64,000 nt of DNA from Bugula neritina (lineage: Eukaryota > Animalia > Bryozoa): assembly GCA_964035545.1 (NCBI GenBank), contig OZ037767.1, positions 22,150,628-22,214,627 of the forward strand, read 5' to 3'. Of the stretch, positions 1 to 64,000 are shown piece by piece. Position numbers and translations under genes: made by a program. The notes under the pieces are model-generated. The model saw only the letters and a list, made by a program, of their open reading frames with translations, did not search any database and was not told the origin of the DNA. Position 1 is the first letter of the stretch; each line of letters starts with the position of its first letter.

Positions 1-2885
1 TGCAACATCACTTCTATTAATTATTGTATGGGTTTATAAACAATTTGTTTTTTTAATATTTTAGAAAAGTGCTTCACAGTACTAGACATTTATGCTTTTT
101 TTAGTTTTTTCTGCAGTTAAATTAATAAACGTGTGCCTAAAGTTGGACTCCATGAAGTTTCCAAAGAAGAACAAGGAAAAGAGTATTGTTTAGACTTTAG
201 TATTATAAACTAAAAGCTTTCAGTGACATAGTGAGAGCAACTTAGTATATTTAGAAAATTCTTATCAAATTTTTTTTAAGCAATTAGGATTTGTACATCT
301 TCTATGGATTTAAGAAAGAAAGTGTGCGTTGGAAATTTGCCGCTGTAACGTATAAAATCCTTGGAGATATACTAGGTTAAGCTTTTTTAAAGCAAATGAA
401 GTAATTTTGATATCTATGAGTACAACTTGATATCAACAACTTGAGATTTGCAAGCATTTTATGAGTTTACGAGTATATAGGCTTTTAAGCAAATACTTGT
501 TATTTAAAAAGTTGGAAAAACACTTTTGGGAAGTTTTTAAACTCGCTATGAGTTTATATTACTTGCGTCTATAACAGTCGTTAACACAGAACTTTAGTAA
601 ACTTCAAACATCAAATCAGATTTGTATAATGTATGTGAAGGCAGCAATATATTCGCATATACACTGTAGTATAATACAATATGAAATATCAATGCTTCTG
701 ACACGTCATATTAGTGACAATTTTTGTTATTGATTTTACTGTTTATATTTGCACCTAGACTGTTAGCACATCTATGACTTCATTGTTCTGCTGCACGCAC
801 ACAGTAAACACTTGACAATATAAAATTATGATTTTCTACCTTATCATGTCAACACTAGGATTGATTGACAACATCGTAAAGACCTTGTCTCCATAGTTTG
901 AATTAAGTTCCACTAAACTGCTATATTCCCCACAGCTTAGCTCCTAGCAGTTATAACATCTTTGTTATTTGGTAAAACAAATTTAAAGTGGAAAATTTTA
1001 TAATTACTTTTTATATTAATCTAAAAGTCATTAGAAAACTACAAAATGCAGTCCTCTGAATTGTCAGCAAATTATAGTTTAAATTAAAAGATTGTATGTT
1101 ATGAATATGAATAAAAAAATACACATATGTAGTCATATATACTACTATAACAAAAAAACTGTCAAGTTCTCATTTTATTGAAAAAAAACATTAAAAATGG
1201 TGAATTAATAGAATATGTTTTGTAGATTAATAGATATGTGACAAAAAAAACAATTTTGTTAATGTAAAATCCTTTACATTAAAAATAGTGTAAATGTTAG
1301 ACATATTAGTAAATAATTATTAACAAAAGTCCAATTGAGAAGAAAATATATGTCATTGATTGCATGCATGACTATATGCCAGTTACACTTTGAGTTGAAA
1401 TAACTGTATACCACCATATGCAAGTCATAAGCTATATTATGAAAACTATTAGGTGAAAACTTTCAGTCATTGCTTGAGGTTTACTGTTAATTGAACAGTC
1501 AAATTGACTACAAGTTCACTACACCATTATCTCTCAGCAGGATGAGCTGTTTACATCTCTAGATATAGCACTATGTTGTTTTATTACATATCTTATACCA
1601 TAACTGATTCTGAAGTACAATGTATGCTATAAATGACTGTGTGCGTGGCATTTATCTGCAGCTAATGCTAGGCTCAGTTTCAATCCAGCATACAATGCTA
1701 TAGAGTAGGTCTATATGTTATTTTAAAGCACAGCTATAAATTTTATATAAACACTTAAGTTCTATACATTATATTATAAACTAAGGTCATTTGGTGCGCA
1801 AAATTAAAATACATAGTATTCATAGAAAATGAATATTGAAAGAGACAAACTGTAAGTGAAACTGAAAAAATGCGTAAAAGTTTAATATTAGATTAAAATT
1901 TAAATTCCTTAAGCACAGCATAACACTAGAAAGTAAAACTCTAAGCATTAACTGTTTATGCTAAATCACAGACACATATACATATGTACACAAAACGCAG
2001 GTAAAAATAGTAAAAAATAAATTGTGCCATCCATCCTTTTAATCAGTTATAGTTAAGCTTATAGGTATAATGCAGCTGTATGTATGTTAGTAGACAACAT
2101 AACCTCTCAATGAAAAGCACCATGCATTGCTGTGTAAGACATAACTATGTATACAACTACAAACTGTATGCAGAAATGTGTTCAAGTTAGAAATGAAAAT
2201 ATCCATTAAAACCATGAAAAGTACTATTGGTAAAGATGGGTTAGATGATGGAGCATGCGTGTTTGAGAAAGCAATTATAGACTACTCACTACTGGATAAC
2301 ATTGGAAATATTGAAGAGGAACATAATGTTAAAGTTGTCTCCCCATTTAGTAATGTGAAGATAACTTTTAAATTTACATTCTACAGTGTACTTTCTAGGA
2401 TCAGAATAGAAATGAGAAATAGTAGTGGCACAAAACTCTCAATCGATATCTTGTAAAATTGGTAAAAGATGAAAAAAAGATTTTATTTTTCTAACCATAA
2501 AAATATAGGCTAAAGTGATCTAAAGTTTGAGTTAAACACTTGGCTGTTTCTGTTCTGTTAGTCTGTGTTGTCCAACTATGGCTGCACACTGATACATTTA
2601 CAAAGATACAAAGAGAAGATAAATTTAAAAAATATACATTGGAGAGATTTCTATAAAAACAGTATCATTGCATTTCAAAGGTTCCTCAACTTTTCTTTGT
2701 ATTAGTATAACATAATTATATATTATAGTACAATCATGGTTGTATACATTTTAAAGCATAAGTGCACAAAAGGTATTGAATAAAATATTTAAATTGCATA
2801 ATATAAAAATAAAATCTGAAAGTACACTAGTACTACTGCAAAAGAAATGCCTAGTTCATTTCTGTTCAGTTCATAACTTAAGGCA

Positions 2886-3071
2886 TCAAATCATGTGGTT
2901 GGTAATGATTTCCAATTCCTTGTGTTTCCTCCATTGGAAAGTATGTTCCGGATGCTTCCACGAGCTCCAGTGAAGTTTACAGCAGAATAGAATGATGATT
3001 AGTGTAACAGCTGTGAGCAAACTCATCCCTACTATGGTTAAGTATAGAGGTGCGTATTTAGTAGCTGCCAT
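2886..3071 (-). CDS. Small single-pass membrane protein (61 aa from ATG 3071), or the last coding exon of a slightly longer protein
   Basis: MAATKYAPLYLTIVGMSLLTAVTLIIILFCCKLHWSSWKHPEHTFQWRKHKELEIITNHMI. It has one clean ~22-aa hydrophobic helix, a juxtamembrane CC-K and a polar tail. A candidate acceptor (ttgtag|) lies 5 nt upstream of the ATG, so the exon would start at 3076. Confidence 0.5.
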   Translation of the reverse strand: MAATKYAPLYLTIVGMSLLTAVTLIIILFCCKLHWSSWKHPEHTFQWRKHKELEIITNHMI

Positions 3072-5375
3072 TGCCTCTACAATATATTCAACTATCAATG
3101 TCTGTCTTTATAAATATTAAATTTGCACTCAAGTTAAAAAAATGTAAAATAATTGGCGAAATTCAAGTTTGCAATGTTCATTGTTAAATACAGTGCTCCA
3201 TCTATATATCACAGATCCATCTCTCCCAAAGTTTCATAAGGCACTAGAAGAGTTTAGACCCTCATTTTGTGGCTTATGTAAGTGTATATAGGGAGAAAAT
3301 GTCTAAATTTAACAGATCGGTGAGCTAAATATGGTATTCTATGTCACAGATGGAGGTTTTAAGACCCGCGGCTTAGCTAAGCTACGGAGGCAGCACTGTA
3401 TTGAAAAGCTTCTATGTGGTTTAATGTATTTCCTGCTACCCGAAGAGAGTAGAGTAGAGATAGGTGGGAATATAATTTCATGTATTTGTTTTTATAACTC
3501 TCTAGTAGCCAATTAAAAATGCTGACAAACTTGTATTTTTAAAACTCAACTTGGCAAAACAAAAAGTAGCTAAAATAGAGTAAAAGAAATTAGATTAGTT
3601 TATTGACTATGGGACAAACATAGACTTAATGTGGAGCTTGATGAGAGCATTTGAGCTGGTTAGCAAGCAAAATGACCCAGAAGTTACTCTAAAAAATAGC
3701 AAATGACAATGTGAACATCTGATAGCTACCCGAATGCATACCAGAAAATAGCTTATAATGCGAATTCTGTAAAGTTACACTTCAGTAAGTGTTTTTATAC
3801 AAGGCAAATTATCTTAGTATTGTGCAACCGCATTACAGAAATATATAATTTACAAAAAAGCCTCAAGGAAAACTGATGCTAAAATATCAAGAAAAACAAA
3901 AGAATAATTATAATAGCAACAAAACAAAGTACAATTGCACTTAATCTATAATAAAAATTAAGACGTTATACTAAATTCATTATTGCCGTGATGTGAACTA
4001 CAAAATATATTCACACTTGACACTGTATCACAACTTACCTGCTAGTTTGTTAGTGTTGATGATTGTTAATAATACGGTACCTATAGTTAGAAATTATTAA
4101 TGTGTATCCATCAAATAAAGTTAATAATTTATCCAATCAACGTCTATTTTTTTGAAAAATAATTATATGTACTCTTTCAGAGAAATAAAAAAATGCTACA
4201 ATATTTAGTTTTGAAAAAAGAAAGAAAAGTTTATCTAATTAATTCGAAAATTTAATACAGTGCATTGCTGCTAAACTATAAAATATCGTCCCCCACTGTG
4301 TAATAACTATGTAACTCCACAGCAAACTACTATTTGTATATTACAATAAACCACATACCAGTGATGCCAAGCTCCTGTCTAAAGTCATTTAACATGACAA
4401 TATTATACTACCACTATAGTGGCTTCTCACAAGTTATGAATGTAGAAAGAAAATTAGCCATTATTTCATTTAATGATTATTTTTATTCAAATTCTAAACC
4501 ATTAGCAGAGTAGAAAATGCAAGATATTATTACATTTTGCTAGTAATAATCCACTTTTCTAGTCGTAATTAGTTACACATGGGAATATTGAGCGTGTAAT
4601 TAACATCTAATAATATTGGCATTCTTATATGGCTTAGACATGCAGTCAAGATTTATTCACTGCTGGATGAAACCAAGTTGAAAACTTAGGTTGTTGCAGT
4701 GAAGACTAAAAATATATCATTTGGTTACAGTTGTAGGCTATGGCAAATTATATGCTTGTACATGAATGTAAGTTATATACGCACTTTTATATTAATTTCT
4801 AGTAACATTTTTTTCTAAATAATTATCAAGAAGAGAAAACAACATTTGAACAATTTAAATTAATATCTACTAAAATGTATTTATTACAATTTGTTGATGT
4901 GTCAGTAATGAAGAGTCTTGTGCCAGTTAGAAATTTGGAAATTCTGCCTTTAAAACTTGGCGAATCACCTTGTTCTAAATGTATTAAATACCTTATACAT
5001 GTTTGCAGCATGTTGTGCTGCAATGTTTATATTTAAATAGGTTATATCATATTACTATAGTGCATATTTAAAGTTGATTTCAGGGTTTTTAGACAGGACA
5101 AATGTTTTATAAAGCTTCATGATTGCCAACACCCAAACTTACCTTGCTATAGATGACCAAACTTACCTATGTGACTAAACTTACGGTGCGTCACTAAGAA
5201 AACCATTGGTGACTAAACAAGTCATGCACTCTACCTTTTACTTTCTCTATAGCATGCATCATCTATAGCAGATCTATAAGAGGATATTCAAGGCTGTATC
5301 AAAGCATGACTCACTTGTTACTGGCTCTTCGTACAGAAACATGCTGCCAGTCTAGCGAGTCAGCTATTGACTTAT

Positions 5376-5455
5376 GTGAAGTCTACCAGAGTGAAGTCTA
5401 CCAGAGTGAAGTCTACCAGAGTGAAGTTTACCAGAGTGAAGTCTACCAGGGTGAA
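5376..5455. repeat. 15-bp minisatellite, (GTGAAGTCTACCAGA) x5
   Basis: Five near-perfect tandem units read directly. This explains the EVYQS repeat in ORF 5306..5605. Confidence 0.9.
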
Positions 5456-8300
5456 AAGGCAAAGTTTACAGATCAGCTGAAGTTTAGATTCCCTTCAACA
5501 CTAGACAGCGCTGCTATACTTCATATGATACAACATGTTGCTCTGTCTAATGTGTGTGTTGAGGAGCAAATACATTACATAATAATATTTCTTCACTCTT
5601 ATTAAGAGATATATAAGGAAGCTGCAGCTGTTTGCTATTAGTGCAAGTGGAATTTACTCTTGCAAATTAAACCAAGAGAGCTAAAGCGTTGCCTTGTCTA
5701 ATTATAGATTGATGTGCAATGTGTAGCACATATGGAGATGTCAAAGTACGATGCATGTAATTTGTTTTTACACTCTATAAGACCAAGCAAATTATGTTAA
5801 GTGTTGCTGCCTTTAAATTTTAATTTAAAACTAAAGTTAATTAAATTAAAACTGGTAAGTTAAAATTTAGTAACCAAAATTTACTCAAAAAAGCAAAATT
5901 TTAAGCATGGGTAAAGCGAATCAGGACTAATCTATTATAAATTACTAATTTATTAATTTTACAAATTTACCTGTCTTTAAAAACAACCTGACAAAATAGT
6001 TCTACTTGTTTTGTACATATTTTTCTTGTATATGTACTTCCTAGCTTTAACGTTATTATATTTTAAGCTGTATTTTCTATTATTATCTATATAATTTTGC
6101 ATTTTCTTAAGGTTAACATAAGACACAATTCATATTTTATGTTCACATGCCATGTAAATATAAATATGTGTGAAAATATACATTTAACAATCACCATTTG
6201 TCTATTATAAACTTGCCAATTATTAATGACAAAAACATGTAGTATTATATTTATACACAGTTGATGATTGTTCTATGTGGCATAAAAACTAGTTATAATT
6301 AACTGCACATGGCTGCTATTTATCTGTCAGCTGGTTTTTTATTATATATTATAACAACTACTCCAACAAACTATGTGCACAGGGAGGGAGAGGGTAACTC
6401 CTAGAAGCATAAAAATGGCTCAATCACACTGTTAATTTACAATTCTACATTGCTCAATTAGGTTTCTGCCATTAATTTGAAACAGCCTTATTGATTACGA
6501 TATAATATTATATTTAGTTTAGTAGGTTGTTTTTGCTACCCCTGAAATTCATTATTGAATAACAATGTTCTTAAAAATCGAGAAGTTGTCTTCTCATAAT
6601 AGAAAACTCAATGATTGAATTAGAATAAAAAATAATTGTGCCACGTTTTAAAAAATTACAAAATCTAACACAAAATTATACTCAGCAGCTTGGAAGACGT
6701 TGGATATAACATCCGAATCCTTCATTCAATGTTTTTCAGAGATTAAGGTTTAGTTACTCTATTTATAGAATTATCTCCTTAGAAAAAGCTTTAAGTGGCA
6801 TCATAAATAGTGCCTTGTAAGGTCTCAGTTCATTTCATTACTTTCTGGCTGATTGCTTTTTTGCATATAAGCGTAAAAACTGTGTAAACTCTAAATATAA
6901 ACTCTAAAACAAGAGCAACAAATACATGCAGGTCTGTCTTATTGAAAAGTCCAGCTGCCACATTCAGTAAAGCATACTGAGAGGTTAACATTTTACATAT
7001 TTTGTGCATTGTTACTGCTAAATACTAATTAATTCAGAAATTAATTCTAATAACTTACAATGGTGACATATTAAATCATTAAACATATCCTTACTGTCAA
7101 TATATATTATGCTCTCAAATTCGGGTTTCTAATTTAAAAGTTTTTAAACAATAATTAATTTGCTAAATAATTTTCAAATATTGTAAATTTAATTCCCTAA
7201 TTTGTTTTTAAAATTTTTAAATTTTATACATAGGGAGGCTTAAAAAATATGAACATCTGCAGTTGTAGGCAAATGAAAAAATTTTAATCCCATGCATTTG
7301 ATTATACTTTTAGCAGCACATATGCTTACAGTTTATTACTATGCATGTAATTTTTTTTATTTACTTGTTTAATTATTTATTTGTGCTAAATTGGTATATT
7401 TGTTTACGCTATTTGCTTATTACTCTATATGTTGAAGCTATCTTGGCATTTTATTTATTTACAATATTTATGTTAGTTACTTGCTTTAAATATTTGTTTA
7501 TGCTAGTTATTTATTTATGTTATTTATTTATGCTATTTATATGACATTTATCCATACTGTTTAACTAATTTATCCGCTAAAAAGATTCCATTGAAACAAA
7601 CTAAGTGCATTGTTCATACTTAGCACAATATACAGTCATACATAGGCTATTGCAGATAGATGCTGATCAAACGCGGTTATTATTTGGTGTGTTTCCAGCT
7701 CAGAGGTGCACCAGTTTGCTGCCCTTCCGGCAGCCTATAGAATTCATGGTGGTTTGACCATTTAATAACCTCTCAGCTGTTATACTACAGCGTAATTCTT
7801 AGAGTTTGCAGATGATGACAGCAATAATGTGATGCTGCATCTGCTATGCTTGATTATTTGAATTTAAAGTGGTACTTAGCAAGTAAGTTGTATAATCTCC
7901 AAACCCTAATTAATGATATGATCATTTTGAAATGCACACAAAGCAATAATATTTGTTAATAAAAACAAAAGAATCATAATATGTTTATATCATCAATCAA
8001 GAAGAGGGTATACCATCTACCAATATATGAATACAATAAGTCTTTATTAGAATAAAATAAAAGATTATGGTATCGACTAAATTTAAGATCTTTCATATAC
8101 TTAAAAACAGCCAGAAAAAACCTTATTTGCCAATTTTAACAACTCAGACAAATCTAACTATCTGAATGATTTACATTTTGAAGGTTTGTGCTACAATTTA
8201 CAAATCAGTTGCATCATATTATTGAAGTAAATATGGCACAGGTTTGGAGCTTGGGCATTAATTTACCATCATTGTGCCGTTTGTACTTACTTTTCTATTT

Positions 8301-8382
8301 ATGCCATTTTCACCTCTGCCATTTTAACCATGCCATTAATACCTGTGCCATTATTACCTGTGCCATTATTATCTGTGCCGTT
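8301..8382. repeat. Degenerate ~15-bp tandem repeat with a TGCCATT core
   Basis: TGCCATT recurs at ~15-nt spacing (tgccattattacctg-type units). Confidence 0.7.
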
Positions 8383-9460
8383 TCTATGAGAAGTCTAATA
8401 TTATATGCTTGTTGTACCTATTCTGCATTTTATGCTGCTTATATGGGGAGAGGGAATTGCATGCTGAGACAGGTGATAGCAGGTTGTCTAAACAGGGAGG
8501 CTGAATAGAGAAAGTAATTATTATATTATTGTGAAGCCATGGGCTATCAATAGTATTCAAGTATTATTAGGCTATTAGACTGTTGCAGTTGTTTATTCAG
8601 AAAACTAACGACTGGAAATATCCCTAAAGAAAAGTTAAATTTAATTGCTTACCAGTACTTACAGTTAAGGCATTGGATTGATTAGCCAGCCACATTTAGG
8701 TGTGAATCAATTTGAAGTGGAAGAAGCCATTAGACAGATGGCTAGAGTTACAGTTCAATCAATGCTCTTTCGCAATCTATTATAATGGTTTTCAATAGAA
8801 AGTCAAAGAGTCATTTAAATAGATAAAACATGAAAAAGCATAACTACTTGATTTTTCAGGCATCCATTTTAAGTTAGTAGCTAACAGATTATTTTAAATT
8901 TTCAAAAAGCTATAAGAGTATGGTTGAGCAAGTTTTTAAAAGACTCAATGGCTAATATGGCCATATATGTGTAGCTGTTTAGTCAAGTTTGTTAGACAAT
9001 AATTACATTATATTGATTAACATTTTTGAAACTGTGACAATTTTGATTTGCAAAGGGCAAAGTTATTCCATAAACAGACACATGCTACTGCTGACGGCAA
9101 AAAATAGATTTTTCTCACCACAGAGCATTTATTTTATTTGAGGCCATCATTATTCTTTCAGAAGAGACGTGTATAGGCCATGTCTCCTAATAACCTATTT
9201 AGCCTCTAGGCTAGTTTATAGGATAAACATTTACCCTGCGCCAGCCACTGTCATTGACTATGATTTATGTTATGGTCACTAAGACACTTGACTGCTTTGA
9301 CAATCTAACAACATCTTTAATGTCAACTGATGGTTTTTGCTGCAACAAAACAACAAAGAAACCTTTAAACCAGCATAAGACCATATAACTTTGATGTTTG
9401 ACTATAATGAATGCAAAGATTATCGTTAGAGATAAGAGATTCCGCTGCAATGTGATATAA

Positions 9461-9624
9461 CCAATGGCATTGTTTTGATTGGAGAATTAGCCAATAGGAA
9501 GATTGATAGCCTATGGGACGCAATGGTGCATTGATGGCTTATAAAGAGCAGCTGTTATTTCTACAATATAAACAGGACTGGGTTGGCGAGACATTTTCAG
9601 GCAAAGCTGAGTTGATTGGTAAGT
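9461..9624 (+). promoter_or_regulatory. Candidate CCAAT/TATA promoter and non-coding first exon, probably of the LRRN-like gene
   Basis: CCAAT 9461, ATTGG 9478, CCAAT 9491, TATAAA 9540-9545, and a consensus donor G|GTAAGT at 9619. The first coding exon of the LRR gene starts with an acceptor (15293-15294), so an upstream UTR exon is expected. Confidence 0.35.
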
Positions 9625-12600
9625 TTGAACTTTATAGCAAAAGAAAGTTTTATAGAGTAGGTTACAACAATGCATTAACTGTAGAATTCATTTCATACCA
9701 GTAATTCATTAACTCAGGGTAAGGAGTAGAAGGTAAATAAGAAATACTATTATTAGTTAGTAATAAACAAACTGATGCTGAGGAAAGGTTGTATTAAGTA
9801 TGGTAGTAGAGATGGGAACTCTGCTATATCCCTAATGATATAACTAACATGTAATCAAAGGCTCAAATTTTGCTTTCTAACTTTCTAAATCAGCATAAAA
9901 ATCATTATCCAAACCATACCACTAAAGAACATGCAATTTTATTAAAGCAACACAAATATTTGCTATAAAAGTATTTTGCTTTAGTTTACTCTCAATGGCA
10001 TCTGATTTAATATGACTTGTAGTACCACAGTTGAATGTTTTAAAAACTATAATTTTACAAAGAATGCTTGTAATTTATTTTCATGAAGAGAATCAGTATA
10101 ATATTTAACTTGAAATGAGTAAATATTTTATCTGATTAGTCATTTGTTGACAGGCTGAGCTTTTGCTTACGCCAACTAAAACCCACTTTTGATCATTTAC
10201 ATAAAATTTAAATTTTTAATTAAATGCAAATAACTCACAAATAGTTTGAAGATAGTGGCATTACTAACATTAGATTAATCTAAACTGTACCTTTAGTATT
10301 TCATTTAAGTCATGGCTTTGTTTTTTGCTTAAAATGGTTGGCTTAATGGCAGCATTTTAAGTTGCCGTTTAGTTTACAATTTTATTGCTTATTAAATTTA
10401 AAAATGCTAATAGCCATAATACATACATGTGTGTAAGTGTTAGGGATGTAAGCTTTATAAAACCATAATATTATAGTGACAGTGTAAATAAAGATTGAAT
10501 ACATATAAGGTGTATTTTAATCATTTTTACTATTTTATGCAACATTACTTTGCCATGCTGTAATAATAATGCTATAAGTTTTAATATACAAATGCATTAG
10601 CTTTTAAAGATACGAATTAGTAAACAGCTAATGGTGTCTAGTTTCAGCTTCCTTTCCCACCACTTGCTGAATAAGGTTTACATAACCCCATGTCTACAGG
10701 GCATAGTATTTCATTCTGCAGCTCAAGAATATTGATAACTAACAGGAAAGACTGTCTTGAATTTAGTAGGGGTGTTGTTGATGCAGTGGTAGCAAATAAA
10801 CATATAGACAGTTATGTATAAATATACAGATATTTCTATACAAATAAATAAAACCTTTCTGGACAAACACCCAACTATCTCCATTATAAAGATATACAAG
10901 CTTTTTCACTAACATGAAACTGCTTCAAGCAGAGAAAATAATGCATATACGAGTATTCTGTATAAATTAAATATTTATATTCTTTGTTGGAAGAACATAT
11001 TGACAGTTGAATACACTGATTCACTTTGCAGCTATGCATTAATTTAAAAATCAATTGCATTGACCTGAAAATATTCTTTTCCCATTTATTTTATGTATTA
11101 AAATTTTCATTAAGTTTACTGAACCCAACTTTTTTGACAATAAGATCATGGTTGCCTGTTTACAAGTTCTATTCTTGGAAAAAAATTTAATCCTCTAATA
11201 CTATTTGACATAAATTACTTCTTTCTTTGGAAGAAGCCACTGGCAGTCGTGACCAAAACGTTTTGTTTTTTGATATTTTTGCCAAAAAAATTCTAAGACT
11301 ATTATGCTGTTTTTTATTTTTCAGTTTCTCAACCTTTAGCAAAGATCCTTTATATTGGGTTTAATATGATATAACAGCATCTAGCTTTAACAGGAATAGA
11401 AAATAATCTATCTTTGAATCTCCAAAAAATAGTTTTTATGAATGCCAAACAGGTTCCTCTTGAATTGCATAACATATGTCTGATGAGTGAGTTAGCATAG
11501 GCAGCATGATTCTGGTTTAATATCCTTACATTCAGCTGAAAAAGGTATCCCAATGGGGAGTTAGATTTGCATAATGGCTGCACTTTTCTCCTGTCATCAC
11601 AATAAAATAGTTTGTAAAGTTGCTAACGAAGTAAGCTAACTAATTAGGTCAATGTATCAATGGTAATTTAGTTTAACAAAATCAATATATGGATGTGCAG
11701 TCATCAATTGGGTACTGCTAATTCAACACTTCATGAATCTTCGGTTGCAATTATATTAGCAATTATTGTCACTTACTGCCAGAAGTGACTTATGTGGTGT
11801 CACGCTGCATAATAATACAATGACTTCACTGTTAATGTATCACTATTTACTGCTGCATATTGTGCTGGGAAAGACTGCCTAACTTAACCTTTCAATCCCA
11901 TTAGTTGTGTAACACAAACTTCTAAACTTTCTTGTAGAAATTTATTTCATTTTCCCAATCAATATATAATAGTAGATTATTGTGCTGTCACAGTTACTAC
12001 GTGAAATATCTGCAAATAAGTAATTTATGCATTTTTTGCATTTTTGCACAAATAATTATGCCTAAATATTGACACTAGCTGGTAAATTCACTGCTCATGT
12101 GATATGCTACTAATTTATTGAAACCAACTTCATTTCTTTATATTGTACAAGATTGGTATTTTCATAATTAAACTAAATGTTATAAGAAGGATTTCAATGA
12201 TCTATACTATACAATATGTTATATATACTTCTAAACATTGTGTGTGTACTAAAATATAAACTTAGACTGAGCTGCACATTGTATCAGTATATGACAAGAG
12301 TTAGTGCCTACACTCCCCTCCCACTAGAATATTCTAGCCAGGTAAACACATAAACATGGGTACAAGTATACCACCTGTCACAATAAATATGAAGTTACAC
12401 CATAAATCACTATAATTGGAATATATTTTTGATGTATTAATATATGTTTCATCTGAAGCTATAATTATAAAAATTATATGATTTTTACAGTTTGAGGGTT
12501 AGCATACCAGGTGCTGTTGGTTTGGGTTTGTAGCCAAATAGCTTGACAGCCTACAGCTTACCTGACAAATTATTACTCTATAAATAAAACAGCTATTAAT

Positions 12601-15298
12601 ACTATAGTAACCTTTTACTGTTAATTTTTAGAGCTTTAATATAACTAAATAAAAAAACTAATGTCAAATGATAATTTTTCTTAAAGAAAGTGGAGTTAAG
12701 CATTGCCAACAAGTTGACAAAAAATTTGAAATGCATTGCATATTTTAAATGGTCTAATCTACATATAGGCCAACAAAGAATGTAAAATAAAAAATATTTT
12801 CAAGTGCAAACTCAATTCATGTATTTAATTGGATCTATATTCTAAGATCTGTTCTAGAAGTGCTATGTATATACCTTATATATCCTTAGTGAAGTCTGAC
12901 TAATATAATTCCAAGCCACATATACCACAAAATCTTGCTCACTACTGCGGAAAAATTTAAAAAGTATCACTTGTTTTGCTGGATGAATTTTTATTATAAG
13001 TTATGTTTGCCAATTTGCCAAAACAAAAAAATTCCTTCAATAATATTTAGGTATATCATGATGGTAGATGTTAAATTAAATGCAGGTAAATTTATAATGG
13101 GAGATCAACCCAGACCCAAACACTGCAACAACATGCAGTCGAAAATTTTTTAACTTCTTTTAATATACAAACTATTAACATAATATTTTTGAAGTGTTAA
13201 TGAAACTTAAACAAAAGCCACTTTTAACTACAAACTATAAATAGTAACACTACTTAACTATTTCCAAGTAGCTGGATTGTTTATTATCTAAAACGGAAAA
13301 TGATGTGGTTTACAGTATATCTTTTATATCAAGGAAAATAGACATACATTGACAAAAGTTACCATATGCTAAAGTTTTATTAATTAAGACTTCACAGCTA
13401 TATGCAGCATCTTCCAACAGAAGGTGTTTACTAATGAGGAGCTTCTCATCACCAGCCCTTGGAATAATATAATCAGCGAAGAAGTTATCTCAGCCCTAAT
13501 TTACATCCAGTTGACTTCTGTCTACTAACTTCAAGCTAATTACTGTTTAGCTGCTTCTTAATTGTAACAGCTACTGCTACTTCATTAAACATAATCATGC
13601 TAATTACTCCTTGGCTATTGTGACTGCATCACACCATGGCATTCTTGTTCATTATTAGCTGCAGTTCTTGACTTTACAATTTTGAAATATTAGTATCTTT
13701 TTGGGGAGGAGGGAACTGGTACCCCATCTGTTATAACAAAGTGTAGTAAAGCACCATCGATTGCCAAATATGACTGGCAGAATTAGTCGCTGTTGCCATG
13801 CTGTAGAATTTTACAATTTTGCTATTTAAAAGCTGGTTTAGATACTTCTTGCTTTGTGCTAAAGGCAGTTGGTCAGAATGTCAATGAGACTAATAAACCT
13901 TTAGAGAAGTGAGTTAAACTGAGTGAGCCATGCAATATACTTACTAATTATGTGACATTGCTCAGCTTCAGCTCTATGTCCCTGATATATTTTATTGATT
14001 TTTGCTACATATAATGTGTAAAAATACAGTGAATTATCATAAACTAAGGCGATTTTCAATACTTTGATAAAGTTTTCTTATTGCTTTATATACTTGTAAT
14101 ATGTTAATAGAACGTTACTATTACTTAATTAATAGTTAAATGAAGTTTGGTTCCATCAAAATGATTCGTAATTCTTTTATTCTTTGACATCCTGTAACCT
14201 GCATGGCGATAAGATTTCTTATAAATGAAAACTTGCTTTATATACTAAGGCATACAAACTAATACCAACTGCATAACAGTAAGTAATTACAAGCACTAAG
14301 CTACTTGATTTTTAAAAGGAAATTAAAATCAAATGTAGTTATTGGGTTGTAACTTTAAGCCAGTGTAACATTGGCTCATCTCTGTATACAAAGAACAGGT
14401 GTTTCTTAGTAATGCCTCTATGGACAGATAATACTCGACTTTGTTAGTAAATAAATCAATGATCGTGCCTTTTGAGATTATATTTGCATATTTCTCATCA
14501 TTGCTACACTTCAACTAATGTACCTTTTTTATCTATGTAATACACCACATAGAGACTCCTCAGTCATATGTGTCAATATAGGTATCAGCTTTCAATAACC
14601 TTTAGCATGACTTGGCAGGGATGAATACGTTTTTGCCTATATATGTTACAAGCACTCCTTAAGTTTATTTTAACCAATGACAAAAAATTGCTTTACTACT
14701 AGTAGATATTACAAATTAAGTACTAATGTACACACGTGTATTTAACAACATTGTTTAAAAAATAATTCCCAAATAAGATACACCTAGCTTGATATTTTGC
14801 TTTTAATCTATTGTTGATTAGCTTTAAATTATAAAGTATAGGTTAGTGACGTATATCAACAATATACTAAATGTCTAAGCAGTTCCACATGTCAACTTAT
14901 AATGCATATTTTGTGTTTTTAGGATATTTGAAAGCAGCCAGGTGCAGATTGCACTTAAAATGAATTTATTTTCATGCAAAGTCTGCCAAATTCCGCTCAC
15001 TTTAATTGACAGTTACTATCAAATATGAAGCAAGTTCTGTTATGCCATGGCAATCAGCATGAGCCAGCAGAAATTGTGGCCTGGAGATACCAGAAATAGT
15101 TTACAGACTTTAGCTTTGCAGATTGTGTTGGCATTAGATATCGTATAGTTTACATAAAAGTTAGTTAAAAAATATTTAGCTATAAAAAAGCATCAAATAC
15201 AGGCAGATTAGAAATTTAGTTCTCATATGTTTAAAAACCTGTTGAAACAGCAGCTAGAAATAGTTAAATAACATACACTTTCAATCTGTTTTAGAAAC

Positions 15299-17791
15299 AT
15301 GGCCAGTCAAGCTAGACTTCTACTGCTAATGATAGTTATAGCAAAGTCTGATAGCATCTGGTCACCAAATAACTGCTCAAACAATTGCATTTGTCATGAG
15401 ATGTGGATTGAAGCTTTGAACACCAAGCTAAATGCTCTTGACTGTCATGGTAAGGAGAAAACAGTAGGCTATACTACAATCACCAGCTAATCCCATGCAT
15501 TGTTGAACTCTAGTGAAAAAACTTTTAGAGCAATCTTTGATAAAGTTGAAACATATCCTTGCAAAATAATTTAATTAAAAATCCCGGCTAAATGTTGGAA
15601 TATGCTAATTAAATCCTTACAATGTTTTTGATGGAAGAACTAAATGCTGTAACAAATGCTTATGTATGGACTCCTTTCATATTTCATTTAGCAGGTTTTG
15701 TACTCTCATAGCAATACTTCTGAATTTAATAAACCAATTCTATTTAACTATACTGAAAATTGTATTGGCAACAACCACCTGCTTCTGTAAACCAAATGAG
15801 ACTTTGCAGTGCAAACCACATCACATCAGGATATTTCATTGGAAGTTAAATTTCATGTTAATTATGTACTCATCAAGTTGGGAATAACACAATTTCCTGT
15901 CTTTGTAGGAAGAGATTTATTGACCCTGGATGTGATACCAGAAAATGTACAAGCTTTAATGCTCAGCGGAAACAAGTTAAATATCAAGGCATTGCAACTA
16001 GAAAACCTGACAGACGTTCAATATCTTGATCTTTCTTTTAATCAATTGAAGTTACACCAAGAAGACCTACTTGAATTACTTTTCACACACTTGCAATCCC
16101 TGAGAGCACTTGATTTATCCAATAATTACCTGGAGTCGCTTCAGTCAAGTTTATTCAGCAAACTGCATTCATTAGAGTATCTATCTGTAAGCGGAAATCA
16201 AATTTCTTATATTGGAAAAAATATATTTAAACCGCTTTACAAACTCAGAACGATTAAGTTAGACCACAACAGACTAAGAAGTATAAATGGAGACTGGTTC
16301 AGTAGTGAAAGTGAGTTTATGAGAGACATGGATCTTAGTTACAATAGCATAGAAAGACTGGAAGGGGGAGATTTGTTGTACTTGAAAAAATTGGAACGAC
16401 TTACTTTAGCAAATAATAACATCAGTTACATTCAGCCAAATGTGTTTGTGGACAACAGAATTAGAGAGTTGAATCTTGCCCGAAATCTTATACCAGAAGT
16501 ACTCAATCAAGTCTTTGAGCCTCTGACTCAACTGACATCTTTAAATATGGACAACAACCCGATAAAAGAACTTAATGCCTACTCGCTGTCTAACCACCCT
16601 AACTTGAAGCTAGTGTCACTTACAAATATGCCCTTTCTCAGAATTATTCATCAACACGCTTTTCATAATTTATCACAAATTTTCAAAATTGATCTTTTCC
16701 AAAATCAAAAATTAGTATTTGTTGACCCTGAAGCCTTCAAAGACTGCTCGACTTTACAAGTTTTACATTTGCATACCTGCTCTTTGAGTGGGTTAGATGA
16801 GTCAGTTGTCACTCACTTACCTTTTCTCAGGGAGCTCAGTCTGTATAATAACCCAATACATTGTAATTGCTTAGCTACTTGGCTAAAACATATCAACTCT
16901 ACTCTTGTTGATGGTGATAAAGTAGTCTGCACTGGTCCACATGCAGTCAGGATGGCTACTCTCTATCAGCTGAATGATTCACAACTCAACGCTGAGTGTG
17001 ATCCATTGGTGATTTTACAAACGAGTAGTAGCCTATCGGTAGAGTTTGGAAGCGATGTAACTCTAGAGTGTGTAGCTTTAGGAACCAAGCATATCTGGTG
17101 GATTAGACCGGGTGAACACAAATTTCACACAAACACAACATTCAAGAAGGGAACATTAGCACTTCAAACTGTACAGCATGAGGACCAGGGACTTTACACT
17201 TGCGTAGCCAGTTTAGACAGTGCAAGCACGACAAATTCCGCCACAGTAAATCTTCAAGTGATTCATTCTGAAGTCTCTTTGAACACAGTTGCCATATCCA
17301 AGTCTTTTGTAGTAGTTCAGTGGAGTGATGCAGGTGGAACTTGTTTTATATTGTATGGAGATGGAAAGAATGGTACCACCAAGGAAATAGCACTTTCTGC
17401 AGGTATCAATCAATATACGATAGAAAATTTGCTGCCCGACACCAACTACAATGTCTGCTTGCTCTATCACAGCAAACTAGAACAAACTTGCGTTTCTGTT
17501 CATATGTTACCAGAGAGTCGGTCAGACACACCTAGGGATGGTAACTCTCGAAGCGACAGCTATTCTGACAAAAGTGTGCCAAATGTAACAAACAGTGTAC
17601 TGGTGGCTTTTATAGCAATGGCAGTGCTAGTAGTACTGGTGATACTATTAGTAGTAACTTGTATAAAGCTGAAGAGATATAAAATGTCGAAAATTGCATA
17701 TTTGCGCCAAATCAACAGTCATGACAATATCAAACTTGAAAAATGTTATAATCCAACCACAGCACCATTGTTTGATCATGAGCACATATAA
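15299..17791 (+). CDS. LRRN/NLRR-like type I membrane protein (signal peptide, LRRNT, about 15 LRRs, LRRCT, Ig, FN3, TM, short tail); join(15299..15449,15909..17791), 677 aa
   Basis: Exon 1 encodes the signal peptide plus the LRRNT cysteines (CSNNCIC...LDCH). A phase-1 GT-AG intron joins G+GA=Gly into the 15809 ORF frame. Downstream are LxxLxLxxN repeats, LRRCT NPIHCNC...WL...VVC, Ig (LECVA...WW...DQGLYTCVA), FN3 (VQWS...LLPDTNYNVCL) and TM VLVAFIAMAVLVVLVILLVVTCI. Confidence 0.92.
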
Positions 17792-18800
17792 TTATAAATA
17801 AAAGATATTTATGTGATATTGTTATGTTTCCACTGAAATATTATGTATACAGTCCACTCTTAATGTCTGTTGCTTATATAACAGCTTGTACATGTGCTAA
17901 TAATACTACACTGTAGCTAATTCAGTAATTAAATTTTATTTTGTAAAGCAGTATTCTGTATTGTAAATTTGTGATTTTTCAATGTATTACACTAAATATT
18001 TTTTTAGATCATGTGCATAATAATTATACATTATTCACTCTGTTTATTCAAAATATATTTATTTTTGCCTTGCATGCATCAATATACATGTACTATTGCA
18101 AACTAATATAGATAACAAAATAACCATATTTGTGCTGTCATAACCACGTTTTAGATTTAGTTGCAGACCATTCAGTGTTTAACTACATAATGTTAAGCTG
18201 CTGAGCTGTAATATATCTTATAATATAACTGCAGCATGTGTGAATGGTTTGATACTGTTTCACTCCATATGTTATAATTGTCATATTTTGTAAGTTGCTA
18301 CTATACATGTTTTCTTTTTTCAAAACCATGCATTTTAAATATTTATATCAGTCAATTAGAATATCTAGAATAAATATGAAAATAAAACTTACTTCTTTTG
18401 TATTTATTCAAGAGTACTGTGAGATAGATATACAAGAGTTTTTGCAAGTTCATAACAGAACAACCTACAACTGCCTATCAAGTTTAGCTGCATGATACTT
18501 TTTTAAAGAACAATTTCTGGTTCAATAGTTTAATCACAATCATAATAGACAGATTTGGTCTATACAGCATAGGTGTTACTGTTGGACAATCAATTAACAT
18601 GGCTCTGGACATTATTTATTTAAGTGATATATTGCTAAGAATATTTCTAACCATTCTTGAAAGTTGGTCAAAAAGTTTCTTTCTATAACTATAAGTTAAG
18701 TTATGCTGAGTTTACTGATTATTGGTTAAATCCTAATCATAATAGGTAAGAGTATTATTATATGAAGTTAATAAAAGTAATGTGATATAATGATACACAA

Positions 18801-18801
<1 letters not shown>

Positions 18802-18831
<30 letters not shown>
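18802..18831. repeat. (TA)15 microsatellite
   Basis: Direct reading. Confidence 0.95.
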
Positions 18832-18833
<2 letters not shown>

Positions 18834-19259
18834 TTTATTTGCTCTCACAATAATATTTATGCCAGGTTCATGAGACCTAATAAGTAACAACTTTCCTATT
18901 TATTTGTAACATGACAGATCAAGTTTAATTTTCAAAGGTTTGATTGTCGAAATTACGAATGCCATATAATATAATTAAATATATACTGTATACAGACTAT
19001 AGTAGTCGTATCATCAAACTTTTTTTATAAGACTAGTTTATAATATAGTTAAGGAGTTGTCTAACTATTACATAGTGATTATAGCACACTAGTTCGAGTT
19101 CCTTTTTCTTTCCGCCAAACGTCGTCAAAGTATTATATGGGAGATTTTGCAAGAGAGATCATTGATGATCACCGGAAATGCTATGGCTGTCGACGAAAAA
19201 CACTGTTGAGTTTTTCATTATTTTATTTCATTTACTTTTTAAAACGCTTTTTCTAAAAG

Positions 19260-22200
19260 ATGATGCGAGCTAGAGGAGGTGTGACATCCTACGTTGGATA
19301 TGGAGCCTTGACACTAATTATTATGTATATTTTGTTTTTATATAATGCAACTAAAAATGGACTAAACACTTGTGAATCAAATAACACTAATCTGAAAGAT
19401 GAGAAGCGTGAACTTCTTTCACAATTGTCTGGTAACACCAATATCTATTCTTGCAATTATACTTTACTTTTAAAAAATAATTTGTATATAATACAGAGGT
19501 AAATTCTTGTGATCTAAATGTGTGACTAGATAGTTTCTCTTTTTCCTCTGGGCTCAGTAAAACTGAATGTAACTGTTGGACTTGGTGTTCCTGGCAAGTA
19601 ACATACAGTTACACTTTCACTGATATACTGATACAGTGCACTTACTCTTACTCTTAGCCTTACAGTCTCAGTGATACTCATACTAATACCTAGTCTTATA
19701 CTTGTATTGTGTTACTGTTAGTGTAATACTATTGGTATTACTATTACTATTAGTATTAGTATTGCTAATATTAATAATGATTTAATAAATAATGGTTAAT
19801 GTTTTATTATACCTACTAATACTAATACTAATAGTAATAGTAATACTTAAAATTACTTATAGTTATAGTTATAATTGATCTTATACTTAGTCTTATGCTT
19901 ATAGTAATTGGCCAGTTGTTTTTGTAGTTATTGGTATCAGTATCACACCATCACGATGACTATGTCATGTGAAAGTATAATAGTCAATAACTATAATTAT
20001 AATAGTATAATCATTATGAATATAGTTATAATGAAAATCATTAACTAATAAAGTGATCTTATAATGATAATTGACTAAGATAAAATGAAAATAGTTTTTT
20101 TATATTAATATTGATATTCTTATTCTTCATTTATTGCTAATGTCCCATTCATTACAGATTCTATAACTAGTAGTATAGCATTAACAATAATTATTATAGG
20201 CCTAATGTAAGCATGATGTGAAGTGATGAATTCCACCTGGGAAATTGAATGTAATAATTTATATGTTGACAATAGTATTGATATGAACATACCGGTAATG
20301 TTAAGTAATTAAGGCTTAGATTTTCTAATTTTGACATTAATTATTGTTAGAATATTCATTACTTGGTAAAAGCAAATACACTTAACCCAAACTTATTATT
20401 TTTACGAAAATGGCTGGTTTTAAAAGTTCTTTTCGAAAATAATTTTGAAACCTAGAACTGTTTGCTTGTCCTTGAATAAGTTGATATTTTTGCACTCAGA
20501 TATTTTATTTATACTGCTTTATAGTTACAACATTGAAAAGTTTTAGTTTGGATATCAGATTTAATGTAGCCCCAAAATTGTTCATTTTACTATCTGTTAG
20601 CTGCAGGGCTCGTGTGTTATTTGGGAGTGTTAATTTACAGGTAACAAAGTATTTGTTTTTACTTTTATACTTGTTACTGACTTGGGTTTTTGAATCAATT
20701 TTAATTAAATTCACGCAAGCACAATAACAAAGCAAAACCTAGATAAACTAAATAGTATATGAAAGAGCAGTAAAAATTCTTTTGTTACCTTAATCAAAAA
20801 TGGGTGACCCATATAATGAATTTGTTGTGGAAGATGATGTAATTAAAGTTAGTTTATTATAACTTTGGCCATGGTAAAATAGATCATGGTAAAGTATACA
20901 TGCTCTACTTTTTTTGCTGAAAATATTATGCCCACAAGAAAAGATGTGCAAAGTGTAAAAGCTGACTTTGGTGTCTGACGCTGTTGCAGAAAAGCTTGTT
21001 AGTAGAATGTTGCTTTTTACAGTGTCAGCTGAACATACGAAACGGTTGAAGCGCTCGGCAGATGATACTCAAGATTCACTACAAAAATGTACCGGTAAGC
21101 ATTCAATCAACACGCCACAAGTTTCCTTAACCTTAATAACTAAAGTCATGTGTCCGAAGAATAACTGCTTTCTATATAAAGTCCTAATTATTTTCATAAA
21201 ATAACACACAAAAAATACAGAAACACAGAGTTGCCAAATTTGAAAGGTTCAGGTGTAACTAACTATCTCCTCTGTTTGTTTTGTGTCAAGTTTCAATGCT
21301 GTTTCAATGCCATATCAAACTAAAAAAGTGCACAAAAAGCAGACCTTTTTCAATATCTTGACACTGTGAGATTACTATGTTAAAGTGTTGATTTAATCAT
21401 AGCCTTTGTCTTTTTTAGAAAAGTTGTGTAATAAAAAATTGATGAATTGTCAAAATTCTTCATTTGAGAATTTGTAGCTGGTAGAAGACAACTCTAAAAT
21501 GTTGTTTTACAAACTCAAAGTTCATAATAAGGCAGTAACACCATTTAGTTTATTGAATGCTGTGCATCATGCTAGAGGAAAGCAACTGAATAAATAGAAT
21601 TCTAGTCTAGTGAAATGACTTTCAACATTATGAACAGTTTTATAATAAATCTGGAGTTTAGATACAGAATCTGTGACCCGACCTGTTAAGGCTTCTGCAC
21701 AATATGTGTATATCTGCTCAGCTAGTGAGACATGGTGCTTATAGACAGACTTGTTTGTACTACTTGTGTTGTAACCTACTTGAACTTCTTTTGTAGCTGC
21801 CCGTAAAGAAAAAGAAAGAGAACATGTAAGCAGACTCTAGTTAGCCAAATTTCTAGTCTATTTGAATAAAAAGTTTTGAATTTTATCGTCTGAGAAATAA
21901 AATATACTGTCTTTAAATTTTAGTTCACTTCAATTTATTCTCATTTCACACAGATATGATTGTTTATTGTTGTTAATTTATTTACAGCAAGAATGCTTGG
22001 AAAAGCTCAATGACTCAAACACTAAATATAAAAATAAAGAGGTATGGGAGAGTGTAATTGTAGAATACTGTATATATGAACATGTGTATTTTACAATGGT
22101 TATATTATAAGGTGAAAAACTATTCACACATTTTAGTTATGCAAAGTATTGATACTTTTCAGTAGCTGGAAATGTTTCATGATTGTAACAGTCTGTTTAA

Positions 22201-25200
22201 AAAGATGGACTCACCGGTTCATTACAAGTTGTAATTGTAACACTTCCTTGTATATCAGACGGAGTTATCTAAATATCAAAGGGAACTGGAAGAAGCCAAC
22301 TCTAAGCTGGTTATCAAAGAGGAAGATTGTACTAGGAAGGAACAGAGCTCTTTACTGGAGTATAATAAGTATAAGGAAGAAAGGGAAAAGGTGGAAGTTG
22401 AACTTCAAGGTATTCCCTTGTTAGCGACTACTTTAGTATCTCATCCAATTATAACTGTGATGAAGATGTCTGGATTATAAAAAAAATTTATATCCGGTAC
22501 AGATTGGCTAAAATGTAGCACTTACTATTTTGTAGGTCAAATTTCTGATAAAAATTCCAAGCTGCAACAGCTGACTCAGGAATTAGCTGATCTACAGCAG
22601 CAACACAAACTACTTGAACAACAATTGAAACAACAGCAGCAGCAAGTGGTGAATCCACAGCAAGGCAACAGTAATCAGCAGCCATACATTCCTGCTGGTA
22701 ATCCAGCTGCTGGGAATCCTGCTGCAGGGAATCCAGCCGTGGGGAATCCTGCTACAGGAATACCCTCTGCTGGGAATCCTGCTCCTGGTAATCTTGCTGT
22801 TGGTAATCCCGCTGCAGGGAATCCAGCTGCTGGTAACAGTGTCCGAAATCTGGTACAGAATGTGGTGGACACTGTGCAGTTTCAGGGTGGAAACTTTCTA
22901 GATTCAAATATCGCTAATAAAAATATTCCAGCTGGTAACAGTTTGGGTGGTACTATGCAAGCAGCTAGAAACTTTGTTGGTGATGTGCCCGCAGATAATA
23001 AATTAGGTGGTGATGGGCTACCAGGCGCCGAGATTGGGATCGGACAAGCAAATAAGAATCTGATAGAAAAGAAGTTAGCTGTCAGTGCAGGCCCACCCCA
23101 TGCTCTCTTAGATACCAAGCTATTAGCTGCAGATTCAGGAAATAAGAAAACTCAGGATGAAGGGGGAGTAGCAGCCTTTCACGAAACAACTAGAAAGACT
23201 CTCTTGGATTCCATTATAAAGCGTTCGTTGGATGTAGAAGAGCCAAGAGGAGCCTTGGGTGCTGTAAAGGATGGCAACGTTAAGGGAGTGTTGGGAGAGG
23301 ACATCACACAACATAAGGAACACAATGATGGAGAAAATGCTCAGGGTGTGGACCATCAAGTGCCAGGTTTGTGGTTTAACACAAGTGTTGTTACGTTTAA
23401 TATTAGTTTAATTTATGCTTTCTGTGGGTGGTAACAGATACTTCATTAGTCTCGAGTAAGTTATCTCGACCACAGTATACATATAATGATTTATTCAGCT
23501 GTCTATGTCTATCACCTACAAGCTTGGAATATTACACTTACTATTCACATTAAATTGGGGAATGATATTTGTAACTAACCACACCCACGCTCTGATATTT
23601 TTGTTTCAGTCAACTCTCTTTGTTGTACATTGTGATCCACAACTGTGTAAACGGCTATTGTATTCAGTGTGATTCTTAGTGTACATATTCTTAAGACCGT
23701 GCATAGAAGCTTTCCTTACAGTAGCATTCATTGTGGAGTTTATACTTGAGTTTTAGTGAACTGATCATATTGCAATCTTTGTTGTTATAGAATCTTGCTT
23801 GTTGGGCTGTCTTAGAAAGTCTATCATCTGTAATTTAATTGTAATATTTGTTCAAATTTTAAATTTTGGGAATTGCCTGCACAATAATTATTGCAAAGAT
23901 ATTGACAGTAAATGTTCACATATTGCATGGTATGAATACAGACTAAGGTGTATAGAACTCATTGTAGAGAGATATCATGTTGGTAAAGGTAAGCTTTAAC
24001 TCTCTATTGAGTGCGGCTGCTGCTATGCCACTGACAGATATTGAAATGGCACTGCTTATGCACACCCATATTATTTAATTGAATGTGGAAGCTACTGTAC
24101 TGAGACTTACAAGAAATCTCCCTCCACTGTCTGTTTTCTTATATAGCTGTCTGTCTGTTTGTCGGCAATAATTTTGCAATGCCTTAGTTGCTGAAACTCT
24201 CGTCACACCTAATAAAACTCTATATCCAGGTGTGTGCTTACCTTGTAAGTGCTGTTGCCCATAGACTCTTAGACAGAACCAGCTAACATATACCTAATCC
24301 CTCGCCTTGATATTTTGCTCTATTGCTGTCTGGAGTTGCCTTCCCCACAGCTTTACTCTCTGTCCTAAGTTGATGCTGGCTGGTTGCAGGAATTACTTTT
24401 CTTTTTGATTCTTAGACTAACCTCTACATAATCTTGTATTGTATAATGTGGGACTTGTACTTGTTATTAGAAGGTTCTTAGACATAGCTTGTATTTATCT
24501 GTTGATGAATAATTGGGTGATTCTTGGTGGATTTATTCAAATTTACTCTCATTATTAGATGTCAAATATATGGCTAAGCAAGCAATTAATATGGCTTAAG
24601 TTGCGTTTATACCTCTGCTGAAAAAAGTACCGGGTTTAAGTTAATAATGCTTGTCAGGATACCCCTTTATAGTCAAGCTGAAACTCGTTGAAATCATATT
24701 GATGCGATTGCTCACTTTCTGAAATTGAAATTTGACTTGCATAATAGCTATTTGATGCCCTTTGTAAACGTCATGAATTAGTGAAGCGGAAAGCATAAAA
24801 TAGATAATTGAGAAGGCGTAGGCTATATAATTATAACCGTATAAGTACGTTGTCTAATCGCCAAAGTAATAACTAAATAACGATGTTTACAAGGAGTTAT
24901 TACTCCTATTCTAAAATTGGCTGATTAAGTTATCACAGTACAAAAATTTCAACGAGTGGCTTTTACAATGCAATGCAACTCGGAGAAATTTCAACCCGGC
25001 CAAATTGAATTTTTGACCGAAAATCGTGAAGGTATAAACGCAACTTTGCTATGGGTTATGGTGTTTATGAAACATATCCATGATTTCACCTCCTCATATA
25101 ATTGATCTGTACTCTCACCCTTTACCTTGCAGACGTTGCTGATGGGATGAATAATGCACAATATAAACAAGATGGCAGATTACCTCCCCAACAACCTCTA

Positions 25201-27005
25201 CCACTTCATCCCTTGGAAGGTAAGTCTGATGCAAATGAATAAATGCTGACATAATCAAACCCTCTGTTACTTCTATTATTAACTGTTAAGTATGTATGAT
25301 AAGTTTTCCATTTCTGAAGTGCAGTCCAAGTTACATTTTATTTTTCTTGCATCTGTTAAAATGTTAAATTAATTTAGATGCTGTGTTCCTTAGTGTTGAA
25401 AGGCTATCTTTAAAACACACGAGCCAACTTGATATAAAAGCTTACTTTCTGTCTCAATGCCTCGTGACTGTTGGTTCGTATTTCAGGTAACGAAATAAAT
25501 GGTGTTGGAGATTTCCATGACAAGGTTGGTAATTGTCTTCTCATGTCTTGCTCAGACCTCTATATGAAATTGTTGACCCATTTAACTGTGCAGTGTGTAA
25601 ACAGTTTTAGCTTGGTAATGTTTGGTTAATCAGGAGGCCCACATCATTGCACTGCTTATTATTATTGTTATTGATTAACAGTTTAAAGCTATTTTCACTC
25701 TTCCATGAGGAACAGTTGTGGCCTAGTCTTGTATGACATAGGTCACGGGTTCAACTCCCAGCCATTAATTGCTCATGGGTGACACCAAAAGCCCTCAAAC
25801 CATGTTGCCAGCATGGTTTGAGGCCGAGTCTTTAACTCGCTTAAAATACTCCCTCATTAGGGTTTCTCGCTGGGAAAGAGACTTCAAACAGACGTGAGAA
25901 TATAACTCTTTGATTAGTTCTCTTTATTCTGTTCATTCTAGCCTCAAAACCATGTTAAAAATGGTACTGGTAAGGCTATGTCTGTTGATGCTTCCACATT
26001 TAAAACTGCTAGTAATCATGCTGCTGAAACTAGCTCTAAGTCTGGTCTTAAAGGTTTGGGTGGGGTGTTGAGGCCCCCTGCTAGCAATCGCTCAGCTAAA
26101 AACCAGAATGCTGATGAGAACAATGCCGAGGAGGCTGTTGATGAGACAACTACCAAACCTGCAGGAAAATACGATATTTCCCATAATGCACAAGATATTG
26201 CAGTGCAAGATAAAAACAATGTAGACGACGAAGACACTGCTGCGGAAGAAAGACACCAACTCAACGAACCTGCAGAGGTGGAGGCTGATCCATACCTTAA
26301 TGTCTCTCTAGATACTTCTAATAAGCAGTCACCTTAGTTGCTGGATGCATGCTGTGCATGTATGAATTAGCTACTTAACAGGTCTGCTACTTGCAGTGTA
26401 GAGCTAGTTAAGTGGATGTTTCCAGGTTGTGGGTGTAGGGCTGCTCTCCATATCTCCTGTATGTTTATGTTATACTCCTCGCTGCTCGAAATAATGTGTG
26501 TTATGTACACAATTGGTTTGGTGGGCAATGATTTGTCATATAATATGAAATATGGTATCTGTCACTTTAATGGTTGACAAACTCCCTCCTTCCTTCTTCT
26601 GGTTACTCATCTCTCCATTGATTGTAAGGTTGTCTCAGCTGGGTTCAGATTTCTCTTTAGCTCATTTTTCTTATTATCCAAGATTAACAATATAATATGC
26701 ACTCATAGTAGTGTGATGCAATGCAAGCTGCAATATTAATGATACTATTATATTTTCTGTAATTATAGCCCTTGCTTTTATTGGTCACAATGATGCATCT
26801 TGATCATAACAATAATATAAATAATATCTCTAGTCAAGGATCACGAGATATTGTTGTAGCATGTACTGTTTACTAACAGTTCTGCTATGTTGATCATGCA
26901 CAGTACAAGTTTCTTAATCTGCAGTCCTATTATTTTTAATGACAGCTGATCGGTTGTTTTTTAATACTCTAGGGTGATGATGAAACACTGCCAAATCTGC
27001 ATTAA
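19260..27005 (+). CDS. GOLIM4: GOLIM4/GPP130-like type II Golgi membrane coiled-coil protein; predicted exons 19260-19431, 21023-21094, 21797-21825, 21988-22041, 22259-22409, 22536-23366, 25133-25219, 25487-25524, 25942-26277, 26973-27005
   Basis: A short basic N-tail and signal anchor (YVGYGALTLIIMYILFLY) precede a long coiled coil. Its segment ELLSQLSVSAEHTKRLKRS resembles the GOLIM4 stem (recalled as ESLSAQLQVVYEHRSRLEKS). A low-complexity, acidic luminal C-terminus follows. All ten exons join through GT-AG introns in consistent phase; the donor at 26277 is the least certain. Confidence 0.72.
24597..25047. mobile_element. Non-autonomous DNA transposon (MITE, ~450 bp) in an intron of the GOLIM4-like gene
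   Basis: Perfect 17-bp inverted repeats: AAGTTGCGTTTATACCT (24598-24614) and AGGTATAAACGCAACTT (25030-25046). There is a possible GCT duplication at 24594-24596 / 25048-25050 and no ORF. Confidence 0.7.
25709..25900 (+). mobile_element. Degenerate tRNA-derived SINE (intronic)
   Basis: A-box-like TGGCCTAGT (25719) and B-box GGTTCAACTCC (25748-25758), followed by a non-tRNA body with a 12-bp hairpin (25793-25823). It does not form a full cloverleaf. The ends are approximate. Confidence 0.5.
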
Positions 27006-28725
27006 CCCTGTGCTCCTAGCCACTTATACAAGTACACCAGATCTCTACTCTTACTGATGTCCTTCACATTGGACCATGGGACTTTTAATTTTCTTTTTCG
27101 CCTCACATTTTAATTGTTTATTGTACTGCCATGAACTCTGTCTCCTTTTTATTTAGCCATTACCAATTCGTCTTCAGCTCAGCAAGCCTTTTATAACTGT
27201 TTAACAGCTAGTAGTTTTTTCTGCTCTCTCGTGAGATATATTTATACTCATGTACCATAATTGGTCTTTAGCTCCATGATCAAATTATCTATACACTAAT
27301 ATATGCATTTTAAATATGATGTATACCTTCTTTTATTAATTACTAAGTACTGCACTGTAGTATTTTCATTAACTGTTGATAATTGTTAATAATTACCTTT
27401 TAAAACTTGACTTATATTGCTAGTATTTTTGACACATTATCAAAACACTTGAAGCAATAGATAAAATGAGGTTTATTTGTTAATTAAAAATATGCCATGA
27501 AAATTTTGATTATAATTATCAGCACTTTTCACTTTCAAGTAAAAACTTTCACTTATAAAAATATATGTTGGTATAAAATGACAAAAATAAAGGGGAAATT
27601 GCATAGTCAAACATTTAGTTCTACACAATCTTATTTATAGAACAAAGATAAAAGGAAGACATTGTTTAAAACCATTCTTCAAAGTTCATAGAATGTCGCA
27701 GAGAGTACTGTACGTGGTTCAGATGAGTTTGTGTAACTCAAAATCAATTACTGGTATATTCAAATGATAGACCAAGTTATCAAGCTACGAATTAACTAAA
27801 TTAGTGACTCTACAGGCACATCCCAACTAGTCCTGTGTTACAGTGAAAGCATGATATGTAAAGCATATGTACTATACCAACACTGCCGCTAATGCTAGAT
27901 AGACCATAAACAAAAACTATAGCATCTAAATTATATAGGCCAGGCTGGTACTTACTCATCAGTTTTAAGAGTGAATGCAACTTAAAATTGGAAAAAAAAT
28001 TCATAATTCGAATTATGTGCAAACAAAAATGGTTGATAAATGTTAGGACACAAAATATTGACTATGAAACTGGTTGAAGGGTAAAAATTAGAAGCAAAAA
28101 GATTCATAAAGCAATTAGCAAAACTTATAAAATATGTATGAGATTTACAACTTGTCTTATTTTAGACTCATCTGTCAGGCAAAAAACTAATTTGAGGTCA
28201 CAGATATTCAAAGGAAAGAGATATGGACAGAGACTAGCTCTAATAAAACTAAATATATATAAAATATATAGAACACCTTATTAACGATAAAAAAGTTGGA
28301 AATATTGAAGCTAAGCATAAATGTGTTGGGGTATATATAGAAAATATTCCACTGCTGTTTCGTGAAATCTCTGAAATCTTACAAACAGAATGTCATGTAT
28401 ACACAGATACAAAACTACAAATCAGGAGATTAAACAATTATTAATTTAAATGTGTGAGTTATCTTCTTCCTTAAAAAGTGAGGGTGTGGGGGAACTTGCA
28501 ATAATGGAAATTGGAGAAAAATAAGAAAATATTATCTGAAAGGAATATAAACCAAATAAGTAGGCGATGCTTTGTTGCAAATGTTGAGGAGTGGATAGTG
28601 AATATTCAAAGTATTTTGATCAGTTGCAAAATAGCAAGTATTGGGTTTGTAAGTAAAAAGTAAGATTCTTGTTTCACTGCTGCGACTCATATTGACATAG
28701 CCTCAGTTACAGAGAAACGAGAAGG

Positions 28726-31700
28726 TCAGCGTACAGAATCGTATCGAGTTGTGCTGTAAACAGAGTGCTCATGCTTACTTCCTAATGTCTCTCTACAGCT
28801 CCTGTACTTGCCAATAAAGAATGATCTGTTGAGGAATAATATCACCATGGCGATAGCACCCACAATGCCTAGCACAACACCAAGTACAATGTATGTTTCA
28901 CCTTTTGGAGGCTTTTTACACACCAAGTCAGCCAGAGTGAAACTCATCAGTGGTGATCCAACCTAGACAGCAACAAGACCAACTGAAATGGCATTTCTTA
29001 GGCTTCACTCAACTCAGAGCACACAAATCTAGTTAGGGTTTGCTATGACTTATCAGCATTTCAATGAAAGTTCTAAACTTTCCTTGGTGGAAAATAAATT
29101 ATTATTTTCACCAGAAAAGCTCATAATATATCATTTTAGAATGTTTCATGCAACCAAGTGACTTTTGTATTGTAAGACCCACTACATCTAACATGTTTGT
29201 GGTGAACTCTTCTTGTACTTTCTCATATATGTTACTTCCATTGGCACTGTACTTTTAAGTAACGTAAATTTAGTGAGTTCACAGATAAACCTCGATTTAA
29301 GAAGTTTTCGGTGGTCCCTCTCACAGCATTTCTTACAATTGAAAATGTTTGTAAACTACTTATGAACAATCTTACTAACTACAAGTGAATTAAGTTAAAG
29401 ATAGGATAAGACCTTAACTTCTTACCATAGTGTCTAAGGGGGCTGATGAACAGGTTAGCTTATTGATGTCTTTCACTAGAGTCTTGTTATCAGTATTCAA
29501 CCATCTCCAGAGGTCATGGACAGAGCAGTCACATGCAATAGGGTTCTCTGTAAATACACAAGCACTTATACATGTTATACTATATCACGAATTAAAATTG
29601 GCAGAATAGAGTTTTATTCCAAAAATATTAAACCATATGAATATTTACAAAAAAATAATGAATACAGGAATAAGAGATAAGAATTAAATTAGATTCAGAG
29701 ATTAGAGTAACCAGCACAGTTTTAAACACATGCATCTCCACTAAATATTTAGGTCACACTTATATTATATTAAATTCATAGCTAAACTATTCAATACTAG
29801 GACTGGGCAGTAATACCTCAACAACAAGTAAGAACAAATATCAAACTCAAATAGCACTTGTTAAAGTTTTGGCAAAATTCCTTAGCATCAACTTATGAAA
29901 AGTCAATATTTGATAGTTTCTTTGACAAAGAGGTAAGAATAAAGCTGTGTAGTAACTTATTAGCCCAAAGTACACAAATCACAGCATCTAACATAATAAT
30001 CTACATAGCCCAGGGCAGTGCTAATTAACTAATGCAGTGTATATTAACTAAATTTGCATTGCTGTATGCATAAACATATATATTACAATACAAAGATAGA
30101 TGTAATGATTATTTTTATATGCATTTGCAAAACCCATCATGTACATGTATGTTTTAGACTAGAGCTGCAGTTGCTGGAGATGTCACCTTTTTTATGCTAA
30201 AGTGTACCAAGTGGGAAAAGACATTAAAATGGAGCAGCTAAAACTGCAATACATGCCAACCCCATCCAAGGGCTTAAAAGTGCAGGGTTAGTAGGTCAGA
30301 AGTACCCGGATGCAGGAATACAACCCTAAGGAGTAGTTACAAGATAAGTTTAAGAAAAAACTTAGGCTATGTGTTGTGAATGTGATAAGTGGCAAGATGG
30401 TTAACGGATTTTAATAGTTTCAAAATTTTTAAGTTACAGTATTCTTTCTCTAAACTCCAATTTTTTTAAACATTGATAAAGCTGGTAAAACTTCAAAGAA
30501 TCTGTGAGCCAAGTTGTAAAATCTCAATAGTTGATGCATGGAAATACACTCCTTTTTAACTTCTTCCAATTATACTATTTGATAGATATGTACCGTGCTA
30601 CTAGTAAATACTGTTACCAGCTAGCTAAAACTCAAGCATGTAGTTCGGTTGATGGCATTACAACATGGAATATGGCAAAATTGAAAGACAATTTTTTTGA
30701 TTTTGTGAATTAATATTTACATTATGTCTGAAATAGTAATACATAAAGCTCACTTTGAAAAAAAAAAACTACACAAAGGTATAGTAAAAGAAAAAAAAGA
30801 TAAAAAGTAGAGGTGGAATGTGGAAGAATAAGGCATGGGTTGATAGCAAAGAGGAGGTGTAGAAAATAGGAGTGTTGTAGGGGTAAAATATGAAATTAGA
30901 ATGTGTGTAAAGAATATATCACAGCTTTTCCAAGCTTCGCATTATGCAAATGGAGTTTTCATTTGGTGTTTGGAAACAGTTACATTGAATGAAACTATAA
31001 CCATAAGTTTATGCAAACCGCAACCAGAAAATTTATCCGTATGAGCATCCATTCCCATAATGTGAAGTCATGGAAACACTGTATATGAGTAACGAAGATG
31101 AACATATCTATAACTTACTATATAGAGTTACTGTTTGCAGCTGTCCCCGCCCCCCATTATACATTAGGCTAAGGTTGAACAGCAGGCTATTGTCTATACG
31201 AGTCATGCTGTTCCAGTGCAGATTTAGTATCTTCAGCTTCTTTAGTGCCAGCAGATTAAAGGCCACTCTACAACATAATTCTGAATGATCTTTTAAGAAA
31301 GTTTCTAATATATTGTCCAAGTAGCCTTAATATAATGCATGTGCTTTCAGTATGAAGTATCTGAAAGTATATAAGTATAAGAAAAAGTAACTACTTCAGA
31401 AAGTTGTTGTTAGATGGCGTGTAATATTCTGGCAACTTTCAGTGAGTCAGATGACTACCTTGGCAGGTGGCTGAGCATAAGTGACAGAATAACATGTTAC
31501 AAGATGACAACTGACTGAGAGTATGAATCCCTACATGAGCAGGTGGCTGTTTACATTCAACTGTGAGTCAAAGAGTGAAGTGATGAAAGACTTCAGCAGG
31601 TTGGTTTAGAGACCACACACACAGCTTTACAAAATGTGTACAGTTCTCACCGTGGCAGGTGGTTGTATGACAGATCTAAGATCTCCAAGTTTGTCATATT

Positions 31701-33655
31701 ATCAAAGAAGTCTACGGGTAGACCGTCAATCCTATTGTTGCTCATAGACAGACTCACCAGAGACTCCATTGAACTGTTTGTAAAAATTACGTCCAGCATT
31801 TCAAAAACCTGAGACCAAACATAAGAAAAAGGTAAAAAAGAAAGTTGTGTCAAGGAAGTATGTATGAATTTCTATTTTTACATGAGTTTTTTATAGCAGA
31901 TAGACAAGGGCTCATGTGCACAATAGCATAACCAATCAAGATGCAGAATCCAAGTATATTTTCACAGTCACCAGCCAATTACTGCTCTTTCAACACTACC
32001 CTAAAAACCTCCAACCTGTTTCTCCCTAACACACATTGATACTGAGTTTGGTAATCAACTTGTTAAAAGCCGATGTTTGTAAATTTATGAAAAACAACAA
32101 ACCTCGCTAGAGTTTTTATCTGCTGTGGCCAATGGTGCAAAAGCATTGTTTAAAGACAGAGTGGTGAGCTGGGAGTGATTGAAAACCCTGGGATGGTCAA
32201 CATTGGCATTAAAGTTCCAGTCATTATCGTCTAAAATTAGAGTTTTCAAGTTCCTCATGTAATGGAAAGCCCCGGGATCAATTCTGCAGAGAAAAATAGA
32301 AAAAGACGTCTTCAAACCCAGATAAATAAAATTGAAGGATATCAACATTTTAAAGCAATGCGAAAATCATTGATTAAAACAAAAACATTTATTATCATAT
32401 TATAACCACACAACTGATTTCTTTTTCAATCATCAATTCTTAAATTAAATAAGTTGATTTATCTGCCAAGAAACAATAATTTAGAGGTAAAAAAACAAAA
32501 TATTTGTTGACTTTCATGAATTTTCAACATGAAAAAAATTAAAGGTAGTAGAATTTGATAAATAGTCTAGATATGAAGAGTGTGCATTTGTGTGAAAAGT
32601 TAGCAGAATGAGCATGCAATAGTTAATAGCCAAACTGCAAGAAACAGAAGGTGCAGTATAATTGGGGTAATTACCAATTGAAGTGAGCAGATATAGCAAT
32701 AAAATACCATAACTAATGAGCTCAATCACTGTAATTACATAACAAATTCTGATAGGTAATAAAGTGTTCTAGCAGACTGAATCTAAGCAGTAACTAGGAG
32801 AAACCTAAAGATATTGTACGTAAATTACTGTCTGCAATAAGTTTACAGTCTGCAGTACGAATGGGATGACCCACTTTTTTATGTTATTATTAGACAGGTT
32901 GTAGGTGTGGAGGCTATCATGGCGGACAGCTCCGAGAGAGTTTCTGCCCAGATATGGAATATTGTGCCCAGTAAAGACAACTTTTGTAAGATTAGGATTC
33001 CTTTGCCCAAAATCTTGAAGATCTTCAAATGCTATAACATATATAGATATGTGAAATGAAAAACAACTTGATAAAGATAATTTAGAATAAAATTAAACCT
33101 GCAAGGAGACAGCGGTACCTGGCTGCCTTAACCAAATAAGACAGAATGCCGCAGGGTACAAGAAGCACTAGGAGTGGGTGGGACACAATGAATTGAAAAT
33201 TCACATATTCCACAAAACTATAATTTAGCTGGTTTCTAGATAATCAAATAGAAATTATTTGTATTTGAGAATTTAACAAAAAACGAGCAGGTGTAAAAAA
33301 AAATTTGGAAAAACACAGGCTGGGTGAAGCTCATCAATCATTTTAAAAAAACGTAACAAAATTTAGTTAATTATTAGCTCAAAGTTTTCAATGAGCACTT
33401 GATTCCTGAACAATAAATCACACTAAAACAGCAGACTCTAAAAATTCATACTGATTTTTGTTGCTCCGGTTATAAAAAGTGAGCTTAATTGTTTATACAG
33501 CTTTTGTAGATCTAAAGAAAGTGTAGGAAACACTAACTCATGTGATCCTGAGAGTTGCTGCATACTAGCTCAGTGTCCGACTCAGTGCAGTGGAGAATTA
33601 CAGAAGGAATGATTCCAACAATGAGTATGACGGAAGACTGGAGTAATATTAGCAT
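28726..33655 (-). CDS. Trophoblast glycoprotein (TPBG/5T4/WAIF1)-like LRR transmembrane protein; exons 33655-33538, 33031-32875, 32283-32103, 31808-31651, 31267-31119, 29547-29426, 28962-28726; 373 aa
   Basis: The seven exons join in phase (1122 nt). They encode a signal peptide MLILLQSSVILIVGIIPSVILH, LRRs, LRRCT (KNPIACDC...WRWL...LTC), and TM YIVLGVVLGIVGAIAMVILFLNR. The TM resembles the TPBG TM (recalled as YVFLGIVLALIGAIFLLVLYLNR). The tail contains tyrosines. Confidence 0.82.
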
Positions 33656-34203
33656 GCCTAAAACAATCGACACATATAAAACGCCTGAAGTGTTACGAGT
33701 ACTACTAACAAAAAATATTTACATGCACACAAAAGATGGAATTATTTTTGAAAAATTGAGATTTCCTGTTTTTTTTACATGAATGTAAATTATATATAAC
33801 ATGATTCAAGACACAGTTGCTTCTTTTTGCCTAAACAAAGTGGTCTACCTTTACTCATTCCCTCCTAAGAAAATAATTAAAAATGGGGCACTATCAATAA
33901 ATATAAAATAATATACGTTAACATATAATGTATATTAGCAAATTTCAACTTGGAAGTAATAAGTTCCCAATGGCAATATAATTATTATATTGCCGATGGG
34001 ATTGACTTGCAAACCTTTTATAGCATCTTTCCTAGTTTTTACTATTTATAATTATTTTTATACTAAGAAAGTTTTACATTGGTTGGTCAGAAAGGAAACA
34101 ATGTCAACTGGGTTTAGACATCTGAAAACAAATAACAAAAATAAAATTAAATAATTATTACTATAACTATTAGCAATTATTATTATGAGAATCACTATCA
34201 TAA

Positions 34204-34509
34204 TGTGGTGGCTCGTGGAGCTACCAGCAACACAATACGCAAGGTTGCGTATTGACCCGGAACCATGTATTAGCCAATTAGCTAGGTTGTTTTATGAGTA
34301 ATAGTAGCAGCTTCGCGCTACTAGCTCAGTTGAGGATAGTGCTGTAAATTAAATAGACGTGCGTATCATTACTGTTGTACATTAGATTTTATTATGTATT
34401 CTTGTATTAAAATATAACGATATCTACTCGACTTAACTCGGTGAAGTTTCTCTAGTGATAAATAGACTCTCTTGGTGGCACATCGATCCTAAAACTGAAA
34501 ATCATAACA
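34204..34509 (+). repeat. 5' LTR (306 bp)
   Basis: Begins TGTGG and ends TAACA. Identical to the 3' LTR except 34487 T versus 41630 C. Confidence 0.97.
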
Positions 34510-34510
34510 G

Positions 34511-34528
34511 TGGTGGCAGCGGTGGGAT
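34511..34528 (+). promoter_or_regulatory. Primer binding site complementary to the 3' end of tRNA-Leu (AAG/TAG type)
   Basis: TGGTGGCAGCGGTGGGAT lies 1 nt after the LTR. It is the reverse complement of ATCCCACCGCTGCCA-CCA, the 3' end of metazoan tRNA-Leu(AAG). Confidence 0.88.
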
Positions 34529-34542
34529 AGTGTACATCAAAG

Positions 34543-35709
34543 ATGGAGACTGAAAATGCTAGAATGCAACCACCCCCAGTAGAAGGTGAGCGTAGAAATG
34601 CTGTTAATCCTGTAAATCGTGAGGGAGAAGAAGCTTATAGACATTGCTTGAAAGCTCCCACCTTTACTGGGTCGGAAGATGTCGAACAATTTATACAAGA
34701 ATTTAGAGAGGTAATGGAGGTTGCTCAATGGCCGCATAGAGTGGCCCTTATCCAATTGCGGAGAGCGGTGACGGAACAAGCCAAGCCGTACGGAGTGGGA
34801 ACGGACGTAAACGGGATACTGGCTGCGCTGCGGGCCCGTTTTGGCATCTCCGCAATAGACGCTAGGACCAAGCTGGAGAGATTGTGCCGCACCCCGCGGA
34901 CCTCGCTGCAAGAACATGCCGCGACGGTGAAGAAGTTGGCGCAGATTGCATATAGCGATCTGCCAGCACAACACCAAGAGCGTTACACCTATGACGCCTT
35001 TGTCCAGTCACTAAACGACCTGGGCTTACACCATCAACTACGAGCTAAAGGGATAACCAGAATAGAGGATGCCCTGAAGGCTGGAGAAGCTTACCTGTTG
35101 GCTACCCAAATGCATCAAGCACGACGGAACCCACCAGTAGTTGGAGTCAGCGCTGCCAGGGCTACGACAGGTCCCGAAGCCCTCCCGCTAGAAGCCGAAG
35201 TGGACCGTATGGTAGAGATGCTGGGACAACTGGTAACCATTCTGGCCGGTGCTGGCCCCGGTCAGGCCCTGCGGGTGCCCCCAACGCCTGTGGGGCAGGG
35301 CTGGAGTAGCGCTGATCAGGACCAGGGACAGAAAGGACGACCCCAATATCAGGGGGCGTTAAACTGTCACGGCCCGCGGACACTCCCTCCCCGCGGGCCG
35401 CAACTGAAGGAGTATGGTGGGACACGCCGTCGTCTGTCCGTACGGACACGACGGAACACTCCACCCGAGTGGCAGGTACCACGCAGGACTAGTAGGCCCG
35501 CACAACGGCCGAGTACCTTCTCCCTGCCACTCGCTAACCGGTTCCACCGGTTACCTCGGGAAGAGGAGCCCGCCACTGAAATGGAGCCAGAAGGCCCAGT
35601 GGAGAGCCCCAAACCCCGCCGGCACCAACCTCGCCGCCGGAAGCCCCGTAAACCACGGGTGAAACCCCCGCCGTCCTGTCAATTCAGGATAGCACATGCG
35701 GGGGGGTGA
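34543..35709 (+). CDS. gag: Gag (388 aa)
   Basis: First ORF after the PBS. It has a capsid-like region (KAPTFTGSEDVEQFIQEF...W...LRARFG...SLQEHA...LAQIAY) and an Arg/Pro-rich C-terminus, with no intact CCHC. Confidence 0.9.
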   Translation: METENARMQPPPVEGERRNAVNPVNREGEEAYRHCLKAPTFTGSEDVEQFIQEFREVMEVAQWPHRVALIQLRRAVTEQAKPYGVGTDVNGILAALRARFGISAIDARTKLERLCRTPRTSLQEHAATVKKLAQIAYSDLPAQHQERYTYDAFVQSLNDLGLHHQLRAKGITRIEDALKAGEAYLLATQMHQARRNPPVVGVSAARATTGPEALPLEAEVDRMVEMLGQLVTILAGAGPGQALRVPPTPVGQGWSSADQDQGQKGRPQYQGALNCHGPRTLPPRGPQLKEYGGTRRRLSVRTRRNTPPEWQVPRRTSRPAQRPSTFSLPLANRFHRLPREEEPATEMEPEGPVESPKPRRHQPRRRKPRKPRVKPPPSCQFRIAHAGG

Positions 35710-38700
35710 AAGTACAACCACATGGAGAGAGCTATTTCCTACCCGGAAAGGTGACCGGCAACGCCGTCACTTTCCTGCTCGACTCCGGTTGTACTACCAA
35801 CCATCTCAGTCGTAGAGTCTTTGAGGCACTGCCCCGCCGGGACAGGGATAGAGTACGACCGTATACTGGGGAACATGGCACCCTGGCAGACGGGTCATGT
35901 ATTCCCTTTTATGGTATTATCGAGCTCCCTGGGCGTGTCAGAGACCAGGCTGTACAGGAGACCTTTGTCATAGGCCAACTGGAGGAAGATGCTATCCTCG
36001 GAATGCCCTTCTTGAAGCAACACCAGTGCCGAATAGACTTTAGCAAGTCGGTGGTGCTGATGGGCGGGCGAGAACTCGCCTGTGTGGATAAGTTTGGGCG
36101 TCCTCTGGTGGGCGGTGTTCAGGTAGTTCGAAACTGCACCGTGCCCGGACGCTCCAGAGCTACTATCCACTGCCGAGTGAACAGCAACCGGATAGCCAGG
36201 CTCGGGGTCGTTGAAGGCGCGCACGAAAGGATCCAACTCGCCAGTAGTTTAAACCGACTAACTGAGCGAGGGGAGGTCTTAGTGCAGTGTGTCAACCCCT
36301 TTACCGAGCCCATTGAGCTCCCAGCTGGATCAATGCTGGGCCAGTTCCACTCCGTCCAGGAAGAGGACGTGGGCCCGTCGCTAGGTGACGCGACGGAGGC
36401 ACCCCCTCGACACCCTATTCAGGGACGAGGGGCAGTCCCAACACATCTCCGGGAGTTATATGAAACAGCCTGCGGCGGCTGCGCGAGTAACAGAGAACGC
36501 CAAGTTATGGCTAAGTTACTACGCGACTACGGTGATGTGTTCAGCAGCGGAGAGCATGACGTGGGACTGACTGGAATTGTCAGACACGAAATACCGCTGA
36601 CTGCAGGGACAGTCCCTGTCCGGCAGCCCACACGCAGGCTGGGGCCGGAGAAAGAGAAGGAGGTTAGCCGACAAGTACGGGATCTTCTGGACCGGGGACT
36701 GATAGAGCCCGCCCATAGTGCGTGGAGCTCGCCAGTCGTACTGGTCCGGAAGAAAGACGGCAGTTGGCGGTTCTGTGTGGATTACCGCAAACTCAATAGC
36801 GTAACCATACAGGACGCCTACCCTCTACCTCGTATTGACGAGTCATTGGACGCCCTAGCCGGCAGCAAGTACTTCAGTACGTTAGACTTGCTAAGCGGCT
36901 ATTGGCAAGTTCCTCTGAGTCCCGACGCCCAAGAGAAGGCGGCGTTTATCACACGGGACGGGCTGTGGAAGTGGAAGGTGCTGCCCTTCGGGTTAACCTC
37001 CGCCCCAGCCACCTTCCAGAGGCTGATGGAACAAGTCCTTAGCGGACTCCATTGGAAGACACTGCTGGTCTACCTCGATGATGTCATCGTAATCTCTCCA
37101 GACTTCGAGACACATGTCAGTCGTCTGCAGGAGGTTTTCGAGAGACTCCGAGGTGCCGGTCTTAAGCTCAAACCTTCCAAGTGCGCTCTATTGCAGCCGG
37201 AGGTCAAGTACCTGGGGCACGTTGTTGGTCGAAACGGCGTGGCAACGGATCCTGAAAAGGTACGGGCGGTAGAAGACTGGGTCACCCCCCAAGACTTGAC
37301 CGGACTCCGGGCTTTCTTGGGGCTGGTAGGGTATTACAGGCAATACATACCGGACTTTGCGGGCATAGCCCAGCCGTTAAACCGGCTCACCGCAAAGGGA
37401 GTGACGTGGCAGTGGACCCCAGTCGAACAAGAAGCGTTCGACCGCCTCAAGGGCTGCCTACTAACGGCGCCCATCTTGGCCTACCCAGACCCCACTCTGG
37501 AGTACATCCTCGACACGGACGCCAGTGACCAAAATGTTGGCGCTGTGCTGTCACAAGTGCAGGAAGGCCGAGAGGTAGTAGTAGCCTACTACAGCAAGTC
37601 TCTCTCACCCGCTGAACGAAATTACTGCACTACCCGCAAGGAGCTGCTGGCAGTAATCAAGTCAGTGAAGCACTTCAGACCATACCTATACGGCAGGAAG
37701 TTCCGGCTGCGTACGGATCATGCCTCGCTGATCTGGTTGTGCAAGAGAGCAGAGCCCTCTAGTCAGGTCGCCCGGTGGCTCGAAATCCTAGCTGAATTCT
37801 CATACCGGATCGAACATCGACCGGGCAAGAGACACAGCAATGAGGATGGGTTGAGTCGCCGACCTGACGGAGGTTGCAAACAGTGTCTCAACATCGAGAG
37901 GAGGGATGGAGGTCCCCCGCGATGCGAGTTGGAGACGCTGGCTCATCACGGAGCACCGTTTGACTGGGACCAGGGTCAACTCAGGCAAGGAGTTGATGAG
38001 TCCCCGGAGGATGTACAAAACCTCCGCGCCAACCCTGTACTGGCCGGTAATGTTCGAGAGCTGAAGAAGCTCCAAGAAGAGCTGCCTGGAGTCGTGGCAG
38101 ACATATACCGGGCCAAAAGGGAAGGGCGACGACCCAGCGAGGAACGCATACGACAGGGATGCGCCGAGTTCCGGCTATACTGTCAGCGTTGGGACTCGCT
38201 GCGGATCGGGCAGGATGGGTTACTAACCATCTCCCTAGCTGCCAGCGGCAGACACCCGGAAAGGAAGAGGGTAGTCTGCCCCACGGCCATCCGCCGTGAG
38301 TTGATTTGGGATACTCACAAACAGGCCCACGCAGGGGTCAAGAGAGTGATATCCAAATTACGACTCCGGTGGTATTGGCCGCAAATGGAGCGTGACGTCC
38401 GACTCAGAGTCAAACAGTGTGAGATCTGCCAGGCCAGTAAGCATAGCCGCCCCCCTGGTGAAGCAGGACGGCGGAGGCTATATGCTGGTAGGCCCTGGCA
38501 AGTAGTCGCTGTAGACCTGGTCGGACCCATGCCCCTGACCCCCAGAGGCAATAATTGGATCCTAGTACTAACCGACCACTTTACTAGGTGGGCGGATGCT
38601 CTGGCTATCCCAGATGCATCAGCCCCAACAGTGGCCAGGGCACTAGACCAACATGTATTCTGTTATTTTGGGCTCCCCGAACAGATACACTCTGATCAAG

Positions 38701-39350
38701 GCGCTCAATTCCAGTCTCAACTGATGAGCGACCTTTGCCACCTCTGGGGAGTAAATCAGAGCAGGACCACCCCCTACCACCCTCAAGGTAACGGGGTGGT
38801 GGAGCGCAACAACCGGATGCTAGGTGATGCACTCCGGAGTCTCCTCCTTGGACGAGGTCAAGAGGAATGGGATACGGTGTTGCCGCAAGTCATGCGTGCA
38901 TACCGTAGCACCCCACACACCAGTACTGGTGAGACCCCAAACCTCTTGATGCTCGGGAGAGAGACTCGTGTCCCTGACCATCTCACCTATCACGTTCCAG
39001 AGCAAGACAACTCGGTTCACGAGTATGCCAGCGAACTAGTGGAACGGATGAAGGCCGCACACGATATACTGCGCGAACAGCAGTGGAAGGTGCGGCACGA
39101 AGATTCCGATGAACCACCTCTCTACCAAACGGGAGATAAGGTGTGGATGGTCAATTACCGTAGGCGCCGCGGACAGGCTGATAAACTGAAGCCTAAGTTC
39201 GTAGGACCTTACGTGATCGTCGAGGCTATGCCCAATCATACGTACAAGATTGAGCGCTCAGGACAGGTGTCTATCCAAAATGAGTCTCGCTTGAAACCGT
39301 ATTGGGCTGACCCGGCGGAGTGGGAGAAGCCCCCCCCCCCCCGTTGTTAG
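35706..39350 (+). CDS. pol: Pol polyprotein: aspartic protease, RT, RNase H, integrase (in the -1 frame relative to gag)
   Basis: Protease FLLDSG; RT WRFCVDYRKLN, LPFGL and YLDD (37071); RNase H TDAS, ELLA, TDH and NEDGLSR; integrase HHCC (THKQAH...CEIC), D-D-E (VDLVGP, SDQG, VERNN) and GPY motif. Confidence 0.95.
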   Translation: MKVQPHGESYFLPGKVTGNAVTFLLDSGCTTNHLSRRVFEALPRRDRDRVRPYTGEHGTLADGSCIPFYGIIELPGRVRDQAVQETFVIGQLEEDAILGMPFLKQHQCRIDFSKSVVLMGGRELACVDKFGRPLVGGVQVVRNCTVPGRSRATIHCRVNSNRIARLGVVEGAHERIQLASSLNRLTERGEVLVQCVNPFTEPIELPAGSMLGQFHSVQEEDVGPSLGDATEAPPRHPIQGRGAVPTHLRELYETACGGCASNRERQVMAKLLRDYGDVFSSGEHDVGLTGIVRHEIPLTAGTVPVRQPTRRLGPEKEKEVSRQVRDLLDRGLIEPAHSAWSSPVVLVRKKDGSWRFCVDYRKLNSVTIQDAYPLPRIDESLDALAGSKYFSTLDLLSGYWQVPLSPDAQEKAAFITRDGLWKWKVLPFGLTSAPATFQRLMEQVLSGLHWKTLLVYLDDVIVISPDFETHVSRLQEVFERLRGAGLKLKPSKCALLQPEVKYLGHVVGRNGVATDPEKVRAVEDWVTPQDLTGLRAFLGLVGYYRQYIPDFAGIAQPLNRLTAKGVTWQWTPVEQEAFDRLKGCLLTAPILAYPDPTLEYILDTDASDQNVGAVLSQVQEGREVVVAYYSKSLSPAERNYCTTRKELLAVIKSVKHFRPYLYGRKFRLRTDHASLIWLCKRAEPSSQVARWLEILAEFSYRIEHRPGKRHSNEDGLSRRPDGGCKQCLNIERRDGGPPRCELETLAHHGAPFDWDQGQLRQGVDESPEDVQNLRANPVLAGNVRELKKLQEELPGVVADIYRAKREGRRPSEERIRQGCAEFRLYCQRWDSLRIGQDGLLTISLAASGRHPERKRVVCPTAIRRELIWDTHKQAHAGVKRVISKLRLRWYWPQMERDVRLRVKQCEICQASKHSRPPGEAGRRRLYAGRPWQVVAVDLVGPMPLTPRGNNWILVLTDHFTRWADALAIPDASAPTVARALDQHVFCYFGLPEQIHSDQGAQFQSQLMSDLCHLWGVNQSRTTPYHPQGNGVVERNNRMLGDALRSLLLGRGQEEWDTVLPQVMRAYRSTPHTSTGETPNLLMLGRETRVPDHLTYHVPEQDNSVHEYASELVERMKAAHDILREQQWKVRHEDSDEPPLYQTGDKVWMVNYRRRRGQADKLKPKFVGPYVIVEAMPNHTYKIERSGQVSIQNESRLKPYWADPAEWEKPPPPRC

Positions 39351-39985
39351 AGCCCAGGAGGCAGACAACAACGCGCGGGCGACGGCGGCATGGACCTGAA
39401 TACGAAGTGGTCATACCGCGGGAAGAAAACTTGGTGAGAGAGGAGCGGCAGCTTTTGTCAACAGAAGCGTGTCCGCCACCGCCAAGTCTAATTCCATCAC
39501 TTCCAGAAACCGAGCCGGTTCCGGAAGTGCAAACCCCCACGGAGGGAGGGGCTCCATCCGGAGAACAAGAAGAGGTGACCGCTAACGGTGAAGTAGAGAC
39601 GCCATTAGAGGCCCCTACTAACGAACCGGCAAGCGTGTCACCCCCCCTAGAAAGGGGACAGCATACGAGGAAACCCCCACCATATTTAAAAGACTTCGTA
39701 TGTGACTGCATTAGAAGCGGCGCACATGAAAGTCTAGGGGAAAACCGTACGATAAAATGTTGGAGTTGTGAACCCCACGCAAATATCAACTTTTGCGAGG
39801 GCGGAATAGTGGGAGGAATTAATGCGCGTAAAGCAAATAGTTCCGACCTCGTGCCTCAGAAACGATGCTCAGCCTTTTCTTATGCTGACATCGCCAAAGG
39901 CAGACGTATCTCACAACCAGCTCCAATCTTACCAAGAACGTTGAGTATGGACATTAATACCGAGTTCCCAGGTAAGCCAGTATAA
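39320..39985 (+). CDS. Probable C-terminal extension of Pol/integrase, separated from pol by a 1-nt frame break near 39315
   Basis: Overlaps the pol end and has no ATG at its start (GTG). It is a Pro/Glu-rich linker containing RGQHTRKPPPYLKDFV, similar to the RxRKPPxYLxDY motif common at Gypsy integrase C-termini. Confidence 0.6.
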   Translation: MGEAPPPPLLEPRRQTTTRGRRRHGPEYEVVIPREENLVREERQLLSTEACPPPPSLIPSLPETEPVPEVQTPTEGGAPSGEQEEVTANGEVETPLEAPTNEPASVSPPLERGQHTRKPPPYLKDFVCDCIRSGAHESLGENRTIKCWSCEPHANINFCEGGIVGGINARKANSSDLVPQKRCSAFSYADIAKGRRISQPAPILPRTLSMDINTEFPGKPV

Positions 39986-40002
39986 GTCTTGTATTCCTAT
40001 TC

Positions 40003-41076
40003 ATGGAAACGGGCTCGATGCCAGTAAATTCTGAACTAATTCAGCAGATTGAATCAGAATTACTGGGAACCACGTTTCATGTGAATGACGATGAAGACAC
40101 TGTAATGGCCGACGGTCTGTTAGACCTGGAGCTAGACACTGTTCTTGGTCAGTCCACACATGATTCATCGGTTCCTCGAGTGCATTCCAAAAGCTGTGAC
40201 TCTCAGGCTAGCAACGGTCGACAGTCACTAGAATTATGTTGTAAAGATCCACCGCGATCTAACAATAATTCTACTTTTGTAGACACACTCGCGCCCGTCT
40301 CTCCGGGCATGCCTTCTCTAGAGATGGCGTGGGACCCAGAGCCGGCCCCAACAACTTCTACAACAAGGCAACTGCCACCCCAGTTGGAAGCAACCTCCAA
40401 CTGGATTACCCCTGCCACAGAGAGAGAGATTAGGACCCATCAAGGAGGTGAGAGTAATCGTGAATGCAACCTCTGCCAGCAGCGATTCACAACCCACCGC
40501 AGACTGAAAGTACACTTGCCGCAACACTACATCACCACTTTCTGCCCTTGCGGAGAATATAGCTATAATCGTGATTACCTACTGCGGCACCAACGTACTA
40601 TGCAGTGTTATCAAGGGCATGTCTATGAAGTAGACGAATCATCCTATCCTGCCTTTCTCAACGCCATCAAACCACTCATCACTGACTCAGCTCGGCTATC
40701 TCGCCTGGAGCAAGGCTTCCCTTCCCCGCGACTCATCATCTCTGGAGCCGCAGATAAACCTACACAGTCTACTAACTCTCCACCTCACAGTCCTCTACGC
40801 ATACCGCATACCTTTCCTCGTGTCGTACTACAGAGGGTAGACACAAATGCGTATACACTCCCTCCTCCCCTTCCATCCTCAGAGCGGAAAAGACATAGAC
40901 AGCCGACTTCCTCTCACTCGTCCCCCTGGGCCCGCAACCTACGTGAAGTAGAAGCTAGGGCACACGACTTGGAGCAAGAAGTGTACAGACTGGCCCCACG
41001 GGTGCAGGCTGCATCCAGTGAACTCAAATATTTACAGGAGTCTATTAAACGCATGAAGCGTGCGGCCCGCAGTTAA
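40003..41076 (+). CDS. Accessory ORF of the Gypsy element: 357-aa zinc-finger/coiled-coil protein (not Env)
   Basis: Intact ATG-TAA ORF between pol and the PPT. It has an acidic N-terminus, C-x2-C-x12-H-x3-H (CNLCQQRFTTHRRLKVHLPQH), a second finger CPC-x11-H-x5-C, a basic RKRHR patch and a C-terminal heptad region. There is no signal peptide or TM. Confidence 0.85.
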   Translation: METGSMPVNSELIQQIESELLGTTFHVNDDEDTVMADGLLDLELDTVLGQSTHDSSVPRVHSKSCDSQASNGRQSLELCCKDPPRSNNNSTFVDTLAPVSPGMPSLEMAWDPEPAPTTSTTRQLPPQLEATSNWITPATEREIRTHQGGESNRECNLCQQRFTTHRRLKVHLPQHYITTFCPCGEYSYNRDYLLRHQRTMQCYQGHVYEVDESSYPAFLNAIKPLITDSARLSRLEQGFPSPRLIISGAADKPTQSTNSPPHSPLRIPHTFPRVVLQRVDTNAYTLPPPLPSSERKRHRQPTSSHSSPWARNLREVEARAHDLEQEVYRLAPRVQAASSELKYLQESIKRMKRAARS

Positions 41077-41335
41077 CTTGAGTCTATCTCCAACTCCATA
41101 CTACTCTTCCCCTACCTCTCTGTGGCATTCCCTACCGTTATGGTGGCACGTACTCTACATGTAGATAGGACCTTCTCTTACTTATTACGTATTGTGCACG
41201 TTATATATACCTGTATATTTTATCAGTTGTTGTTTTTTTTGTATATACTTTTATACTGTTCTCTTACCCCCCCCCCCAACGAAGTATACGTTTTTTATGT
41301 GAAATTTATTTTTATCAGAAAGAGGGCTTTCTGCT

Positions 41336-41346
41336 GGAGGGGGCAG
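41336..41346 (+). promoter_or_regulatory. Polypurine tract
   Basis: GGAGGGGGCAG immediately precedes the 3' LTR. Confidence 0.8.
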
Positions 41347-41652
41347 TGTGGTGGCTCGTGGAGCTACCAGCAACACAATACGCAAGGTTGCGTATTGACC
41401 CGGAACCATGTATTAGCCAATTAGCTAGGTTGTTTTATGAGTAATAGTAGCAGCTTCGCGCTACTAGCTCAGTTGAGGATAGTGCTGTAAATTAAATAGA
41501 CGTGCGTATCATTACTGTTGTACATTAGATTTTATTATGTATTCTTGTATTAAAATATAACGATATCTACTCGACTTAACTCGGTGAAGTTTCTCTAGTG
41601 ATAAATAGACTCTCTTGGTGGCACATCGACCCTAAAACTGAAAATCATAACA
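41347..41652 (+). repeat. 3' LTR (306 bp)
   Basis: Direct repeat of 34204-34509 with 305/306 identity, followed by the ATAA TSD. Confidence 0.97.
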
Positions 41653-43054
41653 ATAATGCAATATGAATATGAATATCAATATCATATTCATATTACTAAT
41701 TAAATTTGATCTCCAATGACATCGAATATTTATACTTATAGCTATAGAGAACTTATGCTTACTTATAGTTATATTAACTTACAGTTATACTTATAGTTAA
41801 ACTTAATGCTACAGCATGAGCATAAGTATAAACTAAAGTATAGTGTTAATCATTAATGACAATGTTTATGTTATACTTATAGAGTTATATTTATACTATA
41901 ACTTATACTTATAGTATTAGTATTACTATTAGTTAATGTTAACTTGATCTTCATACTGCAGTATGAATATTAGTATTACTATCAGACATCAGCATCACTC
42001 TCAGTCTCACTGTCAGACTGTGATTCACTTTCCAGTTTCAGGATTAGCATAATAATTTAATTAAATATAACATTATTACCATTAATAATAATATTTATAA
42101 TCATAATGTTTAAAATTAATCATAATCACAAACTGATAATAGCATTATCATTATGATTAAATTTAATGATATTTAATTTGATAATCATAATGATTGACAA
42201 TCATAATCATAATCATAATGCTAATGCCGTAAATGCGTAAGTTTATAAACAGGCTGCTACTAGTACTAGTATTATCATTACTATTAGTAATACTACAGAA
42301 TATCAACATAATATTAACATCACTATTCACAGGGTTAAACTTAAAGAGTACACATTAATATATCACTCTGTCACTAACAGTAACTAGTGCAACTTGACTT
42401 CTGTGTCTATTTCTAAGCCGTAAAAAAGACCTGGGCACACGGGATACTTTATTCGGGAGTTATTCTCACACTCTCTTTTACTTATGTGAACCAAAGGGTT
42501 AAGCAGCAATCCATTACTCCGATGCGAGCCAGTAGCTCTTCAAAGCCAGAGGTCGGAATTCACTATTATTGGCCAGGTTCTATTCACAGCATCAAAAACA
42601 CAGGCTCTTATTGGACAAATAACAATAACATTAAAAATGAATCATCTCTGTTTTGATGAGGGTATGGATATCAATGAGGAACTCAGAGTCAGTGTCATGT
42701 ATTAACATTATCATTATGATAAGCTGTATCGTCGCTCTCTTTGATATTATTGCAATGTGATTTATCATTAAGCTATGCTCATGCTGGTTGTGTAAAACGT
42801 TAGACTAGCATTTACACTAAGTACGAGTTCTTAGGATTAGAACCTCAACCTGAATAAAACACTCCTACTCATAACTCACCTCGTAACTCACCTTGTAAAA
42901 ATTAGAACACTCTGCTAACACCTACAGGCGCAAAATTATGAGTGCCTCTTATGTTGTTTTTGTTTGAGTTTACCATGTGTTGAAATGTATCTATTCTAGC
43001 ATGTAGCTAAGTTTGGAAATTTTAATTGCAATGTAAAGGGGTTTTAGCACATAG

Positions 43055-45757
43055 CTAAGCTGAGTTTGTGTTATGAGGTGGTATCCTCAAATCTCTGATG
43101 CTTCGAGGGAGAAAACTGTTGTGAAAGGTCTGTGAGGATGCAGGAATTGATGTTGGTTCTCCTCTCTTAGCAGATCGAGTGTTTATTGACCGGTTTGAAT
43201 TTAATAGTTCATCATAAGCAGATGAAAACGTTTCATGGCGCTCTTCATCTGAAAGTATTCTCATCAACAAAGTTATTCTATGGTCTCTTCGTCGGCTCGC
43301 AAGAGTTTTAAGCTGCAATTCAGTTCGAGCGTCACTGATGCCACGTCTTCCTTTGAGGTTAGCGATAAACCTGATAGCTTGATTTTGAACATGTTCAATT
43401 TCCTCACAGGCACTTTTGTTAGTCGGATCCCACAACGTGTCTGCATACTCAAAGATAGGTCTACATAGACTAAGGTATGCAATTAATTTTGCCTTCATGG
43501 GTGCATTGTAGATTGTATGCTTGATACAGCCAAGTATTTTGCTTGCATTGTTGACTTTAGATGTAATATGCCGGTCAAACTTTAGGTTAGACTGCATGAT
43601 TACTCCAAGATATTTGGCCTCTTTAACGGTTCTAAGAGTGGTGTCACCAAGTGAATATAGATGGGAGGTGTCATCAGTTTTACCAAATATAATCACTTCG
43701 CACTTATCGGTATTAAACGGCATTTTCCATTTAAGTGACCAGTTATAAAGTGAGTTTAGGTCTCTCTGAAAGGCTTCCTGTTGTATTTTGTTGTTAACTT
43801 CAGCATATAGAAGTGTGTCGTCAGCATATAGACTAACTTTGCATGAGACAGATTGAGGGAGATCATTGATGTAAATTAGGAAGAGTTGGTCCAAGAACTG
43901 ATCTTTGGGGGACTCCAGATGTTACACTTAGTTCAGATGATTCCGTCCCTTTGATCACCACTTTTTGACTTCTGTCAGTCAAGAAGCTCTGTATCCAATT
44001 GGCAATAAATGGGTCAATTCCTTTAATTCGCCTGATTTTCTCTATGAGTAGTAAATGAGGAACTTTATCGAAGGCCTTTTTAAAATCTAGAATTACTGCG
44101 TGAGTAGTTGATGAGTTGTCGGCTGCTCTTGCAATATCATGAAAAGTTGCACACAATTGAGTGTCACATGAAAGGCCTCGTCTAAATCCATGTTGTCTAT
44201 TAACCAAAATTGAATCTAGTGTTTTATTTAGATAGTGTAATATAATATGTTCTAGCATTTTGCAGGGGATACTTGTCAATGAAATAGGTCGATAATTGCA
44301 TGGCTTCTCTTTTTCACCTTTCTTATATATAGGAGTGATGTTGGCAGTCTTCCATGCACCTGGGAGCACACCTTGTTTTAATGAAGCAGCGAAGATATGC
44401 TGAAGACACTCTGCATTGATATTAGGGTTTAGTAGTAATTGGCATTTGCGGATCTGGTCTGGGCCGGGTGATTTATTATTTTTAAGGTCAACAATAAATT
44501 TTTCAACACCATCTAATGTGATGGGAAATGGTTCTGTTTGAGTTGAAAGTAGTGGGAGTTTTGATATACTTTCTTGGTGGCAGAACTGTGAGTGAAAGTA
44601 TTTATTTAGTTCGTTGGTGATTATCTTACTGTCAGTGATTGGAAGGCCATCCATAAGTGTCATGGTCTCTAAAGGATGCTGTTGATTTTGTTTGTACCTA
44701 AGATGTTTGTAAAAAGGTTTGCTGTTCCCCTTTTCCAAGGGCTTACAAATTTTATATAGCAAATAATTTCTTTTGAGCTTTTTGAGTTCTTTCTTGTTGT
44801 TCTGGCGGTGCTGCTTATATTTATTCAAGTAGTATGGATCTCCAGTTTGTTTGTACTTTCTGTGTGTATTGTGTTGCTTGTCTATCATTTTTTTAATATG
44901 TTTGTTAAACCAAGGTGGTTGATCTTCATTTCTGACATGTATAGTTTTGAGTGGAACAGAATCAAGTATGGCTTCATCAAGTGATCTTTTGTAAATATCC
45001 CACATTTTATGAACGTCACTTAGGTTTTTAATTTGATGAAGAGCATTAGTCATTTTTTCAGTAAAGACTTGAACGTTTGCCTTCTGATAGACCAAGATTT
45101 CCTTGGTATTTTTACATTTGTGTTGTTGGTGCATCATTGTTTCTACTTTAAGCTTCAGGGTTATAATATAGTGGTCGCTTAGGCCAGGGATTACCACATC
45201 TGGGGGATCTGTTGTAAGGGTGCTAGAGCGGCATATCAGATCAAGAGTGTTTCCGTGAATGTGTGTAGGTTCTGTAACCATCTGGTATAAGTTATGTTCG
45301 TAAAGCATGTTGAGAAATTGTAGATGGATAGCTTTGTAGGATGAATTGGGTTTAATAGTTTTGGTAACTCAGTCTAGTCCTGGAAGATTCATATCACCAA
45401 GTAAAATGATGTTGCAGTTGGAATATTTATATTTGATGGAGCTAAGTATGTTACTTATTTGTTTGATATTTGGAGTTGATGTCCTCGGTCTATAGTAACA
45501 ACATATAACTAGGTTAGTTGGAAACATTTCTGGCGTTAAGCTTTGCCTTGATTGCAATTATAACTCCTCCTCCGTGCATGTTTCTGTCATTTCTAAAGAA
45601 GTCTAAACCAGGTGTTTCGATTACAGTCTTGCTGAGAATAGATTGATCAATATGCGTTTCTGTTAAGCAGATCAAATCATAGTTTTTAATTAGAGTGGTG
45701 ATTTCTGCTGTTTTTCCTTTGACTGACCTGACATTAGCAAGAAAAAGATTTAGATCT
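43055..45757 (-). pseudogene. LINE ORF2 (AP endonuclease + reverse transcriptase), disrupted
   Basis: APE motifs LANVRS, LTETH, RNDR..GGGV, YYRP, GDMN, PTH..TLDL and SDH; RT motifs YRPISLTS, QHGFR, LDFKKAFDKV, GVPQR and YADD; C-terminal NSFLPRSIRD. Lesions: frameshift near 45525, TGA at 45369-45371, frameshift near 43890. Confidence 0.9.
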
Positions 45758-46750
45758 GAGATTGTTTTGTTTGTTGGTCTTCCGGTTTCAACTTTTCCCA
45801 GTTTCCCGATTCAGCTTTTATTGAATGTTGAAATCCCTGATTCGAAATTGTATGGTTTGGCTGCTCCTCTTTAAGTTGTTTAACCTGTTGGCGAAGAGTG
45901 TACTTTTTGTCCCTGGTTCCTTTGTTCATGTCCAGCTTGCAGAACAAAGAGTCTGCGCGCAAGGCATGATTTAAAAATTTCCACTCGGACCTTTCATCTT
46001 CAAATCGCAGTTTTATAGGGCGATTTTTGTTTTCAGTCTTAGGACCGAGCCTAACTGCTTGAACTGGCTTGTTGAAATTCTTAAATAGTTCTTGGGACAT
46101 TAAATTCATCACATCTTGCATTGCAGTATCTCTTTCAGTTAGTCCATACAAAATTGCATTGGATTTCCTCGCTTCGTTGTCCTTTTTGTCCATCTCTGAT
46201 GCCAGTAGTGCTTGGCTGGTTGTGGTCATTTGCAGGGTTTTTTTGTGTTATTTGCAATTTCAGTGTTTTTGCTGGTAATATCAGCCCAGGTTTTTTGGAG
46301 GGTACTGACTTCTTCATTGCTGTGTTGATGGTATTTTTCTAACTTTCTCTCAAATTTAAAAATTTGTTGATTAATGCTGTGAAGCATTTTCAAATGTTGT
46401 GTATTGCCACCATCATCTTTTTGAGAGGAACACTCATCACAAAACCACCTAACACCTCTGTCTGATAGTCTAGTGATGGAATTCACCTCAGATGGCTGGA
46501 GGCCCTGGCATGTTCCATGGTACCATTTTAGGCACACATCACAGGATATCCATTTTGAAGCAGCTTTTTGTTGTTTTCCGCCTTTAGTGAGAAGAAAACA
46601 TTCTTTTTTGGAGCATGATGCGCATAACTCATTTAGGTCTGTATTGTTGTCATCTGTAGTAGATTCCAACTGAGAGCGTTGCAGAGGGGGAAAGTCACCT
46701 CCACTATGACCAATTTGGTCTTGAGACTGAGTGAGTGTGGGGAGTGACAT
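45750..46750 (-). pseudogene. LINE ORF1 (PHD finger, coiled coil, RRM-like region), frameshifted
   Basis: PHD: CASC...WISCDVCLKWYHGTC...WFCDEC. Then RKSNAILYGLTE...RLG...RPIKLRF. The frame breaks at the A7 run (~46238-46244), with further lesions near 45850. Confidence 0.85.
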
Positions 46751-48958
46751 ACCTATACTTATAATATTTAATTCAAAGTGATACACCAAAACTATCAAGT
46801 GTTAGGGCTATCAATGACCAAGCTAGGCGCTATCAATATCACTATGAGTATGATTATCATTACAAACTTAAACTTGAAGCCAAAACTATACTAGTAGTAG
46901 TTGTAGTTAGGCTATGTAGGCGTAAGCAGAATGTCTAATTTGAGGTATTTTTATCCTTTAGTCCAAGATGAATTCACACAAATACTTTAATCTAAAGCTC
47001 GGTTGTTTAAAAATACTGTCCTAGTCCTACGCCTACGGCTACTACTACTAGTATTACTACTAAGTACTAAGTACTAAGATTCTGAAATAGAGTTTCAGTT
47101 GGTCACACTCACTACCAGTTACACTTAGTCTAAGTCTTACCCTCTTGAATTGTAGATTAAGGTAAAGATGTAATATTAATATTATAAACATAATTTATTA
47201 ATAATTATCAATAAACATTAATTATTTAAACACTAATACTAATAGTTAATGTTATATCAAATTGAAATTCAATATGATTTTATGACTCCTGTTTTTTATA
47301 GTGGACTTGTAGTTGTTTGTTATTAAATTCAATAATTATATTTATTGATTATTCTAAATTAGTAATTCATCTATTTCTAATTCTATAGCTATTAATCTAA
47401 TTTTTTTTTATTATACCTCATCAGATATCGTGATTCTGATCATTTTACTTATTCTTATAGTTATAGTGATTATGATTATGTTACTTTTGCTTATAGTTAT
47501 ACTTGGAGTTATAGTCAATCATTGAGTCGATGTCATGCTCATGGTGATGAATGATGATTATAATGATAATGGATTTCTATTCATAATGATCCACAATCCT
47601 ATGCTGACACCAATCATTACAAGTAGACTATTAGGATTTGACTGTAAGCAATAGTGTAATGTATAAATACTACTACTACTATAGACATAGTTTCAACAAA
47701 CTTTAATCGCTTAGGAATACGGACTGATGAATGGGGTATGTCGCTCAACATTCTCAGAACTAAAATTATGGCTTTTAGTTTTAATCCTGCACAAGACCTA
47801 CCGGAAATACACACATCAAAGTCTTCATTAACTCTGATTGTAAATTTGATGTGCATATTCATAAAAAAAGATTCTAAATTAAGCAAGGAAACAACCTGGA
47901 ATGATTAAAAAAATCAATACACTTGATGCCACGGCATGCTAGTTGACTCGTGCATTAGACCCTAGTCTATGGCTACCACTTCTAGAAAATGCTTGTGCTG
48001 TCTAGAACCCATGTTGTAAAAGTGACACTGCCAGCTTGGAAGATGTTCTGTCAGAAGCTGCTTGCTAATCTGCAGCATAAAACTATGGAAAAGTAGGAAC
48101 TCGGCTATAGATAAACTTGGAATAAAGCCACTGGCATCTGGAAGAAAAAATCAGTGCATCTTTCTACTTCTCCAGATTTTGTCCAAAACGGAATACCACT
48201 CGGCAATCACTGAATCATTTTAGCACCTGGTTAGACAAACATTGTGAACAACTTGGGTTATGTCTTGAGCTCAAGGAACTTTATGTTCAATTAGTATAAG
48301 CAAAAATAAATATTACAATTAGAGATTTGAATATTGGATCAAACAAAGCAATCACAACATGGTCCCATAGTGTATTCTTTTCAAAGACAGGCCAACCAGG
48401 CTTGTCTTAAATTAACTATAAATTATAATAATCATATAGCCTACTTACTTACTACTGATACATACATGTAACCCATGAATAAAATGTGGCACATTCTTCC
48501 TACCCAACTGGGCGAAGAAAAAGCTGAAAGGTATCATTTTAATTATGATTATCAGTATCACTTTTAGTTTGAGTTTGGCTATGGCATTTAGTTGGACTAT
48601 TAGCTATGTCGAATAAATCTAATCATTACACATAAGAGTCAGAGTTTTTAAGAAGTACAGTTGGTAATTTACCGGTTTTATTAAGTAGTACAGTTATTGC
48701 TAACAATGTTGTAAGACAATCATAAAGGTTAAAAATAGTTGATAATTTTTCAATATCATTGTAAAAAAAACTGTTGCCTTATTTGATATATACAATGAGG
48801 ATGTTTATTATGTAGGTTTTACTGGCTAATACACCATTATCTCATCTATAGTGCTGTATACTAGTATAGGTAAAATACCCATATAGTGCATTACACTGTT
48901 GATTATTATGAGTGCATATTTTATTGACGTTTAAGCTTTGATACACACAAAGTAAGAT

Positions 48959-51900
48959 ATGATTGGAGCGGCTGCTGGTCAACCAGTTGTGGTGAATGGG
49001 CATTCAATGCAACCACCTATGCAGCAGTACGTTGTGCTTAATCCAGCCCTTGCACAGCCGGCCAATACCAACCCGACGGTCAGGTCTAAAGTGGAGTATT
49101 CTGCAAAGAACCTCAGCACAGTCAAATGGTAAGTGTCTTCACTTACACCGATCATGTGTTTGTACATTACTGAAACATGTTAGTTGACTGCTGGCTATAG
49201 TTATGGTACTTATCAGCAGCTGTTACGGTATCTAAAAGTGGGTCTATCATATTATTAAAAGTGAATTATGTCATTTCACAAACTTGCGAATAGTTGGTAA
49301 TTTTGCTTTCAAAACATGATATTTTGAAGCTATACGTTAGTTCTCAATTAAGCAGCCTTCTTGTATGCATGTTTTATCTGTAGCGTGTTTTATCTGCACA
49401 CACAGTTCTTTATCCTCAGGAAGTGTAAACCGCTCTTGAAATCTGCTGAAATCTTCCTAACTTTGATTTAGTTTGCCTGATTTAATTTAATTTATTCTTC
49501 AGTATAAACGAGCCCAGTTTATATTTTTATTTAGTTAAAAGTCTGCAGTTTATATGTGTATTGTTTTCAACTAACAGAAATCTCTGTATGAGGTTTGTTG
49601 AGCAGGAGTATTTTACTAATAAAGTTGTACTTCCTGTTACAAGAAACTGGTGTTGAAAAATCATCCTTTTCTTTTCAGGCTCACGGTCGCTCAGTTGATG
49701 CTGGCCTGCGCTATTCTCATATTTCACTGTGTCACCACTGCTCTGAATGATCACTTCTCTGCCACCTTGGCTAGAATGTCAAGGTTTACTAAATATGACA
49801 TCTTTGACTACTATACTACCTTTGTCGACTCGGATGCTACCGGCATATGGGTTGGAGTTCTGGTGAGTCATTTGTAATCTTTGCTCGGTAAGCTACTTTT
49901 CAGATCGAGTGAGTAAGTAAGGTATTGGATTGTGCTGGTTTTATGTTTTATTGTTGGGGTTTTAACTCCTATGAAGAGATTTGTACTACTTTATATTCTT
50001 GACTGAAGGCTAGATGCCCACATCACTGTTCCACTGTCAGTATGACACAGCACTGTAATGGCCATTGTCATATATGCACATTATGCGTGAAGCAGTTTTA
50101 CTAATGTTTTGTATACATTAATATGCCCATTGTGGCTGTTGTTGATGCTGGTCTCTGTTTTACAGGCTATCATCGCTGCTGTGATTGGAATACAAGGGTA
50201 CAAGAAACAACGCAAGGGCCTAGTGAGCATTAAACATGTATTTCATACATACTTAAGATAATCAGCTTTATTAGCCTTACATTTATGAGCAGTAGTGGAA
50301 AAGTTTCAAATGCATAAGCTCTTTAATTTTCTTGATAATTTTCAGTTGAATTTCTCATGAAAGTAAAACTTGTGGTGCAAAACTTCAATAAACCTGCACT
50401 CCAGGAAGTTTGGTGTTCTCATATAAGAAGATCTCTCTACTAGCACCTGGAATGAGAAAATATATAATCATAAACTAGAAGTTTCTTTGTAAATTTGCAG
50501 CTCAAGCATAAACATGCAACACTCTTTGTTGCTTACTAATACTAATAGAATTAAATGAACCATGAATGAATGAGTTCCTTATATTCCTTGAAATCTGCAG
50601 TAAATCTACAGCATATGTAATTGCCTAACATCTATACCACAAAACCATGGGTTACTTGAACTCTCAAACTAATTCAATGTTCTGTTGCAGATTATTACTC
50701 ATCTGATATTCAATGTTTTGCTGCTGTTGTGTCACTGTGCTGTCATAGCCACAGTCTCTCTAACTATTCAAGAGTTGAACTACTGCAGGCATAGCGGACA
50801 GTGGTACTATTACCCCAGGTGATACACTAATCACTTTACTGCTTTGGATTTGTAACCTACTGACATGCCATTGTTAAAGCCTTGGTTATCAGCATTACTA
50901 CGCCATATTTAACATGTTGCATGGTTTATTAAACATGCCAGTTTTGATGTGACTTCATAACTTCATGACTGCAGCTGTCTTACTGTTACTGTGCAATATA
51001 GAATTACTAATATCTTGTTTTCACAAAATAAGGTATTTTTATGTTTTCATTTGGTAGTGGTTCTCCCCCCCCCCCCCTGATTTTGTTTTCAGTCAAGTAT
51101 AATATTTAAGTTTATGCTTTAGTTCGTGTCTACATCTTATTGGTTTTAAAATTGTGCCATTATAATAGTATATTGTTGACCAGCGCTAGTTCCTACATGT
51201 TTTCTCTAGTTCAAAATGTTTTTTCTTTGCATGTTTTACTCAGTAGAATGTTGCATGAATTGCACAATAGCCTATGATTAGGTAATAATTTTGTTACAAT
51301 TTATACAGGGTATAAGATATGGCATATTTAGGTAGATATTTATGCTAGTTGAACATTATTCACAACTGCAGTCATTTTTTTAATGAAAATGTTTACAGCT
51401 ACAACAGTTACAACTACTACGGTAACAGCTTCTATGGTACTACCACAACTACTACTACACCAAAACCTTTTCTGTTTTTTGGTGAACAGCTGACAGGGTT
51501 CCGTGGAAACTATTATTGTACTGGTGTAAGTTTTGTTCTACATTTACAGTAGATATTTTATTTTCCATATGATCTCAAGTCTTGAACGCATGACCAATAA
51601 TTTTTGAAGTTGTCTTTCCAAAGGCAAGCATAACTTCTTATGCAACTCATATTGAATAAATTTTGTGTCAGGTTTCTGTGAAGACAGAATCTGGTCATGA
51701 GCAAAACATTGAATCATTCTAAACATGGGTTTTAGCAATCAGCTTGCCACCAGCTTATGTACATATAACATACTGGTGGCCAATTTAAGTTGGTTGTGTA
51801 GCTGTGTGAAAATACAAACTCCAACTATGCAATAAATATTTTCCGTTGAATTTGTAGGTGATATTTAAAGCATGGTTAGCTTTCGATTGTGTGGTACTCG

Positions 51901-53156
51901 TCTGTGCGATAGTGTCATTCTTTGTGACATTCGCGCTGCTTGTGTACAACAGCACCGCCGCCTGCCGTCGCTGCTGTGTGGGAGGATGCTGCAGCTGCTG
52001 TACTAAACCAACAACTAATGTAAGGCAACTTCTAATTCTGACTGAGTTGTTTAATACATACATTTTATTTACGTTTAAATGCAAATTATAAAATTGTTTC
52101 GAGACAAATGTGATTATGCAGATTGTCATCAATTACAGATAAGTGATGAAAGTCTGAGATGGCATCTCTTCTACTCAAGTTGTAATTAGTTCTTATCAGA
52201 GCTCATGTGCTTTTTAAGTAGAATTCCGGTGTTGCATTTTAATCACATTTGATGACCTTTTGAAAAATAGTATGAGTTGAGAGTTATTGATGAAAACGCT
52301 GGTTACATTTGCCGATCTGTAGTTATTGCACAGTAGTGTCTTTTGGTTGTGAACTCAAGTAGCTGGTGTGTTGTAATAGTTTGTTACACACCAACAAGAT
52401 AGTAATTAATTAGTATTTAAATGTAAGATTTGCTGAACATTATTTTTACACTACACACTACTAGAGAAAGCTGGTGCTTAGAGATAGGTGTAGTGCATAA
52501 ATGTTTATAGTAAATATTTTCAATAAATGCATCTAATAATAATATTTATATAATTTGTGTTTTACAGGATGGAATGATGGTTGCATACTACGCCCAGCCA
52601 GCCGGTCAACCAATGATGACAAACACAGCTGTGGTTGGACAACCTTCATTCTTTGGTCAGCACGGGGCAGTGCCAATGTATGCTCACCATGGGCCACCCG
52701 TTGTGATGACAGCAAACAATCAGTATGCTGCCGCTATGCAACCTGGAGCTGGTGGCGTACCTGTAGCACCACTAGTCACGCCAACTTCTGCTGTCATGAC
52801 CCAATCAGCACCTGCTGGTGCAGCATCTAACCAAGGTAAGCCTGATTGTTGGTTCTATTCCTAAATCAACCATAGATGGAACAGCTGACTTCTTTTTGGT
52901 GTAATAATTTTGTTATTGAAATAGGAACTAAATAGAAAAAGTATGCAACTTTTTGAAATTATGCCTACACTTAATCGGAAATTATGAATGCTAATGCTAT
53001 ATTTACTTATCAGTAATGATATATGCAGCTTATATATTATATCTTCGTTGTTTGAACTTGGAGTTATCTTTCATTGTTTTTCTGCTGTGTAAAGATGAAA
53101 AATGGGAAGATTTGCCTCCAGAGTATGCCCAGGTGTTTCAAGGTCAGCAGATGTAG
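48959..53156 (+). CDS. MS4A/CD20-like four-TM protein, copy 1; exons 48959-49128, 49679-49862, 50166-50222, 50691-50818, 51399-51525, 51858-52019, 52568-52835, 53095-53156
   Basis: The exons join in phase. They give four hydrophobic segments (TM1 LTVAQLMLACAILIF; TM2 GIWVGVLAIIAAVIG; TM3 IITHLIFNVLLLL; TM4 WLAFDCVVLVCAIVSFFVTFALLVY), a Cys pair in loop 2, a Cys cluster, and a Pro/Gln/Met-rich tail ending DLPPEY. The family assignment rests on topology and the GIWxG motif. Confidence 0.75.
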
Positions 53157-55578
53157 AAATCCACAGCTGGAATATTTGCTAAGCTATGATAAGCTAAAAC
53201 ACTTTCATACTTTCTTGATTCTGTTATTCTCCTTAAAATAGATCTGCTAAAAATATTTACTTCTTTTTGCTGGGAAAATCTTTCATATTTGACGAACCGA
53301 GCAAGATACACAATAACACTTCAATGCTTTTGTCTGTAACTCTGTTCTAAACTGCTGCTATGTTATTAATTGTTATCAGTTTTGTGATATACTAAGGATT
53401 TTATACTATAATATCATTTATACATGTATTTTTATATATTTTATTACACAAACGTTACTTCTGGTTTATTCAATTTTTTATCATTGGTACTTCTGAAAAG
53501 AGTTTCTTTTGCGTTGACCTTTTTTAAAATAATTATTTCAAAAAGATCTGATATTGAACTACTTTTAAATTTTTTTATGTTTTATCAAAATAATATAATA
53601 ATACATTTATTTTCATATTCAGCTGTACACCTCAAAGCCCTTTTGAGTCATAAAAATATTTCCCTGGTGCCAACCATTACCATGGCACTTATTTGTCAAA
53701 TTGTTGAGCATGTATAGTGCAAGTTGCTTCCTTGTATCTGTATTGGATAGATGTTAAATTTGTATTTACGAATTTAGGCCTCTACTTACATATTTAACAA
53801 AATTCTTGTTCACTTAGAGTTTCAATTGGAGTAGAAAATTTAAATGCTGATGCAAGATAAATAAGTTAGTCTGTCTGGAAAGTCAAGCCTCCAAGTTGGA
53901 GTAAATCTTACATTTGAATAATTTTAACAGTACCGCGAATGATTAACAGGTAAAGAGTTGCCCTTTCTTGTTACAAAAATGGTTTGAGCGGTAGTGCTAT
54001 TTTACGGCCAGTCGTTCATTATTCCATCGGAACTTGAGTAGCGGTTGTATACTGATTTATCTGCTTGAAGGGATAAATGAGTTGATCATATTCATAATGA
54101 TAACACTATAATTGTAAGCTACAGGCTACAAGTCTGCGGGCTTTATAATCTGCTAGCAATAACATGTTAAATTTAAACAATTTTGTATATAAATATCACT
54201 TTTATCAATCCTGGTATAGAACCAAAAGCAAACGAAATCAAAATAAAAATGATTTAAATTTTAATTCGAAAGTTATGCTTCAACTTCAAGTTAAAGTTAA
54301 TGATAATCTGATACTTAGTTAGTGTTACAGTTATACGTATAGTATAAGTATTGGTTATAGCTATACTTGAAATTATTACTATTAGTTATAGTTATTAGTT
54401 ATAGATTTAGATTATCATTATTATTATACATTGAACTGTAGTTCATGCTAACACACTCAGAGTAACTCTAAGTGTAACATTAACATTTAGTTTTACATAA
54501 TGATAATCATAATCACTGATAATGATTATCAATATGAATATCATACCGCCTAATGGTGATAAACATTATGATAATGATTAAGTTTAACACTTGCAGTTGC
54601 AGTAAACTGTAAAGTGTAAACTGAGTAAAGTAAAATTAAAAATAAAAGTAAAACTTAAACTAAATGTTGTTGTTCAGTTTGAATTAAACTTAATGTTGCT
54701 GTCAGTTTTAGTGAGTTTATTACACTTACAGTTGCTGCTAATGCTAGTGATAGTGTTACTGTTAGTAAAACTAAATTAAAATTAGTAAAACTAAATGTAA
54801 TAGTTATATTAGTACTATTAGCAGTACTAAATCTAATACCTAATCTTAGACTTGATCACTTATACATATACTTATAGTTATACTAATACTTATTCTATTG
54901 ATAGAGTAATAGTAGTACTAATATAGATATTAAATTTAATGCAGAATACTAACACTTATACTTGTACTTTCGCAAACAAGAGAGAATGGAGATACTCAGG
55001 TGGGCACCAGATAGATGAAGATTTAGATTATCTTTGTGATTGTGATTATAATCATGAATATTTTTATGGGAGCACAATACACTTACAATAGAGCGTTACT
55101 ATAGCAATGTTGAAATGCATAGCCAACAATAAATGAATATGAATATCATTATCAATGTCAAATATGCCAGTACAACATATTGGTATTATACTGATTACAT
55201 TTATGATCATATAAATCATCAACTTAAATATTAATCCTAATTTAATAATAGTGGTAATACTGCTATTGTTCAACATGCGAATAAATCACATTAACCTGCC
55301 TGCTTAATAGATTGATTTCTATGATATCACCTTTGTTTTTAAATTTATTTACCTTTTATTTCTCGCTATATGGTAATGTCGCTTATTTTTTAGTTGTGAA
55401 AGGTTTAATTTGGCCTGCAGATTGAAATACTATTCTGTTTCATTTAGTGATACTAGCTGAAGTATGCAATTTTGAGAAAATTGAATTTAAATTATTTTAC
55501 ATTGCTGTCAAATAGCACAGCAAACTGTAAATTAATATTATTTTTTGCTAATTGTAGTGTCATTAATTTTGTGAAAAG

Positions 55579-58500
55579 ATGCACAGCCGTTCAGATGCAT
55601 TACAGCCTACGGCGATGCCGGCTAATGTACCTCATCATCAGGGACAGCAGCAGCAAATTGTCTCTATGGGTGCTCCAGCTAACTTCAGACCAAACCCTAA
55701 AGCAGAGTATTCCGCTCAAAATGTACCTGTAGTCAAATGGTAAGTTTCCCCAAACCATTAAATATTGGTTTTTATTTCAATAACTTCATTGACCAGTCAT
55801 TGTAACATGTTAAAGTTGTACTATCAAACATTCATTTATGCTTTACCTTAGTTAAAATTGCTCCTTAGAAAATTCCAGACAGCTTTAAATGTGCCGTGTG
55901 AGTTAAATTTTTTGTATAATATAACATTGACTCAAGTCATAAGCATACTGAATGTGAATTGCTAATCTTAAAGTATATATTGGATACTTTAGGTACTTGC
56001 TCGGATGGATGACTGCCTCAAAGCCAATAACTATTTTAGTTTTTATACACTCCTTCTTTTGGTGCCTCAGCTGATATTTGCCAATTTTATTTGATTACAT
56101 GCAACATATGATATTTGTAGGCTGACCATCACACAGCTGGTACTAGCATGCATTATCTTTGTACTGCATGCTGCCACCACTGCTATGAACGATCATTTTA
56201 ACGCTGTGGTTGCTCCCATCGAGTACCAGCTGAATTATGTTTACTGGAGTTTCAGCGATGAAGCAGCCACCGGGGTTTGGGTTGGTATTGTGGTAAGTAT
56301 TGTACTCATGGCAATCTGACTCTACTACATGCTATGGTATTAGCAGTTTTCATATTCAGGATTACATGCCTATTTCGGTTGAAATTCTGACCAAAAAAGT
56401 TATTTCACTATAAGTGTGTGTGGGTGTGTGTGCTTTACAAAGATGGTTACTGGATTCGCTAGTATTAAGATGCAGTTTTTTTTAGATAGTTGTTACTTTT
56501 GTTTATTATTAAATATACATGTTGCTTTCCTCTCTAGTAGATATTAAACTTTGCTTCTTTTGATTATTTATTTCCTTGATGTGAAAGGTATGAAGGTTTT
56601 CGCCCTGGTCAAGAATAGTTTACACTCTGCACAATATTTTCGAGATATTTACTACAATAGTTGGCCATAACCTTTTTAATTAACATAATTATATAAAATG
56701 ATAACTCACTCTAAAATCTTATAGCAAAAGATATTTACTTCACGAAAATAACCAAATTATGTTTCTCTAGATGATTGTGGCTGCTGTTATCGGGATTCAA
56801 GCTTACAAGACGCAGAGAAAAGGGCTGGTGAGAATTTTTTTGTTGCCGGAAGTTGGTTAATTTCAGTCTTTACCTGGGTATTACAGAAACAAAATGTATC
56901 TTGAAAAATGCTATGCACTGTGCTACTGTTATACAAGCCATGTTATACCACGTCTGCTCCACTGCTAACTTTATCATTGCTTCAGTGCCTCAGAGTACTG
57001 CAGCTGAAGGGGCGTTTTTCTCTCTCCCAAGTAATTATGTGGAGAACTATATGCCTGCTGTAATCCCATTAATATTGTATGATTTCAAACAATGGCATTT
57101 TTTTCTCCTTTCTAAATGCCACATATTATGCAATAACTTAGAATTTTGCAATCTGTGAATTGTATAGCTGCATGAATAGAACTATTATCTACAAAGCTTT
57201 GAAGACACAATGTATCATTGTGAAGTTTAACAAATGTATGACTTCAAAATATGGCTGCAGCCTTCGGTTACACAAACACAAGAAACTGTTGAGATTAGCT
57301 CAGAAATGTGTGTACATGTTATATACATGTATATCAGATTTTACATTGCATATATATCAAATGGCTTGTATTCAATAAAATTAGCACTCTTGCTTTCTTA
57401 AATGATAGTGATGTGGTTCACATCAATACATTAGCTTTTAATCTCCCATCATGTCAATACATAACTAATGGTTGCTACAGATTCACTGTTGTACCACAAT
57501 GTACCCACGGTGTCTATTGTTTCATTGTTATTTTTACTTTTAATGCTGTTTCATGTATGTTTATCAAGTGATGCAATAACATAATGACATAATATATCTT
57601 GTTGGTAGATCATCACCCACCTGGTGTTCAACATATTCCTATTGATGTTCTGTTGCGCTCTCATTGGTACAGTTTCTGCTACAATTTCACAGTTAAACTA
57701 TTGCCGCCACTTTGGTGAAATTTATGAATTCATGTAAGTAACATATCCATATGTTTTGCTTTGAAAACTACTATTGGATTCTAACTTAAAAATATTCACA
57801 GTATTACATGCAGTAGTAAATCTCAAAATAACTTTCCAAATAAATAAATCTGTTCACGGACTGAGTATTTTGTGTGATGATTCTAGTCATTCTACTTCAC
57901 CAGGAATTAGTAATATTTGAGAGTTTATAGAGGCTAAAATGAATAAAAAAACCACACAGGTTTTTAGGCATTTATGTAATATAGAAACCTATTTCACAAG
58001 AAGCAAATGTAATGGTCACTAAGAAATTAATGGTAATGCAATGGTAATAAAGTATTGGCTTTAGTAGTTTAGCAGTCATAGTAATGTAGTGGAAATGGTA
58101 ATTTGCTAGGACAATAGAAATGTAATAGTAATAAAGTAATGGTAATGTAGTGGTATTATTAATGTAATGGTAATCTAGTGGTATTATTAATGTAATGGTA
58201 ATCTAGTGGTAATAGTAGTGTAGTAAAAATGCAATGACATTCTGACCCAAAACCTCTGAACTAAAATCACCAATAATATAATTTTTAAAGTATGTATTCA
58301 GCAATGTGTAATATAACATATTTTAGAAATAGTGGAGCCTATTACACTACCACCGGCAAACCTATTTACATTTTTGGAGAAACGCTCACTCCTCCCCGTG
58401 GAACGTTCTATTGTTCTCATGTAAGTTTCTAGAAGTGTGACTTAGCTGAGGGCTTCCCTTATCAGCTATTACCACCTCAAGAGTTGGGATATTAATAGAA

Positions 58501-60088
58501 ATTGTTGTTGTTGACAATTCTTTTCATTACAATTATTTAAATCTTGTATGCTCTACCTTTTTCTGTGTAGTTCTGTAAGTTCAAAACCTTCTCTATATTT
58601 AGATGTTCAATGTTTAAAATTATTGGTGCATCTTTTATTTATGTAAGGAGGCTTAAGTAGCAGTCATACACATCATTGATTTGTAATGTAATGCACGGAT
58701 TGCAACACTTGGCCTTATTTGACACTTTAATTTTACCCAAAACCTGCTCTTTTAGATTCAAATGTAACCATTTCTTATGTATTTTGCTAAGGACTTAATT
58801 TGATATAAATATTACTCTACTTCTTTGCTGCTGTTAGACTATTTAAGGTTTCAACAGCTTTATTGGCTTATTTTGTGTAACCAAATTAAATTTATTACTA
58901 TTCACAGGTTATTTTTTGTCTTATTTATCTGCCCACATAATTCATATGATTCTAGTTATATTGTTGGAGTTGTCCTGTCTGTGTATTGCAGTAGCGCTTC
59001 AACTTTTTATGTTGGCATTTTCAGGCTATGTTCACCGTTTGGTTGGCTTTTGACAGCATCATTCTGGCCTGTGCAGTTCTGTCCTTCATCCTGACAATCA
59101 CATTGTTTGTGTACAACTGCATGGCAGCGTGTACTTGCTGCTACAGCTGCTGTGGAAGCTGCTGTATGTGCTGTGATGATGCAACAGAGTATGTAAGTAT
59201 AGTATAACTAGTCTCTACTCAACAGATATTTTGAGCAATACTACATTCCTAATTTGTCATTCATAAAGTTTTGGGAGTAGTCTTCCATTTTGCCGTGATA
59301 AATAATATCCATATACACTGATGTCATCAGTTTCTGTAGAGTTCTTAGTGAAGAGTGTAGGATTATCATGCCTCTTACTACAGCTGAATTGTACTTTACA
59401 GGGCAGGATGCCTGCATCAAATTATGCTCAGCCTGCTGGTCAACCAACGATGCCGCACACAGCTATGAGTGGACAGCATGCTGGTCAACCAATGATGCCG
59501 CACACAGCTATGGGTGGACAGCATGCTGGTCAACATATGATGCCCAACACAGGTATGAGTGGACAACTTCCACCCTATGGTCAGCATGGCGCAGTACCGA
59601 TGTATCCTCAATACGGAGCTCAAGGGGTCATGCCGGGAAGCAATCAGTATGCTGCTGCCGTGCAACCTGGTGATGTCAGAGTTCATGAAGCTTCTCATTT
59701 GTCAAGTACACCGGCTGCAACCTCACAGGCTGGAATCCCACCTGCTGGAGGCATAGCTAACCCAGGTAACAGTAAAGCAGTATAAGTTGATTGAATAGCG
59801 GAATGCTGGGTCCATGTTTGTTGTCATTGACTTAGTGATCATTATTGTTACGATGCTGGTGTAGATGTGCCTTTCACTGGTCTGTTGAAGATGTTAGGTC
59901 AAGTTATGAGATATGCTGATGTTTTTAACCGGCGTTAGATACTGATAGCCCCAATATTTTTATTATTAGCATTTTCCTTATAAAGTATTGTTCTAATCGA
60001 AGAAAAGTTTTCTAGTTGGAAGTCCTTGTTTTCTGTAGAGGATAAGTCCAGAGATCTCCCTCCAGAGTACACGGAAACCAACTATTAG
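55579..60088 (+). CDS. MS4A/CD20-like four-TM protein, copy 2; exons 55579-55739, 56121-56292, 56771-56827, 57609-57733, 58327-58420, 59025-59192, 59402-59765, 60039-60088
   Basis: Same eight-exon structure and intron phases as copy 1, with homologous motifs (EYSA...VKW|LT, GVWVG, RKGL, IITHLVFN, LNYCRH, FGE...RG..YC, CC cluster, DLPPEY). Confidence 0.78.
58025..58225. repeat. Degenerate GTAAT/GTAGT-based tandem repeat (intronic)
   Basis: Repeated gtaatggtaatctagtggtattattaat-like units. Confidence 0.6.
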
Positions 60089-62282
60089 AATTGGCAGATG
60101 TAAAGATTCCCAACACCAATTGACCTTTGACTTACTTCTGAAATCCATTCCTTTGTCACTGCTGACTTAACTCTAATCTAATACAATATTATATACATAT
60201 AGTAACACATGCTCTATTACAGTTTATCTGACAATTTCTATTTCTCTACATTTGTGTGGTTTCATCAAATATATCACTCAGCTTTTTTCTGAATTTTTTT
60301 TCTGATAATTTCTGTGATACATCGTTTAAAATAATTTAAACTCTAATTTTTTGTATTTTTTTTGTTTAAAAGTATCTTTATTTTTTAATATATTATATAA
60401 TTTCCAAACAGTTGTAAATTGCTTTGGTAACCTGTCTATTTATGTGTTCAAATATTTTGATAAATTTGGTTTCAGCAACATTTACAATAAAATTTTGTGC
60501 ATGCACTCTGTCTCAACTTCTTATGTTAAATGCAGTTATATAAAGGGGGGGGGGGGGGAGTAATTGTATTGGTGGTGTATTGTTTTGTTTATATGTATAA
60601 GAGCCCTATGACATACTCACATATCATATTATTATGCGAATGCATGAGAAAATGAGTGTGTGAAGAGTTGAAGTGTGAATCATATGGGAAGCAATGAAAT
60701 AATGAGTGGTACTAGCAAGTCTTCAACCAACAAGTTGAGACATCACTGATCACCAATAAGGTAGCTAAGTAGTATATAGAGAACTGCAAATAACCCACTA
60801 GAAATCTCTGACAGGATCTAGATTCTGGACTCTAGTGCTAGCCAAGCATTCAAGCAAAACAAAGCAAAGCCAAGAGGTTTTTTTAGGTTGCTAGGAGCAG
60901 CACCAAGTTAGTTGTCACTAAGTGCAGTAGATGGTGTCCCCGAGTTTAGAGTTGGAGATTTGGATGTAAATTACTGCACTCAGTGGCCATCAACTCGGAG
61001 CTGCTTCTAGGAGGAATTTATTTTCTAATTAAGATAACCATAGGAGAGTGTACGGAAATTCGATACTAAGCACAAGCCAACACGCAATGAATGCGGTAAC
61101 TTCATAAATTATAAGGCATGTGGTGTTTTGAAACTTGCAAATCTACGCTTGAAATTGTAGACTACCAAAGATTTTGGGAGAATCCTTTTCACTTGCGCAA
61201 CTTGTAGCGGGTTGAGCGGTAAAAATGGAGCAGCGGACTAGTTTTTTTATTGTTATTTTATTCATGCGCATATTATTTAGGAGGCTCATAGCGATAATTG
61301 ATGCTTACTAAAATGTAAATCACTTGAAGCAGCACCGATTCAGTGATCACTGAGTGCAGCGGTCTAGAGCTTCAAATGAGAATTGAAGATTTAGAGATCA
61401 GACAGCAATATTATGTATACGAACACTGTATTCAGTGTACTCTAACTTGGTGCTGCTTTGCGTGAGTCCTCACTGATGTGAAATGAACAGTGCTCATACC
61501 TATCCGATTCACATTGAGTGATCAGCAGTAGCCAGTAGCCATTCACTGTGATACTGATTATGATTATCAAATACATCACGATATTGTTTGTAATATACTT
61601 TTACAGTAATTTCAATTTATCATTTCTTTAATAGTTTCAATCTGCTACTACTTGGTAATGATAATCACTTTATGATAATGATATTCATATTCATATTGAT
61701 ATTGATAATCATATTCATAATAATTTACTTATAGTTATACTTAATCTTATACTTATAGTTATACTTATAGTAATACTTAATACTTATAGTAATAGTTACA
61801 CTTACAAATTACTTATAGTTATAGTTAAACTAATAGTAATACTAAGAGTAAGAGTTATAGTTGTAGTTATTAAGTAACTATTATAAATATAATATTTATA
61901 TATTGTAACTATTAACAATATTATAAATTTTATAATTATGAATATCATTATGGTTATCTAAATTGAAGTTGGCTAAATAAATTAATCGTCATAAATCATA
62001 ATCATGATGGTACTATCAGTATCAAAGATAGCACTTTTTTAAAAAGTAAAATAAAAGTCACAATTCCACATGAGTGGATGGGATAATATTTTTAAGACTT
62101 TTAAAACTCTCAATTGAGGAGATTTACTTGCTAAAATAGAAACCTTCCAATTTTTGTTCAATAAATTTCAATCAGGAATCTTACTGCATTTAATTTGTTG
62201 ACACTTTTTCAAGTAATGGATAAAGGCTGAAAGCCTGCTCCTTGCTGACATGTGTGTTTACATTTAAGAAGTGCTTACAAAG

Positions 62283-63596
62283 ATGAATCACCCTATGCCA
62301 ATGGCTATGGGCCAGCAACCTGTTCAAAGTCATCAACAGCAATTTGTTCTGATAAATGCTCCTCCTTCTAACTTCGGAACTATCCCTAAAGTGAAATACT
62401 CTGCTAAAAGTCTCCCAATAGTAAAATGGTAAGCTGAAATTGATGGTAGACTTTATGTTAGTTCAGCCCTCTGCTTATCGGTAACAGCAAAGCTTTTAAA
62501 TACTGACTACTTATACACTATGGCGTAGTTATAGTGTAGCTGTAGTGTAGATGTAGTTTAGCTATAGTGTAGATGTAGTGTATCTCTCTAACTGTAAAAC
62601 TCATGAGTAACTTTGCAAATTTAAACCATTAACTACTGCAAAGTTATCTTGCAAAACTTCTCAGCTCACTACAGAAATTTATTAATAACTGGAGATCATT
62701 TGATATACTAGCCAGTCGCAGCACTGTATTCATTCTTTTTTAGCCAGTGATTTGATAAAAAAATGGTTAAAAAGAAACAAGGGAAAAGCAGCACATGCTA
62801 ATTTTACTCAAATCAAAAGCATCACTGTTACAGATTATTACGGCTGATAGATAGTACCAATAAAAATCATGACAGCATTTTGTATGATAGTTGAAATTAC
62901 TATTTCATCAAATCTATATTTTTATGCATAACTTCAAGTTAGCCTAGCCTATTTATATCTTGGTGTAATAATAAATGTTTTATAGATGTTAGAAATATAG
63001 CATATGCAGCAATAAAAATGCTCAGCACTAATTGCGGCAGCTGATGTTGTAATAGGACTGACAGGCACATGGTTAAAACATTATAGTCACATTATTTATT
63101 AATGCCGTAGCCTATAATATTTACATTTATATGATATTTTATGTTTAATTCATTTATTTATACTTTATATTGGATTTGTTTGACCAGGATGTCAGTGGTA
63201 TAAGCCTAGCAATGTTATTTTACAGTCATTTGTCTTTTGCTTCCCAACTCTTATAACTCACACGTTACTCTAATATTCAACATTGCAATATGGGCTCAAA
63301 ACCATGTTTTCACCACACAACATAAGAACCCTAAATGTGAATAGTTAGTATAGAACAGTTGTGACTACAGGTATTCGCGAGTGATATGTTTTACTTTTAG
63401 CAGTTACAATATCATTTGTAGGCTGACCATCACACAGCTGGTACTAGCATGTATTATCTTTGTACTGCATGCTGCCACCACTGCTATGAACGATCATTTT
63501 AACGCTGTGTTTGCGCCTATTAAGGATCAGCTAGATTACTTCTATGCATTGAGTTTCAGTGATGATGCAGCCACTGGGATTTGGGTTGGTATTGTG
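62283..63596 (+). CDS. MS4A/CD20-like protein, copy 3 (partial; exons 62283-62428 and 63422-63596, continues beyond the window)
   Basis: Homologous first two coding exons (KVKYSAKSLPIVKW|LTITQLVLACIIF...GIWVGIV) with the same splice phases. Confidence 0.75.
62531..62585. repeat. 11-bp tandem repeat (GTAGTGTAGAT-like) x5
   Basis: Direct reading. Confidence 0.7.
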
Positions 63597-64000
63597 GTAA
63601 GTATTGAATCCAGTTGTAGAAGTATGTTGGAGGAGCTGCGTAAGCCAGGGTAGTAGCAACCAGCCACCAAATCCACCAAATAAATTTATATCATAGTTGC
63701 CACTGCCTATTAAACAACACATAACCACAAAATGCTATAATATGATCACCTACTTCTTTTTTCAAAACTCTCTATGGAAAGATTTATTTGCGAACTATCG
63801 AAATACTGCTGCGCATGAGTACTTGGTATAATATATCTCCTGGAAGATAATTTATAAAAATATGTCAAGTTTTTAAAGCAGTAAACTCACATGTTAGTGT
63901 CATCCAAGGAAACTTGTGTAAGCTTTTGACTCCTTCATGCTCAACTTATTACATGACTCATTATTTTAGTCTATGAGTCATGCTTGGGCCATACAGTTTT

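Follow-up and report, generated by a model that had tools for sequence, protein, structure and literature searches.

A 64,000-nt stretch of Bugula neritina DNA (the window) contains an LTR retrotransposon of 7.45 kb (34204–41652) that harbors a third open reading frame, ORF3, between pol and its 3′ LTR, raising the question of what protein this element encodes in the position of env and what that protein does for it. The host element is a Ty3/Gypsy LTR retrotransposon, as indicated by its LTR pair, target site duplication, pol domain order, and Ty3-type reverse transcriptase (RT). The LTRs are identical at 305 of 306 positions (one mismatch) and have ATAA on either side as a 4-bp target duplication; an earlier reading of the sequence alone (the sequence-only reading) had called the element very young. 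The pol domains follow the Gypsy order (protease, RT, RNase H, integrase; Pfam), and the RT–RNase H region is nearest to Ty3 among solved structures (E = 5e-99, as compared to 4.5e-62 for the next structure and 7e-39 or weaker for the others). Despite its young LTRs, this copy presents a frame break in pol at a poly-C run near 39331–39343, and the pol tail continues in another frame as far as 39985. The gag-position ORF overlaps pol (34543–35709 vs 35652–39350) and showed neither a CCHC knuckle nor a match to a Pfam gag family; its length varies between sister contigs. The primer binding site (34511–34528), which we take to be of the tRNA-Leu type, found no matching tRNA in a look-up, and a search for it matched two unrelated contigs only. 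An IMG/VR contig (L002, 276–4988) has the same 18-base primer site together with a 1571-aa retroelement polyprotein; the zinc domain of ORF3, described below, was not found in it. One segment of the pol tail (39550–39669) presented an RNA folding z score of −4.3, the strongest among 33 segments with 30 shuffles each, and could be a cis-element. Elsewhere in the window, we observed a broken LINE-type element on the minus strand (43055–46801), with a PHD-finger first ORF and an RT second ORF spread over several frames, and, on the plus strand, one long frame encoding an LRR-Ig-FN3-like membrane protein of 663 aa (15800–17791), an exon whose coiled coil precedes 15-nt repeats of the PAAGN type (22481–23434), and tandem paralogous genes at approximately 7-kb spacing, in which hydrophobic exons occur together with a Cys-rich stretch and a tail rich in Pro, Gln, and Met (49600–63650).

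Table 1. Features of the retrotransposon and of ORF3, in window positions.
Feature	Position	Strand	Basis or remark
Target site duplication, left	34200..34203	+	ATAA
5′ LTR	34204..34509	+	306 bp, TG...CA
Perfect U3 palindrome, 10-bp arms, 2-nt spacer; candidate dimer site	34233..34254	.	shuffles
Primer binding site	34511..34528	+	read from sequence
gag-position ORF, 388 aa	34543..35709	+	assigned by position
pol: protease, RT, RNase H, integrase (zinc, core, SH3-like)	35652..39350	+	Pfam
pol tail with RKPPPYL motif, other frame past poly-C run	39311..39985	+	frame analysis
ORF3, 357 aa	40003..41076	+	open reading frame
Acidic-hydrophobic N-terminal patch, aa 10–48; candidate activation domain, also export-signal-like	40030..40146	+	
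Compact zinc domain, aa ~126–243, two C2H2-type fingers	40378..40731	+	conservation, model
Basic patch RKRHR, candidate nuclear localization signal	40885..40899	+	
Six-heptad coiled coil, aa 313–351, one long helix in model	40939..41055	+	
Polypurine tract	41336..41346	+	read from sequence
3′ LTR	41347..41652	+	
Target site duplication, right	41653..41656	+	ATAA

ORF3 starts 18 nt past the pol-tail stop and ends 270 nt upstream of the 3′ LTR; the sequence-only reading had described an intact sense-strand frame of 357 aa between pol and the polypurine tract, and such a frame is indeed present at 40003–41076. The longest frame in 2000 shuffles of the stretch from the pol stop to the LTR had 238 codons, as compared to the 362 observed. 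ORF3 is not Env, as the earlier reading had held: it shows no signal peptide or transmembrane anchor, its top 19-residue hydropathy is 0.58, and a value above 1.6 was found in none of 56 proteins, so neither ORF3 nor any of its 55 homologs contains a hydrophobic segment. Searches of Pfam, PDB, and viral models for a viral fusogen gave no match at E 0.001. AlphaFold2 predicted two confident parts, aa 121–240 and a helix at aa 308–356, with the remainder of the protein disordered.

The two fingers of the zinc domain are C155-x2-C158-x12-H171-x3-H175 (finger 1, 40465–40527) and C181-x-C183-x12-H196-x5-C202 (finger 2, 40543–40608). Finger 1 had been described as a canonical C2H2 finger; it has the C-x2-C-x12-H-x3-H pattern, but it falls below the Pfam cut-off (15.7 vs 25.2 bits), and the two fingers are not free-standing, as they sit inside one larger conserved domain. 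No Pfam family scored above its cut-off for ORF3 and, among 20 homologs scanned, only P0083 presented one (zf-C2H2_4). The linker between the fingers (YITTF) has 5 residues instead of the usual seven, without a TGEKP-type array, and finger 2 presents across the family as CxC-x12-H followed, 3–11 residues on, by C or H (120/131 motif matches). Modeled alone, the domain reached a mean pLDDT of 95 and a pTM of 0.86, with an N-terminal strand and helix, finger 1, the short strand-forming linker, finger 2, and a further strand and helices, in this order. The modeled finger pair overlays the DNA-binding pairs of ZBTB38, Kaiso, SALL4, and CTCF (rmsd 2.5–3.1 over ~50 residues, Z ≤ 3.4), with model residues 30–81 overlaying the ZBTB38 pair 6e94 at Z 3.4 and rmsd 2.8 over 52 residues. 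While these tandem pairs share with ORF3 two adjacent beta-beta-alpha fingers, the ORF3 domain has a short linker, a CxC knuckle, and a final ligand that is either C or H, features that together with additional strands and helices make it a single globular unit; among the fold matches listed, none covered the whole domain and none reached Z 5, all finger matches being weak (Z 3.4 at most), and full-length ORF3 yielded just generic helix or weak finger matches. Positions 2, 3, and 5 of the finger-1 helix are R or K in 84%, 82%, and 76% of motif matches and finger 2 keeps R1-D2; position 6 of the finger-1 helix is mostly V, which is not a usual base-reading residue and counts against DNA-reading, as do the presence of just two fingers, their short linker, their packing by additional strands, and the weakness of the fold matches. 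C2H2 fingers bind RNA and protein as well as DNA.

Around this domain, the fingers, the RKRHR patch, and the coiled coil all lie where the sequence-only reading had placed them, and the transcription-factor-like layout that it proposed (first an acidic patch, then the zinc domain, followed by a basic patch and finally a coiled coil) is found across the deep family. By scores of our own making, in which close relatives are counted many times, an acidic-hydrophobic 25-mer precedes the domain in 26/39 close homologs and in 18/33 other homologs (a group that includes a few close relatives) and follows it in 0/33 and 3/55, respectively; the basic patch lies behind the domain in 62/88 homologs and ahead of it in 6/73; and a heptad signal is present near the C-terminus in 43/62 homologs, some of these rows being redundant or truncated. 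The order of these predicted parts is conserved where the sequence is not. The a and d positions of the coiled coil are L,A,V,V,L,I and V,L,L,A,L,M, respectively; a homodimer prediction for aa 300–357 scored 0.10.

A word-index protein search identified 55 homologs of ORF3 among 2027 candidates (34–74% identity), and ten full-length homologs (49–74% identity) have a common start region. A search of 50%-identity representatives retrieved 213 clusters at E 0.001, of which 70 reach 1e-10 and 22 reach 1e-30; among the 150 of the 213 clusters that were listed, P0177 and P0179 are ordinary multi-finger proteins and were dropped. Eleven full-length proteins (55 pairs) presented 51–87% pairwise identity with frames open end to end, in protein searches that show intact frames only. 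Of 14 aligned rows, 13–14 retain W134 and each of the eight zinc-ligand positions, and identity to ORF3 amounts to 64% for aa 1–50, 63% for the zinc domain, and 53% for the coiled coil, as compared to 32% for the linker that separates these two domains; purifying selection leaves an identity profile of this kind, which is not a dN/dS. Six listed ORF3 differences fall on codon positions 1, 2, and 3 as 2, 2, and 2, which is too few to be informative. Decay of ORF3 in sister elements, which the sequence-only reading had named as a refutation of its proposal, was not seen among these homologs, which are conserved and intact in searches that show intact frames only. With close homologs, 213 clusters, and near-invariant zinc ligands, the protein comparisons indicate that ORF3 is a conserved family gene. 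No DNA loci of the family were found in viral contigs (close alignment, pol queries), and in metagenome contigs two alignments gave 368 and 149 pattern matches, none of which was confirmed. In the ESM Atlas, unnamed clusters scored 0.91–0.95, including some from Basidiomycota (0.94 against the zinc domain, by features and without alignment), which may be generic finger likeness.

Indirect evidence from sister sequences suggests that ORF3 travels with the element. Summed contig depth in sequencing run X1 was 25,000–40,400 in ORF3 bins and 35,700–51,000 in gag bins, as compared to approximately 120 in the flank; this depth does not give a copy number, and the window itself may derive from X1. 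In this run, coverage by many sister sequences is about as complete for ORF3 as for gag. A single X1 contig skips 39734–41312, so copies without ORF3 exist, and runs X3 and X4, where the shares were small, contain related elements at lower identity only. P0181 is a pol tail, 71% identical over a stretch of 94 aa, that runs on into the N-terminus of ORF3, and P0087 joins a pol-tail motif to the zinc domain; both look like deletions. In P0174, which is far off in the tree, a motif that we take to be pol-tail-like lies ahead of the domain in one frame (BLAST E 0.38, not significant); P0174 and P0190 were considered as a conserved pol fusion and not retained, as their N-termini align poorly, leaving a hint.

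Contigs from RNA run X2 cover parts of gag, pol, and ORF3 and leave the flanks uncovered; over ORF3, they span 40728–41003 with 19 differences in 276 positions and a depth of 2.6. Because a repeat present in carried-over DNA could produce this pattern too, transcription of the element is only hinted at. ORF3 might be expressed from a spliced RNA, from an internal promoter, or by re-initiation 18 nt past the pol stop. Donor-like sites were found near 34583, early in gag, and near 39969, and an acceptor-like site near 40321. Among the 15 of 192 contig joints listed, none is a credible splice junction leading into ORF3; X1 joints from 34528/34529 were not accepted as splicing, as their sides are just 20–24 letters long and they lie at the shared primer site.

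The zinc domain is also found in bryozoan proteins annotated as host genes. Four of the 26 clusters looked up carry a species name, and all four are bryozoan, from Watersipora subatra (XP_067940963/XP_067940964, XP_067944745) or Bugula neritina (EB796_000763, EB796_000764). These uncharacterized proteins are true homologs of the zinc domain, and XP_067940963/4 and EB796_000763 also end in a coiled coil; they differ from ORF3 in being annotated as host genes, are undescribed, and in some cases have isoforms or doubled domains. XP_067940963, the closest named protein, matches ORF3 in the domain only, twice, at 45% and 42% identity; ORF3 is therefore no recent capture of this gene. Capture of a host exon had likewise been named as a refutation in advance, and no recent capture from any named host gene was found. 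A fast, unrooted tree built from 114 domain rows, its deep nodes weakly supported, included 10 of the 60 close-family rows and omitted P0177 and P0179; host-annotated bryozoan genes appear in it at three places, and repeated domestication by the host would be a simpler reading of this pattern than capture from the host.

The reading that we tentatively favor, with a probability of roughly 0.45, is that ORF3 encodes a nuclear, probably dimeric, DNA-binding protein that activates the element's own LTR promoter. An acidic patch, a zinc domain, a basic signal, and a coiled coil, as predicted here from sequence, together form the layout of a dimeric activator. The basic patch would carry the protein into the nucleus and the coiled coil would pair two copies of it; as a two-finger unit is expected to read few bases, a dimer on a symmetric site would be anticipated, and the two zinc domains would bind such a site, while the acidic-hydrophobic N-terminus would recruit co-activators. 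The candidate site is a 22-bp palindrome in U3, copied in the 3′ LTR at 41376–41397 and accompanied by a third half-site at 34360–34366. Palindromes with arms ≥10 occurred in 6/1000 shuffles, a frequency computed after the palindrome had been found. Both the likeness of its half-sites to host bZIP sites and its folding as an RNA hairpin count against an operator role. The outcome would be a positive feedback resembling that of foamy-virus Tas, but made from C2H2 fingers. Tas (Bel1), an acidic-class activator located in the nucleus, recognizes DNA sites within the virus's own LTR and internal promoter (PMC517496), and it serves as our working model for ORF3, in which the activation, nuclear, and DNA-binding parts are predicted. 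Unlike ORF3, it is retroviral, its acidic domain is C-terminal, its function has been shown, and zinc is unmentioned in the available portion of its description (PMC517496); we saw no homology between the two.

The chief rival to self-activation, and one that the sequence-only reading did not name, is RNA export, in which the zinc domain would bind unspliced element RNA, the coiled coil would multimerize, and the leucine-rich acidic N-terminus would act as export signal, in the manner of Rev or of CERV; we regard this as unlikely. CERV is encoded by Cer1, a Ty3/Gypsy element of C. elegans, and, as far as the available parts of its description go, it is, like ORF3, the product of a non-env ORF situated between the pol gene and the 3′ LTR of an animal Gypsy element and is a nuclear regulator of its own element, needed for RNA export, that combines a zipper and a basic signal with an export-like motif and a cysteine finger (PMC10309623), features whose ORF3 counterparts are predicted only. 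However, CERV has 517 aa, is spliced and shares exons with gag, contains a C4-type loop and no C2H2 fingers, a ring-forming M domain, and a G-protein-like domain, and is dispensable for transcription (PMC10309623, in the parts available), whereas ORF3 begins at a start of its own, carries two C2H2-type fingers behind an acidic N-terminus, and has a model consisting of the zinc domain and one long helix. Within ORF3, an export-signal pattern lies at aa 35–44 and is present in 6 of the 11 full-length proteins, but its final hydrophobic position is P or S in 5/11, and the acidic patch is long and variable in distant homologs, more like an activation domain than a fixed motif. The donor-like sites at about 34583 and 39969 could make export of unspliced RNA a problem for the element, and the folded pol-tail segment (one of 33) is a further point in favor of this reading; against this stand the absence of a credible joint into ORF3 among the contig joints listed and the overlay of its C2H2-type fingers with DNA-binding pairs. 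A less probable reading is that ORF3 binds element DNA or a host protein and lifts or blocks repression without activating directly. Its anatomy fits this role equally, plant Gypsy elements keep silencing-related extra domains such as AlkB and PMD (PMC9289625, in the portion available), and the bryozoan host-annotated genes, which share the domain and often the coiled coil, would make mixed dimers with host proteins possible; nothing specific points to silencing, though, and Pfam and fold searches identified no catalytic or chromatin-reader domain in ORF3.

More doubtful still is the proposal that ORF3 steers integration and, like a chromodomain, would tether the integration complex to selected sites in chromatin or DNA. 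ORF3 begins 18 nt behind the pol stop, pol-tail and ORF3 sequences are joined in P0181 and P0087 and perhaps in P0174, and the donor-like site at about 39969 and the acceptor-like site at about 40321 would connect the pol tail and the zinc domain in frame (1 chance in 3). Yet close homologs have their own conserved start, the first two joined proteins look like deletions and the motif in the third is not significant, the acceptor site is not kept in the protein pattern of the homologs, and no long pol-fused form was found among 7985 candidates of 729–2080 aa, although this last argument is weak. Least probable of all, and in our view very unlikely, is that the element took up ORF3 from a host gene and carries it along as a passenger, to no benefit of its own. 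Host-annotated genes with the domain do exist in Watersipora and Bugula, but the closest named gene is only 42–45% identical and in the domain only, and coverage by the X1 sister sequences is about as deep over ORF3 as over gag. In addition, the eleven full-length proteins have diverged to 51–87% identity and still have open frames and kept ligands, whereas neutral drift would be expected to break the frame many times, a point that applies to searches showing only intact proteins.

Third ORFs other than env have already been described for several Gypsy lineages, which makes the presence of ORF3 less of a surprise. Bdelloid rotifer LTR elements have non-env ORF3s (PMC5408684), plant Gypsy elements have the extra ORFs mentioned above (PMC9289625), and the planarian element Burro has an extra gene (PMC6431247). 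In the portions of these sources available, such genes are, like ORF3, fixed in Gypsy elements, often in the env slot, but they encode esterases, exonucleases, membrane or coiled-coil proteins, demethylases, and apoptosis domains (PMC5408684, PMC9289625, PMC6431247); the same portions contain no C2H2 transcription-factor layout, the word "finger" does not occur in that of PMC5408684, and that of PMC8556966 contains nothing on extra ORFs. A full-text literature search, outside which most subscription papers lie, identified neither a C2H2 third ORF in an animal Gypsy element nor genes of bryozoan elements. Bryozoan repeats are reported to be largely unclassified in the available part of one source (PMC13326412), and the ORF3 family may already be catalogued in Repbase, Dfam, or GyDB. 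The protein alignments point to a real, conserved, and apparently undescribed accessory gene family with activator anatomy.

To our knowledge, only a minority of the additional ORFs in LTR retrotransposons have an assigned function; the one that has been worked out in an animal is CERV, an RNA exporter. Regulators of their own expression are well known from complex retroviruses, and one was not found for animal retrotransposons in the literature searched; ORF3 is a candidate activator of this kind. In a broader version, which we consider doubtful, an old and diversified bryozoan Gypsy lineage would encode a sequence-specific transcription factor of its own, based on an undescribed domain with two fingers and dimerizing on a palindrome in its own LTR; the element would be a "complex" retrotransposon that reached the Tas/Tax solution independently of retroviruses, and its regulator would have been taken over by the host several times. 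A family-wide gene with predicted activator anatomy and a candidate site in the LTR offers a direct way to ask whether a retrotransposon, like complex retroviruses, can operate a transcription circuit of its own, and the zinc domain, which is absent from Pfam and common to elements and bryozoan host genes, may make the exchange of transcription factors between transposons and their hosts tractable to study.
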